Shown: piece by piece, positions 1 through 33,706 of the stretch | Layout: each line of letters begins with the position of its first letter | Position numbering within the stretch: position 1 is the first letter of the stretch | Source: a virus | Taxonomy: Duplodnaviria > Heunggongvirae > Uroviricota > Caudoviricetes | Virus record (IMG/VR): IMGVR_UViG_3300014886_000120 | DNA: 33,706 bases | Strand: one strand, 5' to 3' | Position numbers and translations under genes: made by a program | Notes under the pieces: model-generated | What the model was told of the DNA's origin: nothing | The model's database searches: none | The model's input: only the letters and a program-made list of their open reading frames with translations

Positions 1-111
1 CCTAGCATATTGAGCTATCTCTCTAAGAGTGAAGTGTTTGTTAAACCTTAAGTCTTCGTATTCAGCCCGGTGTGGACTTAGAGCTACTTTAGACCTACCT
101 GGCAAGCTCAT
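1..111 (-). CDS. Hypothetical protein, 5' part only (MSLPGRSKVALSPHRAEYEDLRFNKHFTLREIAQYAR...), runs off the window
   Basis: ATG at 111-109 directly after the TAG of the upstream gene (TAGGTGATG); frame open to base 1. Confidence 0.5.
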   Translation of the reverse strand, partial: MSLPGRSKVALSPHRAEYEDLRFNKHFTLREIAQYAR

Positions 112-114
112 CAC

Positions 115-852
115 CTAGCCAACTATATAGTCATGACGGACATTTAATTCTTGCCCTGAAGAGAGAACTACTGTTGCTCCAGTAAAGAAGTGGAAACCTA
201 GAGTGGTACCAGCCTGGTTTCTGGTGTAAGCATAGAAAGCTGCATATGTGCCTGGGGTAGTCAGTTCCTGGCCTGGAGGTATAGAACAGGTAACTGTATT
301 GTTTGATACAATCTTGTCTACTACTATCATTTGTACTCCTGATGGAGTATTTATCCTGAAGCTGTCCAATGTAGCCAAGTAAGTATCTGATATACTTCCT
401 AACAGAGATGCACATGCATAGTTGCCCTCTGACTGGCTGAGCCCAGAGAATCCCCATCTCATTATCACTACTAGCTCTTGATTACTTCCTAGGACTATGT
501 TGGTACCAATTGAATTATGCCAGTTTGAGCCAGCCCCAGAATTGCTGCAGAAAAATGCAGTATAAGTCCCTGCCCCAGTTATGGTAGCACTTGTCACTTC
601 CAGAGTATTCAGGTTTCTTGAGTTAGTGACAGTGACAGTACCCCATGTTCCATCCTTCTTGTATCTTATTTCATTTATTGGCAACCCTGTCTTGTCCTTA
701 AGCAACAAAGCTATTTGGTTCTTACCCCATGAAGTCACAGCATCCTGATAGTCTACATCTTCCTTCTCAATCCTTCCAGAGTGCTTGTCAAAGATGTAAA
801 CTAGTAATTCATCCTTGACTTCTATCCTACCTAAAGGACTTAGAGCTTCCAT
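115..852 (-). CDS. Putative virion structural protein with two copies of a ~115-aa domain; paralog of 865-1626 and 1607-2095
   Basis: GGTGA RBS upstream; shared motifs GKNQ.ALL, GTY...CSN, N.HN.I, QELVV; Thr/Ser/Gly/Asn-rich beta-type composition; lies in the tail operon. Confidence 0.7.
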   Translation of the reverse strand: MEALSPLGRIEVKDELLVYIFDKHSGRIEKEDVDYQDAVTSWGKNQIALLLKDKTGLPINEIRYKKDGTWGTVTVTNSRNLNTLEVTSATITGAGTYTAFFCSNSGAGSNWHNSIGTNIVLGSNQELVVIMRWGFSGLSQSEGNYACASLLGSISDTYLATLDSFRINTPSGVQMIVVDKIVSNNTVTCSIPPGQELTTPGTYAAFYAYTRNQAGTTLGFHFFTGATVVLSSGQELNVRHDYIVG

Positions 853-864
853 CCTACCATCACC

Positions 865-1626
865 TCAGTTAAAGACAAACACTTCTCTCACCAAAAGTTC
901 CTGGTTGGTACCTAGCTCCACAGTGGCTCCTGAGAACTCATGGAATATGTAATCTCCAACATTGTAGGCATTAGCTCCAAATGCATCGTATGTTCCAGTA
1001 TTTGTCAATGGAAAGTTTGGGTTAATGGAACACTTGAATGTGTTACCAGAGGATACTTTAGAAATGTCATAGGTCAAGTTCAAGGTTCCATTACGTCTGT
1101 AAGATATAGCATTTATAGTTGCGTCATATGCATCTCCAACAGCTCCAAGGAGGGAAGCTAAGACATAGTTTCCATAATTATTAAGGCCTGTAAAGACAAA
1201 TTTCATTGTCACCACAAGTTCCTGATCAGTACCAACTGTGATAGTACTCAGTATTTCATTGTGGTAATTAGTTCCAGCCCCTGAATTTGAACAACGCCAA
1301 GTGTCATATGTGGCTGGACTGGTAATAGTACCTGACTCAACTAACAGAGTGTTATTGTTTCTAGAAGTTGAAACTGAAATTGTAGACCATGTTCCACCTG
1401 TATTTCTGTATCTCAGCTCGTTTATCACAAATCCAGATTTATCATTTACTAAGAGACTTAGCTGTTGCTTAGCCCACGTTGTTACCGAATGAGTACTGGT
1501 TATCTCTATGACATCGATCAAGCTTTTAGTAGCCTTGTCATATATCTTTGCTTCCATGGTATCGAACACTTTAGCTATGAAGTTCTTAGAGGTGAGAATC
1601 TGGTTCTTAACTGAATGTAAACTCAA
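865..1626 (-). CDS. Putative virion structural protein, two-domain paralog (start codon uncertain)
   Basis: Aligns by eye over its length with 115-852 (CSNSGAG.N.HN; GNY..ASLLG; FH.F.GATV.L...QEL.VR). Confidence 0.7.
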   Translation of the reverse strand: MSLHSVKNQILTSKNFIAKVFDTMEAKIYDKATKSLIDVIEITSTHSVTTWAKQQLSLLVNDKSGFVINELRYRNTGGTWSTISVSTSRNNNTLLVESGTITSPATYDTWRCSNSGAGTNYHNEILSTITVGTDQELVVTMKFVFTGLNNYGNYVLASLLGAVGDAYDATINAISYRRNGTLNLTYDISKVSSGNTFKCSINPNFPLTNTGTYDAFGANAYNVGDYIFHEFSGATVELGTNQELLVREVFVFN

Positions 1627-2095
1627 CTTCTGCCCACCACTCCTGGTCTGAAGTTATAGTGACATTGATGCTTATCTCGTTATGATAGTTAGTGGCATCC
1701 CCCATAGTCCAGTTAGTGTTAGAGCATCTTAACAAGGTGTATGTACCAGCAGTAGTCCATGGTGAAGGCTGATTGTTTATTTTAAATTTACCAACAGACT
1801 CAGTAGTTCTATTGATGTCAGTACCATCCTTTCTATCAGCTGTATTCCACCCTCCCCTATAGACATCCAGACAATTTACTGGATACCCAGAGAGACCTCC
1901 AAACAGGATGGCAGCTTGATTCTTACCAGTGTCAGATACTGTGGCATGAATCTCTTTCCCCAGCAGCTTATAAAGTATGTTTTTCCATATTGGTACTTTG
2001 GGAACTATAGTCATCCGTTTGATTACTTCCTTAGTATGCTTATCTCTTATAACAATGTGTAGCTTTTCTTCAATCTTAATCCGTTCTTTCATCAC
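1607..2095 (-). CDS. Putative virion structural protein, single-domain paralog
   Basis: Motifs GKNQAAIL, GTY.LLRCSN, TNYHNEI, DQEW as in the neighbours; GGGGT RBS-like sequence and TATA-like sequence upstream. Confidence 0.7.
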   Translation of the reverse strand: MMKERIKIEEKLHIVIRDKHTKEVIKRMTIVPKVPIWKNILYKLLGKEIHATVSDTGKNQAAILFGGLSGYPVNCLDVYRGGWNTADRKDGTDINRTTESVGKFKINNQPSPWTTAGTYTLLRCSNTNWTMGDATNYHNEISINVTITSDQEWWAEVEFTFS

Positions 2096-2142
2096 ATTTA
2101 CCCCCTTATATTTAGAAATGAAGTTATCTAATTTAAGGCTTT

Positions 2143-3330
2143 TTATATTCTATACTTGAAATTTTCTATCCTAGAATCGTAAGTTGAGTCTCCCCAGTAA
2201 TAAAAGCCACATGTGTAGTCCTCAAATAAATCATAGTACCTTCTAGTGTAGTAGTACACAGTCCAAGTGGAAGTAGCAAGCTTAGTTGAGCCGAGCTGTT
2301 CGGTTACAAATGTAGCTGCCGGTGTCCATCCACCTAGATTTTGATACACCACAACCTGGATTGCATCTTGAGTGTCCAGTGTAGTTTCTGGACATACCCA
2401 CGTGGCTGATTGTATGCCTTCCCCATCACTGTCCCTACTAACTTGGGCTTTGTAAGTCCCAGAGCTTCCAATTTCGATAGTGTTTCCATTACCTTGCCTC
2501 CTGAATATCCTGATCCCCCAATAGACGTTCTGAGCTCCAGTACCTGGACTAGCACAAAGTGAGAATGTATTTGGCAGGGTAGACTGGGTGGTACCGAGCT
2601 TGTATGCTGTTATTAAATTGACTGTATGAGTGTCACCTCGTTTGTACCTTGTCTCAACCGTCCATGGTGTAACCAAGGAATAAGAGAACAAATCGGTTAC
2701 TCCAGAACTATTACCAAAGAAGACTCTATAATCTAGTTTACTTTCTGTAACTGTCAAGTCATCTGATAGCTTGGGGATTAAAGCCAATTGTTTGGAGAGA
2801 GATGTTGACTCAAATAGTTTACCTTTCAGCCTTAGGGATATTGAATCTACCAATTGAGAGAACACTTTTAGTATATTCCGAAATCTGATCCTAGACTCTA
2901 GTATAGTTATACTGTCTGTTAGACCACTTAGAGAAAGGATCAAACGTCTACCTATGGAGATTGTTTCAGATATCTTCTGGTGTAGTATTCCCAAAATGGA
3001 ATCTGAGATAAATGAGCTTATGGATAGAGCAAGTCTAAACCTGAAAAACTCAGAGATAGAGACACTCTCATACGACCTTAGCTTGAGTACCAAACGTTTA
3101 AGGAAAGATATAGCTTCTTCAAATATGAAATAGTCTCCCCATGCTATAGCATAAGTGCTTCCACCATGTCTAATTCTAAATGGACTTGCCTCTCTAGCTG
3201 TTACGGACACTAGCTTGAGGTAACGGATAGCTCCTCCAAGGTAGATCCTCAAAGGACCTGGTACATCAGTGTACTTCAGAACTCTCACTTTATCTTTGTA
3301 CCATACTCTTATCTTGGACCATGCTGACAA
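2143..3330 (-). CDS. Putative fibre/receptor-binding protein: N-terminal adaptor, about three 49-aa shaft repeats, C-terminal beta-rich head
   Basis: GGAGG RBS with TTG start; shaft repeats (ES.SI.E...D....KRL.L) shared with 5169-6467; Trp/Tyr/Thr-rich C-terminal ~170 aa. Confidence 0.6.
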   Translation of the reverse strand: MSAWSKIRVWYKDKVRVLKYTDVPGPLRIYLGGAIRYLKLVSVTAREASPFRIRHGGSTYAIAWGDYFIFEEAISFLKRLVLKLRSYESVSISEFFRFRLALSISSFISDSILGILHQKISETISIGRRLILSLSGLTDSITILESRIRFRNILKVFSQLVDSISLRLKGKLFESTSLSKQLALIPKLSDDLTVTESKLDYRVFFGNSSGVTDLFSYSLVTPWTVETRYKRGDTHTVNLITAYKLGTTQSTLPNTFSLCASPGTGAQNVYWGIRIFRRQGNGNTIEIGSSGTYKAQVSRDSDGEGIQSATWVCPETTLDTQDAIQVVVYQNLGGWTPAATFVTEQLGSTKLATSTWTVYYYTRRYYDLFEDYTCGFYYWGDSTYDSRIENFKYRI

Positions 3331-3342
3331 TTAGACCCTCCA

Positions 3343-4950
3343 CTATAAGTCAGTTCTTATCCATATTTGTCCCTCAGCTGGACTATCAGGGTCTGAGGTT
3401 CTATTCTCTATCCTTAAGGAAATAGCTTGGCCAGTAAACTGGACATTACCAGTAGCACTATCAATGACGAAAATGGCTGTATCAGTTGATGGATCATCCA
3501 TTGTAGATCTATTCCATATAACAAAGTCATCACTGTACAGAGCAAACCCTCTATATCCTGACTTACCTGTAGCTACCATGTATCCTCCACCGAACCTAAT
3601 GAAGTCTTGAGGCATAGATGTATTTGTAATGTCTATTTTACTGTCACCTAGTGGAAGCTGAATGTCTCCTACATACAAGGTTCTCCATCTCTGTGATGAA
3701 GTACCCAGATCAAGAGAATCGTCTGATATTGGTCTGATAGTCCTATGAGATCTTATGACATCAGTCAATATCTCAAGAGCTCTATACCATACCCCACCCT
3801 CTTTGATGCCTATGATATGCTTTCTTTCACTACTCTCTACCCTATATTCAGTAAAGGAGAAGTTAGAAGTATCTTCTCCATATTGATTCATAACAGCTGT
3901 GTAGTCACCAGTGAACCCTGAAGCATACCATTCCAAGGTATAAGAAGTACCATCAGAACGAGAGTTAGATAGTCCAAGAAGATTCTGTAATACCCTACCA
4001 TTAGTTAACACTTCCGTACCACTTATCAAATAGCTGTAAGCATCTATAGGCAGATCCGAGAACCAACGATCATCAGTTCTGGAATAACCGAACTCTTTAG
4101 ACCATTGATAGGCTCCACTTTGATAAGGTACTACCACAAAGCCTCCATCATCTGTTATTCTAAATCTATATCCATCCCCAGATATGGCAGCATTATCTAC
4201 TAAAATGAAATCATTAGGATCAGATATCTTAAGATACAATCTTCTCCAATTATAGGAACTATCTCCTAAGTCATAATTGCCATCCAAGCTTGGTAAAATA
4301 GACTGAGAAATTGAGGTTATGTTTTGCAACACTCTACCACTTGAGATTACTTCAGTTCCTCCTATCCTCAAAGCTAAAGCATCAAAGTTGTCATCTGTCT
4401 TTAATATGTCCTGAGCTGAACGATATAAGTTAGTGTCCTCATCTATTGATATACTCCCAGCTCTGGGATAAATAGCAATGCCTGGAGTAGCTGAGTTATC
4501 TCCTTTCAGGATATATATTCTTGGAGTACCATCTACTAGCCCTCTAAAGAATCCAACTGTAACATTATATCCACTATCTCCATAAGCATCTATCCATAGC
4601 CAGTTATGGGCACTTGCTACTTTGGTCTTAGCTATTCTAGAGTCTACTGAGGTAGAATCAAAAACAAGCTGATCCCATTCTGCTGAGTATTTTATTCTAA
4701 ACTGATCATCAGTAGCTAGAGTATTAGCTCCTAACCGGTAAAGGTTAACATCTTCAGCTGAACCAAATGTTATGGTTCCTGATTTCTTAAGTGGATTACC
4801 GTTCAAGTCAATATAAGTTGGTCTTAGATAAATAGTCTTTTCACCTATCTTGAGTCCCTTACTTATAATCCTAGCTACTATATCTTCTATCTTGTTAGAG
4901 TCTATTAAGACTAAATTGCCACTCTCAATATCAAACTTGAAGTCTATCAT
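3343..4950 (-). CDS. Tail fibre protein
   Basis: Duplicated fibre-type motifs: ED.NLYR...N/D.L.TDD.F (x2), I.GTEV...GRVLQN (x2), I.P..D...DLG.SS..WR.LY (x2); C-terminal DP.SPAEGQIW.RTD. Confidence 0.75.
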   Translation of the reverse strand: MIDFKFDIESGNLVLIDSNKIEDIVARIISKGLKIGEKTIYLRPTYIDLNGNPLKKSGTITFGSAEDVNLYRLGANTLATDDQFRIKYSAEWDQLVFDSTSVDSRIAKTKVASAHNWLWIDAYGDSGYNVTVGFFRGLVDGTPRIYILKGDNSATPGIAIYPRAGSISIDEDTNLYRSAQDILKTDDNFDALALRIGGTEVISSGRVLQNITSISQSILPSLDGNYDLGDSSYNWRRLYLKISDPNDFILVDNAAISGDGYRFRITDDGGFVVVPYQSGAYQWSKEFGYSRTDDRWFSDLPIDAYSYLISGTEVLTNGRVLQNLLGLSNSRSDGTSYTLEWYASGFTGDYTAVMNQYGEDTSNFSFTEYRVESSERKHIIGIKEGGVWYRALEILTDVIRSHRTIRPISDDSLDLGTSSQRWRTLYVGDIQLPLGDSKIDITNTSMPQDFIRFGGGYMVATGKSGYRGFALYSDDFVIWNRSTMDDPSTDTAIFVIDSATGNVQFTGQAISLRIENRTSDPDSPAEGQIWIRTDL

Positions 4951-5120
4951 TGCTCTCCATCCTCATTTAGCTTTTCAATTTCCTTATTAATCTTAGCTAT
5001 CAGAGAGCCCAGTCTATTGAGATCTTCCAGAGAGTTTTGTAAGATCCAGATGCTGGACTGGAGACTCCTAGCTAGTCTCTCCATACTAAGGATTATCTCT
5101 GCTATTTCCTTTTTATCCAA
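4947..5120 (-). CDS. Small coiled-coil protein, 57 aa (MDKKEIAEIILSMERLARSLQSSIWILQNSLEDLNRLGSLIAKINKEIEKLNEDGEQ); not in the ORF track
   Basis: Perfect GGAGGTGA RBS, TTG start at 5120, ATGA stop/start overlap with the tail fibre gene. Confidence 0.75.
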   Translation of the reverse strand: MDKKEIAEIILSMERLARSLQSSIWILQNSLEDLNRLGSLIAKINKEIEKLNEDGEQ

Positions 5121-5168
5121 TCAAAGCTCACCTCCTTTAGGGTATTGTTCTGAGACTGAAATAAATAC

Positions 5169-6467
5169 TTATTGAACAGTAACCTCTCCATATGTCTTAA
5201 CCTCCGGGTTTGAGATATCTAAAGACGGAAATGTCTTACTTGGATAACCAGAAACTATATCCAATGAATATTCATATGGATAGACCTCATAGTACATAGA
5301 GTCAGACATGATAGCTGAAATTGATAGGCTAACCCCAAACTTAGAAAGTAAATCTTGAAGAGTCATAGATTCAGTTAAACCTTTCAGTATTAAAAGAAGT
5401 CGTTTGGATATGGCAAGCTCCAGAACATATTTTGTCAGTGACTTGAACAGTTCAGATATATATGATGTAGCTTGGAAGCTACTTCTTAAGGAGATTCTAT
5501 CTGCTATTGAGATACCTTCTATACCTGCCTTTACTTTTAGAACCAGCCTTTTAGTTATACCGAGAAATACCTTACTACATACCTGCAATTTGCTTATAAT
5601 ATCCGAGACGGTAGATCCTACATACAGAGACATGCTTTCTAGAATACTTTCAGTAATCGACAGAGCTTCTGGGATTCCGAGCTTGAGTAATAACCTTCTA
5701 TTTATGGTAGCTACCTCAAGAAGTATCTGTCTAAAGAGTGTTGAGATAACATCCAGACTTGTACTATAGACTTTTAAGATTGTATGATACAGCAAATGCT
5801 CGTTTATCGTCATGGTCTCCTTTAGGTTTAATATTAGAGCTAGACGTTTACTGAGGGAAGCTAGCTCTGACAAGAAATCTTTGATCCTAAGGTAGTCTTC
5901 AACTAATGAGCTTGCTACCATTGAAATTCTATTTCTAAGGTATTCAGACACAAGGAGAGTCTCTACCCTGGATAGTTTAAAGAGGAGTCTCTTGGTGATT
6001 GTTCTTAGCTCTATACTGTATAGACTCTGAAAGATCTTGTCTATTACGGAAGAGGCAACAGTTCCAACATGAATTGAAATGAGAGTACTTTCAACCATTG
6101 AGAGAGCCTCAAATACCGTAACCTTCAGTTTAAGTGTACTGGTTAATAGTACACTGGCAAGAGCATATAAGCTGATCTTGATGGCATCCAGGATGTTTGC
6201 TATAGCTCCAGAAAGTAACAACCTGATCCTTGTAAACTCAGTAATTGTCAAGCTTTCACTTAGTATAATCTTCAGCTTAAGTAATGAACCTATTGAGAAA
6301 CTGATAACTGCTAGTGTTTGTAATTTTAAATAATCTACCACAGACACAAGCAAGTTTTTGAGTAGCAAGTTAAGGCTTGTAGTTTCAGCCATACTGATGG
6401 ACTCTAGAAATCTCTTGATGATAACACGAAGTCTTCTAATTATCCTGTAAGGTATTAGGATCGGCAT
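5169..6467 (-). CDS. Repeat protein with about eight 48-50-aa repeats; putative fibre shaft
   Basis: Repeats begin xxES/ET/EA-(L/I/M)-(S/T), have a central D and end in (K)R-L-L-L-K; GGAG RBS upstream. Confidence 0.65.
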   Translation of the reverse strand: MPILIPYRIIRRLRVIIKRFLESISMAETTSLNLLLKNLLVSVVDYLKLQTLAVISFSIGSLLKLKIILSESLTITEFTRIRLLLSGAIANILDAIKISLYALASVLLTSTLKLKVTVFEALSMVESTLISIHVGTVASSVIDKIFQSLYSIELRTITKRLLFKLSRVETLLVSEYLRNRISMVASSLVEDYLRIKDFLSELASLSKRLALILNLKETMTINEHLLYHTILKVYSTSLDVISTLFRQILLEVATINRRLLLKLGIPEALSITESILESMSLYVGSTVSDIISKLQVCSKVFLGITKRLVLKVKAGIEGISIADRISLRSSFQATSYISELFKSLTKYVLELAISKRLLLILKGLTESMTLQDLLSKFGVSLSISAIMSDSMYYEVYPYEYSLDIVSGYPSKTFPSLDISNPEVKTYGEVTVQ

Positions 6468-6469
6468 AT

Positions 6470-6718
6470 TTATCTCCTCTTTAGCTTACTCTCTTTTATA
6501 TACTGCTTATAGTTGAACTTACTATTTGAAGGAGACACTTGTTCCCATTCTTCAGTGTTCAGTATTTCAAGTATCTTGTTTATTTCAGCTTGGGTAGGCA
6601 AGCTCTTGAACACTATCATCATCTTGTTCCCAGACACCATGGTACCTACTACATTTGGTATATCTCTTCTTATCCTTCTCTCCTTAGCTACCTTCCTAAA
6701 GAATACTCTTACCACCAT
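6470..6718 (-). CDS. Small basic hypothetical protein (likely start MVVRVFF at 6718; ORF track start 6736)
   Basis: GGAG upstream of the ATG at 6718; fills the gap between the hub and repeat genes. Confidence 0.55.
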   Translation of the reverse strand: MVVRVFFRKVAKERRIRRDIPNVVGTMVSGNKMMIVFKSLPTQAEINKILEILNTEEWEQVSPSNSKFNYKQYIKESKLKRR

Positions 6719-9444
6719 GGCTCTCCAAGCTCCCATCCTCTAAACGTTATAGTTGAGCTTTTAGTGTTGCTTATGTCCCATCCTTGTATGTCCACAAAAA
6801 TAGGAGCTAGAGTGGACGTGGTTGGAAGCTGGCTTAGGTATCCCTTCAGTGTCCTGTCAATGTAGAAGTAGACTGTGCCTCTAGGCTTGTCATATCTCAT
6901 GTCAAACCAGTGTATCTCTCCCATTGGGATTGTATCTAGAACTATAGAATATGGTGTACCATTTACTCTGGTTTGTCCAAGTACTCTAACTGAGCTGCTA
7001 CCAACATTGATAGTGTCAAACCTAAACCCAAATGCATCAGTCAAATCTCCAATATAATATCTAGCAAGCTCAAAGGAACTACCTGAAATCATTATCTTAG
7101 CTGTGGCAGCTAGCAAGGTGTTCTCTATCACCCTGTCACTTATCCTAAGGGTGTTGACTACCAGAGTTTCTGGAGTGTCATAATTGGGAGGAGTCCAAAG
7201 CTCCAATAGTCCTACCTTCAAGTTGGCATTTGTAGAGTCAGCTATTTCCCACCCTGCATCTGATTCTCCAAGAGCCAGCAGAGCTCTGGACTGGGTGAAG
7301 CTAAACATTGCAAACTCGTTCTTAGCTTCCCAGAAATCCAGTCTTTCACTTCTGGTAGGTATAACTCCAGTGGGAGCAAACCTAGCATTCTTCCAAGCTT
7401 CTATGTCCCATGCAAAAGCTTCAAGCTGTTTCTTAGCTATAGCAAACAACCTTTCTGGTTCAGGTATGTATCTTTCAGAGAAAGTAAGGTAAGTGTCAAA
7501 GTTTAACCCCTCTACCTCATGCCTAACACTTCTGAGTATCACTGGTATAGACTGCATTTCCTTGACTGAAAGGGTACACTCGTCTCCAGGATTAAACTCA
7601 AAGTTCCTTATTGTCTTGACATCCTCTATTATCCTAACCGGATCTTTGTATGTAGCTACTATCAGGCTTGATAGGAACTGGCACTTAGTGTTACTGTCCA
7701 GAGATCTGTCTATGAATGGGATCCCCTCTCTCTTACCATATTTCTGGATTGAAGCTTGATCTTCGGTATATCCATAATATGGAACCTGATCAATGTAGAC
7801 ATTGTCTAGCCATGCTATGGCACCTACTGGAGAGATGGTAGGAGAGGAAACTTCTATTTTGATAGTGTTAATTTCATCCCAGTCTATGGTACCGTTAGTA
7901 TCAGCTTCCATGGCTAGCTTATATGAGAACGGTACCTCAAACTTGGCCATTGGATAATAGAAATAATAATACTGTGGAATAGCTTTATACATCCCAATTT
8001 CATCAACCTCTGGTAGTGTACGTTCAGCTGACAACCCTCCTGAAGCCTCAGTCTCTATAGTGACAGTACCATTTTTAGAAATAAAGTAGGTCTTAGTTCT
8101 TAGCTTAGGAGCTGGCTTGTCACTTGGGACTGGACATCTAATCTGGAGGGAATAGTGGAGTACCCCACCTAGAGACAAGTCTATAGTTCCCATGTCCCTA
8201 GCAAACCACATGGTTCCACTTGTTGACATGGTATTCCGTATGCTGTAGCTTCCAGAAGCATCTGGATCTATAATCTTGGAGCTCAATGATAAGCTTCCAC
8301 TCCCTATCCAATTAGTGAGACTGTCACTCCAAGCTGTATCCGAACCTCTGGTATCTTCGTCTATACCCATTACCTCCTGGGCATTAATGATATTGGAATA
8401 GTCCTCTTCATATGGGAACTCTGTGGTCTCATCTATATCTAGCTGTATGGTATTGACTCTGGTTCCCTTCTTGAAGAAGTTTAGATCACCTCCAAAGTCT
8501 ACAAAATATTCAGCATCATAGTCTTCAGCTAGCTCAGCTAAAGTTTCCTGGATGGAAGTGCTTGACTTTATAACCTTTCTGGTTGCATCTGTGAATGAGC
8601 TTATACCCTTGGTGGTGATTAACCCTTCATCAACCAAGTCATCAACTATCCCTCTAGCTATTTGATCTATGGGCCCTTCAAAGACCTTACCTTGTCTTAT
8701 AATACGTTGTGACAAGTATTTCCCATAACCGAAAGCTTCTACTTCAAGCTTCCTTGGAGTATGTCCCTCTACCACCTTTCTTATTTTCTCTACCTGTCCA
8801 GTAAACACTTTCTTGAAGCTATTGTCAGTTATCAGTGTGTCTTTAGCTAGCCAGATCTTGATATGTGAACCACCCAGATTATCCTCAATACTCTTTACAT
8901 CCTGATAGTCCAGCTCCAGCCTTGCAGTGTCAAACTCTTCAGTAATGTTCCTGTTTACTTCCATATACAATGGCTTAAGGAAGGATACCGGTAATGAAGA
9001 CACAGCTAGGTAGTCTACCTGAATGGTACCCCAGCTTCTTACCACAAACTGTTTGATGCTCTTTCCAGAAGGCAAGCTTATACTCTTGGTATCCCATATA
9101 GTGTTGGAGTAATATCCGAAAAGGTACTCACTGTCTGTAGTATCTATTATGCCTACTGCCCAGCTACCTCCATGGATAGCCCTACCTCTGGATACCAGAT
9201 ATGGATAAGAGTCAGTACTTAAGGTCTTCCCGTTTATTATACCTTCAGCTAAGAATCTGGAGTATCCAACTGCACTTACACTTCCAATGTCTCCATTGCT
9301 ATTCCAGCTACCTCCAAAATCTACTGTCCATCCATAGGGTACATTACTTGGATCATAAGGTCTCATTCCATCATTCATGTATCCTACTACTCTGATACAC
9401 TCGATGGAAGAACGAGCTTCTAACGGAGGGTTACCCATGTCCAT
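6709..9444 (-). CDS. Baseplate hub / tail-tip (Tal/gp27-like) protein with inserted beta-sandwich domains
   Basis: Directly downstream of the tape measure gene; hub-type motifs VFTGQVEKI, LEVEAFGY, IQETLAELAEDY..EYFVD..GDLNF, SIQKYGKREG, PGD...L, VILRSVRHE. GGAGGT RBS favours ATG 9444 or 9438 over the TTG at 9459. Confidence 0.75.
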   Translation of the reverse strand: MDMGNPPLEARSSIECIRVVGYMNDGMRPYDPSNVPYGWTVDFGGSWNSNGDIGSVSAVGYSRFLAEGIINGKTLSTDSYPYLVSRGRAIHGGSWAVGIIDTTDSEYLFGYYSNTIWDTKSISLPSGKSIKQFVVRSWGTIQVDYLAVSSLPVSFLKPLYMEVNRNITEEFDTARLELDYQDVKSIEDNLGGSHIKIWLAKDTLITDNSFKKVFTGQVEKIRKVVEGHTPRKLEVEAFGYGKYLSQRIIRQGKVFEGPIDQIARGIVDDLVDEGLITTKGISSFTDATRKVIKSSTSIQETLAELAEDYDAEYFVDFGGDLNFFKKGTRVNTIQLDIDETTEFPYEEDYSNIINAQEVMGIDEDTRGSDTAWSDSLTNWIGSGSLSLSSKIIDPDASGSYSIRNTMSTSGTMWFARDMGTIDLSLGGVLHYSLQIRCPVPSDKPAPKLRTKTYFISKNGTVTIETEASGGLSAERTLPEVDEIGMYKAIPQYYYFYYPMAKFEVPFSYKLAMEADTNGTIDWDEINTIKIEVSSPTISPVGAIAWLDNVYIDQVPYYGYTEDQASIQKYGKREGIPFIDRSLDSNTKCQFLSSLIVATYKDPVRIIEDVKTIRNFEFNPGDECTLSVKEMQSIPVILRSVRHEVEGLNFDTYLTFSERYIPEPERLFAIAKKQLEAFAWDIEAWKNARFAPTGVIPTRSERLDFWEAKNEFAMFSFTQSRALLALGESDAGWEIADSTNANLKVGLLELWTPPNYDTPETLVVNTLRISDRVIENTLLAATAKIMISGSSFELARYYIGDLTDAFGFRFDTINVGSSSVRVLGQTRVNGTPYSIVLDTIPMGEIHWFDMRYDKPRGTVYFYIDRTLKGYLSQLPTTSTLAPIFVDIQGWDISNTKSSTITFRGWELGEPWW

Positions 9445-9479
9445 AATACCTCCTATCAACTATATCCGAGAGATATAGA

Positions 9480-11600
9480 TCATAGTCTTCCTCCTGTTCT
9501 ACTCCTTATAGAACGCATCATTTCTCTCCTTATAGTCTTAGCTGTCGTTTCTATGTCTCCCTCTTCTCTAATGTACCATGGCCCATTGATCACTATGTTG
9601 AATGATGGACTGGCTGACACAGCTCTCTCTAGATGAGGAGCTATCTCTACGGGAGGAGGACTAATCCTAACTGTGTGTCTTAAGTCCCGGAGCTGTTCTC
9701 CAGTAAATGGTTCTCCAACCTGTTTAATCCTCTGTACTATGTCTATCTCCTTAGCACTTGGCATCTCCTTTAATTCGTCAGCTAGACTGGATGCTGAATC
9801 TCTGGTAACTTCAAGAGAGTCAACTAAGGAATGTCCAGTAAGCTCTTCCTCTAGTTCTTTAGCTTGTCTTTTCATAGCTGTCATTTGCTGGGACACCATT
9901 AGCTGGGTCATAGCAAATGAAGCTAGGATGCCTATTCCAAAGGTGAGAACTCCTATAAGGAACTGGGTGGCTGTAGCTGCAAGGAGTGATGCAGCTGCAT
10001 GTGCATTGGCAGCTCCAGCAGCTGTATAATGAGCCAGAGCCTTCTGGTAAATCCATCCAGTTATTGTTTTCAACAAAGGTATCTCCATCATTGTAGTAGC
10101 CAGGTTCATTTTGTCAGCTATGTCTGACATAATCCTGGCATGTGTCTTAGTGGTTATGGCAGCTGTCTCTTCACGGTCTATAGCTATTTTTGAAGCCTGG
10201 ACTCCCATAGCTCGAGCCTGAGCTTCAGTTTGCCTATCTATCGAAGATGCCTCAGCAAAATTAGCTGCAACCTTAAGTAGCTGGGCTGAAACAGCTTCTT
10301 GGGTCGAAGCTACGGTCAGCTTCTGAGCTAGGTTCATTTTTACCATGAAGTCAGTTATAGCTTGACCAGTCCTCAGCATGCTTGGCATCATTCCAAATAC
10401 TAGCATTGCCCATGCATACTGCTGCTGCAATAGTGAGTTCCTTACACTCTGGAGTCTCTCCTGTAGAGCCATCTCAGCTTCCCTCAGACGTATGGTAGCA
10501 TCTATGGCCTCCTTGCTTCCCCTACCGTACTCAAAGATGGTCTCTTGCAGATCTTCTTGAGCTTCCCTTATCCTCATATGAGCTCTAGCCAGCAAGTATG
10601 CTCCTCTTTGTGCCTGTATTTGCCTAGCCTGGAGTCTGGCTAGCGACATGCTAGTAAACATCATACCCAGTCCAGTCCAGAAAATCTCTCTGGTAAATAC
10701 TCTTACTGCCTGTCCAGTAGGTCCCAGTAAAGCATAGAATCTCCTTTGAACCTCAGCCATTTCTCTTAGTCGGGTAGTAACTACTCTGGATGAGACACTT
10801 AAGTCTGTCAATAGAACGTTAGCATACTCTTGAGCTGCCCTTGTAGCTTCAGCCTGGCTTACACCTTGGTCTATAAGGTCTTGTCTATACTGTATTAGGA
10901 TTGGATGTGAAGAAGCTAAGATCTTAGCTAGCTGTTGCTGTACATCTGCCTCCATGTAGACATAATTTGTCATTTGCTTGGTAATCTCAGAAGCTGTCTC
11001 GGTAGCTAGTGCTACCCTATACAGTCCTCTGGAAGACTTACCTAAGAAACCAAGTAAGGCTCTAGACAACATCTCTTCCTGGGAAAGCTTTATCTCCTTA
11101 GCTTCCTCTGCAAGCTCTTTACCACTGTCTACCACTTCTTCAAACCTTAGACCTAGTTGAGCTGCCATAGCAGCTGAGTATTTCTCGAGCTGAGCTAATC
11201 TCAGCAATAACGGTAAGTTCTGCCCTATTTCATACCTTAGTTCCGATCTTATTTCTCTGGCTTCCTTTGTAGCTTGAGTAGCCATTATCAACCTGTCTAC
11301 TAGGATTCTGGTTGAATAGCTGAGTCTGTCTACTGCTCTGGCCTCTGCATCAGCTACTTCAACAGCTCCTTTCTGTTCATCTGTACGTTCCCTTATCTGG
11401 GCCTTAAGAGTCTTTTCTTTTTCTATAGCTTCATCTACTACTTCTCTACCTACTATGGTGTCTCCAATCTGGATTATCCTTCCTCTTGGTGGAGCCTCCA
11501 TGGCCTTCTTTAGGGTATTTAGCTTTTCCACTGCTTGATCAAGCTTCTGTAGTGCTCCCTCATCTACCAGACTTAGCTTGATTACTATAGGTACACTCAT
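9480..11600 (-). CDS. Tape measure protein (706 aa)
   Basis: Ala/Gln/Glu/Arg-rich helical sequence with a few hydrophobic segments; follows the frameshifted chaperone; C-terminal FNIVING motif typical of TMP ends. Confidence 0.85.
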   Translation of the reverse strand: MSVPIVIKLSLVDEGALQKLDQAVEKLNTLKKAMEAPPRGRIIQIGDTIVGREVVDEAIEKEKTLKAQIRERTDEQKGAVEVADAEARAVDRLSYSTRILVDRLIMATQATKEAREIRSELRYEIGQNLPLLLRLAQLEKYSAAMAAQLGLRFEEVVDSGKELAEEAKEIKLSQEEMLSRALLGFLGKSSRGLYRVALATETASEITKQMTNYVYMEADVQQQLAKILASSHPILIQYRQDLIDQGVSQAEATRAAQEYANVLLTDLSVSSRVVTTRLREMAEVQRRFYALLGPTGQAVRVFTREIFWTGLGMMFTSMSLARLQARQIQAQRGAYLLARAHMRIREAQEDLQETIFEYGRGSKEAIDATIRLREAEMALQERLQSVRNSLLQQQYAWAMLVFGMMPSMLRTGQAITDFMVKMNLAQKLTVASTQEAVSAQLLKVAANFAEASSIDRQTEAQARAMGVQASKIAIDREETAAITTKTHARIMSDIADKMNLATTMMEIPLLKTITGWIYQKALAHYTAAGAANAHAAASLLAATATQFLIGVLTFGIGILASFAMTQLMVSQQMTAMKRQAKELEEELTGHSLVDSLEVTRDSASSLADELKEMPSAKEIDIVQRIKQVGEPFTGEQLRDLRHTVRISPPPVEIAPHLERAVSASPSFNIVINGPWYIREEGDIETTAKTIRREMMRSIRSRTGGRL

Positions 11601-11604
11601 CTAA

Positions 11605-12197
11605 TCATCTCCTTCTCCTTATCCTACTTCTAGCTCCAAATACCTTCCTAGCTGTTCTCTCAAGCTTATAGCCCTCATGTCCTCTCTGTTCTCTAGCTAG
11701 CATCACAGACAACCAGAGTCTCTGTAGATCAGTGAAGCTCTTGTATATTTCAGCTGCCTTCTTGAAGTCAAAGGCATTAGCTTTCAGTATGTAATAGAAC
11801 TCTATTGATTGCTTGCCTTCTTCTGTCCTAAAAAATCCTGTATCTCTTTGGCTCTCTGTTGAGCTAGTCTCTGTAGCCTATTGGTATAATCAGCTACTAC
11901 TGCACTCAACACATTGGCAAGCTTTAGACTGTTGGCTTTATAGTAGTTTTCCACCGTTAGCTTAGGTTCAACTATCATCTTTAAAGCTATGAAGTCCATG
12001 ATAAGTCCATTCCTGTCCTCTTGAGTCATGTCCTTCCATCTTGGATCCTTTCTAGCCTGCATTATAGCATCTATCCTGTCCTGGGTAGTTGGATCTCTCA
12101 CCTTAATCCTTCTTACCCCTTTCTCAGTCCTTACTGTTATCTCCCTAGGAGGATTGTCAAGTATATAAGCTAGGGTTATCAAGGGTTCCTCTGACAT
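11605..12197 (-). CDS. Tail assembly chaperone, long -1 frameshift form (gpGT analogue, about 197 aa, ...QDF(F/L)RTEEGKQSIEFYYILK...RIRRRR)
   Basis: The -1 frame is open for 74 codons from 11829 to TGA at 11607-11605, ending 4 nt before the TMP ATG; it lacks its own RBS and start near its beginning. Confidence 0.8.
11802..12197 (-). CDS. Tail assembly chaperone, short form (lambda gpG analogue)
   Basis: Lies between tail tube and tape measure; GGAGGTGA RBS; slippery site near the 3' end. Confidence 0.85.
   Translation of the reverse strand: MSEEPLITLAYILDNPPREITVRTEKGVRRIKVRDPTTQDRIDAIMQARKDPRWKDMTQEDRNGLIMDFIALKMIVEPKLTVENYYKANSLKLANVLSAVVADYTNRLQRLAQQRAKEIQDFLGQKKASNQ
11829..11835 (-). 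promoter_or_regulatory. -1 programmed ribosomal frameshift heptamer T TTT TTA
   Basis: CAG GAT TTT TTA GGA on the - strand fits X XXY YYZ in the correct frame. Confidence 0.8.
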
Positions 12198-12210
12198 TTA
12201 AGTTCACCTC

Positions 12211-13173
12211 CTAATAGGCTAGAGCATTGAGTGAGCTTGAAGACACTTCCACTATCTGGATGGCATTAGCTGAAGAACTTGACCTAGCTGTGAATGGAAG
12301 CTCTATCTCTATAGGTTCAAGCCCAGATATCTCGTCAGGTAGCTCACCAAAGGTAACATTGTTCAGAGTGATAGTTATAGTGGAACCAGTCTTAGCCAAT
12401 GTTATCTGTATAGTATTGTCTTGTCTTCCCTTAACTGTACTAGCTATGGTATTGAACTGTCCCCTCATAGTGATTCTACCTTCAACTTCTAAGGCTCCTT
12501 CTCTCAGTTCCACCGGATAGTATGTACCAGCTCCAGTTGAATACATAGCCTCAAGGTTATTGTTAGTTGACACCACTATTCTTCCTACCAGTGTACATGG
12601 TATCGTACCACTGGAGTTAGTTATCTGGAGAGATGAATGATGGAATGCAAAGGCTTCCTGGCTAAAGTCTATACTAGGCTTAGGTAGGTTTCCAGTAACA
12701 GGTAGCACTGCCATATTCTTACCAGCAAAGTTTAGCTCTAGTCTCACATCTCCAGTATCCTCTATGGTTAGCTCAGCTGTATCAACCTTCATTCCGTAGT
12801 ATTCCAAGCTAACAGTGTTCCCATTCTCATCTGGAGCTAAGCCTCTGTAGATGGTCATTGATGGAACCTTTGAAGCTACTGCATAAGTAGATTCATATGG
12901 GGAAGTAGTACTGGCTGTAGAGACGGTACCAAGAATGTACTCAAATATTTTAGCTGATACAAGTTCCTGAACCCATCTTCCTACTACTCCTTCCTCTAAC
13001 CATACAACCTTCCTGAAGTCTCTGGAGCCTCCTATTACATCTTCTTCAGACTTGTTCTCAGTGGTAGTAGCTGACCATTCCAGCAAGTAGTTTGGGAAAG
13101 TATCTGGAGTGATAGATTGACCCCATACGTTCTCTTTCTTGAAGAGTATCCATCTATCCTGATAATATGACAT
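12211..13173 (-). CDS. Major tail (tube) protein, 320 aa
   Basis: First gene of the tail operon; GGAGGT RBS; motifs KEN.WG, PSMTIYRG, Y.GMKVD.AEL, L.LNFAG, NNNLE, G.LEVEGRIT, IELPFTA typical of siphovirus tube proteins. Confidence 0.85.
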   Translation of the reverse strand: MSYYQDRWILFKKENVWGQSITPDTFPNYLLEWSATTTENKSEEDVIGGSRDFRKVVWLEEGVVGRWVQELVSAKIFEYILGTVSTASTTSPYESTYAVASKVPSMTIYRGLAPDENGNTVSLEYYGMKVDTAELTIEDTGDVRLELNFAGKNMAVLPVTGNLPKPSIDFSQEAFAFHHSSLQITNSSGTIPCTLVGRIVVSTNNNLEAMYSTGAGTYYPVELREGALEVEGRITMRGQFNTIASTVKGRQDNTIQITLAKTGSTITITLNNVTFGELPDEISGLEPIEIELPFTARSSSSANAIQIVEVSSSSLNALAY

Positions 13174-13218
13174 TCTTCTTTCCTACCTCCCATACCCCTA
13201 TATGGTTTATTGAAATAT

Positions 13219-13236
13219 CTCCTCTACTTAGAGGAG
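13219..13236. promoter_or_regulatory. Inverted repeat CTCCTCT-ACTT-AGAGGAG in the divergent intergenic region (operator or leader hairpin)
   Basis: Perfect 7-bp arms with imperfect flanking extension (aata/tatt). Confidence 0.45.
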
Positions 13237-13257
13237 TATTCATGTATTATACCATGG

Positions 13258-13274
13258 GAAAGGATATAAAGCTT
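13258..13274. promoter_or_regulatory. Candidate overlapping divergent TATA box (+: GAAAGGATATAAAG; -: AAGCTTTATAT)
   Basis: AT-rich core with a purine-rich BRE-like flank, in the only divergent intergenic region. Confidence 0.45.
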
Positions 13275-13302
13275 ACCTAGCTTCTTAATATCACAAGAGG
13301 TA

Positions 13303-13464
13303 ATGAAGTTGAGTAACATAGATGAGATTAGGGAAATACTGGAAGAGATGAGATACCACAAGGAGAAGTACTATGAGCTGCTTAGAAGAGTTATAGCATT
13401 GTCAAAGGACATACCTAACTTCCGTATAGACCTGGACACTCTGGAAATAATAGAAAATAAATAG
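13303..13464 (+). CDS. Small helical protein, 53 aa (MKLSNIDEIREILEEMRYHKEKYYELLRRVIALSKDIPNFRIDLDTLEIIENK); start may be TTG 13309; not in the ORF track
   Basis: GAGGT RBS at 13297-13301; open frame to TAG 13462-13464. Confidence 0.65.
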   Translation: MKLSNIDEIREILEEMRYHKEKYYELLRRVIALSKDIPNFRIDLDTLEIIENK

Positions 13465-13502
13465 GACATTAAACACTTAAAGTATTAAAGGAGGTAAAGA
13501 AC

Positions 13503-16500
13503 ATTCTAATCAAGTTTCTAGGTACAAGAGGATACGTAGATACTAGCTCCAGGACACACAAGAATAGGGCTTCCATAATAGTCACATCCATGGATACTTC
13601 ACTTCTAATAGACTTTGGAGACCTTTATTCTCCAGAACAGTTCCCGGAAGTTAGTAATCTTCTGATAACCCATAAACATCCAGACCATATTGGTGGAATA
13701 TTGAAAGATGAGTTCAAGGAAAAGAAGGAACTGTATGATCATGTCAGTCTTTACCTATCTAATCAAGCTTATGTCAAGGAGCTGCCGTCATTCCTTAAAG
13801 TTACTAAGTTCAAGAGAAGAGACAGCTTTAAGATAGGAAGCTTCAATATCACAAGTGTTCCAGTCTTACATAGTGTCAAAGCTCCAAACGTAGCTTTGTT
13901 CATAAGTGATAACAAACACAAGATATGCTATTGTTCAGATGTAGTAAGCATCAGGAAAGCTGATAGAGACAAGTATCTGAAGGGATGTAGTGTCTTTATA
14001 GGGGACCTAAGTACTCACAAGAAGGGTGGTTTAATAAGGAAAGCTAAACATGATGAAGGTACCTTGATAGGACATGCAGATATTAGAACTCAGCTAGCCT
14101 GGTGTAGGGATGCTGGGGTTCCAGTCTGTATCTTCACTCATCTTGGGACTGATCCTATTGAGCTAGGAGATGGAAAGCTTAAAGATTTATTATCCACATT
14201 AGAAAATAAATATGGGGTAAAGATAATTATAGCTAAAGATGGAGACAAGTATGACATAGAGGATTTGGTGAATATGTCAGAAAGAGAGTTATTAAGGGAA
14301 GAGCTTCAGCTTAAACCAGAAGATGTAGAACCTATAACCCCTAAGGCTTTTCCAAAGACCCCAGAGTATGGATTAATCCTTGTAGCTCCACATCCAGAAC
14401 TGATATGGAAGGGAGAAAAGACAGCTATTGTAAAGTCTGTTAAGCTAAAGTCACATATCAATGAGCCTCTATATCTCTTGGATATAAAGAACAAGCTGTG
14501 CTATGGTATCATTCAGCTCAAGGAACCAGTGGAAATATCCAGAGAAGATTTCATCAAGAGATATGATGAGCATAGAGTCAGTGAAGAAGAAAGAAAGAGA
14601 TGGGCTAAGAAAGAACCTAGCTGGAACAAGTTCCCCTTATACCTATACGAGTTCTTCTTTACCAAGTTTGAAGCTCCAAAGCCCATAAGAGTGAAGGTCA
14701 AGGGACCACAGATATTCATCAAAGCTTCCAATATCGAGTTCTTATCTCCTAAGCTTATGACGATGGAAGAGCTAGAGTATTTCCATAGCTATTATCATTC
14801 TTGTGGAGAGCTACTTTCACCATGTTGCAAAGAGCATTATGTCATAGCTTTGGAAATGTTGAATAGAGGTATTCCCCATCTATCTAGAACTCCATGTGAT
14901 AGACCGATAGAGCTTATCACCAAGGAAACTGCAGAATACATCAGAAACATCAAGGATGTAGAAGACCGTCCATTAGGAGATGACTTCAGGATAGTATTAG
15001 CTTGGTACTCGTCCATTAGAAGAGGAAAGAAGCTGAAACGAAAGGATGGTACACCTATAACTATAGAAGATTGTAGAAAGCTTGGTCTGGCTATAGTTAA
15101 GGAAATGATAAGGAGACATAAAGAGTACGAGAAGAAAGGTATCACCAAGTTTACATTCAACAAGCCGGAAACATACAAGAAATATGCCAGGGAACTGTTT
15201 GAGTGGATAATCAAGCAGATAGGGAAGGACAACATACCATGGAAAGAAGAGAAAGAACTGAACTATATCTCTCAGATATACTCTGTACTACCTGCTGGTA
15301 TGAGGATAGAAGACATAGATCCTCCTTACGTTATAGGACTGACAGATGAAGAGCTTATCAAGCTATGGGAGTTCCTGGTTGACAAGGCAAATGAAAGCGC
15401 TAGTTCACCAGAAACGATACCAGAGAACATCCATGATGCTGGAGTATTTGTAGGGATTGAGCTCTACAAGAGAGGCTTGTGGGATGATGTAAAAGGTGAC
15501 AATATCCTTACTAAAGCTGTAGAGCTTGAGGTTTCTGAATATCCAACTCCTAAGGGCTTGTTCTTTTCTGAAGCTGAAGAATCAGAAGCTATCTATCCTG
15601 AGCCAGAGGGAGAATACATCAAGCTGGAAGATGTACTGAAAGCTTTACCTCCTCATTTGATAGTTAAGGGAGAACCTTATGGGGCCTATCTTACTGGAAG
15701 AATAGTGAATGAGGGAAGGATACCAAAAGATCATGACATAGATTTACTGTTTAGACAGCTGCCTGATCCTAGGATAGTTGAAGCTGTAAAAAACCTGAAG
15801 CCTGAATGGTTAGCTAGGAGGATACACCCAGTCTTTGATCCATTTGGTCCATACATAGGATACAGCCTAAACGTCTATAGATATGGCTTCTTTAAGCTAC
15901 CTGACAATCTTATGATCAGAGACTTTGGTCCATACAGGTTTGAGAAGCTAGCTAAAGAAATCAAAGTAGGAAAGCCTATGATAGGTGTAAAACCACGTAG
16001 TGGCTTTGGTAAGTTTGAATTCTGGGATCCAGAGGAAATGTACAGGGAGTGGGCATCAAAATACTTAGAGGATGGGATATTCGTACAAGAGAAAGTAGAT
16101 GGAAGACGTATGCAGCTGCATGTAGACAAGGCAAAGAAGCTGGTTAAGATAATCACAGAGGACAGACAGAGAGACAGAGCTAGCCAGTTTCCAAACATAG
16201 TAAAAGAAATCATGGATAAGCTCAATTGTGAGAGCTGCATACTTGATGGAGAGATGGTAGCTTTTGAGATACCTCCTAACAAGGTGGTTAAGTCTGCCAA
16301 GCTCAAGAGACAGATGGATCTTATGGAAAGAGAAGACACTGCAGCTATAACTGTCGGAAAGGTTCCTCCAGAGCTTGAGGACAGAATAGTGTATGTTTTC
16401 TACGATATTATGTACCTGGATGGTAAGCCTGTAGTAGACTTGCCATATTCTGAAAGGTTCAAGCTGTTAAAGAAAGTGGTTCCCAGAGATGCTCGTTATC

Positions 16501-18317
16501 TGGACTTGGTAAGAAGTATATTTACAGATACACCTGGAGAATTCTTAAGAGCTGTGGAAAAGATGAGAAGAGCTCCTGGTTCAGAGGGTGTAGTAGCCAA
16601 AGCAGCTACCATGAAGTACCCAGTAAAGTATAAGGGAGAAAACAGAAGTGACGAGATGTGCATCACTGGAGGAAGCTATATTCTTACAGAGGAAGGTTTC
16701 AAGAAGGTATGTAACCTTAAAGTTGGAGACCTAGTATTTGCAAAAGATGGTAAATTACATAGAGTGCTAAGAATATTGAAGCGTTTGGTTGGTAGTGAAG
16801 AGAAGCTTTATGATGTCAGAAGCAAAAACCCAGGAGGTATAAAAGTGAGGTTAACAGGAGATCACAGAGTTATGACTAGAGAGGGATGGGAAAGAGCTGA
16901 AAATATTAACAATAAGCTGGGAGTCCCTATAAGAATTAGCCTTCCAGAAGAACCATACCCCAAGCGTCTTGAGCTAGAGTGGCATGGATATAAGAAAATT
17001 ATTAAGTGTACAGATGATTTCTGGAAATTTATTGGTTTTTGGTTAGCTGAGGGAAGCTTAGGAAATAATAGATGCAAGAGCTATAAGAGAGGAGAACTAA
17101 CATTCTCTCAAAAAGATCCAAAAGTCTTTGAATACTATGCTGACCTAGCTGATAAGCTTTTAGGTGTTAAAGGGAAGAGATATCAGTATAACGGAATCAA
17201 TATCTATATAGTATGGGATAAGCCTTTCTGTGATTGGCTATCTAGACATTTCTTAGATAGAAATGATGATAAGACTATACCCTGGTTTATAGGAAGCTTG
17301 CCAGAATCCTCGTTTAATGCATTATGGAATGGCTATAGAGATGGAGATAGATGTCATAAGTTCTCAGATGATATAATTACTTCAGATCCATCCTTAGCTG
17401 GTAGAATGTATGCTATCTTGCTTCATAGAAACGAGACAGTCAGTGTGGTATGGAGAAAGACTAGGAAGAGAAATTCCTTTATTATTAGAAGGTTAAAACG
17501 GCCAATAACTTCCTATAGAATAGAAGCTAAAAGAGTCTATACTGATAAGAAAGACTGGGTATATGATATTGAAGTGGAAGGAGAGGAGTCTTTCTTATCT
17601 GGCAATATAGTACTACATAATTGTAAGCTCAAGAACCTTAAAGAGATAGATGTCATGGTATGGGATGTAATAGAAAAGAAACGTAAAGAGACTGGAGAAC
17701 CCCTAGGGAGCTACATGTATATCTCAGTATATCTTATCCCAGAAGAGAAGGTTGATGACTTTCCTAAGAACAAGGTGGTAGAGTACAAGGGAAAACACTA
17801 TGCCATCATAGGTAGAACTTATGCTACTAACGTCAAGTGTAAGAGAGGTGACATCATAACAGTCATGCCTATCAGGATAAGGAGATATGAGAGTAAAGAA
17901 GGCAAGTATTTCTATACCTGGATGTTCCCTTACTTCAAAGAAAAGAGATCAGACAAAAAAGACCCAGACACACTTACTACTGTAGAGAGAATAGCTAAGC
18001 TTGGTACAAGACCAGCCAAGCTTACTGAGACACTTGAAGAGACTATTGTGGTTAAGCTGCCTATCTGTGAGTTCAGTGAATACCCAGAGATATGTCCCCT
18101 AAAGAAGATATTTGGTAAGCCAAGGTACCATGAACTTACTATCTTGAAGATTGAACACCTTAGGTTCCCGGTAGCTTGCCCATTAGCTAATATCAGAAGA
18201 TGTGTATTCCTAAAAGATTATTACTATGGGTTTAAAACTTACAAGAGAGGAAAGCTATCTAATCTGGATGGTGAATCTAACATTATAGTAGTAGGAGATG
18301 AAGAGTATGAAGATTAG
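13503..18317 (+). CDS. Multidomain protein (~1604 aa): MBL-fold hydrolase, ASCH-like domain, His/helical domains, minimal nucleotidyltransferase, ATP-dependent DNA ligase (adenylation + OB) with intein, Cys-rich tail
   Basis: MBL HKHPDH at 13671-13688 plus downstream H, D, H, H motifs; ASCH-like GLILVAPHPELIWKGEKTAIVKS; NTase LTGRIVNEG...DIDLL; ligase motifs EKVDGRR, LDGEM, FYDIMY, EGVVAK, (M)CKLK and FPYFKEKRSDK. Start placed at ATT 13503 (see findings); ORF track start is ATG 13590. Confidence 0.85.
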   Translation: MLIKFLGTRGYVDTSSRTHKNRASIIVTSMDTSLLIDFGDLYSPEQFPEVSNLLITHKHPDHIGGILKDEFKEKKELYDHVSLYLSNQAYVKELPSFLKVTKFKRRDSFKIGSFNITSVPVLHSVKAPNVALFISDNKHKICYCSDVVSIRKADRDKYLKGCSVFIGDLSTHKKGGLIRKAKHDEGTLIGHADIRTQLAWCRDAGVPVCIFTHLGTDPIELGDGKLKDLLSTLENKYGVKIIIAKDGDKYDIEDLVNMSERELLREELQLKPEDVEPITPKAFPKTPEYGLILVAPHPELIWKGEKTAIVKSVKLKSHINEPLYLLDIKNKLCYGIIQLKEPVEISREDFIKRYDEHRVSEEERKRWAKKEPSWNKFPLYLYEFFFTKFEAPKPIRVKVKGPQIFIKASNIEFLSPKLMTMEELEYFHSYYHSCGELLSPCCKEHYVIALEMLNRGIPHLSRTPCDRPIELITKETAEYIRNIKDVEDRPLGDDFRIVLAWYSSIRRGKKLKRKDGTPITIEDCRKLGLAIVKEMIRRHKEYEKKGITKFTFNKPETYKKYARELFEWIIKQIGKDNIPWKEEKELNYISQIYSVLPAGMRIEDIDPPYVIGLTDEELIKLWEFLVDKANESASSPETIPENIHDAGVFVGIELYKRGLWDDVKGDNILTKAVELEVSEYPTPKGLFFSEAEESEAIYPEPEGEYIKLEDVLKALPPHLIVKGEPYGAYLTGRIVNEGRIPKDHDIDLLFRQLPDPRIVEAVKNLKPEWLARRIHPVFDPFGPYIGYSLNVYRYGFFKLPDNLMIRDFGPYRFEKLAKEIKVGKPMIGVKPRSGFGKFEFWDPEEMYREWASKYLEDGIFVQEKVDGRRMQLHVDKAKKLVKIITEDRQRDRASQFPNIVKEIMDKLNCESCILDGEMVAFEIPPNKVVKSAKLKRQMDLMEREDTAAITVGKVPPELEDRIVYVFYDIMYLDGKPVVDLPYSERFKLLKKVVPRDARYLDLVRSIFTDTPGEFLRAVEKMRRAPGSEGVVAKAATMKYPVKYKGENRSDEMCITGGSYILTEEGFKKVCNLKVGDLVFAKDGKLHRVLRILKRLVGSEEKLYDVRSKNPGGIKVRLTGDHRVMTREGWERAENINNKLGVPIRISLPEEPYPKRLELEWHGYKKIIKCTDDFWKFIGFWLAEGSLGNNRCKSYKRGELTFSQKDPKVFEYYADLADKLLGVKGKRYQYNGINIYIVWDKPFCDWLSRHFLDRNDDKTIPWFIGSLPESSFNALWNGYRDGDRCHKFSDDIITSDPSLAGRMYAILLHRNETVSVVWRKTRKRNSFIIRRLKRPITSYRIEAKRVYTDKKDWVYDIEVEGEESFLSGNIVLHNCKLKNLKEIDVMVWDVIEKKRKETGEPLGSYMYISVYLIPEEKVDDFPKNKVVEYKGKHYAIIGRTYATNVKCKRGDIITVMPIRIRRYESKEGKYFYTWMFPYFKEKRSDKKDPDTLTTVERIAKLGTRPAKLTETLEETIVVKLPICEFSEYPEICPLKKIFGKPRYHELTILKIEHLRFPVACPLANIRRCVFLKDYYYGFKTYKRGKLSNLDGESNIIVVGDEEYED
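16659..17621 (+). mobile_element. Intein with LAGLIDADG endonuclease (321 aa) in ligase motif V
   Basis: N-terminus CITGGSYILT, C-terminus VYDIEVEG...VLHN followed by +1 Cys; LAGLIDADG-like FIGFWLAEG and LWNGYRDGD; splicing restores RSDEM-CKLK. Confidence 0.92.
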
Positions 18318-21300
18318 AAAATGGATGTTAGATGAGCTAGCTGTTCCTGAATATATAGCTAGGGAACTGACAGCTAAGTATATGGAATATGTAAAAGAAC
18401 CCAAACCATTTGTAATGCAAGCTCACTATATTGGAGATTCTCAACATGTAGACTTTAGATTTAAAGTAAATGGCTTTTTAGAAGGCTGGTCAGTACATCC
18501 CAGAGAGAGAGTGCTAGTCTGGTCCTCGAAAGGCATAGAAGCTCCAACGCTTGAGGAACTATTTTCAAGATTCAAAAATATAGAAAAGATAAATGGCTAT
18601 GAGATGGTTAGACCATCTTACTATAAAGCTCTAGCTTTCAAGGGAGGTATAGGATACTGGGTTCCAATTACAGCAATAGTCAGACATAGATATAAAGGAA
18701 AGATCTTAGAGCTTGATCAAAAGTGGGGTGTAATAAAAGTCACTCCAAACCACTCTGTCTATTCTCAGGAGTGTACTCCAGCTAAGGCTTCATCCAACCC
18801 TGAGATCCTTGGTATCAGAAACATCTCTTATTCTCCAAGAGGAGACTCTATCAAGCTCCATGCCCGAGGTCTATTTCAGAATGGTGATAAAGTACAAGCA
18901 AGAAGAAGCTTTATACCTTTACCAATTGAGCTGAGAGGTAAGCAGCTAAAAGCTTTCTTATATTTCCTTGGAGCTTTTATTGCAGAGGGATGTGTTCATA
19001 AGAAAACTGATGGAAGCTATCTAGTTCAAATTGGTAATAATAATCTTGACTTCCTTAAGAGAGTTCAACAGTCTATCTCTGATTCTCTAGGGATTACATC
19101 CTGGATATCAGGACCAGACTCAAATGGAACGTATACTCTAGGAATGTCCAATAAAACCCTCTATTACTACTTGAAGAACAATGTTGGAGCAAGTTCTCTA
19201 GAGAAACGAATTCCTCCAGACGTTCTAGCTCTAAAGTAGGACTGTCTAAAGGTACTATGGAAGTCTCTTTGGGAGGGAGATGGGTGTGATAAATGGAAGT
19301 CATTTTCAACCAGCTCGGAGGAGCTAGCTATTCAAGTATGTTTCCTGCTTGGATTGTTTGGTAGTAACTTCACTGTGAAAAAAAGTGTAGATCCCAAGAG
19401 TAGGCATTATATCTACAATATTCTTTTAGTGGACCATTATCATCTAAACAAAGCAGAACGTAAAATTGGAGAGATAGATTTTGAAGGGTATGTATATGAC
19501 CTCTCACTTGAGCCTCTTCATAACTTTGCCTGTGGTCTTGGCTTGGTAGTTTGCCATAATAGTATTGTCGGAGGTTCCAGAGATGATCCCCATACTCCTC
19601 AAAAGTTCCTAGAGAATATAGGAAAAGGGTTTAGAGCTGAGACTAAGTGTGTTAATCCATTCTGTAATGAATGGAAGTATGAGCTAATAAAGGTAGAGAA
19701 TGGCATAGTTTATGTTAGATGGAAGACAGAGGAAGAACTATCCAGTCTTACTATGGAAGAGCTAGCTCGCCAGCCTTTACAGTGGCTAAAAGTAGAAGGT
19801 AAAGTAGAACCTGGAGAGGTAGGTGCTGGAGAAGAAGCTCCAGGTGAGTTTAAGATTCTTACTAAAGGCTTACTAATAACTGGAGCTCAAAAGCCATACT
19901 TCCATGAATATTTCATTAAAGACAACAAGTACTTCAAAGACTGGACCAGAATAGTCCTAAGAGCCATTAAGGTTAAGAAGATAGACCCTAAGACTAAGAA
20001 GCCTATACCTGGAGAATATGAACGTATGTGGAGATTTATGATACCAAAAGATCAGAAGCCTTATGCATTAAGCAAAAGAGCTATAGAGCATAAATGGAAG
20101 CCTCCTCAAAACATCAAGTATCCATTCCCGAAAGAATGGGCTAAGAAGAACTGGCCTAAAGAGTTTGAGAGATGGGAGCTTTACCTTAGAGGTGAACTAT
20201 CTGAACTTACCACTGTCAGGTTTACATTGGGTCTAGCTAGCTGGATGGGGCCTAGGGCTAAGACTGGAAGACAAATGCCTCAGATGAGATGGTTCCTCTT
20301 CCTGGATGACAAGGGTAAAGGAAAAGTAAGGACATTCCTGTTGGATGGATATCCACTAAAGGATGAGATAATGGCAGCTTATGAATATCCAAGAACTTCC
20401 AGGAAATGGCTGGACTATCAAGGTGAGACTGAACCTAACACACCCCCTGTTAACCCAAATAAAGAGCTGGTTGGCCAGTATGTCATAATAGACAGTGGAA
20501 CCGTAAGCTACACTACAAGAACTGAAGATGGAGAAGAAGTGATAGAGCTAGACTTTAAGGGTAAACGTCTGAAAGGGAAATATCAGCTGAAGCAAGAAGA
20601 GAAGGGAGCTGATGTATACATATTTGAAAAGCTATCGGCCCAGGTCAGCATGGCCCAGGGAGTGTTTGTTCTTGACAAGCACTACTGGCCTGAAACGTCC
20701 AAGGAATATCACCTGGACCTTAGATTCAAGCTTCCAGAATGGGACTACCTAAAGGAGTTTAACATATGGGAAGCTAAAGGTGTGGACGATTTAAAGAAGC
20801 TTGAGGTTCCATACCCAGCTAGACTCAAGGAATGCAGTGACCTTGAATGGTTGAAGGTAAAGAAAACTGGTACCAGAATGAAAGCTTATGGTAAATGGTC
20901 CATAGCTGAGACTATAGATCATGGAAGCATAGAGATAATAGAAGATAGTCCTAGATTCATGTCCTTTAACATCAATGGAAAGAAGCTTAAGGGATACTAC
21001 ATAGCTAGGAAAGCAGATGGTCTATGGCAGTTCATGAAATCCAAGCTACCTAAACCTCTGTCTATATTTGAGAAGATGTATGAGATATTTGGTAAAGAAG
21101 GAGATCCAAGAGAAGGTAAACCATATGAACCATTCAAGATAGAGCAGAAGAGAGGATGGAACTACTTCATAGTCCATATTTATGACCTAAGAAAGTTTAC
21201 CAGAGTAGAACCAAGTGAAAAGACCAAGCTATACCTTCCTGAGCTAGACATACCTGAAGGAGTAGACATAGGGATAGGCCTTTATCCTCGTCCAGGAAAG

Positions 21301-21432
21301 ATACATGGAGCTAGAGTAGCCTACATAATATTTGACTCATCCAAGTGGACCCATGAACAAGCTATAAGATTTATTAGAGACAAGAAGCTTGATACATGGG
21401 AAGGAGAACAAATCAGGAGTAAGAGGAAATAG
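18298..21432 (+). CDS. Protein with three tandem LigD 3'-phosphoesterase (PE)-like domains plus a C-terminal domain; contains an intein and one in-frame TAG at 19237-19239 (joins ORF-track entries 18298-19239 and 19354-21432)
   Basis: Both ORFs share one frame (offset 1056 nt = 352 codons). PE motifs FVMQAH..HVDFR..GW|S and FVLDKH..HLDLR; LKVEGKVEPGEVGAG; IDSGT/IDHGS; GKRLKGKY/GKKLKGYY. Confidence 0.75.
18490..19560 (+). mobile_element. Intein with LAGLIDADG endonuclease (357 codons), interrupted by an in-frame TAG
   Basis: N-terminus SVHPRERVLV; block-B-like IKVTPNHSVY; FLGAFIAEG and LWKSLWEGDG; C-terminus VYDLSLEP.HNF...VCHN followed by +1 Ser. Confidence 0.88.
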
Positions 21433-21434
21433 AG

Positions 21435-21764
21435 TTGAATGCTATAAGCTGGATTAAACAAGTAAAGAAGTACATGAAGAAAATAGAGGAAGCTTCACCT
21501 AAGGACAGGTTAGGTTATATGTCAGAGATAGACAGATGTAACAAAGCTATATTTGCCTCTACTCAAGGATGGGAATACTGGCTATCCAATCCTACCATCA
21601 TAGACCAGTTCACTAAGGAAGAGCTTGAAGAGATGCTTGATGAGTTTAGGGAGCTAGCTCTACAGTTCCTAAGGAACGACATTAAATGGACAGAGCATTT
21701 ACTGGGCAAGGCTCAGATGTCAAAGCTAAAGTCTAGCTCTAGCTCCAGAAGATACATCACATAA
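21435..21764 (+). CDS. DUF2153-like conserved archaeal protein
   Basis: Pattern DRL.Y..EI..C..AI..S..GW..WL.NP.I...F.KEELEE......RELA..FL..DIK.T recognised from memory as DUF2153. Confidence 0.7.
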   Translation: MNAISWIKQVKKYMKKIEEASPKDRLGYMSEIDRCNKAIFASTQGWEYWLSNPTIIDQFTKEELEEMLDEFRELALQFLRNDIKWTEHLLGKAQMSKLKSSSSSRRYIT

Positions 21765-21774
21765 GCTTTAAATA
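21763..21774 (+). promoter_or_regulatory. Candidate archaeal TATA box AAGCTTTAAATA
   Basis: About 40 nt upstream of ATG 21813, with a GAGGTG RBS in between. Confidence 0.55.
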
Positions 21775-21812
21775 ACATGTGTAAGTATATAACATAAAGA
21801 GAGGTGTAAGGT

Positions 21813-22472
21813 ATGCCAATAACAAGTTCAGATTTGTGGTTTAAGTATACAGGTACTGGCTCTACAACCAACCCAGAACAGTCTCTTGGTGGAAGCTTGA
21901 ACCCTAACACTATACCTTCTGGGGTAGCTAACAATGTGTTTGATGATGTAACTGGTCAAGAGTCTCAGTCTGGAAACATCAACCACTACAGGGCTATAGG
22001 TATCCACAACACTCTTACAACTCACATCTGGATGAACACTTCTATCAGGGTTGATGGATATGAGAGAGCTTCAAACACATTTGACATCATCTACTTTGGA
22101 GTAGAAAGACCTCAGGGTACTGAAGGTAACCCAGACGGTACTATCCAGACCATTTCATCTGAGACAGTGGAACCATCTGGTATCACCTGGACTGAAGAAG
22201 GTAATCCTTCTGCTTGGGTTCAAATCTCAGGAGCAGATTACGTTGGTTCTATAGGTCCTGATGACTGGGCAGGTATATGGCTAAAAAGAACTATACCTCC
22301 TGGAGCTGAAGCCTACAACAACAGGAGCTGTACTATACGGGTTCAGGGTGAGACCTCAGCTTCACCTTATGTCTATCCAGTCTCAGTTGTCTTTACGGTC
22401 AACTGGACAAGGAACGGTCTAAGCATACAGAGAGCATTCGATAGGAGATTGATAGCTAGAATAGTGAACTAG
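21813..22472 (+). CDS. Putative virion structural protein
   Basis: N-terminal MPI.SSDL.FKY...SLGG...NVFDDV...E...G...YR and later GIWLKR.IPPGA motifs of a family common in tailed-virus structural modules. Confidence 0.6.
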   Translation: MPITSSDLWFKYTGTGSTTNPEQSLGGSLNPNTIPSGVANNVFDDVTGQESQSGNINHYRAIGIHNTLTTHIWMNTSIRVDGYERASNTFDIIYFGVERPQGTEGNPDGTIQTISSETVEPSGITWTEEGNPSAWVQISGADYVGSIGPDDWAGIWLKRTIPPGAEAYNNRSCTIRVQGETSASPYVYPVSVVFTVNWTRNGLSIQRAFDRRLIARIVN

Positions 22473-22473
22473 G

Positions 22474-22887
22474 ATGAAGCTACACTTCCCGGAGCTTCAA
22501 CCATTTATTTCAGGCTTAGGCCTCAATATCAACAGGATGACTATCAGGGAGTACATCAAAAATATCCTGAAATATTTTTTGTTACTTATCCTATTGGGAG
22601 TATACCTCATATACAAACAGCTGAGTAAGGTTCAGGGCATGGCATTCTCCTATGGTATCCTTAAAGCTTGTAAGAGATGTGTGTATGGCAAAAGTAGAGA
22701 AGCATTAATAATCATCAGTGGAACTGGATATAGCAGGGATGGTGAAGCTTTAATAGTGATGAACTATAGGCATAGGAACTGGTACAGAAGGGGTGAGTGT
22801 TTAGGGTTTACCAGGTGTGGCAAGTGCTTAGCAAAGATAGACAATCCCTCACTAGATTTACCATGCAAGTGGAAGAGGCTGAGGTGA
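22474..22887 (+). CDS. Hypothetical protein with Cys pairs (CKRC, RCGKC) and a hydrophobic segment; start uncertain (possibly 22639)
   Basis: Fills the gap between neighbours; possible Zn-binding Cys. Confidence 0.5.
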   Translation: MKLHFPELQPFISGLGLNINRMTIREYIKNILKYFLLLILLGVYLIYKQLSKVQGMAFSYGILKACKRCVYGKSREALIIISGTGYSRDGEALIVMNYRHRNWYRRGECLGFTRCGKCLAKIDNPSLDLPCKWKRLR

Positions 22888-22892
22888 AGTAG

Positions 22893-23402
22893 ATGCCTCT
22901 GGATATTGACAAGGTAAGATTTGCAGTCTCACATAACTTGAGTATAGTATATGAAAGACACGTAGAGGTAAATAGAGATTACATAGCCCAGAAGCTTTCT
23001 GAGATAGATACTGATGCTATTCTCCAAGAGGAAGCTTCAAGGTTTACTATCTCTGTTTTATCCGATATAGATCTTGATGACATAAGGAACAATAGAAAGA
23101 AACCGTTATCATCTAAAAGGGAGCTTGAGAAGTTTAAAGAGCTAATCCAGCAAGGAGGTACAGCATATTACGTTTATTATACAAGTCCTACCGGTATCCC
23201 TGGTAAAATGTTTCAGTGGCATATGCCAGGAGAACCAGGATTCAAGCCTATCTTGAAGTCAAAAGCTCATGACATAGCTCAAGCACAAGTTGATAGAATA
23301 GCTGAAATAAATGCCAGAGTAAGAGTGGCAGCTCATATAACTAGGGAAATCCTGGAGGGATTAAAGAGTGGAAGATTGGGGGAGATGGATATCTTTACCT
23401 GA
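22893..23402 (+). CDS. Hypothetical protein
   Basis: GAGGTGA RBS; ORF of 169 aa. Confidence 0.7.
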   Translation: MPLDIDKVRFAVSHNLSIVYERHVEVNRDYIAQKLSEIDTDAILQEEASRFTISVLSDIDLDDIRNNRKKPLSSKRELEKFKELIQQGGTAYYVYYTSPTGIPGKMFQWHMPGEPGFKPILKSKAHDIAQAQVDRIAEINARVRVAAHITREILEGLKSGRLGEMDIFT

Positions 23403-24561
23403 TAGGCCTAGAGGAATCATATATGCTAACGATAAGATAATTGGGGGTACCCTGTACTCTGAGGGTGGAAGAGATTCAGCTATGAACAGATACAGTGACC
23501 TATATGCCTATGATATAGCTGCAGGAGCTTGGTCAACCCTTTCATCATGTCCCCAGATAGGAGATGCTGGTATAGCTGCTTCATTAGAACCTCAGTCTTT
23601 GTATGTACACACTGGGTATCCTGATGGATACTATTTCTATAAGTATGACATTCCAAATGACACCTGGACACAGAAAGCTGATCTACCAACTTACAGATGG
23701 GACGTCGTGGGAGGAGAAGTTAATGGAACTTTATATGTTATAGGTGGAAGTAGGAACCAGACATCTCCTAGATATGAAAATGAAGCTTATGATTATGAAA
23801 ACAATACATGGATTACCAAGACTAGTGTCCCTTATCCTACTCATAAGGGAGGATCCTGTGTTAATGGCAACAGTATTATTGTGATAGGTGGATGGAACAC
23901 TGATTCAAGCTTGCAACGTACCATTCAAATTTATGATACAACCTTGGATTCATGGGATACAAGTAGAACATTTCCTCCAGACAATTATGGAGAAGCTAAG
24001 GACTTAGCTCTTTCATGGAAACCCTTAGATGGAGTCGTTTATGTTATTAAGACTTTCATTTATGCTAATGATGAAGTGGGAGTATGGCCTTATACTTTAG
24101 CTTCTGACTCATGGGACTGGCCAGTACCTAGACTACATCCTTTCTTAGAGCTATTCCACAAGTCTAGGTTTGCAGATGTATACAAAGGTACTATTTATCA
24201 TGTTGGAGGTTCTACATGGGATCCTGACAGGTCAAGTACAAAAGAAACCCCTCACTTCTTTGCCTTTGATCCTAGACATTTTGTAATAGAGGAAGTCACA
24301 GCTACTCCTAGCTCTGTAGAAAGACCTGGCTCTAACTCTGTCCAGCTCAAATGTGTATGGCATGATATTGAAGATCTACCTGCTGGCAGCTATGCAGTTA
24401 ATTTCTGGTTAAGAGATGAACTAGATAATATGCTTGGACCATTTGGAGCTACTACTTACGTTAAGACAGGAACAATGAGATATTATGCTTACACTTATAT
24501 TGATCCACCTGATACTTGGAACCTGGGTAAATATGATGTGAAAGCCAAGGTGAGCAAGTGA
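23368..24561 (+). CDS. Kelch-repeat beta-propeller with C-terminal Ig-like domain
   Basis: Repeated GG...Y.YD....W motifs (YAYDIAAGAW, YKYDIPNDTW, LYVIGG..EAYDYENNTW, IIVIGGW..QIYDTTLDSW); GGAGG RBS with GTG start. Confidence 0.85.
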   Translation: MEDWGRWISLPDRPRGIIYANDKIIGGTLYSEGGRDSAMNRYSDLYAYDIAAGAWSTLSSCPQIGDAGIAASLEPQSLYVHTGYPDGYYFYKYDIPNDTWTQKADLPTYRWDVVGGEVNGTLYVIGGSRNQTSPRYENEAYDYENNTWITKTSVPYPTHKGGSCVNGNSIIVIGGWNTDSSLQRTIQIYDTTLDSWDTSRTFPPDNYGEAKDLALSWKPLDGVVYVIKTFIYANDEVGVWPYTLASDSWDWPVPRLHPFLELFHKSRFADVYKGTIYHVGGSTWDPDRSSTKETPHFFAFDPRHFVIEEVTATPSSVERPGSNSVQLKCVWHDIEDLPAGSYAVNFWLRDELDNMLGPFGATTYVKTGTMRYYAYTYIDPPDTWNLGKYDVKAKVSK

Positions 24562-24562
24562 A

Positions 24563-24937
24563 ATGAGTAAAGATACGGTTAGATGGAAAGATCCACATAC
24601 TGGCAAAGTCTATTACAGGAAAGGAAAGTGTAATCACTGTGGAGGATGTTGTACCACATTTTGTCCTCATCTTCGTATAGTAGCTCTTAGGGACATAAAG
24701 AAAGGAGAGAGCTTTAAGGGAGTAGGTGACAGCTCAGGGAATATCATCATGTTATGTGACATATTTGACAAAGATATAACTGTGAATACTGGATGTGTAA
24801 GAGGATGTAGCTTAGAGGTAAGGAAGAGCTTCCCCAAGACTCCCCTGGTTACTCCAGAATGTTGTTCGTTTTACTGGGTTGATGAAGAGGGTAAGAAATG
24901 GGTAAGAAAAGACTACTCTATGGGAGTCTTGGAGTAG
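24563..24937 (+). CDS. YkgJ/FliB-like Cys-cluster (CxxCGxCC) protein, putative Zn or Fe-S binding
   Basis: CNHCGGCC...CPHL...CDIF...C...C...FP...CC. Confidence 0.7.
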   Translation: MSKDTVRWKDPHTGKVYYRKGKCNHCGGCCTTFCPHLRIVALRDIKKGESFKGVGDSSGNIIMLCDIFDKDITVNTGCVRGCSLEVRKSFPKTPLVTPECCSFYWVDEEGKKWVRKDYSMGVLE

Positions 24938-27900
24938 ATCCAACTTACTACCTGAGTAATTCTGGTACTGGATATTCTAGTCTATGGAAGTTAGTAGAGA
25001 CAGCTCCTAGTAGTGCAGATGATACATCTTATGTAACTTTTCCTAAGGATCAAACCGGATATATGAAGGTAATCCCAGGAACTGAAAACACTACTATAAC
25101 ATCAGACTTACCAGCTACTTTTGATCAGTATGGATGGAGAACTGACTCTACCCTTAATGGTACTTTCCAGTCTGGTAACTGGACTTTTTATGTTACTATT
25201 ATAACAGGCAAGTATGTTACTGGAAACGTTACTGTATATGCTAGATTATGGAAGTCATCCAATGCTGATGGTTCTGGAGCTACTGCTCTTACTTCATGGT
25301 TGACTATAGCAACCGTCAGCTCTCCAGCAGCCAGTACAACTTATAATCTAAGTGGGACTGCCTCCATAGGAGAACTGAGCTTTTCTAATGAATATCTGTT
25401 TGTTGAATATGCCCTAGGTACCACCAGTGCTTGTGGAAGTGCTGTGGGATGTGAAGTAACTTTCAGATGTAATGAAGGTTCAAACCAGAGAATAGACACA
25501 GCAGCTTTCCAGGCTATTGAGATAGTTTCAAGATTATTAGGGTTATTATATAAAGTAATCTCATACCAGAAGATTTCCAAGCTTCTAAGCTTGATATTTA
25601 GTATCTTAGCAGCTGTTTCCGTAATCTCTTCATTCTCAGACAACCTGGACAAGTTTATACTCACCCTTCAGAAGGTGGGGAAAGCATTAGTTGCAGCATG
25701 TAGGGACAAGAAGCTAACGTTCAGAAATGTTGGATCATTCAAGCTAACCAATTGGCAGTATAGGAAGAGTCATGTGGTTAATTCAGCTTCTGGAGCTGGT
25801 ACTGGATACAAAGTTGCCGTTACAACTTTCTATTCTTCTGGAACTGACAATGGAGGTACAGTTTACCTCGATGGAAAGTGCAACAGTGACTTTTCAGATA
25901 TTAGGTTTACAAAAGCTGATGGGTTTACTCAGCTTAACTACTGGATAGAAGATAAACAAGACAGTGACTATGCCAAGTTCTGGGTAAAAATAGACGATGA
26001 TCTTAGTACTTCTCCTGCTACTATTTACATGTATTATGGCAACCCAGATGTACCAGGAGATTTGAGTAATCCATATAACATCTTTGAGTTCTTTGATGAC
26101 TTTGATGGAGAAAGCCTAGATACATCTATCTGGCAATATGAGCTCCATAGGTTCTCAGTGTCCAATTCTATCCTTAAGGGTACATTTGGATATCATCAAA
26201 TAAGAACTAAAGATACATTTGGTGATGTGGAAGTAAGAGTAAAATGGAGATTTACCTCTGGCGGAAGAGGACATATTGGCTTTAGACAAACTGCAGATGT
26301 ATATACTAGTCCAAGAAGACATAAAGGATATCATGTTAGCTTCTATAAGCCTGAGGATAATACTAAGTTAAGAGTATGGCCTGGTCAAGCTCAAGCACCA
26401 ACTGATCAGACTGGAACTTTTCCATCTACTGCTAACACTTGGTATATTGGGTACATTAGGGGATATGGAAGTACCATCTCAACACAGATAGCTCCTGGAG
26501 CTGATTATCTGTCAACTATAGATTCAACTATGTTATCCGGAGAGGTAGGTTTAGGAGTTGATGCTTTTGCTGATGAGCTGAGTGATTATGTGGAGTATGA
26601 CTGGATAGCTATTAGGAAATATGTGGAACCTGAACCTTCACATAGCACATGGGGAACAGAAGAGGAGAGAACTGGAATCTTCTATTCTGGCTCACAAATG
26701 GCCAGTCGATTCTCTGCTATTCTGTATGGTACCGGAGGAATAGTGAAGAGATATATGGTTTTGATTTATTCTGTTCTTCTTGGTGTTACGTATGCATCTA
26801 AGCTTTTAGCTGTCAAGTTTAGCTCCATATCTAGAAAGTTCAAGATGTGTGTCTCTAGGTTCTCTATCCATAATTTAACAAGCAAGGCTGGTGCACTTCA
26901 GTACAAGTTGTATAACCTAAGAGCTAGAGATGTTGTTTCTCTCCACTCTTTAAAGAAACTTGCATTTAGGAACTCAGTAGCTTTACACAATCTCTTAGCC
27001 ATTAAATATAGGTACCTTGACATGGCTCATAAGATAAGGACTTTATCTGGAAGACTTTTATCTTTTCTCCATAGCCTTTTCAGCTTTAGGTTCAGAGAGC
27101 TCAGTCTTTTATACCGGATACAAGCTCCTTTCCAGGCTGTATCTAAACAAATTACACTCTTGTACTTCCTCTTTAAGAAACAATTTAGAACCTCATCATT
27201 GGCTTATTCTATTAGAGCTTTAGCTTTCAAATCATTCTCACTGTTATATACCACTCGTTCTATTTTACACAGAGCCATCAGCCTCTTGGTTAATATCAGA
27301 AGTCTAACACTTTTAGCTTTCCATTTCAAGTACGTCTTAAGAGTGGCAATACTCCGAGCTGTCTCAATTGTATATTCAATAGAGAGGATCCAATCCCTAA
27401 CTTTAGGAATAAGGTATTCCATTCTTAATATAATATCCAGACTTTCAGCTCTAAAGTTTTCACTGTTTAAGCTAGCTGGGAAACCTCTATCTTTGGTCTT
27501 CAGCTTATCCAATCTTGTTTGGAAGCTATCAACCATCAGATATTTGCTTTCTGGCCTAGTACATAGAACATCTGGTTTGAGGTATTCTATTCACACTCTT
27601 GTTTCCAGGTTTTCAGTAGTCTCATATATACTTAATAGGTTAACATCAAGAGTTGCAATACTCAAGTTTAGTCTATCCTCTATCAGCTCAAAGATACTCT
27701 CTATTGTTTATTCAATAGCTCTAGCTTATCAGACAGTCTTTAGAACTATGAGCTTTCTCTACTCTATACTGAGAACTACCTTTAGAAGGTTCAGCTCAAG
27801 GTATGCCCTACTTAGTATAGTATCTAGAAACATTGTCTTACCATATGATTTGAAGTCTCTAGCTTCAAGAACTATATCTCTCGGATATAGTATTCTAAGG

Positions 27901-30900
27901 TATGTCTATACCAGCCTTGTCATAGTCTTCAGTGTACTCGAATATAAACTTAGAAAGTTAGTAATAGTATATTCGGGATATGTACTGAGACTCAAAGATA
28001 TACAGCTAAAGTATAATTTGAAAAGCCTAGCTTCAGCTCTAGTCTCCATCTTATACTCATCTTATTCATCGATATGGAAGACTGTTGGGTTAATCTATAG
28101 ATTGTTCCAGACCAGAACTAGACTATTTGGGCTAAGCTATAACATTAAGGGATTGGTATCCAGTATCACCCAGATTGTCTACAGCATTATTTCCATATCT
28201 GCAAGGTATCTAAAGATACTATACAGTGTAGCATATCCATTCCAGACGGTCTATAGGACACTTTATTACTTATACAGTATACTGGCTTTTAAAAGCAGGA
28301 TTCTACACTTCAAGTTTACAGTGTTTAGGACAGCCTATTCTGAGACAAGCTTGAAGTTCAGATTACTGGGATTGAGAGCTAAGACCATAGGAGTAGGATA
28401 CTCTATCAGGGAGCTGATTAGCAAGATAACAGCTTTTACCTTCAATGTACTATCTATAGTCGAGAGGTATCTCTACTCTGCCTATTCACTTCTCAATCTT
28501 GTTCCAAAGCTTATAGCCTTAAGATACCTTCTAACCATAATAGCTCTTAGAAGCTTGTCCCTGTCCTATGCTGTTAGAAGCCTTGCTAGTAAGATATCAT
28601 CAATGCTTTATTCTGTACTTCAGCTCAGACTGAAAGCTATAGGCTTAGTATATGATGTTTCTGGTCTGGCTTACAGAGCTTTCTCAGTTGTCTACGGAGT
28701 CTTATCTCAGATATACAAGAGCATAGTGTACTTTTATACCCTGAGAAACCTGGTCTTTAACAGTGCTAGCTTAGTCTATTCTGGTATTGGTAGAGCTCTA
28801 AGGAAGCTTGGATTTAGGTACTTTATCCTTGGGGCTATAGCATACAAGGTTCTCATCTCTGTCTATAACCTGCTTAGCTTTACCCTAAGGAACATCTACA
28901 TCAGGTTCACCATAAAGAACTTGGTAGAGAAGAGTACCAGCTTCATTTATAGCCTAAGTTCACTGGTAAGCAGAGCTTTAGTGTCTCTCCATTCAACAAT
29001 TCAGTATCTTTGGAAGTCAATCCAGCTAGTCTATTCTGTTAAAAGCTTGGTATCACAGTCCATATCCTCAATCTATTCAGTTCTAATACTCAGAGCTAAA
29101 GCCTTGATGGCTAGATGGAACATTAAGACTTTAATCTATAGACAGGCAACAGTATTATTCAGCCTCATAGCTAAGCTTTACAGGCCTGTTAGCTTGACGT
29201 ATACTTTGCTCAATCTTGTATCCAGGCAAATATCTTCTGTCTATGCCGTTATTTCCAGAATATTCAGAAGGCTATCCATTGTCTACCAAGTACTAGGTCC
29301 ATCTGTCTATAAGACTTTGATGCTTGTATACTCAGCTCTGGTACTTGTAAAGAAGGAGGTAAATGTTAAGTATGTAGTAAGGAATCTGGCTACCAAGCTT
29401 TGGTCTTTACTTTATAATGTAAGAACTCTATCCCTTAGGCTGCTAACCATAAGACATTCTCTTCTATCTATAATGACCAAGCTTCTACATGCTTATTATT
29501 CTCTCAACATCATGGTATCCAGAACCTTTATATCAATATACAATGTTTTAAACTCCACATTCAAGAAGATGTCTATTCTCTATGCCTTACTAGCCTATAT
29601 TGCTGGATCTATATCTCTCAGATATAGTTCATTTGTGACACTATTAAGGACTCTGTCTATAGTACACCAAGTTAGACTGATAGCTCTTAGAGCTATTGGA
29701 GTAATTTACAGCTTAGCTGCAAGAACCTTCAGAGCTCTGGACATAAGGTATAAAGTAGGATGGTTCATAGAGAAGACTCTGGGCATTATTTACAATCTTG
29801 GAGGGATTATTTATAGCTCTATATCTATGGTGTATTCTATCCTTGTTCCAATAGGTAAGCTACTAAGCCTGGTTCACAATGTTTTGTCTTCTGTATACAG
29901 AGCTCTATCCAAGACATACTCTATAGTATCTATATCTCTCAGATATACTTCCATGTTCTATACAGTTCTGGTCTATTCACTAAGGAGTCTATGGATAAGC
30001 TTCAGCATAAGGTCTCTACAGAGTAAGCTTATGGTTTCTATGTATTCTATCCTTAACACTTTATCCAGGAGTCTTAGAGTAGTATTCAGTATATTAACAA
30101 TAGCATTCAAGACTTCAGTTCTAAAGTTCAATGTTAACGTTCTGGTCTATTTAGTCACAACACTGGCACATTCAATAAAGGCCTTGGTAGCCAGAACAGC
30201 CAGCATAGCTTACACAGTCATTGAAAGAATAGGCAAATCATTTTCACTACTCTACAGAGTATACATAATCACATCTATCTACAAGCTTTTAACGCTGGGG
30301 TATAGAGTGTTGAATCTGGCATTTAGTACGTTCAGCTTGAAGTATGTCCTTTATACCTTAAGAATAAGACTTGTATCCATACTTTATGGCACTATAGCAA
30401 GAACCAGAACTTTCCTAAGGACCTATTATGGGCTCTTGAACATTAAGCTCGTAACTATATCTCTCAGATATAGAATCAAGAACATTGGATTAAGGACAAT
30501 GGATATTGTATATAGTTTAGTCCATATAGCAAGCTTGACCATGTCTGTCATGTACAGCACCAGAGTGCTACTTTACAAAGTTACAAGGATAAAGTATACA
30601 GTAAGGCACCTGGCTCAGAGGTCAATGACAGCTCTTTATGATATAGGAGGAAGAATAAGTGCTGTCCTATCAATTGTTTATACTGTCCTTATTCTACGTC
30701 CAAGAACTATGCCTATCAGGTATACTGTCAGGAACCTAGCTGTGCTTTTCACCAGCATTCTCTACAAAATAAGGAGCTCTATAGGAAAAACACTATGGAT
30801 CAGACACATGATAGCTACTTCGTTTGTGAGAGCTAAGCTTGTCTTTGGCTACTCTTATCAGGTGATAATGGAGATATCCATAGTCTTACAGCTGTTTGCT

Positions 30901-30999
30901 AGCAAGCTTACTGTGTTCCTCAACCTATCTAAGATATCTTTATCTTTAGAGAAAGCTAAACAATACATAAAGACAAAGGTAAAGAGGAAGGAGGTATAA
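24898..30999 (+). CDS. Giant 2033-aa putative virion fibre/spike: N-terminal beta domain, DUF2341, lectin-like domain, ~1400-aa 14-residue repeat shaft
   Basis: DUF2341-type WQYRK...DFSDIRFT...LNYWIE...FWVKI...TIYMYYGNP; FFDDF...DWIAIRKYVEPEP; GAGGGT RBS. Confidence 0.75.
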   Translation: MGKKRLLYGSLGVDPTYYLSNSGTGYSSLWKLVETAPSSADDTSYVTFPKDQTGYMKVIPGTENTTITSDLPATFDQYGWRTDSTLNGTFQSGNWTFYVTIITGKYVTGNVTVYARLWKSSNADGSGATALTSWLTIATVSSPAASTTYNLSGTASIGELSFSNEYLFVEYALGTTSACGSAVGCEVTFRCNEGSNQRIDTAAFQAIEIVSRLLGLLYKVISYQKISKLLSLIFSILAAVSVISSFSDNLDKFILTLQKVGKALVAACRDKKLTFRNVGSFKLTNWQYRKSHVVNSASGAGTGYKVAVTTFYSSGTDNGGTVYLDGKCNSDFSDIRFTKADGFTQLNYWIEDKQDSDYAKFWVKIDDDLSTSPATIYMYYGNPDVPGDLSNPYNIFEFFDDFDGESLDTSIWQYELHRFSVSNSILKGTFGYHQIRTKDTFGDVEVRVKWRFTSGGRGHIGFRQTADVYTSPRRHKGYHVSFYKPEDNTKLRVWPGQAQAPTDQTGTFPSTANTWYIGYIRGYGSTISTQIAPGADYLSTIDSTMLSGEVGLGVDAFADELSDYVEYDWIAIRKYVEPEPSHSTWGTEEERTGIFYSGSQMASRFSAILYGTGGIVKRYMVLIYSVLLGVTYASKLLAVKFSSISRKFKMCVSRFSIHNLTSKAGALQYKLYNLRARDVVSLHSLKKLAFRNSVALHNLLAIKYRYLDMAHKIRTLSGRLLSFLHSLFSFRFRELSLLYRIQAPFQAVSKQITLLYFLFKKQFRTSSLAYSIRALAFKSFSLLYTTRSILHRAISLLVNIRSLTLLAFHFKYVLRVAILRAVSIVYSIERIQSLTLGIRYSILNIISRLSALKFSLFKLAGKPLSLVFSLSNLVWKLSTIRYLLSGLVHRTSGLRYSIHTLVSRFSVVSYILNRLTSRVAILKFSLSSISSKILSIVYSIALAYQTVFRTMSFLYSILRTTFRRFSSRYALLSIVSRNIVLPYDLKSLASRTISLGYSILRYVYTSLVIVFSVLEYKLRKLVIVYSGYVLRLKDIQLKYNLKSLASALVSILYSSYSSIWKTVGLIYRLFQTRTRLFGLSYNIKGLVSSITQIVYSIISISARYLKILYSVAYPFQTVYRTLYYLYSILAFKSRILHFKFTVFRTAYSETSLKFRLLGLRAKTIGVGYSIRELISKITAFTFNVLSIVERYLYSAYSLLNLVPKLIALRYLLTIIALRSLSLSYAVRSLASKISSMLYSVLQLRLKAIGLVYDVSGLAYRAFSVVYGVLSQIYKSIVYFYTLRNLVFNSASLVYSGIGRALRKLGFRYFILGAIAYKVLISVYNLLSFTLRNIYIRFTIKNLVEKSTSFIYSLSSLVSRALVSLHSTIQYLWKSIQLVYSVKSLVSQSISSIYSVLILRAKALMARWNIKTLIYRQATVLFSLIAKLYRPVSLTYTLLNLVSRQISSVYAVISRIFRRLSIVYQVLGPSVYKTLMLVYSALVLVKKEVNVKYVVRNLATKLWSLLYNVRTLSLRLLTIRHSLLSIMTKLLHAYYSLNIMVSRTFISIYNVLNSTFKKMSILYALLAYIAGSISLRYSSFVTLLRTLSIVHQVRLIALRAIGVIYSLAARTFRALDIRYKVGWFIEKTLGIIYNLGGIIYSSISMVYSILVPIGKLLSLVHNVLSSVYRALSKTYSIVSISLRYTSMFYTVLVYSLRSLWISFSIRSLQSKLMVSMYSILNTLSRSLRVVFSILTIAFKTSVLKFNVNVLVYLVTTLAHSIKALVARTASIAYTVIERIGKSFSLLYRVYIITSIYKLLTLGYRVLNLAFSTFSLKYVLYTLRIRLVSILYGTIARTRTFLRTYYGLLNIKLVTISLRYRIKNIGLRTMDIVYSLVHIASLTMSVMYSTRVLLYKVTRIKYTVRHLAQRSMTALYDIGGRISAVLSIVYTVLILRPRTMPIRYTVRNLAVLFTSILYKIRSSIGKTLWIRHMIATSFVRAKLVFGYSYQVIMEISIVLQLFASKLTVFLNLSKISLSLEKAKQYIKTKVKRKEV
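26701..30880 (+). repeat. About 95-100 degenerate 14-codon protein repeats, consensus roughly (T/S)-h-S-h-x-Y-S-(I/V/L)-x-x-L-h-S-(R/K)
   Basis: For example TSGLRYSIHTLVSR / FSVVSYILNRLTSR / VAILKFSLSSISSK / TMSFLYSILRTTFR / NIVLPYDLKSLASR. Confidence 0.85.
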
Positions 31000-31001
31000 T
31001 A

Positions 31002-31316
31002 TTGACTGACCTACGTCTCAAGAAGAGTGAGAAGAAGTATATCCAGTTCATAATCAAAGACGAAGATGACAATAGGCTAGATCTTACTGGCTGTGAAGCT
31101 ACCCTTCAAATACAGAAGTATGGAGAATCTACTTTGAGAGTAAACTCTTCACTTAACATTACAGATGCTACTGAAGGAGAATGCCGATATTACTACCAGG
31201 GTAACCTTCCAGTAGGATATTATAAGGGAGAGATAGAAGTTACCACTGAAGCTGGACTAACCCTTATAACCAAGACTTTTACCCTGGAGGTAATAGCTGA
31301 TTTACCAGAGACATAA
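31002..31316 (+). CDS. BppU N-terminal-like (Ig-fold) anchor/adaptor protein
   Basis: IQF.I.DED...LDLTG..A......DATEG.C.Y......G.YKGEIEV pattern; GGAGGT RBS with TTG start; follows the giant fibre gene. Confidence 0.65.
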   Translation: MTDLRLKKSEKKYIQFIIKDEDDNRLDLTGCEATLQIQKYGESTLRVNSSLNITDATEGECRYYYQGNLPVGYYKGEIEVTTEAGLTLITKTFTLEVIADLPET

Positions 31317-31328
31317 GCTATTTAAATA
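31315..31328 (+). promoter_or_regulatory. Candidate archaeal TATA box AAGCTATTTAAATA
   Basis: About 40 nt upstream of ATG 31363, with a GAGGAG RBS in between. Confidence 0.55.
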
Positions 31329-31362
31329 TGCATACACAAAATAATGTAAAGAGGAGATTGGT

Positions 31363-33706
31363 ATGAGTGAAGCTAGCATTATAGCAGAACTAATAGATGA
31401 AGCTGCCTATCTGAGGAGGAGACTGAAAGAGCTAGAAAGCAAGGAGAGAGAGATAGTTGAGCTCACAGAAATAAGCTCTGCTTCTAGCTTCAAGATAGAA
31501 GAGGAACTGGCTGGTAAGCTCAAGATTTCTGGGATAGCTTTAGCTGAGGGTGTATGGAATGGGCTGATCTATTCTAAGGAAGAAGTAAAGAAAATGTATG
31601 ACAATTACAAAGAAGAGCTTTCAAGCCTGGAAATGAAGGTAGAGCATGAACGTACTGGAGAGTTCAGAGACAGAGTAGTAGGTAGACACATAGAGTCAGA
31701 ATGGTCTGACACGTTAAAAGCAGTTCTTTACAGGGCTATAGTAGATGATCCGAAAGCTATAGAGAAGATCAAATCTGGAGAGCTTACAGCCACAAGCATG
31801 AAGATTGAACTAAAGAAGATAAATGGAAAGGCAGTAGACCTACGTCCAATAGACAACTCTCTTACTGCAGCTCCAGCATGCCACACATGCATGATTGTGT
31901 CAAAAGAAGAGCTAAGCTCTAACCTGGAATCTCATGGTTATCGAGTTTATGGGGTATTAAAAGAAAACATTATAAATAATGGTAAAGATATTACAAGAGA
32001 GGTAGTGCATATGAGTGAAGAAAAGAATGAAAAGCCTAAAGAGGAACATACAGAAGAGACCTATGAACCTGAAGAGTACTTTGAGCTTAATGAACCAATG
32101 GTAGCTGTTCTTCCAGAGCTTGAGAAGCAAGAGCCTGAAGAGATAGAGCTAGAGTTTATGCCTCTCCAGCAAGCTATCAAGAGAAAGAGGATAATCTACG
32201 ATTTCTTTGAACCTGGCAAGTATCCAGTGTCCAGAAAGAAGGTTAAGAGGATCAGAGGATATTATTACTATCACCCGTACTACCCATACGGTGAAGGTGG
32301 ATACTACTATCCAGTCCCCTATTACTACTATCCATCTGTCAAGCCCAGTAAGAAAGGTCCATACCCATACTATTATCCAGTGCCATATTACTACTACTAT
32401 CCATACTATGGGTACCATTCATTAGAGGATGTCCTATCTGAGACAATGCCTGAGCTATCTCAGAAAGAGCTTGAGAACCTAGTGAAGGAGAACAGGGCTG
32501 AGAAAGTAGAGGGTGAAATGGGAGTATCCTACTATTACTATCCTCATTATCCAGCTCATTATCCAAAGTATTATTACTACTATCCATACTACTATTCCTA
32601 TAAGGGAGAAATCTACAGTCCAGAAGACTTTGGGACTGAAGAACAGTCTGGAGAGTTCAAGATAGCTAAGAACAAGAAGACAGGGAAGTTTGTAGTCTTC
32701 CAAGCTACCGGAAAAGAAGGGTTTGGAGCTTGGAAGATAGTGAGACAGTTTGATACTGAAGAGGAAGCTAGAGAGTTTATAAAGAAACAGCAAGGTGAAA
32801 AGCTAGCTGGACCTAGAACAGACGAAGAGAGAGCTAAGGCCCACTTTGGAATATCAGACGAGGAATGGGAGAAGCTCACTCCAGAAGAGAGACAGGCCCT
32901 CATTGACAAGCTGCCTCCAAGAGGCTCAGCTGGACAAGCTAAGGTGAAATGTCCGGTATGTGGACAAGAGTTTGATACCAAGGATGAAATGATAGATCAC
33001 TTTAACAAGGAGCATGCTGAAAAGTATGGTAAGTATGGTGAAGGTAAATACCCAGAGTCTGAAGCTGAAGAGCAATCAGAAATGAGTGACGAAGAGCTAG
33101 CCAGAGGAAAGAAGACTAAATGCCCAGTATGTGAGAAAGAATTTGACAGCTTTGCAGCCTTTGTTAGACACTGGAACGAGGAGCATAAGGATGAGTATGG
33201 GGAATACAAGACTGCCAAGAAGCTAGCTAAGCTTTTGAAGGATACTGAGCTCATAGAAAAGATTCTGAACCCAGTAATTCAGGAGCTAATGGAGGAAGAA
33301 GGTGAAGAGGGTGAGGCTGAGTCCTCAGAAGCTGAAGCTGAGTCCTCAGAAGCTGAGAGTGAGGAAAGTCCAAGTCAAGAAGCTCAGGCTGGAGAGGGAG
33401 AACAAGAAGGAGATGAGACACCGGTAGAGGAAAGAACAGAGAAGACAGAAAAAGAGAAAACAGAAGAAGAAGAAGAAGAAGAAGAAGAAGAAGAAGAAGA
33501 AGAAGAAGAAGAAGAAGAAGAAGAAGAGGGATCACCAGAAGAGGAACCAACAGAGGGAGCGCCACCTACAGAAGAAAAACCTACTGAGGGAGCTTCCACC
33601 AAGACGGAAGAAAAGCCTTCAGCTCCAGTCCTCACAGTAGAGGACATCCTAAAGAAAACCAGAGAAGACAGACACTTCTTAGCTGACCTACTAATAGCCT
33701 TAGAGA
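31363..33706 (+). CDS. Prohead (capsid maturation) protease fused to a scaffold-like region; 3'-partial, at least 781 codons; absent from the ORF track because it has no stop in the window
   Basis: I translated it by hand with no stop found. Protease-like LKISGIALAEGVWNG..YSKEE, MKVEH, VVGR, IKSGELTATS, DNSLTAAPACHTC; then poly-Tyr tracts, two C2H2 fingers (CPVC..H...H) and an acidic tail. Confidence 0.85.
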   Translation, partial: MSEASIIAELIDEAAYLRRRLKELESKEREIVELTEISSASSFKIEEELAGKLKISGIALAEGVWNGLIYSKEEVKKMYDNYKEELSSLEMKVEHERTGEFRDRVVGRHIESEWSDTLKAVLYRAIVDDPKAIEKIKSGELTATSMKIELKKINGKAVDLRPIDNSLTAAPACHTCMIVSKEELSSNLESHGYRVYGVLKENIINNGKDITREVVHMSEEKNEKPKEEHTEETYEPEEYFELNEPMVAVLPELEKQEPEEIELEFMPLQQAIKRKRIIYDFFEPGKYPVSRKKVKRIRGYYYYHPYYPYGEGGYYYPVPYYYYPSVKPSKKGPYPYYYPVPYYYYYPYYGYHSLEDVLSETMPELSQKELENLVKENRAEKVEGEMGVSYYYYPHYPAHYPKYYYYYPYYYSYKGEIYSPEDFGTEEQSGEFKIAKNKKTGKFVVFQATGKEGFGAWKIVRQFDTEEEAREFIKKQQGEKLAGPRTDEERAKAHFGISDEEWEKLTPEERQALIDKLPPRGSAGQAKVKCPVCGQEFDTKDEMIDHFNKEHAEKYGKYGEGKYPESEAEEQSEMSDEELARGKKTKCPVCEKEFDSFAAFVRHWNEEHKDEYGEYKTAKKLAKLLKDTELIEKILNPVIQELMEEEGEEGEAESSEAEAESSEAESEESPSQEAQAGEGEQEGDETPVEERTEKTEKEKTEEEEEEEEEEEEEEEEEEEEEEGSPEEEPTEGAPPTEEKPTEGASTKTEEKPSAPVLTVEDILKKTREDRHFLADLLIALE
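33316..33357 (+). repeat. Tandem 21-nt duplication (GCTGAGTCCTCAGAAGCTGAR x2; AESSEAE)
   Basis: Read directly; one mismatch in the last base. Confidence 0.9.
33463..33525 (+). repeat. Perfect (GAA)21 microsatellite encoding poly-Glu (22 E including the following GAG)
   Basis: Counted directly: 6 GAA at 33463-33480 plus 15 at 33481-33525. Confidence 0.95.

Follow-up and report, generated by a model that had tools for sequence, protein, structure and literature searches.

The window, a 33,706-nt stretch of DNA from an uncultured archaeal-type tailed virus of hydrothermal sediment, carries two overlapping genes inside its head-assembly gene cluster. Gene 1 encodes a multi-domain ligase polyprotein and gene 2 a protein with three tandem domains of the LigD 3'-phosphoesterase (PE) type (Table 1). 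From its N-terminus, the gene 1 product consists of an MBL-fold domain, an ASCH domain, a helical region, a minimal nucleotidyltransferase (NTase), a Lig1-type ATP-dependent DNA ligase with adenylation and OB domains, and a tail with four cysteines, an architecture common to 47 homologues. All of the domains that had been claimed in a sequence-only reading of this DNA were recovered at the positions in Table 1 by Pfam, profile and structure comparisons, and their catalytic residues are invariant across 25–38 homologues (HxHxDH of the MBL domain, DxD..D of the NTase, ligase motifs I–V, and H..H.D.R of PE1 and PE3).

Table 1 Features of the ligase/PE locus, in window coordinates.
Feature	Position	Strand	Evidence or detail
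GGAGGT ribosome-binding site	13490..13495	+	Sequence read directly; 7 nt upstream of ATT 13503
Gene 1, multi-domain ligase polyprotein	13503..18317	+	1604 codons from ATT 13503; 1575 aa from canonical ATG 13590
MBL-fold phosphodiesterase domain, short RNase Z / YhfI / PhnP / Apyc1 type	13503..14252	+	Pfam, PDB profile, invariant residues
ASCH (PUA-like) domain	14355..14741	+	AF2 model, VIA, Foldseek, Pfam in a relative
Conserved helical region, ~285 aa, no fold assigned	14742..15596	+	Invariant GDDWRI..W and several Glu/Arg
Minimal NTase domain (MNT-like, Pol-beta superfamily)	15597..15905	+	VIA fold matches, invariant residues, Pfam in relatives
ATP-dependent DNA ligase adenylation domain, motifs I–IV and start of V	15987..16658	+	Motif I Lys at 16092-16094
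Intein 1, 321 aa, Cys1...HN/C, LAGLIDADG endonuclease	16659..17621	+	Within ligase motif V (RSDEM/CKLK)
End of ligase motif V (CKLK) and OB domain	17622..18002	+	Profile alignment to 4eq5; invariant K.K, WMFP
C-terminal tail, four nearly invariant Cys	18003..18314	+	C1522, C1531, C1559, C1567 in at least 90% of sequences
Gene 2, triple-PE protein	18307..21432	+	Overlaps gene 1 by 11 nt; one frame, single internal TAG
PE1, N-terminal part	18400..18489	+	H..H.D.R metal/phosphate motif (QAHYIGDSQHVDFRF); alignment; model of homologue P0058
Intein 2, 357 aa, Ser1...HN/S, LAGLIDADG type	18490..19560	+	After 'FLEGW' of PE1
In-frame TAG in intein 2 endonuclease domain	19237..19239	+	Variant specific to this window
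PE1, C-terminal part	19561..20046	+	39-aa insert at 19648-19764; ARQPLQW in place of canonical EDHPxxY
PE2, degenerate PE-like barrel without His/His/Asp/Arg residues	20206..20646	+	hhalign against PE3
PE3, invariant H..H.D.R, second motif RKxC..W	20647..21048	+	Profile against PDB
Conserved C-terminal domain of PE protein, ~110 aa, no fold assigned	21100..21429	+	Alignment A7; structural matches weak, Z below 4
DUF2153 gene, small helical protein, conserved C-terminal Y-V/I-x tail	21435..21764	+	Pfam E 1.1e-8

Judging from alignment, gene 1 most likely starts at the ATT codon at 13503, because a start at the first canonical codon, ATG 13590, would delete the first MBL strands. The frame is open from 13473, and codons 13503–13589 encode these conserved strands and align with the N-termini of homologues, placing the ATT opposite their ATG. 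A relative with 64% identity (L009) shows the same arrangement of a Shine–Dalgarno sequence and an ATT codon.

The MBL domain matched Pfam Lactamase_B_2 with an E-value of 1.5e-14 (5.5e-16 with the extended N-terminus), and the same Pfam family matched it in 19/19 members. Its profile retrieved RNase Z (1y44, 2e-11), 6kns and 7t28 (both 1e-9), PhnP (5e-6) and Apyc1 (7u2r, 3e-4) from the PDB. The HxHxDH motif, the downstream His/Asp/His ligands and the fold are all present: the metal ligands H57, H59, D61, H123, D146, H191 and H213 show no variation, and at least 90% of sequences have H62. The ASCH domain shows the expected beta-barrel in an AF2 model (residues 31–159, pLDDT 81.8), which matched ZmASCH 5guq (VIA Z 10.7), 6kir (9.8), 2kku (8.9) and YqfB (8.6), as well as 2dp9 by Foldseek (E 5e-5); at the sequence level the support is weak, with Pfam ASCH giving E-values of 0.059 and, in a distant relative, 2.3e-3. 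The helical region that follows was modeled as helices with pLDDT 75–95 and gave no sequence match in the PDB, no clear structural match and no match in the Atlas. A Lig1-type N-terminal helical DNA-binding domain was not detected in this region by sequence or by fold, the latter in a multidomain model only.

The NTase has a moderate fold match to known structures (VIA Z 6.5 to 2rff, 5.9 to 1no5 and 5.8 to the MNT 8xeh), with no sequence match of its profile in the PDB; Pfam NTP_transf_2 was found in relatives, with E-values of 8e-4 in a distant one (L017) and 2.4e-3. It combines the G[SR]-x(9-13)-D-x-D signature, a third carboxylate and the NTase alpha/beta fold, and the residues G39, N43, D52, D54, H82 and D86 (G..N..DxD..H..D) are invariant.

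The ligase matched Pfam DNA_ligase_A_M at E 2.8e-24, and the family profile matched archaeal and human Lig1 structures in the PDB (E 6e-19) across both the adenylation and the OB domain. Motifs I, III, IV and V were all recognized, with K864, D866 and G867 (KxDG), TED885–887, E917 and EG1028–1029 invariant and K1375 and K1377 kept in at least 90% of sequences. Profile positions 39–349 align with residues 260–559 of 4eq5, the OB domain included. The adenylation and OB domains of what had been described as a complete ATP-dependent ligase are thus in place, while the enzyme becomes complete only once the 321-aa intein 1 is excised, motif V being restored in no other way. This intein was recognized by Pfam Intein_splicing, Hint_2 and Hint, and its boundaries were set by alignment with intein-free homologues. 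The four-cysteine tail downstream of the OB domain is a putative zinc module.

Gene 2, for which 94 homologues were found, is interrupted in the window by a TAG codon, which is an ordinary stop for 9 of the 22 ORFs in the window. In L001, L002 and L003, three further assemblies of this virus with only 3 differences over the 8.1 kb compared, the codon is AAG, and gene 2 is called whole, at 1041 aa. The overlapping ORF with three PE domains proposed earlier therefore holds at the level of the gene; ORF 18298-19239 on its own contains 64 aa of PE1 followed by intein. Intein 2 matched Pfam LAGLIDADG_3 (E 2e-7) and Intein_splicing and was likewise delimited against intein-free homologues. Both inserts have the blocks of class-1 homing inteins, C...LTGDH...LHN/C in intein 1 and S...TPNH...CHN/S in intein 2, each with a LAGLIDADG insert.

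PE1 and PE3 have the LigD PE fold, and PE2 is homologous to PE3. A model of PE1 from a homologue (P0058) superposed on 117/118 residues of CkoPE 3p4h (Z 14.9, rmsd 2.0 Å) and matched the PaeLigD PE 3n9b with Z 12.7; the PE3 profile matched CkoPE 3p4h (E 3.7e-11) and MbaPE 3p43 (E 7.7e-9); and hhalign related PE2 to PE3 with 96.6% probability (E 5.6e-10, 121 columns). The first catalytic motif, His-x(n)-His-x-Asp-x-Arg, is invariant or nearly so in PE1 (H13, H20, D22 and R24 in alignment A4) and PE3 (H12, H22, D24 and R26 in alignment A6), and the metal ligands are absent from PE2. Neither PE1 nor PE3 has the canonical second motif, E-D-H-P-x-x-Y, which supplies His84 and Tyr88 in Pseudomonas LigD: in an HMM alignment the R-K-x-C..W of PE3 lies opposite ETEDH..Y of 3p4h, and ARQPxxW of PE1 places a Gln and a Trp at the second motif, by position only. 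Mutagenesis by the Shuman laboratory reportedly showed the second-motif His to be essential in the Pseudomonas LigD PE. Since PE1 and PE3 lack an equivalent of His84, it is uncertain whether they perform canonical PE chemistry.

The ligase and PE proteins are both encoded in 5/5 related viral genomes, and in several relatives they form one chain. The C-terminus of P0011 is a full triple-PE protein (44% identity), and P0082 and P0106 are also ligase–PE fusions, which bears out the proposal that the two proteins belong to one system. Other relatives carry a fused D12 (Dam-type) N6-adenine DNA methyltransferase (P0043, P0046, P0049 and P0141), and AdoMet_dc fusions occur as well. The order MBL-ASCH-NTase-ligase-PE is kept over wide divergence, and the ligase and PE are always present. 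The constant core comprises the ASCH domain, the helical region, the minimal NTase, the Lig1-type ATP-dependent DNA ligase and the PE domains. The MBL domain is missing from 2/4 complete relatives and is a frequent but optional accessory; its identity was read correctly from the sequence, but end trimming by this domain is not a core part of the system. The family appears to be confined to viral contigs. The middle region of the polyprotein matches 1322 representative clusters, many through the ASCH part alone, and 283 of them at E <= 1e-30. A search of the GenBank phage collection gave no match to the ligase/PE family, and the literature searched contained no description of such a system, in agreement with the view that this combination had not been described before.

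These comparisons bear on whether RNA or DNA is the substrate. The module could repair tRNA or mRNA cut by host ribotoxins, in which case the MBL domain would open 2',3'-cyclic phosphates, the PE would dephosphorylate the 3' end, ASCH would bind RNA, the NTase would rebuild the 3' end and the ligase would seal. The MBL domain is indeed closest to phosphodiesterases of the RNase Z, PhnP and YhfI type, the nearest ASCH structures include the RNase ZmASCH and YqfB, an amidohydrolase of the modified cytidine ac4C, and the ligase has sub-threshold Pfam matches to RNA_ligase and mRNA_cap_enzyme. We nevertheless regard RNA repair as improbable. Pfam rates the enzyme far higher as a DNA ligase (the E-value above, against 2.2e-5), and its alignment with Lig1 extends through the OB domain; Pfam detected no 5'-kinase domain in the two proteins; the methyltransferase fused in relatives modifies DNA adenine; the MBL domain is dispensable; and PE domains of the LigD type act on DNA primer-templates. 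A DNA substrate is favored on the basis of the sequence comparisons, because of the Dam-methyltransferase fusions and because the ligase is closest to the Lig1 type.

We also considered that the domains might act independently as an array of anti-defense effectors. In such an array the MBL domain could, like Apyc1, degrade alarm signals made of cyclic nucleotides, ASCH and the NTase could interfere with signaling or with modified nucleotides, and ligase plus PE would be an unrelated addition. We know of no cyclic mononucleotide defense documented in these archaeal hosts. The match of the MBL domain to the Apyc1 structure fits this idea, as do weak or faint precomputed matches to Anti-Pycsar_Apyc1 in the window protein and several homologues, and polyvalent proteins do join unrelated effectors (Iyer et al., PMC5512222). 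Apyc1 is, however, a weaker match than RNase Z and the YhfI type, and the conservation of domain order, with the ligase and PE as its constant members, is not what independent effectors would suggest, making this explanation very improbable.

The position of the module among morphogenesis genes, already noted from the sequence, is conserved in divergent relatives, where the order is often portal, module, and putative head protease or capsid genes. Loci with ligase and PE beside portal or protease genes were found in many lineages. The terminase gene TerL, the portal gene and the polyprotein gene follow one another immediately in L017, L018, L022, L025 and L029, and in L007, L008, L013, L015, L025 and L028 putative protease/scaffold and capsid genes come directly downstream of the module. 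In the window it is located between a tail tube gene (Pfam E 2.6e-19) and fiber-like and protease-like genes; the downstream gene owes its annotation as a protease to one weak PHROG match (E 1.2e-4), and Pfam and PDB searches gave no confirmation. The DUF2153 gene adjoins the ligase/PE pair in the window and in L004, L006, L007 and L012. Since this slot has the portal gene on one side and the head protease/capsid genes on the other, the module genes are probably expressed with virion genes. The sequence was found in no RNA run.

A plainer role has to be weighed against this context. The enzyme could be an ordinary viral DNA ligase for Okazaki fragments and nicks, equipped with accessory end-cleaning domains, that would work in the cytoplasm, either during replication or immediately ahead of packaging, without ever entering the virion, its place among head genes being a historical accident. 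A plain role in replication or nick sealing is possible because the module's ligase is the sole ATP-dependent ligase in each of the 5 related genomes and because 3 of these encode PolB. The catalytic core is of the replicative, Lig1-like type, and phage T4 needs its own ligase to obtain nick-free DNA before packaging. Yet the ligase gene lies 25–35 kb from PolB, a complete relative (G005) has the module and no detectable PolB, and many divergent lineages, though rearranged, keep the gene in the slot between portal and protease. The fusions to Dam methyltransferase and AdoMet_dc also match the syntax of polyvalent proteins, and no Lig1 DNA-binding domain was detected by sequence or, in the multidomain model, by fold. 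Taken with its supporting points, we consider this explanation unlikely, though one to be taken seriously.

We propose that the two genes probably encode one virus-specific, Ku-independent, LigD-like machine that heals and seals ends of viral DNA. What we infer of its activities, substrate, timing and packaging is as follows. PE1 and PE3, together with the MBL domain where present, would first clear 3' ends of blocking groups, for instance a 3'-phosphate, a terminal ribonucleotide or a cyclic phosphate; addition or activation of a nucleotide by the NTase may follow; and the ligase, active only after intein splicing, would seal a nick or break in viral DNA. The enzyme might clean and seal the genome before packaging, or it might ride in the capsid and be co-injected in the manner of the 'polyvalent proteins' of bacterial phages. 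The absence of Ku pointed out in the sequence-only reading extends beyond the window, in whose ORFs none was seen: Ku (PF02735) was found in 0/5 related viral genomes, of which four are 100% complete. That reading had also suggested genome circularization, which fares less well, because relatives have direct terminal repeats and end joining is not obviously needed for this purpose.

Packaging and injection of the module proteins are possible. Bacterial phages carry MuF-type ejection proteins in the corresponding slot. We tentatively extend the proposal to suggest that archaeal tailed viruses package a self-contained, Ku-independent break-repair enzyme (ligase, phosphoesterases and NTase, with or without MBL domain and Dam methylase) from a MuF-type ejection slot, and that it is injected with the genome and, as the DNA enters, heals and seals damage caused by heat or nucleases; we hold this stronger version to be doubtful, although it deserves consideration. 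To our knowledge, no prokaryotic virus delivers a DNA ligase in its virion. A packaged repair enzyme would be the archaeal counterpart of bacterial polyvalent proteins.

In several respects the module does resemble the polyvalent proteins of bacteriophages and conjugative elements and the proteins of the MuF/gp7 slot, which are likewise very large multidomain enzymes encoded beside portal and head genes, with shuffled domains that include D12 DNA methyltransferases. Several enzyme domains in one polypeptide, a portal-terminase virus, a virion-gene context and shuffling in relatives are all found here. In contrast to the MuF/gp7-slot proteins, the viral module has no detected MuF domain, and its packaging is putative. 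Iyer et al. 2017 (PMC5512222) proposed, from genome context and from known virion proteins such as MuF/gp7, that portal-terminase phages package and deliver the multidomain proteins they encode in such a context. The same article describes polyvalent proteins as scarce in archaea, with almost all examples above 1000 aa being bacterial. Word searches of it gave no hits for MBL, LigD or ASCH and three for 'ligase', one of them in a passage on ATP-grasp RNA ligases. If our reading is true, the module would be a large archaeal-virus case of a strategy thought to be nearly absent from archaea (PMC5512222).

Bacterial LigD also combines an ATP-dependent ligase with a fused or adjacent PE-fold 3'-phosphoesterase and a nucleotidyl-transfer module, and it heals the 3' end before sealing. 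The differences are considerable. LigD works with Ku in NHEJ, whereas no Ku was found with the viral module in the window or the 5 relatives. LigD has an AEP primase-polymerase, in whose place the virus has the minimal Pol-beta-type NTase; no AEP or LigD-Pol domain was matched by Pfam on P0001, P0002 or P0003. The viral PE occurs in three copies, the middle one dead, and its second motif is altered; the core of the ligase resembles Lig1, not LigD, and ASCH, MBL, helical and four-cysteine modules are added. Moreover, the module is viral and located in a head-morphogenesis cluster. The best matches to PE1 and PE3, the stand-alone archaeal PEs of Candidatus Korarchaeum (CkoPE 3p4h) and Methanosarcina (MbaPE 3p43), share the His-His-Asp-Arg residues; they are single-domain cellular proteins of ~120–150 aa with the canonical EDH..Y, whereas the viral protein has three tandem copies, a C-terminal domain, a replaced His and an intein.

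Viruses are already associated with end joining and end healing of other kinds. Pitcher and colleagues reportedly described in 2006 how the mycobacteriophages Corndog and Omega encode Ku and circularize their genomes through host LigD. These phages, too, exploit NHEJ-type end joining for their own genomes, but they supply Ku and borrow the host ligase, whereas the virus analyzed here supplies ligase and PE, with no Ku seen. Pnkp with Rnl1 and Rnl2 of phage T4 is a virus-encoded sequence of healing followed by sealing; it pairs a 5'-kinase/3'-phosphatase with RNA ligases acting on tRNA, unlike the present module, with no kinase, a DNA-type ligase and DNA methyltransferase fusions in relatives. 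If our reading is correct, LigD-style end healing extends to archaeal viruses, without Ku and with a different nucleotidyltransferase, and, given the origin in hot hydrothermal sediment, the module would supply ligases and 3'-end-cleaning enzymes that are probably thermostable.

Constrained active sites are the usual homing targets of inteins. Across the relatives, inteins occur at no fewer than six motifs, namely the MBL metal motif, the third Asp of the NTase, ligase motifs I and V, the WMFP motif of the OB domain, and PE1, the MBL-motif intein (P0007) being identified by reading of the N-terminal sequence and not by alignment. Inteins at six catalytic motifs offer natural material for studies of intein homing.

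The two adjacent genes are best read as a module for ligation and phosphoesterase (PE) end processing: a virus-specific, Ku-independent machine, resembling bacterial ligase D (LigD), that would heal 3' ends and seal DNA, and whose gene position, again as the best-supported reading, ties it to head assembly. We infer the enzymatic activities of all module domains, and the main weak points are the altered second PE motif and the moderate strength of the nucleotidyltransferase (NTase) match. The pair opens a long plus-strand unit that faces a minus-strand tail module in a window of ~40% G+C, where the archaeal markers DUF2153 and C2H2 zinc fingers point to an archaeal-type tailed virus as the source. 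Three other assemblies contain near-identical contigs of 110–128 kb; the sequencing runs that contain it are metagenomic, from seawater or sediment, with no RNA runs listed among them, and Guaymas Basin MAG bins are the main source of relatives. Directly upstream of gene 1, in the divergent intergenic region, is a 53-aa coiled-coil-like ORF without a family match, which gene calling also picked up in the other assemblies.

Coordinates of the module and associated features (window positions unless a relative's locus is named)
Feature	Coordinates	Strand	Remarks
Tail tube gene	12211-13173	−	minus-strand tail module; Pfam Phage_tube_2, E 2.6e-19
53-aa ORF	13303-13464		coiled-coil-like
Gene 1, multidomain ligase polyprotein	13503-18317	+	
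Intein 1	16659-17621		321 aa, LAGLIDADG; interrupts ligase motif V
Gene 2, triple-PE protein	18307-21432	+	one reading frame; single internal TAG at 19237
Intein 2	18490-19560		357 aa, Ser1...HN|S, LAGLIDADG; after PE1 N-extein
PE1 insert	19648-19764		39 aa (CVNPFCNEW...)
DUF2153 gene	21435-21764		
Travelling block	21813-31316		L006 15919-22306; L008 2533-9655; L028 5801-9676
Protease-like ORF	31363-33705		3' open

The sequence-only reading had placed a metallo-beta-lactamase fold (MBL), an ASCH domain, a minimal NTase and a ligase with an OB fold in one ORF. This domain reading stands on Pfam, fold and profile matches, but the ORF description needed mending for inteins, an amber codon and the start codon. 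The frame of gene 1 is open from 13473 and its first canonical start is ATG 13590, yet the 29 codons 5' of that ATG code for the conserved opening strands of the MBL domain and align with homologue N-termini. From the upstream stop to the first of these strands (13490-13592) there is no ATG, GTG or TTG. ATT 13503 aligns with the homologues' ATG and stands 7 nt after GGAGGT; a relative (L009, 64% identical; 8186-8230) has the same Shine–Dalgarno and ATT layout, also without ATG, GTG or TTG, the distance from GGAGG(T/A) to ATT being 6–7 nt across the two. Translation thus probably begins at this non-canonical ATT, and gene callers have cut the protein short at its N-terminus, both in the window and in P0005, P0006 and P0007, the closest relatives.

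The MBL domain belongs to Lactamase_B_2 and keeps all metal ligands, seven of them invariant and H62 present in at least 90% of sequences; its nearest types are RNase Z and short YhfI, PhnP and Apyc1-type phosphodiesterases. In an AF2 model of residues 226–801 (pLDDT 81.8), the ASCH domain matched ZmASCH (5guq) with a VIA Z of 10.7, and Foldseek matched it to 2dp9 with an E of 5e-5. The helical region that follows (~285 aa) had no recognisable relative in the PDB profile search, the VIA fold list or the ESM Atlas. A T4 endonuclease V-like glycosylase was considered for this region and rejected: Pfam Pyr_excise was found in only 2 of 23 members (E 1.6e-3), the PDB profile search was empty and the VIA list contained no such fold. 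The minimal NTase resembled 2rff, 1no5 and an MNT in structure comparison (Z 5.8–6.5), and its G..N..DxD..H..D residues are invariant; Pfam NTP_transf_2 was matched in the NTase of a distant relative (E 8e-4), and the NTase profile found no match among PDB sequences. The ligase consists of adenylation and OB domains with motifs I–V invariant, is nearest to archaeal and human Lig1-type DNA ligases (E 6e-19), and is followed by a C-terminal tail with four conserved Cys residues.

Gene 2 had been read as carrying three LigD PE-like domains, which comparison confirmed. In a model of a homologue, PE1 superimposed on the archaeal stand-alone PE CkoPE (3p4h) with a Z of 14.9 and an rmsd of 2.0 Å across 117 of 118 residues, and PE3 matched CkoPE with an E of 3.7e-11. 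PE2 is homologous to PE3 (hhalign, 96.6%) and has lost its metal ligands; its hhalign match to PE1 was weak (18%), and by sequence it returned only noise from the PDB (E at least 0.016). PE1 and PE3 keep the His-His-Asp-Arg set, but the canonical EDH..Y motif is replaced by ARQP..W in PE1 and RKxC..W in PE3. The PE1 insert, between the ETK and ARQP motifs, is common to some homologues (e.g., P0083) and missing from others. For the conserved 110-aa domain at the C-terminus there was no clear match.

Inteins interrupt both genes. The N-extein of gene 2, 64 aa counted from ATG 18298, bears the PE1 H..H.D.R motif, and the amber codon falls within the endonuclease domain of intein 2. At this position three other assemblies, which differ from the window at 3 of 8101 bases, have AAG, and gene 2 is called there as one 1041-aa product. 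TAG is the stop of 9 of the 22 ORFs in the window, and reading it as sense joins nothing else sensibly. With AAG elsewhere and TAG an ordinary stop, the amber is a strain variant or assembly error, and recoding, including as pyrrolysine, is rejected. A second change, TAT to TGT, lies nearby (19237-19244), also in the LAGLIDADG domain. Natural split inteins are divided in this endonuclease domain; if the amber allele were real, the host protein would be lost, or re-initiation and trans-splicing would be needed. The module family is unusually intein-rich. At least six intein sites occur in it (P0007, P0008, P0010, P0022, P0031, P0006, P0034; alignment A1), each at an invariant motif: MBL HxH (read from the P0007 N-terminal sequence, not placed by alignment), NTase VFDP (third Asp), ligase KxDG (motif I), ligase motif V, OB WMFP, and PE1 after GW. 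At least 10 PE homologues are of intein-bearing length. This placement is consistent with constrained active sites.

Gene fusions in relatives join the two proteins, which is evidence that they make up one unit. The C-terminal 780 aa of P0011 are a complete triple-PE protein (44% identity to P0058), the same kind of fusion occurs in P0012, P0015, P0016, P0021, P0010 and others, and P0082 and P0106 are ligase-PE fusions. Ligase and PE both occur in all five related viral genomes, MBL in only two of the four complete ones. Insertions of a D12 N6-adenine DNA methyltransferase in P0043, P0046, P0049 and P0141 point to DNA as the substrate. These fusions, together with the DNA-type ligase and the absence of a kinase, make it less likely that the module is an RNA-repair system. 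Between its MBL and Dam methyltransferase domains, P0046 (1203 aa) also has a domain resembling S-adenosylmethionine decarboxylase (AdoMet_dc), which may be a SAM-manipulating, anti-restriction-type module.

Counts of Ku, PolB and ligase come from relatives only, IMG/VR genomes of 77–121 kb with direct terminal repeats, four of five rated 100% complete. Ku, which the sequence-only reading had not seen in the window, matched in none of the five; PolB was present in three, 25–35 kb away from the module. The middle-region profile (ASCH, helical, NTase) hit 1322 representative clusters, with E ≤1e-30 for 283, and many of the 1322 matches are to the ASCH part alone, within other large proteins. A search of 185,579 species genomes brought up just six MAG contigs; their bins belong to unrelated taxa, and the contigs are probably viral. 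Among 50,697 GenBank phage records there was no match to the PE protein or to the middle region. The combination had not been recognised as a described system, and we likewise found no account of it in literature on archaeal viruses, ligase, phosphoesterase, MBL, ASCH or LigD.

The proposed location among morphogenesis genes was borne out by the portal, protease-like and capsid neighbours in relatives: in distant relatives (L017, L018, L022, L025, L029) TerL, portal and polyprotein follow one another with zero intervening genes. In closer relatives (L007, L008, L013, L015, L025, L028) the module immediately precedes a protease-like gene, after which come the genes for the major capsid and tail tube proteins; the window differs in that 9.5 kb of fibre-like genes (Kelch, DUF2341 giant, BppU-like) separate the module from the protease-like gene. 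From this neighbour order, the module fills the portal-to-protease slot. In bacterial phages the same slot holds MuF/gp7-type and 'polyvalent' proteins, packaged or proposed to be packaged, and polyvalent proteins are noted to be scarce in archaea (PMC5512222); a word search of that paper for MBL, LigD and ASCH found none, and its ligase mentions do not concern DNA ligase. The module may be injected with the genome, act in pre-packaging repair or serve for ordinary nick sealing, the last still viable because each of the five relatives has exactly one ATP-dependent ligase.

The protease-like label derives from a weak head-maturation-protease match of one homologue (PHROG, E 1.2e-4), and Pfam and PDB profile searches were both empty. 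The ORF and its homologues (alignment A13) share a conserved ~200-aa N-terminal domain with invariant His95 and Ser145/Ser166, then C2H2 zinc fingers. In relatives it comes directly before the capsid genes. A head-maturation protease or scaffold is a plausible identity for it.

The immediate neighbour of the pair is DUF2153, in L004, L006, L007 and L012 as well as in the window. An ESM Atlas search for its function returned only other DUF2153 clusters, and the name appeared in a single paper. These proteins (alignment A12) have a helical core, a variable charged linker and, as their very last residues, a conserved Tyr-Val/Ile-x that looks like a short docking motif; complex prediction with the PE protein gave no answer (score 0.00) and carries no weight for or against binding. 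A block of p219, p137, p169, the Kelch/DUF2341 giants and a small gene accompanies the module in two gene orders, downstream or upstream, which suggests a larger conserved cassette of fibre-/adhesin-like virion proteins and the repair module.

Follow-up and report, generated by a model that had tools for sequence, protein, structure and literature searches.

Three tandem LigD-type phosphoesterase folds predicted in an intein-bearing, ligase-linked protein of a tailed virus

Introduction

LigD-type phosphoesterases (PE) are a small family of enzymes whose active site sets them apart from other end-healing enzymes. To our knowledge, every member characterised so far is a single domain of bacterial or archaeal origin. 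The window analysed here is the whole 33,706-nt stretch of the Caudoviricetes record IMGVR_UViG_3300014886_000120. It carries a gene for which a first-pass annotation, made from the sequence alone, had proposed three tandem PE-like domains, the first interrupted by an intein. Are these domains PE folds, which catalytic residues do they keep, and what could such a protein do next to a DNA ligase?

Gene layout and predicted folds

The PE gene (18298-21432) is one frame of 1044 codons on the plus strand, as are its parts and the two flanking genes described below, and its translation contains a sole in-frame TAG (19237-19239). It encodes an N-extein, an intein and a C-extein, the latter comprising the rest of PE1, a linker, PE2, PE3 and a C-terminal domain. 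The ATG at 18307 is the likely start: a GGAG precedes it at a distance of 9 nt, and the intact allele P0196 begins at this codon. PE1 is split by the intein. Its N-terminal part (18385-18489) holds strands beta1-beta3, and its C-terminal part (19561-20016) holds the invariant Lys450 (19645), the Q492-P-x-x-W496 motif (19771-19785), a GAG motif and an optional 39-aa hairpin insertion (19648-19764). A conserved, Trp/Pro-rich helical linker (20017-20208) follows, which packs on PE1 with a pLDDT >90 in the model of the homologue P0002. PE2 (20209-20652; profile/model match 20212-20640) and PE3 (20665-21084; model match 20656-21042) precede a conserved C-terminal alpha/beta domain of 113 aa (21091-21429).

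According to the structure models, this one protein contains three tandem LigD-type PE folds, well above background. In the window protein's own model (pLDDT 84.8; pTM 0.41, so that the inter-domain arrangement is of low confidence), PE2 matched 3P43 with Z 15.9 (rmsd 2.3 Å, 119/124 residues) and PE3 matched 3P4H, also with Z 15.9 (rmsd 2.2 Å, 116/118 residues). PE1 was modelled in P0002, an inteinless homologue with 63% identity (pLDDT 86), and matched 3P43 with Z 12.4 (rmsd 2.4 Å, 123/124 residues; Foldseek TM 0.76 by target). The next unrelated folds reached only Z 3-4, compared with 12-16 for the PE domains. The first-pass annotation had named superposition on LigD PE as a check of its three domains, and the predicted folds do superpose. 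Its coordinates were accurate as well: 18406 marks the 'PFVMQAH' strand in PE1, PE2 encloses 20218-20625, and 20659-21045 is PE3.

Sequence profiles compared with the solved PE sequences gave E values of 5.6e-13 for PE3 (profile A3, against 3P4H), 7.7e-4 for A1 and 7e-3 for A2; PE3 is the domain nearest to canonical PE by sequence. By hhalign, PE1-PE3 and PE2-PE3 were related with probabilities of 94.9% and 96.0%. The direct PE1-PE2 comparison is weak alone (34%), and the link between them runs via PE3 and the structures. Pfam LigD_N (PF13298) scored 19.2 bits on the window protein, below its gathering cut-off of 31.1. Profiles were needed for these matches, as a single-sequence search of the PDB sequences with the C-extein returned only chance matches to ephrin.

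The C-terminal domain had no sequence match in the PDB and no match in Pfam. The atlas features gave solely unnamed viral clusters with low recognition, and the best structure match was Z 4.4, to unrelated alpha/beta domains. A relationship to the head-maturation protease, which follows the PE in distant relatives, was rejected (hhalign only 0.3%).

Active-site residues

In the canonical active site, Tyr88 (P. aeruginosa LigD numbering) positions a water for the monoesterase step and is needed mainly there. Canonical PE are Mn-dependent 3'-phosphodiesterases/monoesterases that use His42, His48, Asp50 and Arg52 as metal and phosphate ligands (PMC3082917, PMC8656161). His84 is needed in all three of PaePE, CkoPE and MbaPE, where the mutants H84A, H51A and H78A leave ≤6% product (PMC3082917, PMC8656161).

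PE1 and PE3 were expected from the first reading to keep the H..H-x-D-x-R set, and the residues are in place. H43, H50, D52 and R54 of PE1 (18424-18459), like H795, H805, D807 and R809 of PE3 (20680-20724), occupy the His42/His48/Asp50/Arg52 positions. These positions are invariant in both domains in 31-32 family members, and conserved in ≥97% of >140 representatives. Among 147 PE1 domains from 50%-identity representatives, the non-gap counts were 129/133 for H42, 141/142 for H48, 141/142 for D50 and 142/142 for R52.

The second half of the site is replaced, also as first proposed. HMMER alignments to 3P43 and 3P4H place RQPLQW (19768-19785) and ECSDLEW (20830-20850) on the canonical E-D-H-P-x-x-Y motif. 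The His84 position is thereby taken by Gln492 in PE1 and Ser847 in PE3, and the Tyr88 position by Trp496 and Trp851. Three positions ahead of His84, both domains carry an invariant Lys, K844 in PE3; E820 and C846 are further marked residues of the latter domain. In the PE1 set, this Lys was found in 140/147 domains, P85 in 142/147 and W88 in 144/147, and position 84 was Gln in 122/147 and Glu in 18/147. PE3 shows the same H/H/D/R/K/W pattern across the family, with Trp at Tyr88 in 152/167 and a variable His84 position. A different alignment that restores His84 and Tyr88 would have changed this picture, and none does so. In inteinless homologues that are also free of the PE1 insertion, the stretch from the R76-equivalent to the GAG motif contains not a single His, and therefore no re-alignment can restore His84.

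PE2 keeps the fold (Z 15.9) without the histidines, in line with the first-pass description. Ala, Arg, Phe and Phe stand at the His42, His48, Asp50 and Arg52 positions, Trp704 is at the Tyr88 position, and there is no His at the His84 position. Invariance in PE2 is limited to G651 and R658, which lie in an enlarged beta1-beta2 loop. A 'graded loss' of catalytic residues had been suggested; retention is indeed unequal, but it is not a monotonic gradient, since PE1, PE2 and PE3 keep 4/6, 0/6 and 4/6 canonical residues. Judged by these residues, an altered specificity or a binding or structural role is a reasonable reading of the putative sites.

Intein and in-frame stop codon

A class-1-type LAGLIDADG intein of 357 codons (18490-19560) sits in strand beta3 of PE1. 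It begins with Ser65, 10 residues past HVDFR as first annotated, and ends with HN|S at 19560/19561. Its boundaries were set against 31 inteinless homologues, which are continuous across the junction ('GW-SIVG', no gap). Ser1, a TPNH block B at residue 149 (18742), two LAGLIDADG motifs (18958 and 19267) and VVCHN|S at 417-422 were recognised. Pfam LAGLIDADG_3 (PF14528) scored 31.6 bits on the first half (cut-off 22.5) and 20.5 bits on the second half, and Intein_splicing was sub-threshold (18.9 vs 35.8 bits).

Inteins typically sit at functionally constrained sites. In the sequence databases, inteins of this family occupy at least six sites. Five lie in PE1 motifs: between the two His, after GW, inside QP|xxW, after GAG and before YFHEYF. 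Another targets the invariant Gly of PE2. The earlier remark that no intein is described in a PE domain holds for the searchable literature, but the sequence databases hold many intein-bearing family members. Relatives of the window's intein at the same site were found neither in longer proteins nor in IMG/VR outside the virus's own 90% cluster.

The in-frame TAG lies between the two LAGLIDADG motifs. Genome L004 is near-identical to the window (3 differences in 15,126 nt, 99.98% identity), and its allele P0196 has AAG (Lys) at this codon and an uninterrupted intein frame. At 19244, the second difference, a Tyr codon (TAT) becomes a Cys codon (TGT); the third, at 15455, is synonymous. Given the AAG in the near-identical genome, the TAG is not a case of recoding but either an error or a variant of the strain. 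Recoding was also rejected on other grounds: TAG ends 9/21 window ORFs and the window has no tRNA gene.

The window gene could be a fresh pseudogene, in which AAG>TAG, within the homing-endonuclease part, cuts the precursor short at 313 residues and no PE protein is made. The single in-frame TAG, its use as an ordinary stop in the window, the lack of a tRNA there, and the fact that both non-synonymous differences fall in the endonuclease domain, where decay is expected to begin, all argue for this reading. We hold it to be plausible at somewhat less than even odds, as a local error of assembly or sequencing would also explain two changes spaced 7 nt apart when the rest of the 15 kb is identical except for 15455, and the intact allele occurs in three other contigs. 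It is very improbable that the stop is tolerated, either by read-through or as a nascent split intein whose half-proteins reassociate and splice in trans. The frame does run on seamlessly past the stop, via the second LAGLIDADG motif to the HN|S junction. However, the first in-frame start is a TTG at 19354, 39 codons on and already past that motif, with no Shine-Dalgarno-like sequence; the window has no suppressor tRNA, and the near-identical genome has the intact allele. The two alleles, AAG and TAG, are a natural pair for probing how far the protein depends on splicing.

Family and gene neighbourhood

The protein belongs to a large viral family, for which no description was found in the searches made. 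It has 301 representatives (50%-identity clusters) at E≤1e-30 and ~760 at E≤1e-10, a looser count that can include ordinary PE-bearing proteins. No PHROGs family matches the PE protein, and tblastn gave no match to it in GenBank phage records.

The upstream gene (13590-18317) overlaps the PE gene by 20 nt. It encodes a metallo-beta-lactamase (MBL) hydrolase, two unassigned regions and an ATP-dependent DNA ligase, which carries an intein of its own (16659-17621). The middle ~570 residues of this polyprotein matched neither Pfam nor the atlas; a G..G...DxD-like motif (15729-15752) was read there by eye. An ATP-dependent DNA ligase is found directly upstream on the same strand in 28/30 related loci examined. 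Ligase and PE are fused in P0072, P0082, P0143 and P0164, and P0071 is a single polypeptide of MBL, ligase, PE1-PE2-PE3 and C-terminal domain. MBL is present in only some relatives.

Directly 3' of the PE gene is a DUF2153 gene (21435-21764), which has the same position in two distinct relatives, the L001/L005 contig and L006. Among the window ORFs, no AEP primase-polymerase or Ku was matched by Pfam or PHROGs. A head-maturation protease is fused to more distant family relatives; in the window ORF at 31363-33705, no prohead protease was detected by Pfam or PHROGs.

Possible functions

The gene is best explained as the 3'-end-healing subunit, with an altered active site, of a viral DNA end-repair module whose sealing subunit would be the upstream ATP-dependent ligase; we give this reading a probability of roughly 0.55. 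The analysis shows three predicted folds, a conserved residue pattern, an intein and a linkage to the ligase, and from these we infer how catalysis, metal, substrate and accessory domains might be arranged. Protein splicing would remove the intein and rejoin strand beta3 of PE1. In both PE1 and PE3, the His-His-Asp triad would coordinate a soft divalent metal, and Arg52 would hold the terminal phosphate. The invariant Lys at -3, and in PE1 also the invariant Gln, may stand in for the canonical His84 contact, their proximity to the metal site being read from sequence position only. A 3'-phosphate, 3'-ribonucleotide or other 3'-blocking group would be removed, giving a 3'-OH for the ligase. PE2, a presumed pseudoenzyme, and the C-terminal domain may be non-catalytic nucleic-acid-binding or scaffolding parts.

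Several observations stand against end healing. The essential His84 is absent from both putatively active domains, Tyr88 is replaced by Trp, LigD_N is sub-threshold, the neighbourhood showed neither an AEP polymerase nor Ku, and the window copy has a stop codon.

The loss of His84, whose change to Ala kills activity in PaePE, CkoPE and MbaPE and which is here Gln/Glu or variable, could mean that all three domains are pseudoenzymes. The protein would then be a DNA-end-binding or bridging factor that does the work of Ku in offering ends to the ligase, with the His-His-Asp-Arg pockets of PE1 and PE3 each gripping one terminal phosphate. A chain with two like pockets would be well suited to bridging two ends, Tyr88 is lost too, no Ku was seen in the window, and the clearly non-catalytic PE2 is nevertheless conserved, with an intein at its invariant Gly. 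We consider this unlikely, since a triad and Arg that are strictly invariant over >140 diverged representatives are more typical of catalysis, and the new invariant residues (Lys at -3, Gln, Cys, Glu) fit a remodelled rather than a decayed site. A remodelled site might also act on another phosphoester, such as RNA 2',3'-cyclic-phosphate ends, or cyclic (oligo)nucleotide defence signals as counter-defence together with the neighbouring MBL. It differs from canonical PE at two phosphate-proximal positions, the MBL domain has a weak precomputed match to Anti-Pycsar Apyc1 (PF23023), and the ligase domain weakly scores on the RNA_ligase profile as well. Against this, the near-universal tie or fusion to a DNA-ligase-type, ATP-dependent enzyme fits end repair better, MBL occurs in only some relatives and no polynucleotide kinase was seen, which makes the proposal quite doubtful.

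A bolder form of the end-healing reading is tentative. PE1 and PE3 might be a new catalytic PE variant (His-His-Asp-Arg plus Lys, Gln/Glu, and Trp replacing His/Tyr) with another substrate range, and the ligase and triple PE might form a kit, carried in the virion, that repairs the ends of the injected genome or unblocks them after host nuclease attack. Packaging of the kit would be consistent with the head-maturation protease fusions in distant relatives.

In this viral clade, the PE fold is triplicated, tied to a ligase and consistently remodelled at its site, without the histidine found essential by mutagenesis. With this clade, the working of the PE site and its wider capacities can be tested directly by biochemistry, and the clade suggests that tailed viruses of archaea encode DNA end repair of their own. 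The catalogue of inteins gains a host protein new to it, in which six or more insertion sites are used.

Comparison with known systems

CkoPE (Candidatus Korarchaeum, PDB 3P4H) and MbaPE (Methanosarcina barkeri, PDB 3P43) have the same minimal eight-stranded beta-barrel, with 116-123 residues aligned to the viral PEs at 2.1-2.4 Å (Z 12-16). They share with viral PE1 and PE3 the His-His-Asp metal triad, the phosphate-binding Arg and the archaeal setting. The viral protein differs from them in its three copies, linker, extra C-terminal domain and intein insertions. The equivalent of CkoPE His51/MbaPE His78 is Gln in viral PE1 and variable in PE3, and that of Tyr55/Tyr82 is Trp. Lys, together with Gln (PE1) or Cys and Glu (PE3), is invariant instead, and the middle copy is catalytically empty. 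The viral PE is also linked to a ligase, unlike archaeal PE genes, which, as reported in PMC3082917, do not form clusters with repair genes.

Bacterial LigD (P. aeruginosa; PE structures 3N9B, 3N9D and 2LJ6; Z 10-14 to the viral PEs) likewise couples PE to an ATP-dependent ligase, and the two are fused in relatives of the protein studied here. In contrast to LigD, no AEP-type POL domain was recognised in the viral system and no Ku gene was seen, the domain order is LIG then PE, and a three-PE array replaces the single PE. The N-terminal peptide of bacterial PE (Arg14/Asp15/Glu21) is missing, as are His84 and Tyr88. In the NHEJ set of Methanocella paludicola, with separate Ku, Lig, Pol and PE (5DMP; Z 9.9-12.6), ligase and PE are likewise separate, neighbouring or cooperating proteins. 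The set described here is viral, with a triple PE and altered catalytic residues, and no Ku or Pol was identified.

The intein has a LigD-type PE as its host protein, unlike known LAGLIDADG inteins, none of which is described in such a protein in the searchable literature. With the LAGLIDADG inteins of phage and archaeal ligases, polymerases, RNR and terminase, it shares Ser1, TxxH, HN+Ser and two LAGLIDADG motifs, and like them it is inserted beside the active-site residues of a nucleic-acid enzyme.

Three PE folds in tandem

The PE gene (18298-21432, plus strand) encodes three domains with the fold of LigD-type 3'-phosphoesterases (PEs). Without its intein, the extein has 687 residues and consists of PE1, a Trp/Pro-rich linker, PE2, PE3 and a 113-residue C-terminal domain (CTD). 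One profile per PE domain, made from 31 homologues, was run against the sequences of solved structures. The PE3 profile matched the archaeal enzymes CkoPE (3P4H, E 5.6e-13) and MbaPE (3P43, E 4e-9), the PE1 profile matched MbaPE (E 7.7e-4) and four more PE entries, and the PE2 profile matched CkoPE (E 7e-3). Profile-profile probabilities were 94.9% for PE1-PE3 and 96.0% for PE2-PE3.

When the C-extein of the window itself was modeled with AlphaFold (pLDDT 84.8), PE2 (model residues 218-360) superposed on MbaPE with Z 15.9 and rmsd 2.3 A over 119 of 124 residues, and PE3 (residues 366-494) on CkoPE with Z 15.9 and rmsd 2.2 A over 116 of 118. An exhaustive structure search with this model returned identical PE matches, all others having Z <= 4.4. 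The PE1 fold was judged on a model of the inteinless homologue P0002 (63% identical, pLDDT 86), whose PE1 superposed on MbaPE with Z 12.4 and rmsd 2.4 A over 123 of 124 residues. The three tandem PE domains proposed by the first-pass annotation are thus borne out by the predicted folds. Just ahead of its QPxxW motif, PE1 is extended by a hairpin of 39 inserted residues, two of them Cys (CVNPFC..., 19648-19764); this hairpin is found in part of the family only and was modeled with lower confidence.

Inteins and the intact allele

The intein occupies residues 65-421 (18490-19560). It begins with Ser1, contains a TPNH block B and a pair of LAGLIDADG motifs, and ends in VVCHN, with Ser as the next residue. 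Its boundaries are secure, because 31 inteinless homologues run through the splice junction with an uninterrupted 'GW-SIVG'. By alignment, the insertion site lies in strand beta3 of PE1, adjoining the position of the PaePE active-site Ser61, and exactly 10 residues after HVDFR, as noted earlier from the sequence. The earlier remark that no intein was known in a PE domain agrees with our literature search, in which no paper mentioned one in a LigD-type PE.

Across the family, inteins occupy six or more sites, five of them within the most conserved PE1 motifs and a sixth after the invariant Gly of PE2. The sixth was seen in the family protein P0004, where residues 270-608 form an intein in the catalytically dead PE2, immediately past that Gly (SWMG|C...HN|SRAK); this makes it likely that the enlarged beta1-beta2 loop of PE2 is important for function. 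The upstream ligase gene has its own intein in the ligase catalytic domain (16659-17621; CITGG...VLHN|C). The two inteins are only ~23% identical (E 0.011), so the adjacent genes carry different inteins.

The PE frame has 1044 codons, and its sole interruption is a TAG at 19237-19239. Translation probably starts at ATG 18307, since a GGAG lies 9 nt upstream and an intact allele begins at the same ATG. This allele, P0196 (1041 residues, same 90% cluster), matches the window's read-through at all but two positions, with Lys in place of the stop and Tyr for the window's Cys two codons on. Its 109.7-kb contig, L004, comes from an independent assembly (Logan) and differs from the window at 3 positions in 15,126 bases. 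The change at 15455 is synonymous; those at 19237 (AAG>TAG) and 19244 are non-synonymous and both fall in the homing-endonuclease domain. An intact PE precursor therefore occurs in nature. Either a nonsense mutation arose very recently in the window's copy, within the endonuclease region of the intein, or the TAG reflects a local error. Recoding of TAG is unlikely, because it is the ordinary stop of 9 of the 21 window ORFs and the window has no tRNA gene.

Ligase linkage and viral context

The PE array is linked to a DNA ligase. Of 30 related loci, 28 have a ligase gene immediately upstream in the same orientation, and one of the remaining two is truncated by the contig end. In the window, the 1575-codon upstream gene (13590-18317, plus strand) and the PE ORF share 20 nt (18298-18317). 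Elsewhere, P0071 combines MBL, ligase and PE array in a single chain, and P0072, P0082, P0143 and P0164 are ligase-PE fusions. The overlap and the one-polypeptide fusions (P0071, P0072, P0082) suggest that ligase and PE translation is coupled.

The upstream polyprotein (1284-6011 in L004) begins with an MBL-fold domain (Lactamase_B_2, 13590-14280), which only some relatives of the module have; this domain has a weak precomputed match to Anti-Pycsar Apyc1 (PF23023). In the middle of the protein, 'DHDIDLLF' after 'GAYLTGR' (15729-15752) resembles by eye a Pol-beta-type nucleotidyltransferase motif; Pfam and atlas searches of this region gave no match. Directly downstream of the PE gene lies a DUF2153 gene (21435-21764), an arrangement shared with L006 and with the contig of L001/L005, which are two distinct relatives; L014, L018, L025 and L028 have DUF2153 at another place in the locus.

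At E<=1e-30, a C-extein profile search retrieved 301 representative clusters, a number that grew to 759 when the cut-off was relaxed to E<=1e-10. PE1-PE2-PE3-CTD was the most frequent architecture, and proteins with just two domains, PE1 and a degenerate PE, were also frequent. Distant relatives gain a Dam-like methyltransferase and have a head-maturation protease at their C-terminus (phrog_3017, E 1e-32 to 1e-37). Three of them (P0195, P0183, P0191; 1764-2049 residues) combine DNA methyltransferase, ATP-dependent ligase, PE1-PE2 and this protease, a hint that in some viruses the module may be delivered into the capsid or targeted to the procapsid. The window's own PE protein has no head-maturation protease domain. 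No relative of it was found in PHROGs or deposited phage genomes, and tandem PE arrays in viruses were not mentioned in any paper in our literature search.

The window, drawn from a 115,870 bp contig, appears to belong to an archaeal tailed virus and encodes a tail-tube protein (PF18906, 12211-13173, minus strand), a BppU-like protein, C2H2 zinc fingers and a member of the archaeal DUF2153 family. Relatives of the PE gene were found on 29 IMG/VR viral contigs, the longest of 156 kb. Contigs assigned to MAGs of Thermoprotei and Archaeoglobales from Guaymas Basin sediments also carry family members (L034, L035), a hint at which hosts these viruses infect or where they live.

Active sites compared with known PEs

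Six residues are essential in characterized PEs: in PaePE numbering, His42, His48 and Asp50 are Mn ligands, Arg52 and His84 contact the phosphate, and Tyr88 places the water (PMC8656161, PMC3082917). Changing His84 to Ala kills PaePE, CkoPE and MbaPE, and Tyr-to-Ala mutants partly retain diesterase activity (PMC8656161, PMC3082917).

As the first-pass annotation had read them, PE1 and PE3 keep the His42/His48/Asp50/Arg52 set but replace His84 and Tyr88. In the homologue alignment of PE1, all four equivalents are invariant, as are Gln at position 84, with a conserved Pro next to it, Trp at 88, and a Lys at -3 from the Gln. Among 147 PE1 domains of the wider family (50%-identity representatives), position 84 is Q in 122, E in 18 and H in 2, and position 88 is W in 144. 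In the homologue alignments of PE3, no residue is conserved at position 84; around it stand Lys (-3), Cys (-1) and Asp (+1), with Trp at 88, and the Ser61 position is taken by an invariant Glu. PE2, already described as lacking the catalytic histidines, has none of the six essential residues, and only a Gly and an Arg in its enlarged beta1-beta2 loop are invariant. Re-alignment does not restore His84, because homologues without the PE1 hairpin insertion have no His from the R76-equivalent to the GAG motif.

The folds, the ligase linkage and the residue conservation are regarded here as established. The chief argument against catalysis by PE1 and PE3 is that both lack the essential His84, which would fit a non-catalytic, end-binding role or a changed substrate. 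We nevertheless infer that both domains act as metal-dependent 3'-end-healing centers serving the ligase. Their invariant metal triad and Arg support activity, as do the intein hot spots and the new invariant Lys, Gln, Cys and Glu, which resemble a remodeled rather than a decayed site.

Follow-up and report, generated by a model that had tools for sequence, protein, structure and literature searches.

Cyanobacterial DnaE carries a naturally split intein. Further examples, gp41-1, NrdJ-1 and IMPDH-1, were reportedly described by Dassa et al. in 2009 as 'fractured genes' of phage and metagenomic origin. These inteins are broken within the endonuclease region that separates the two Hint lobes, and the halves are two established genes with their own starts, conserved across relatives, with the endonuclease either absent or free-standing. 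According to one model, split inteins originate when a stop codon arises in a decaying endonuclease domain, and the nucleotidyltransferase of phage Zeenon has been presented as a naturally split case (bioRxiv 10.1101/2025.01.02.630785). Among solved intein structures, PI-PkoII (2cw7), TliVMA and PhoVMA (7qsu, 7qss, 7qst) and PI-PfuI (1dq3) have a Hint fold of two lobes into which a double-LAGLIDADG domain is inserted. An in-frame amber codon inside an otherwise intact gene is also seen in pyrrolysine archaea and in TAG-to-Gln phages (NCBI table 15), and genomes that recode amber either avoid TAG as a stop or combine many in-frame TAGs with a suppressor tRNA.

Here we describe a viral intein that has the same fold as these solved structures, and whose reading frame is interrupted by one TAG codon in the endonuclease region, between the Hint lobes. 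The window, i.e. the whole stretch of 33,706 nucleotides that we analysed, forms the end of a tailed-virus contig of ~116 kb; its gene layout is dense and motifs resembling a Shine-Dalgarno (SD) sequence precede most of its genes. The features needed for the argument are given below, where sister contigs are near-identical contigs from other assemblies.

12211-13173, minus strand: tail tube protein gene (PF18906)
13590-18317: gene for a polyprotein of metallo-beta-lactamase (MBL) and ATP-dependent DNA ligase, which contains an intein of its own
18307-21432, plus strand: LigD 3'-phosphoesterase-like gene with intein; a 1041-aa ORF from ATG 18307 in the sister contigs
18307-18489, plus strand: N-extein, 61 aa, ending in ...FLEGW, placed by alignment with intein-free homologues
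18490-19560, plus strand: class-1 intein, 357 aa, with Ser1 (SVHPRERV); intein-free homologues read GWSIVG unbroken
18742-18753, plus strand: block B, TPNH
18937-18993, plus strand: first LAGLIDADG helix (..LGAFIAEG), with the acidic Glu166 present
19237-19239, plus strand: in-frame TAG, gene codon 314 and intein residue 250; AAG (Lys) in the sister contigs
19237-19287, plus strand: second LAGLIDADG helix (..LWEGDG), with Asp264 present
19561-21432, plus strand: C-extein, 623 aa, starting with SIVGG, with its own stop TAG 21430-21432

The host protein of the intein shows weak similarity to LigD 3'-phosphoesterase (PF13298), and its intein-free homologues are 620–720 aa long. An alternative start of the gene is ATG 18298. 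All columns that are invariant among ten homologues are present in the window gene. The ligase and phosphoesterase-like genes are separate in the window, overlapping by 11–20 nt in different frames, while in the relatives P0015, P0020, P0021 and P0029 (1500–1700 aa) an ATP-dependent ligase and a triple phosphoesterase-like protein form one fused ORF; the start MKI..MLDEL of the phosphoesterase-like protein is kept in stand-alone homologues. The next gene (21435-21764) encodes DUF2153 (PF09921), according to precomputed Pfam matches on sister loci, and L010, a relative, has its DUF2153 gene upstream and not downstream of the phosphoesterase-like gene. Within the LigD-phosphoesterase-like family, a hot spot for inteins, at least five insertion sites are seen (a slash marks the junction): IGKS/, GW/S (the site in the window), ARQP/C, GTQK/C and WMG/C. 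The inteins at every site are of the LAGLIDADG type and occur in different uncultured viruses (homologues P0005, P0013, P0019, P0023 and L004:362-3607).

The intein itself has the hallmarks of a class-1 LAGLIDADG element. Its Ser1 nucleophile is accompanied by a block B in which Thr85 and His88 are invariant across 29 intein family members, by block F (GYVYDL..HNF) and by block G (..VVCHN), which is followed by the +1 Ser (SIVGG). Pfam detects LAGLIDADG_3 before and again after the stop, and Intein_splicing in the part that follows it. An AlphaFold (AF2) model of the read-through intein, built with 29 family members, has a mean pLDDT of 92.4 and a pTM of 0.91, contains both LAGLIDADG helices and places the stop at residue 250, the start of the second one (residues 250–264). 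Foldseek comparison of this model with PI-PkoII, TliVMA, PhoVMA and PI-PfuI gave E values of 4e-22 to 2e-16 and TM scores of 0.62–0.78, and PI-PkoII was also matched by sequence. The window intein differs from these solved inteins in having Ser1 instead of Cys1, in its host, a viral LigD-phosphoesterase-like protein with the insertion at GW/S, and in its ORF, which is broken by the TAG at codon 314 in the window contig and is unbroken in the sister contigs L011 and L012. With the intein alone as query, the closest intein among 1.84 billion representatives was at most 41 % identical, and relatives were mostly found within dTDP-glucose dehydratase-like proteins. Judged from its sequence, the element is an endonuclease-bearing class-1 intein of a known kind, in a new host protein and at a new insertion site. 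Three short matches to the intein family (P0100, P0118 and P0174) were considered as natural split forms and rejected; they end mid-domain and look like contig-end truncations.

Across the stop, the frame reads ...IPPDVLALK up to the TAG and DCLKVLWKSLWEGDG... after it, and then stays open for 730 codons until TAG 21430-21432. At 40 % GC, stops are expected at a frequency of ~0.06 per codon, and because an open stretch of 730 codons is beyond chance, what follows the stop codes for protein now or did so until very recently. Frame, Pfam matches and domain boundaries thus bear out the initial annotation, made from the letters alone, which had proposed that coding runs on through LAGLIDADG motif 2 to the HN/S junction, and its estimate that about 620 aa of downstream extein are cut off agrees with the 623 aa of the C-extein. 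The same annotation had allowed that further disabling mutations might reveal a pseudogene, but there are none: differences from the intact sister protein occur only at codons 314 and 316. Near-invariant intein columns are all present, before as well as after the stop, and over the 30 residues that follow it the resemblance to the family is as strong as elsewhere in the intein. With one stop only, and with the conserved intein and extein columns present, the gene does not look like a decayed pseudogene. Bypass of the stop by frameshifting was rejected, as the other two frames around it close within a few codons and the homology stays in frame 0.

The 90 % protein cluster of the downstream fragment P0003 has four members: P0191 (310 aa) and P0003 (685 aa), which are the two fragments of the window gene, a 122-aa piece lying outside the stop site, and P0192, an uninterrupted protein of 1041 aa encoded on contigs of 109,689, 127,585 and 128,201 bp from other assemblies (MGnify, JGI, Logan, ENA). 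Of its 1041 residues, P0192 shares 1040 with the read-through product; it has Lys in place of the TAG, and Tyr in place of the Cys encoded by the window. An uninterrupted wild-type allele of the gene therefore exists. At the nucleotide level, the sister contigs L011 (Logan SRR14699971) and L012 (ENA ERZ650341, coverage 31.7) are mutually identical and, together with L013, a further stretch of the Logan contig of L011, cover positions 1-31432 of the window. Over this span the window and its sisters are 99.99 % identical, with three base differences only:

15455, plus strand: G in the window (GGG), A in the sisters (GGA); synonymous Gly codon in the ligase gene
19237, plus strand: T in the window (TAG), A in the sisters (AAG); stop versus Lys
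19244, plus strand: G in the window (TGT), A in the sisters (TAT); Cys versus Tyr, codon 316

Among 34 intein family members, Lys and Pro are the most frequent residues in the stop column (eight each); at codon 316 Tyr is the commonest (12 of 34) and Cys occurs in none. Since Lys and Tyr are modal in the family at these two columns, it is the window allele that is derived. Two of the three differences lie 7 nt apart, within 8 nt of each other, an arrangement with P = 0.0018 in a simulation, which points to T19237 and G19244 as one clustered event. These comparisons bear out the option listed first in the initial annotation, that AAG, GAG or CAG had turned into TAG by a single-base error or a recent mutation: the same codon is AAG in L011 and L012, within an unbroken 1041-aa protein. 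The linked second substitution at 19244 had not been part of that annotation.

The same virus has been assembled publicly at least four times (109.7, 115.9, 127.6 and 128.2 kb), from samples that are perhaps not independent, and the size differences among the four contigs suggest different ends or circular permutation. Also, in the stretch 19234-19252, T19237 and G19244 create Watson-Crick partners (A19249 and C19242, respectively) within a short quasi-palindrome that has T19243 at its centre. A clustered mutation of the template-switch type might be read from this, and it may be coincidence; we do not claim such an event, as intervening mismatches are left uncorrected and the arms are only 3–6 nt long.

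Another reading is that the TAG is translated, whether by a suppressor tRNA, the host's pyrrolysine machinery or leaky termination, and that the full-length precursor is made. The perfectly continuing frame, with all intein and extein motifs intact, fits such decoding, but the remaining evidence makes it extremely unlikely. TAG is a normal stop in this window, as the initial annotation had already remarked: the other 21 genes end in TAG (eight), TAA (eight) and TGA (five), and both the phosphoesterase-like gene and the tail tube gene end in TAG where their homologues end. If TAG is read as sense, only the phosphoesterase-like gene is fused, while others lengthen by a few codons; stop-codon usage and this reading-as-sense test in the window likewise speak against genome-wide recoding of TAG, TGA or TAA. 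ARAGORN found no tRNA in the window, and none was found in G001, a complete related virus (107.9 kb, with terminal repeats). There is no readthrough-stimulating RNA structure around the stop (z = -0.54 versus shuffles), and the plain AAG of the sister allele shows that the codon is no conserved recoding site. In contrast to amber-recoding genomes, the window thus uses TAG for 38 % of its stops, has one in-frame TAG and has no detected tRNA, leaving the suggestion of readthrough or pyrrolysine incorporation in the initial annotation unsupported.

With an AAG allele in hand, the reading that we favour is that the TAG is a very recent, contig-private change from AAG to TAG in a real but defective haplotype, with no special decoding; from the sequence comparisons we would give this about an even chance. 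In this scenario, the AAG (Lys) codon that starts the second LAGLIDADG helix would have become TAG together with the linked TAT-to-TGT change (Tyr to Cys) 7 nt downstream, most likely through a single clustered event in one haplotype within the virus population. The product of the TAG allele would be a dead-end fragment of 310–313 aa, consisting of the N-extein and the front part of the intein, and cis-splicing and the 623-aa C-extein would be lost, so that the phosphoesterase-like gene would newly have lost its function in this haplotype. Such recency would explain why everything else is intact. Counting against this reading, many related viruses conserve the gene, so that a nonsense allele is expected to be selected against and rare.

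The main competitor to a real haplotype is that the sampled virus also carries AAG and TAT, and that both bases are consensus errors of one assembly, a reading that we consider possible though less probable. It would account for sister assemblies that are identical over 31.4 kb except for both of these bases and one synonymous site, and for a stop in a conserved gene, which is biologically implausible. The close spacing of the two changes also resembles a local error patch and in this respect counts against a real haplotype. On the other hand, the third difference, at 15455, is a synonymous third-position transition that looks like a genuine SNP and is typical of a distinct haplotype, and the window has no frameshift and no other broken gene. 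In addition, a 116-kb contig would need decent coverage, and two neighbouring majority-base errors would then be unlikely in a short-read consensus. On balance we lean towards the real haplotype over the consensus error, and infer that the change is biological and that the fragment it leaves is non-functional.

A comparable loss is seen in the nearest intein-free relative (P0038; L010:836-2760, from the sample series of L001), which is 61–66 % identical. An out-of-frame deletion of ~25 codons, between ..FMKSKLP and ..VPYKDF, leaves its phosphoesterase-like gene in pieces of 545 and 114 aa, and the last domain could be re-initiated at GTG 2416. Because the L010 gene is broken in this way, loss of the phosphoesterase-like gene does occur in nature. 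Comparison with L010 also led us to reject co-conversion from recent homing of the intein, as the flanking DNA is 78 % identical and identity is lowest exactly at the insertion site.

The third option of the initial annotation was a nascent split intein in which translation restarts at TTG 19354 and the two halves trans-splice. More generally, the TAG haplotype might be viable, with a putative C-half made from ATT 19330, TTG 19354 or GTG 19375 that would associate with the N-half and restore the phosphoesterase-like protein by trans-splicing. The break does fall within the endonuclease region between the two Hint lobes, as in natural split inteins. The candidate restarts are as follows:

19317-19332, plus strand: GGAGGAG followed, after a spacer of 6 nt, by in-frame ATT 19330; the sole restart candidate backed by an SD motif, which may well be chance
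19354-19377, plus strand: TTG 19354, the first canonical in-frame start after the stop, and GTG 19375, also canonical and in frame, both with no SD motif

In the gene calls, P0003 (685 aa) begins at GTG 19375. That no good ribosome-binding site precedes TTG 19354 had been stated from the outset, and indeed no Shine-Dalgarno motif is found there; the motif upstream of ATT 19330, in turn, had been missed. Its sequence and spacing are the same as at the bona fide genes 5169-6467 and 31363.

The neighbouring ligase gene offers a precedent for such a start. Homology to P0036 extends upstream of its ATG 13590, with residues 6–36 of P0036 aligned, and this upstream segment holds the first beta-strand of the MBL fold (..ILIKFLGTRGY..). 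There is no ATG, GTG or TTG between the stop at 13470 and ATG 13590, and a GGAGGT lies 7 nt before ATT 13503. The ligase polyprotein therefore appears to start at ATT 13503 and not at ATG 13590, although gene calling on the sister contigs likewise chose ATG 13590 (1575 aa). Since the ligase gene appears to start in this way, ATT initiation is plausible in this virus.

Several observations nevertheless weigh against a functional restart in the intein. An SD-backed in-frame ATG, GTG, TTG or ATT occurs eight times in 10,683 internal codons, corresponding to a chance of ~0.08 within the 107 usable codons, and the SD motif at 19317 simply spells two consecutive Glu codons in a segment conserved across the family. 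With a restart at 19330 the second LAGLIDADG helix would be lost, and both fragments would carry a truncated half of the endonuclease. In natural split inteins, by comparison, the split is conserved, whereas the window combines one stop and an otherwise intact endonuclease with no canonical restart carrying a ribosome-binding site and with an intact parent allele; the nearest allele is unsplit. Because the TAG allele is private and only ~0.01 % diverged from this parent, selection had no time to act on it.

Relatives, too, provide no split form. The full-length search and the metagenome scan returned homologues that lack an intein, fusions with the ligase, and forms in which uninterrupted inteins occupy four other sites. 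The eight loci of the metagenome scan had no intein at GW/S, and the IMG/VR scan yielded one 53 % relative without an intein at the window insertion site. No close copy was matched among GenBank phages by blastn, and the exact 685-aa fragment had no entry in the gene-position index. Among 5.8 billion proteins there was no homologue of the N-fragment; the 313-aa query found only the N-extein of the intein-free P0038. Taken together, these results make a nascent split intein very improbable. The proposed restart at TTG 19354 is supported neither by relatives nor by a ribosome-binding site, and the SD motif with ATT 19330 keeps the idea barely alive. The specific version in which the C-half is re-initiated at ATT 19330 behind GGAGGAG and the halves trans-splice, with the unsplit, 99.99 % identical parent still circulating, we likewise regard as hardly credible.

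Our analysis indicates that no exotic mechanism is needed at this locus: an unremarkable nonsense change private to the contig, or else an error, suffices, and the intein is intact in all other respects. As such, the finding matters mainly as a negative result, and gene annotation should follow the intact allele, which encodes a 1041-aa precursor predicted to yield a protein of ~684 aa after splicing, with the predicted junction peptide FLEGWSIVGGSR. If the TAG/TGT haplotype is real and abundant, the allele pair would be a natural experiment on the origin of split inteins, and if the trans-splicing reading were true, a split intein would be seen here at its birth, with the unsplit parent allele alongside.

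Follow-up and report, generated by a model that had tools for sequence, protein, structure and literature searches.

Ninety-seven tandem 14-residue units in a protein of an archaeal-type tailed virus: a candidate beta-solenoid fibre shaft

Introduction

What does a viral protein built largely of one short, basic and hydrophobic unit fold into, and what might it do for the virion? The question is raised by the protein P0001, encoded in a 33,706-nt window (the whole stretch of DNA analyzed) of an uncultured archaeal-type tailed virus whose closest protein matches are from Thorarchaeota. The original prediction described a possible new beta-fibrous shaft, comparable to but distinct from the 15-residue triple beta-spiral, which could form a very long filament. 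Here we describe the array, the repeat family to which sequence comparison assigns it, the evidence on its fold, and the alternatives to a beta-solenoid shaft.

Gene architecture and genomic context

The start codon of P0001 is confirmed by the N-termini of its relatives P0003 and P0005 (alignment-free comparison), and the features of the gene and its neighborhood are listed in Table 1. The N-terminal domain matches no Pfam family. It is followed by an insert that contains a few units of the 14-residue repeat (position-matrix matches at residues 212 and 228) and in which hydrophobicity over 19 aa is the highest in P0001; similar short arrays separate globular domains in P0007 and P0132. The next two domains match DUF2341 (PF10102, E 5e-20) and a concanavalin-A-like family (PF06439, E 6e-5, which is below the cut-off of that model). 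The part of the protein that precedes the main array is acidic. At the other end, the C-termini of the relatives P0003, P0005 and P0007 resemble that of P0001.

Table 1. Coordinates of P0001, its parts and neighboring genes in the window
Feature	Position (nt)	Strand	Remarks
Whole array gene, P0001	24898..30999	+	2033 aa; open for 2033 codons (ORF list, translation)
N-terminal domain, ~205 aa	24898..25512	+	59-63 % identity in relatives P0002, P0003, P0005
~80-aa insert	25513..25752	+	Missing in P0003 and P0005
DUF2341, then concanavalin-A-like domain	25888..26478	+	Residues 331-413, then residues 401-527
Main array	26707..30828	+	97 units x 14 residues; residues 604-1977
Longer units, +3 residues	26791, 27136, 27733, 28246	+	Residues 632, 747, 946, 1117
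Example of a longer unit (+3)	27136..27144	+	Motif A-P-F-Q-A-V-S-K
Longer units, +1 residue	28843, 29308	+	Residues 1316, 1471
Longer unit, +2 residues	30277	+	Residue 1794
C-terminal 56 aa	30829..30996	+	Hydrophobic stretch, then Lys-rich end
Tail tube gene	12211-13173	minus	Followed by a 131-aa gene
Tape-measure candidate	9480-11600	minus	706 aa; follows the 131-aa gene
BppU_N-like domain gene, 104 aa	31002..31316	+	Directly downstream of P0001

The P0001 gene is placed outside the tail module, which lies on the opposite strand of the window. For P0005 and P0093, the array gene is located between the capsid genes and the genes for the neck, tail tube and tape measure. Viral glycosyltransferases are encoded nearby in relatives. 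The product of the small BppU_N-like gene is possibly an adaptor, and a 109-aa homologue of it (28 % identity) sits after the giant gene of the relative P0007.

The 14-residue array

Segmentation with a self-trained position matrix and dynamic programming places 97 units, close to the roughly 100 copies originally predicted, with the consensus R/K-T-L-S-L-L-Y-S-[LIV]-L-S-L-V-S. The predicted dominant Tyr period is borne out by autocorrelation over residues 602-1995, with maxima at lags 14, 28, 42 and 56 (0.41, 0.37, 0.30 and 0.30, respectively), and residue-identity autocorrelation over the same range is likewise highest at lags 14 and 28. Most of the information in the units resides at odd positions, including position 1 (R/K in 80 of 97 units), position 7 (Y/F/H in 95) and position 9 (L/I/V in 86). 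A weak 28-residue super-period is also apparent, involving K/R alternation at position 1 and a switch between K/R and L at position 10.

The composition of the array (L 16.8 %, S 13.7 %, I 10 %, V 8.8 %, Y 8.1 %, R 8.0 %, K 5.4 %, E 0.8 % and D 0.6 %) agrees with its earlier description as strongly basic and hydrophobic with few Asp or Glu residues. There are 185 K+R against 18 D+E, giving a net charge of ~+167 (~+1.7 per coil), a pI of 10.8 and a GRAVY of +0.63. Pro and Gly are scarce (0.7 % and 3 %), with the best Gly position occupied in 10 of 97 units, and the positions expected to point outward (6, 10 and 12) are unusually hydrophobic. Only nine 19-residue windows of P0001 exceed a Kyte-Doolittle value of 1.6 and charged residues recur every ~14 residues, so a polytopic membrane protein, the reading with which the original prediction would have been at odds, is rejected.

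Pairs of units are on average 37 % identical in DNA and 21 % identical in protein, in keeping with the proposal of decayed DNA-level identity and of a period maintained at the protein level. The same prediction suggested higher-order segment duplication, but unit identity shows no increase at any unit lag and thus no sign of a recent segment duplication. The longer units fall where they were originally placed (Table 1), and they are spaced (14, 12, 14, 11 and 23 units) more evenly than expected from random placement (p ~0.017; p ~5e-5 with post hoc inclusion of the in-phase LGGIIY unit at 1626). No preferred spacing of longer units is found across the repeat family.

A large family of 14-residue repeats

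An exhaustive phmmer search with residues 602-1800 of P0001 against 1.84 billion representatives (clusters at 50 % identity) yields 164 cluster representatives at E<=1e-3, of which 56 have E<=1e-10. The E-values of the array against the family reach 6e-60, and are inflated by repetition because unit scores add up. Among the matches listed, self-identity is maximal at lag 14, 28 or 42 in 146 of 150. The family consensus, derived from 4173 units, is K-[TS]-L-[TS]-L-x-[YW]-[ND]-[IV]-x-x-x-[VI]-x, which concurs with that of P0001 at positions 1, 3, 5, 7, 8, 9, 12 and 13. The common features are a basic residue at position 1, Leu/Ile at 3 and 5, an aromatic residue at 7, Ser/Asn/Asp at 8 and Ile/Val/Leu at 9 and 13, and the hydrophobicity profiles of the P0001 array and the family are correlated (r = 0.88). 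The carriers, at least 164 clusters, include both bacterial and archaeal viruses, and their architecture also fits P0001, with a globular, often lectin-like N-terminus followed by an array, encoded within viral structural gene clusters. On these sequence grounds, the P0001 array belongs to a large unnamed repeat family of phage and archaeal-virus proteins, although convergence on a 14-residue pattern, as an alternative to kinship among the arrays, retains a small probability. The P0001 copy is among the longest (97 coils), most hydrophobic and most basic of the family, in which charge is not conserved (-2.4 to +2.5 per unit).

The shaft was originally proposed to be possibly new, a word that calls for qualification: the family has no name and is covered by no Pfam model or solved structure, but it is large, and the P0001 repeat is one of its members. 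Searches of PDB sequences with the P0001 array, P0132 and the profile of alignment A1 found no relatives, and the top PDB profile match, a designed beta-barrel (E 5e-4), was set aside as a mere pattern resemblance. A word-indexed homologue search with the array region gave no match, a limit of sensitivity as the exhaustive search later showed. PHROGs gave only weak matches, to families of unknown function; among the candidates discarded was phrog_19577 ('minor head protein'), which traces to a heptad-type Bacillus phage protein (phiNIT1 orf378) and is probably unrelated. ESM Atlas feature searches led to unnamed clusters (scores 0.82-0.87), and a stored model is absent for P0001 and P0237. Literature searches covering phage repeats of 14 residues, viral DUF2341 proteins and tail fibres with beta-solenoids yielded nothing on this repeat family.

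Fold of the repeat unit

The family member P0120 matches the P0001 array at E 4e-14. AlphaFold2 prediction for P0120 residues 663-858 (60-row alignment) gives an all-beta parallel beta-helix with pLDDT 86.1 and pTM 0.81; of the five models, three score above pLDDT 80 and one more scores 70.5. In this single-chain, two-sheet beta-solenoid every 14 residues make one coil, with strands of 3 and then 7 residues and a rise of ~4.8 A per coil. The model resembles an ESM Atlas cluster (95 % viral) with a TM of 0.89, and Foldseek searches of PDB and BFVD returned no match at E<=1e-3, with weak beta-solenoid rows only. For P0001 residues 1472-1667, by contrast, AlphaFold2 run on an almost identical alignment predicts one long helix (pLDDT 79, pTM 0.31), obtained in three of five models, while two of the five have pLDDT < 30. 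A three-copy complex prediction of the same residues with alignment A1 scored 0.00, with the partner fold uncertain, and is given no weight for or against a trimer.

Covariation was analyzed by mean-field DCA on 3297 adjacent-unit pairs of the family (Meff 2613), the units of P0001 alone (N = 65) being too few. Local coupling is strongest at i+2 (mean 0.77) and lower at i+1 (0.34), with values of -0.04 at i+3 and -0.14 at i+4, and a hydrophobic sub-group follows this pattern less strongly. Contacts between the sheets of the AlphaFold2 model (3-11 and 5-9) are not recovered; couplings 7-13 and 13-7' appear instead. Proline distribution in the relatives is also informative. Most units carry Pro at position 4 in P0088, the best HMMER match to the P0001 array, and at position 6 in P0120, while P0003 and P0005, which have the N-terminal domain in common with P0001, contain Ser/Thr-rich 14-mers with Pro in 15-18 % of units. 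The hydrophobicity harmonics of P0001 are strongest at period 3.5 (11.4) and weak at period 2 (3.3), and in the family profile the two are equally strong. Based on the family evidence (the P0120 model, i+2 covariation and Pro), beta structure is more likely than helix for the P0001 array. This reading of the P0001 copy rests on homology, because AlphaFold2 gives a helix for its own fragment.

A beta-solenoid fibre shaft and the alternatives

Our preferred reading, which we consider somewhat more likely than not, is that the array forms the beta-solenoid shaft of a virion-associated fibre or adhesin, behind lectin-like N-terminal domains. The units would build a narrow parallel beta-helix with two sheets, each contributing one 14-residue coil, with positions 2-4 in the short strand and positions 7-13 in the long strand, the core being filled by the odd positions (L3, L5, Y7, I/V9, a small residue at 11, and V13) and K/R1 placed at a corner. 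Ninety-seven coils at ~4.8 A would give a rod of ~47 nm, in which a coil enlarged by 1-3 residues recurs every 11-14 coils. The globular N-terminal part (the 205-aa domain, DUF2341 and the concanavalin-A-like lectin fold) would serve as the fibre anchor or as a glycan binder, and the rod probably packs laterally with its own copies or against an acidic surface. The reading is favored by the position of the array gene among structural genes in P0005 and P0093 and by cultured phages that bear such arrays on virion proteins. The repeat, its family, the beta-helix model of P0120 and the location of the gene outside the tail module are shown; we infer that the P0001 copy shares the fold modelled for P0120, and likewise its virion location and binding target.

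The strongest competitor, though we regard it as unlikely, is an alpha-helical rod or a coiled coil ~200 nm long, in which the units act as double heptads with a narrow polar stripe at positions 1, 4, 8 and 11 and the +1 and +3 inserts are skips and stammers. It would account for the helix predicted for the P0001 fragment at pLDDT 79, the dominant period-3.5 harmonic, the near absence of Pro and Gly, and the insertions being mostly of +3 or +1 residues. The low pTM and the two poor models speak against it, as do the hydrophobic character of 10 of the 14 positions, which leaves no soluble face, and the confinement of the conserved positions to odd numbers. Nor does it sit well with the lack of i+3 and i+4 coupling, with the Pro-bearing units of P0088 and of the relatives that share the N-terminal domain, or with the beta-helix obtained for P0120. 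An interwoven trimeric beta fibre with the 14-residue repeat (a triple beta-spiral or triple beta-helix), along the lines of the original proposal, appears less likely still. Phage fibres are usually trimers, the hydrophobicity of the outward positions 10 and 12 hints at contacts between subunits, and the order of four alternating hydrophobics, a small residue and one more hydrophobic approximates the adenovirus shaft motif, reportedly that of van Raaij et al. 1999; against this, the P0120 model is a self-contained single-chain solenoid, the array lacks a conserved Gly/Pro turn, and no triple beta-spiral is matched by sequence or fold. The beta-fibrous shaft first proposed is partly supported, by the P0120 model, the covariation and the Pro of relatives; a trimeric spiral is not supported. 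The very long filament becomes a long thin rod, of ~47 nm on a P0120-type solenoid model.

The remaining readings carry little weight. We give only a slim chance to a unit balanced between two folds, as the equally strong harmonics of the family profile would allow. This hydrophobic, basic copy with almost no Pro or Gly could then produce either a lateral multi-stranded bundle, like ice-nucleation or curli fibres, or a switch between a ~47 nm beta-solenoid and a ~200 nm helix; if true, bundling or fold switching would equip the head or neck with a filament, extensible or self-assembling, that catches the archaeal host. An internal protein that is packaged and uses its strongly basic rod to bind or condense viral DNA is very improbable: the net charge of the array and the putative protease and scaffold gene adjoining P0001 would suit it, but the DUF2341 and concanavalin-A-like domains are typical of exposed adhesins, charge varies from acidic to basic in the family, and the cultured examples are tail or neck proteins. 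That P0001 is the tail tape measure protein is scarcely credible despite its great length, repetitiveness and periodic aromatics, since the gene order contradicts it: the expected position is held by the 706-aa tape-measure candidate, an Ala-rich protein with a membrane-like segment. Relatives possess a separate tape measure, and lectin-like N-terminal domains are foreign to tape measures.

The beta-solenoid shaft would provide the first fold hypothesis for this large viral repeat family, one beta-helix coil per 14 residues, from which fibre length could be read from the repeat number and the genes annotated as virion appendages. Because the closest protein matches of the virus are from Thorarchaeota, P0001 can be put forward as a candidate organelle by which the very poorly known viruses of Asgard-type archaea attach to their hosts. 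The conflicting AlphaFold results for P0120 and P0001 offer a useful test case for repeats with amphipathic character in both helix and strand form.

Comparison with known systems

The triple beta-spiral of the adenovirus fibre and reovirus sigma1 is a viral fibre shaft with a short pseudo-repeat and alternating hydrophobics. The P0001 array is like it in these sequence features and, as originally predicted, distinct from it: the period is 14 instead of 15, the conserved Gly/Pro turn is absent, and the triple beta-spiral is an obligate interwoven trimer. PDB sequence searches, Foldseek and structural comparison gave no match between it and the array or family.

Among cultured phages, searches with family members as queries found arrays in Aeromonas phage BUCT551 gp47 ('tail protein'; ~18 C-terminal units of P-G-V-I-A-D-L-T-A-P-Y-G-L-R, with two Pro per unit) and in Vibrio phage KVP40 gp15 (neck protein; ~14 C-terminal units with the motif L-x-I-D-W-N-T-R). 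The P0001 array itself has no match in 50,697 phage records. Both cultured arrays have the spacing of Leu, aromatic and Val/Ile in common with the family, and unlike P0001 they are short and acidic or neutral.

The best structural match to the model of the relative P0120, as opposed to the P0001 fragment, is the core of SufB/SufD (9h78_B, 5awf_A, 1vh4_A and 4dn7_B), which is also a two-sheet parallel beta-helix with ~14-15 residues per coil (Z 14.2-15.2; 192-193 of 196 residues superposed with rmsd 2.7-3.4 A). It differs in its lack of sequence similarity (6-11 % identity), its role in Fe-S cluster assembly, its ~14 coils and its lack of a tandem sequence repeat.

Ice-nucleation protein (16-residue coils), the Lolium perenne ice-binding protein 3ult (14-15 residues) and curli CsgA differ from P0001 in repeat length and motif, are non-viral and have no sequence relationship to it. 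They resemble the proposed shaft in stacking dozens of near-identical coils into a narrow rod, and the P0120 model aligns with CsgA at Z 12.2 and 10.8 and with 3ult at Z 7.8, these and further beta-helices ranking after SufB/SufD. Side-by-side assembly is known for ice-nucleation proteins.

The giant protein and its repeat array

The repeat feature lies entirely within one giant gene, in which a self-trained position matrix with dynamic programming segmented a main array of 97 units with the consensus R/K-T-L-S-L-L-Y-S-[LIV]-L-S-L-V-S, information content being highest at odd positions 1, 3, 5, 7 and 9. Over residues 602-1995, Tyr autocorrelation has maxima at lags 14, 28, 42 and 56 (0.41, 0.37, 0.30 and 0.30), which are also maxima for the hydrophobic, basic and identity autocorrelations. 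The dominant 14-residue Tyr period in about 100 copies, proposed from the sequence alone, is correct and well above chance.

Units longer by 1-3 residues lie at residues 632, 747, 946, 1117, 1316, 1471 and 1794, matching those listed in the original prediction, and are spaced more evenly than chance predicts (p about 0.017). Mean identity between units is 21 % for protein and 37 % for DNA, the latter in keeping with the decay noted earlier, and no rise in identity was seen at any unit lag of the array. Because unit identity is low and flat across lags, the repeats are old and recent block duplication is not visible; the suggested higher-order segment duplication is thus not borne out. GC skew and AT skew go negative over positions 27001-31000 of the window despite the plus-strand gene. 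A strand switch was rejected as the cause, since the T-rich codons of Leu, Ser, Ile, Val, Tyr and Phe account for the reversal; no alternative open frame was found among the window's ORFs in this region (27-31 kb).

The N-terminal 205 residues make up a domain that the metagenomic proteins P0002, P0003 and P0005 also have (59-63 % identity). An insert of about 80 residues, containing a few further 14-residue units, separates it from a DUF2341 domain found by Pfam (residues 331-413, E 5e-20), and a ConA-like domain (residues 401-527) falls below the Pfam cut-off; the same search gave no match within the array. In the C-terminal segment a hydrophobic stretch runs into a Lys-rich end, an arrangement that resembles a C-terminal anchor or capping helix. 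The C-termini of P0003, P0005 and a further relative, P0007, likewise have a hydrophobic stretch of about 20 residues and a Lys/Arg-rich tail.

Coordinates of the giant gene and of features discussed with it in the window
Feature	Position (nt)	Strand	Remarks
706-aa Ala-rich protein	9480-11600	minus	membrane-like segment; second gene after the tail tube gene
Tail tube gene (Phage_tube_2)	12211-13173	minus	
124-aa Cys-rich ORF	24563-24937		overlaps the giant gene start by 40 nt (24898-24937)
Giant gene ORF	24898-30999	+	2033 aa; contains the entire repeat feature
Main array	26707-30828	+	97 units x 14 residues (residues 604 to 1977); position matrix
C-terminal 56 residues	30829-30996	+	hydrophobic stretch, then Lys-rich end
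104-aa BppU_N-like gene	31002-31316	+	directly downstream of the giant gene

A large family of 14-residue repeats

A word-indexed search using the array as query returned zero matches. An exhaustive phmmer search from residues 602-1800 yielded 164 representatives at E<=1e-3 and 56 at E<=1e-10 (best 6e-60). Among the matches listed (best 150 of 164), 146 have their strongest self-identity at lag 14, 28 or 42. Segmentation of the family gave 4173 units with the consensus K-[TS]-L-[TS]-L-x-[YW]-[ND]-[IV]-[RL]-[GNAQS]-[LR]-[VI]-[STG], which agrees with that of the window at eight positions (hydrophobicity-profile correlation 0.88). No coverage of the repeat was found in Pfam models, PHROG annotation or PDB sequences, and no description in the literature searched for a 14-residue repeat. 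The window's repeat thus belongs, as a case of extreme length and chemistry, to a large family undescribed in public resources, which qualifies the earlier suggestion that the shaft may be new.

The strongly basic and hydrophobic character originally ascribed to the repeat holds for the window's array (185 Lys and Arg, 18 Asp and Glu; pI 10.8, GRAVY +0.63); the first 603 residues of the protein have pI 5.4 and GRAVY -0.29. Net charge per unit spans about -2.4 to +2.5 in the family, and the window's array ranks 4th of 149 in hydrophobicity, its even-position value (+0.33) lying far above the family median (-0.86); this chemistry is therefore a trait of the window's copy and not of the family. 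The window's protein has its N-terminal or DUF2341 domains in common with P0003, P0005 and P0007, which carry 14-residue arrays of their own, of T-V-T-F-T-V-D-V-L-L-S-T-T-Y (44 units), S-T-x-L-S-S-x-F-T-L-R-H-x-A (55 units) and a basic N-K-I-...-Y-N-I type (62 units), respectively. As such relatives keep the period with quite different residues, selection maintains period and pattern rather than chemistry.

In P0088 (2945 aa), the best match to the array, the arrays are broken in a beads-on-rod manner by globular segments (around residues 1830-2040) that look like beta-propeller blades. A LamG domain is likewise placed between arrays in the relative P0132.

Fold of the array

Two AlphaFold2 runs, given nearly identical alignments of 196-residue segments in phase, had opposite outcomes. 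With window residues 1472-1667 as query, one continuous helix was obtained (pLDDT 79, pTM 0.31; two of five models with pLDDT below 30), whereas residues 663-858 of P0120, a relative matching the window at E 4e-14 with units G-R-S-L-A-L-P-Y-S-I-R-A-T-A, gave an all-beta model (pLDDT 86.1, pTM 0.81) in which each 14 residues carry one strand of three residues at positions 2-4 and another of seven residues at positions 7-13. The best VIA-align matches to the P0120 model are SufB/SufD-type beta-helices (Z 15.2-14.2, rmsd 2.7-3.4 A, 192-193 of 196 residues), followed by curli CsgA and a large number of parallel beta-helices. The model also matches a cluster of viral proteins in the ESM Atlas at TM 0.89, and Foldseek returned weak rows only, every one a beta-solenoid.

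Independent evidence favours a beta fold for the family. In mean-field DCA of 3297 adjacent-unit pairs, local couplings were 0.77 at i+2 and 0.34 at i+1, and absent at i+3 or i+4 (-0.04 and -0.14), with further couplings 7-9', 9-7' and 13-7' between neighbouring units. Several members have Pro fixed at one position in most units, and the conserved hydrophobic positions are odd-numbered without exception, the alternation that strands with one buried face would need. For the window's own array the beta case is weaker: besides the helical model, a period-3.5 harmonic dominates its hydrophobicity profile (11.4 against 3.3 for period 2), and it has almost no Pro or Gly. We therefore lean, by homology, towards a beta-solenoid as its most likely fold; a helical rod, though rather improbable, is still a genuine rival. 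The predicted beta-fibrous shaft is thus upheld in part, the best model being a single-chain beta-solenoid with 14 residues per coil and not a trimeric spiral.

Gene neighbourhood and proposed function

The window is viral. After its tail tube gene come a 131-aa gene and, next, the gene for the 706-aa protein, likely the virus's tape measure at the expected position; a gene matching a tail-fibre PHROG sits further along the minus strand. Ahead of the giant gene on the plus strand are genes encoding a Kelch propeller and a small protein rich in Cys; behind it are those for the BppU_N-like protein, a possible trimeric fibre adaptor, and for a large zinc-finger protein. The overlap of the Cys-rich ORF with the giant gene suggests translational coupling. 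The archaeal markers of the window (DUF2153, a B-129-type zinc finger and inteins), together with Thorarchaeota as best named matches of DUF2341, fit an archaeal-type tailed virus.

In relatives, the repeat gene lies within the structural region yet separate from the tape measure. P0005 has capsid-like genes on one side, and five small genes, a tail tube and a 1169-aa tape-measure candidate on the other; P0093 is upstream of a PhageMin_Tail tape measure, and P0118 is near an SU10-type portal. The P0007 locus (L001) mirrors the window's local order (small gene, giant gene, ~105-aa gene, large gene), its 109-aa gene product being 28 % identical to the BppU_N-like protein. In three relatives (L001:1-6474, L005:3090-5943 and the P0093 context), the region directly upstream of the giant gene contains viral glycosyltransferase genes, and in L001 also methyltransferase, radical-SAM and epimerase genes; none of these was recognised in the window. 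The rod might carry glycans on its Ser/Thr-rich outer face.

The gene position in relatives, the arrays of cultured phages and the lectin-like N-terminal domains point to a virion fibre or adhesin with the array as its rod, perhaps attached at the head or neck, as gene position suggests. At the rise of about 4.8 A per coil general to beta-solenoids, 97 coils would span about 47 nm. Being hydrophobic and basic on its outer face, the window's copy could self-associate laterally or bind to an acidic surface.

Cultured phages have such arrays as extensions at the C-terminus of virion proteins. Aeromonas phage BUCT551 gp47 (L002:2479-6795), a tail protein in the J position, finishes with about 18 almost identical 14-residue units P-G-V-I-A-D-L-T-A-P-Y-G-L-R; a helix is ruled out there, as each unit contains two Pro and two Gly. 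The neck/tail-completion protein gp15 of Vibrio phage KVP40 (gene 15, L008:2314-3666; 451 aa) has about 14 C-terminal 14-residue units with the motif L-x-I-D-W-N-T-R; gp15 arrays are also present in relatives of KVP40, and these extensions may form thin neck appendages.
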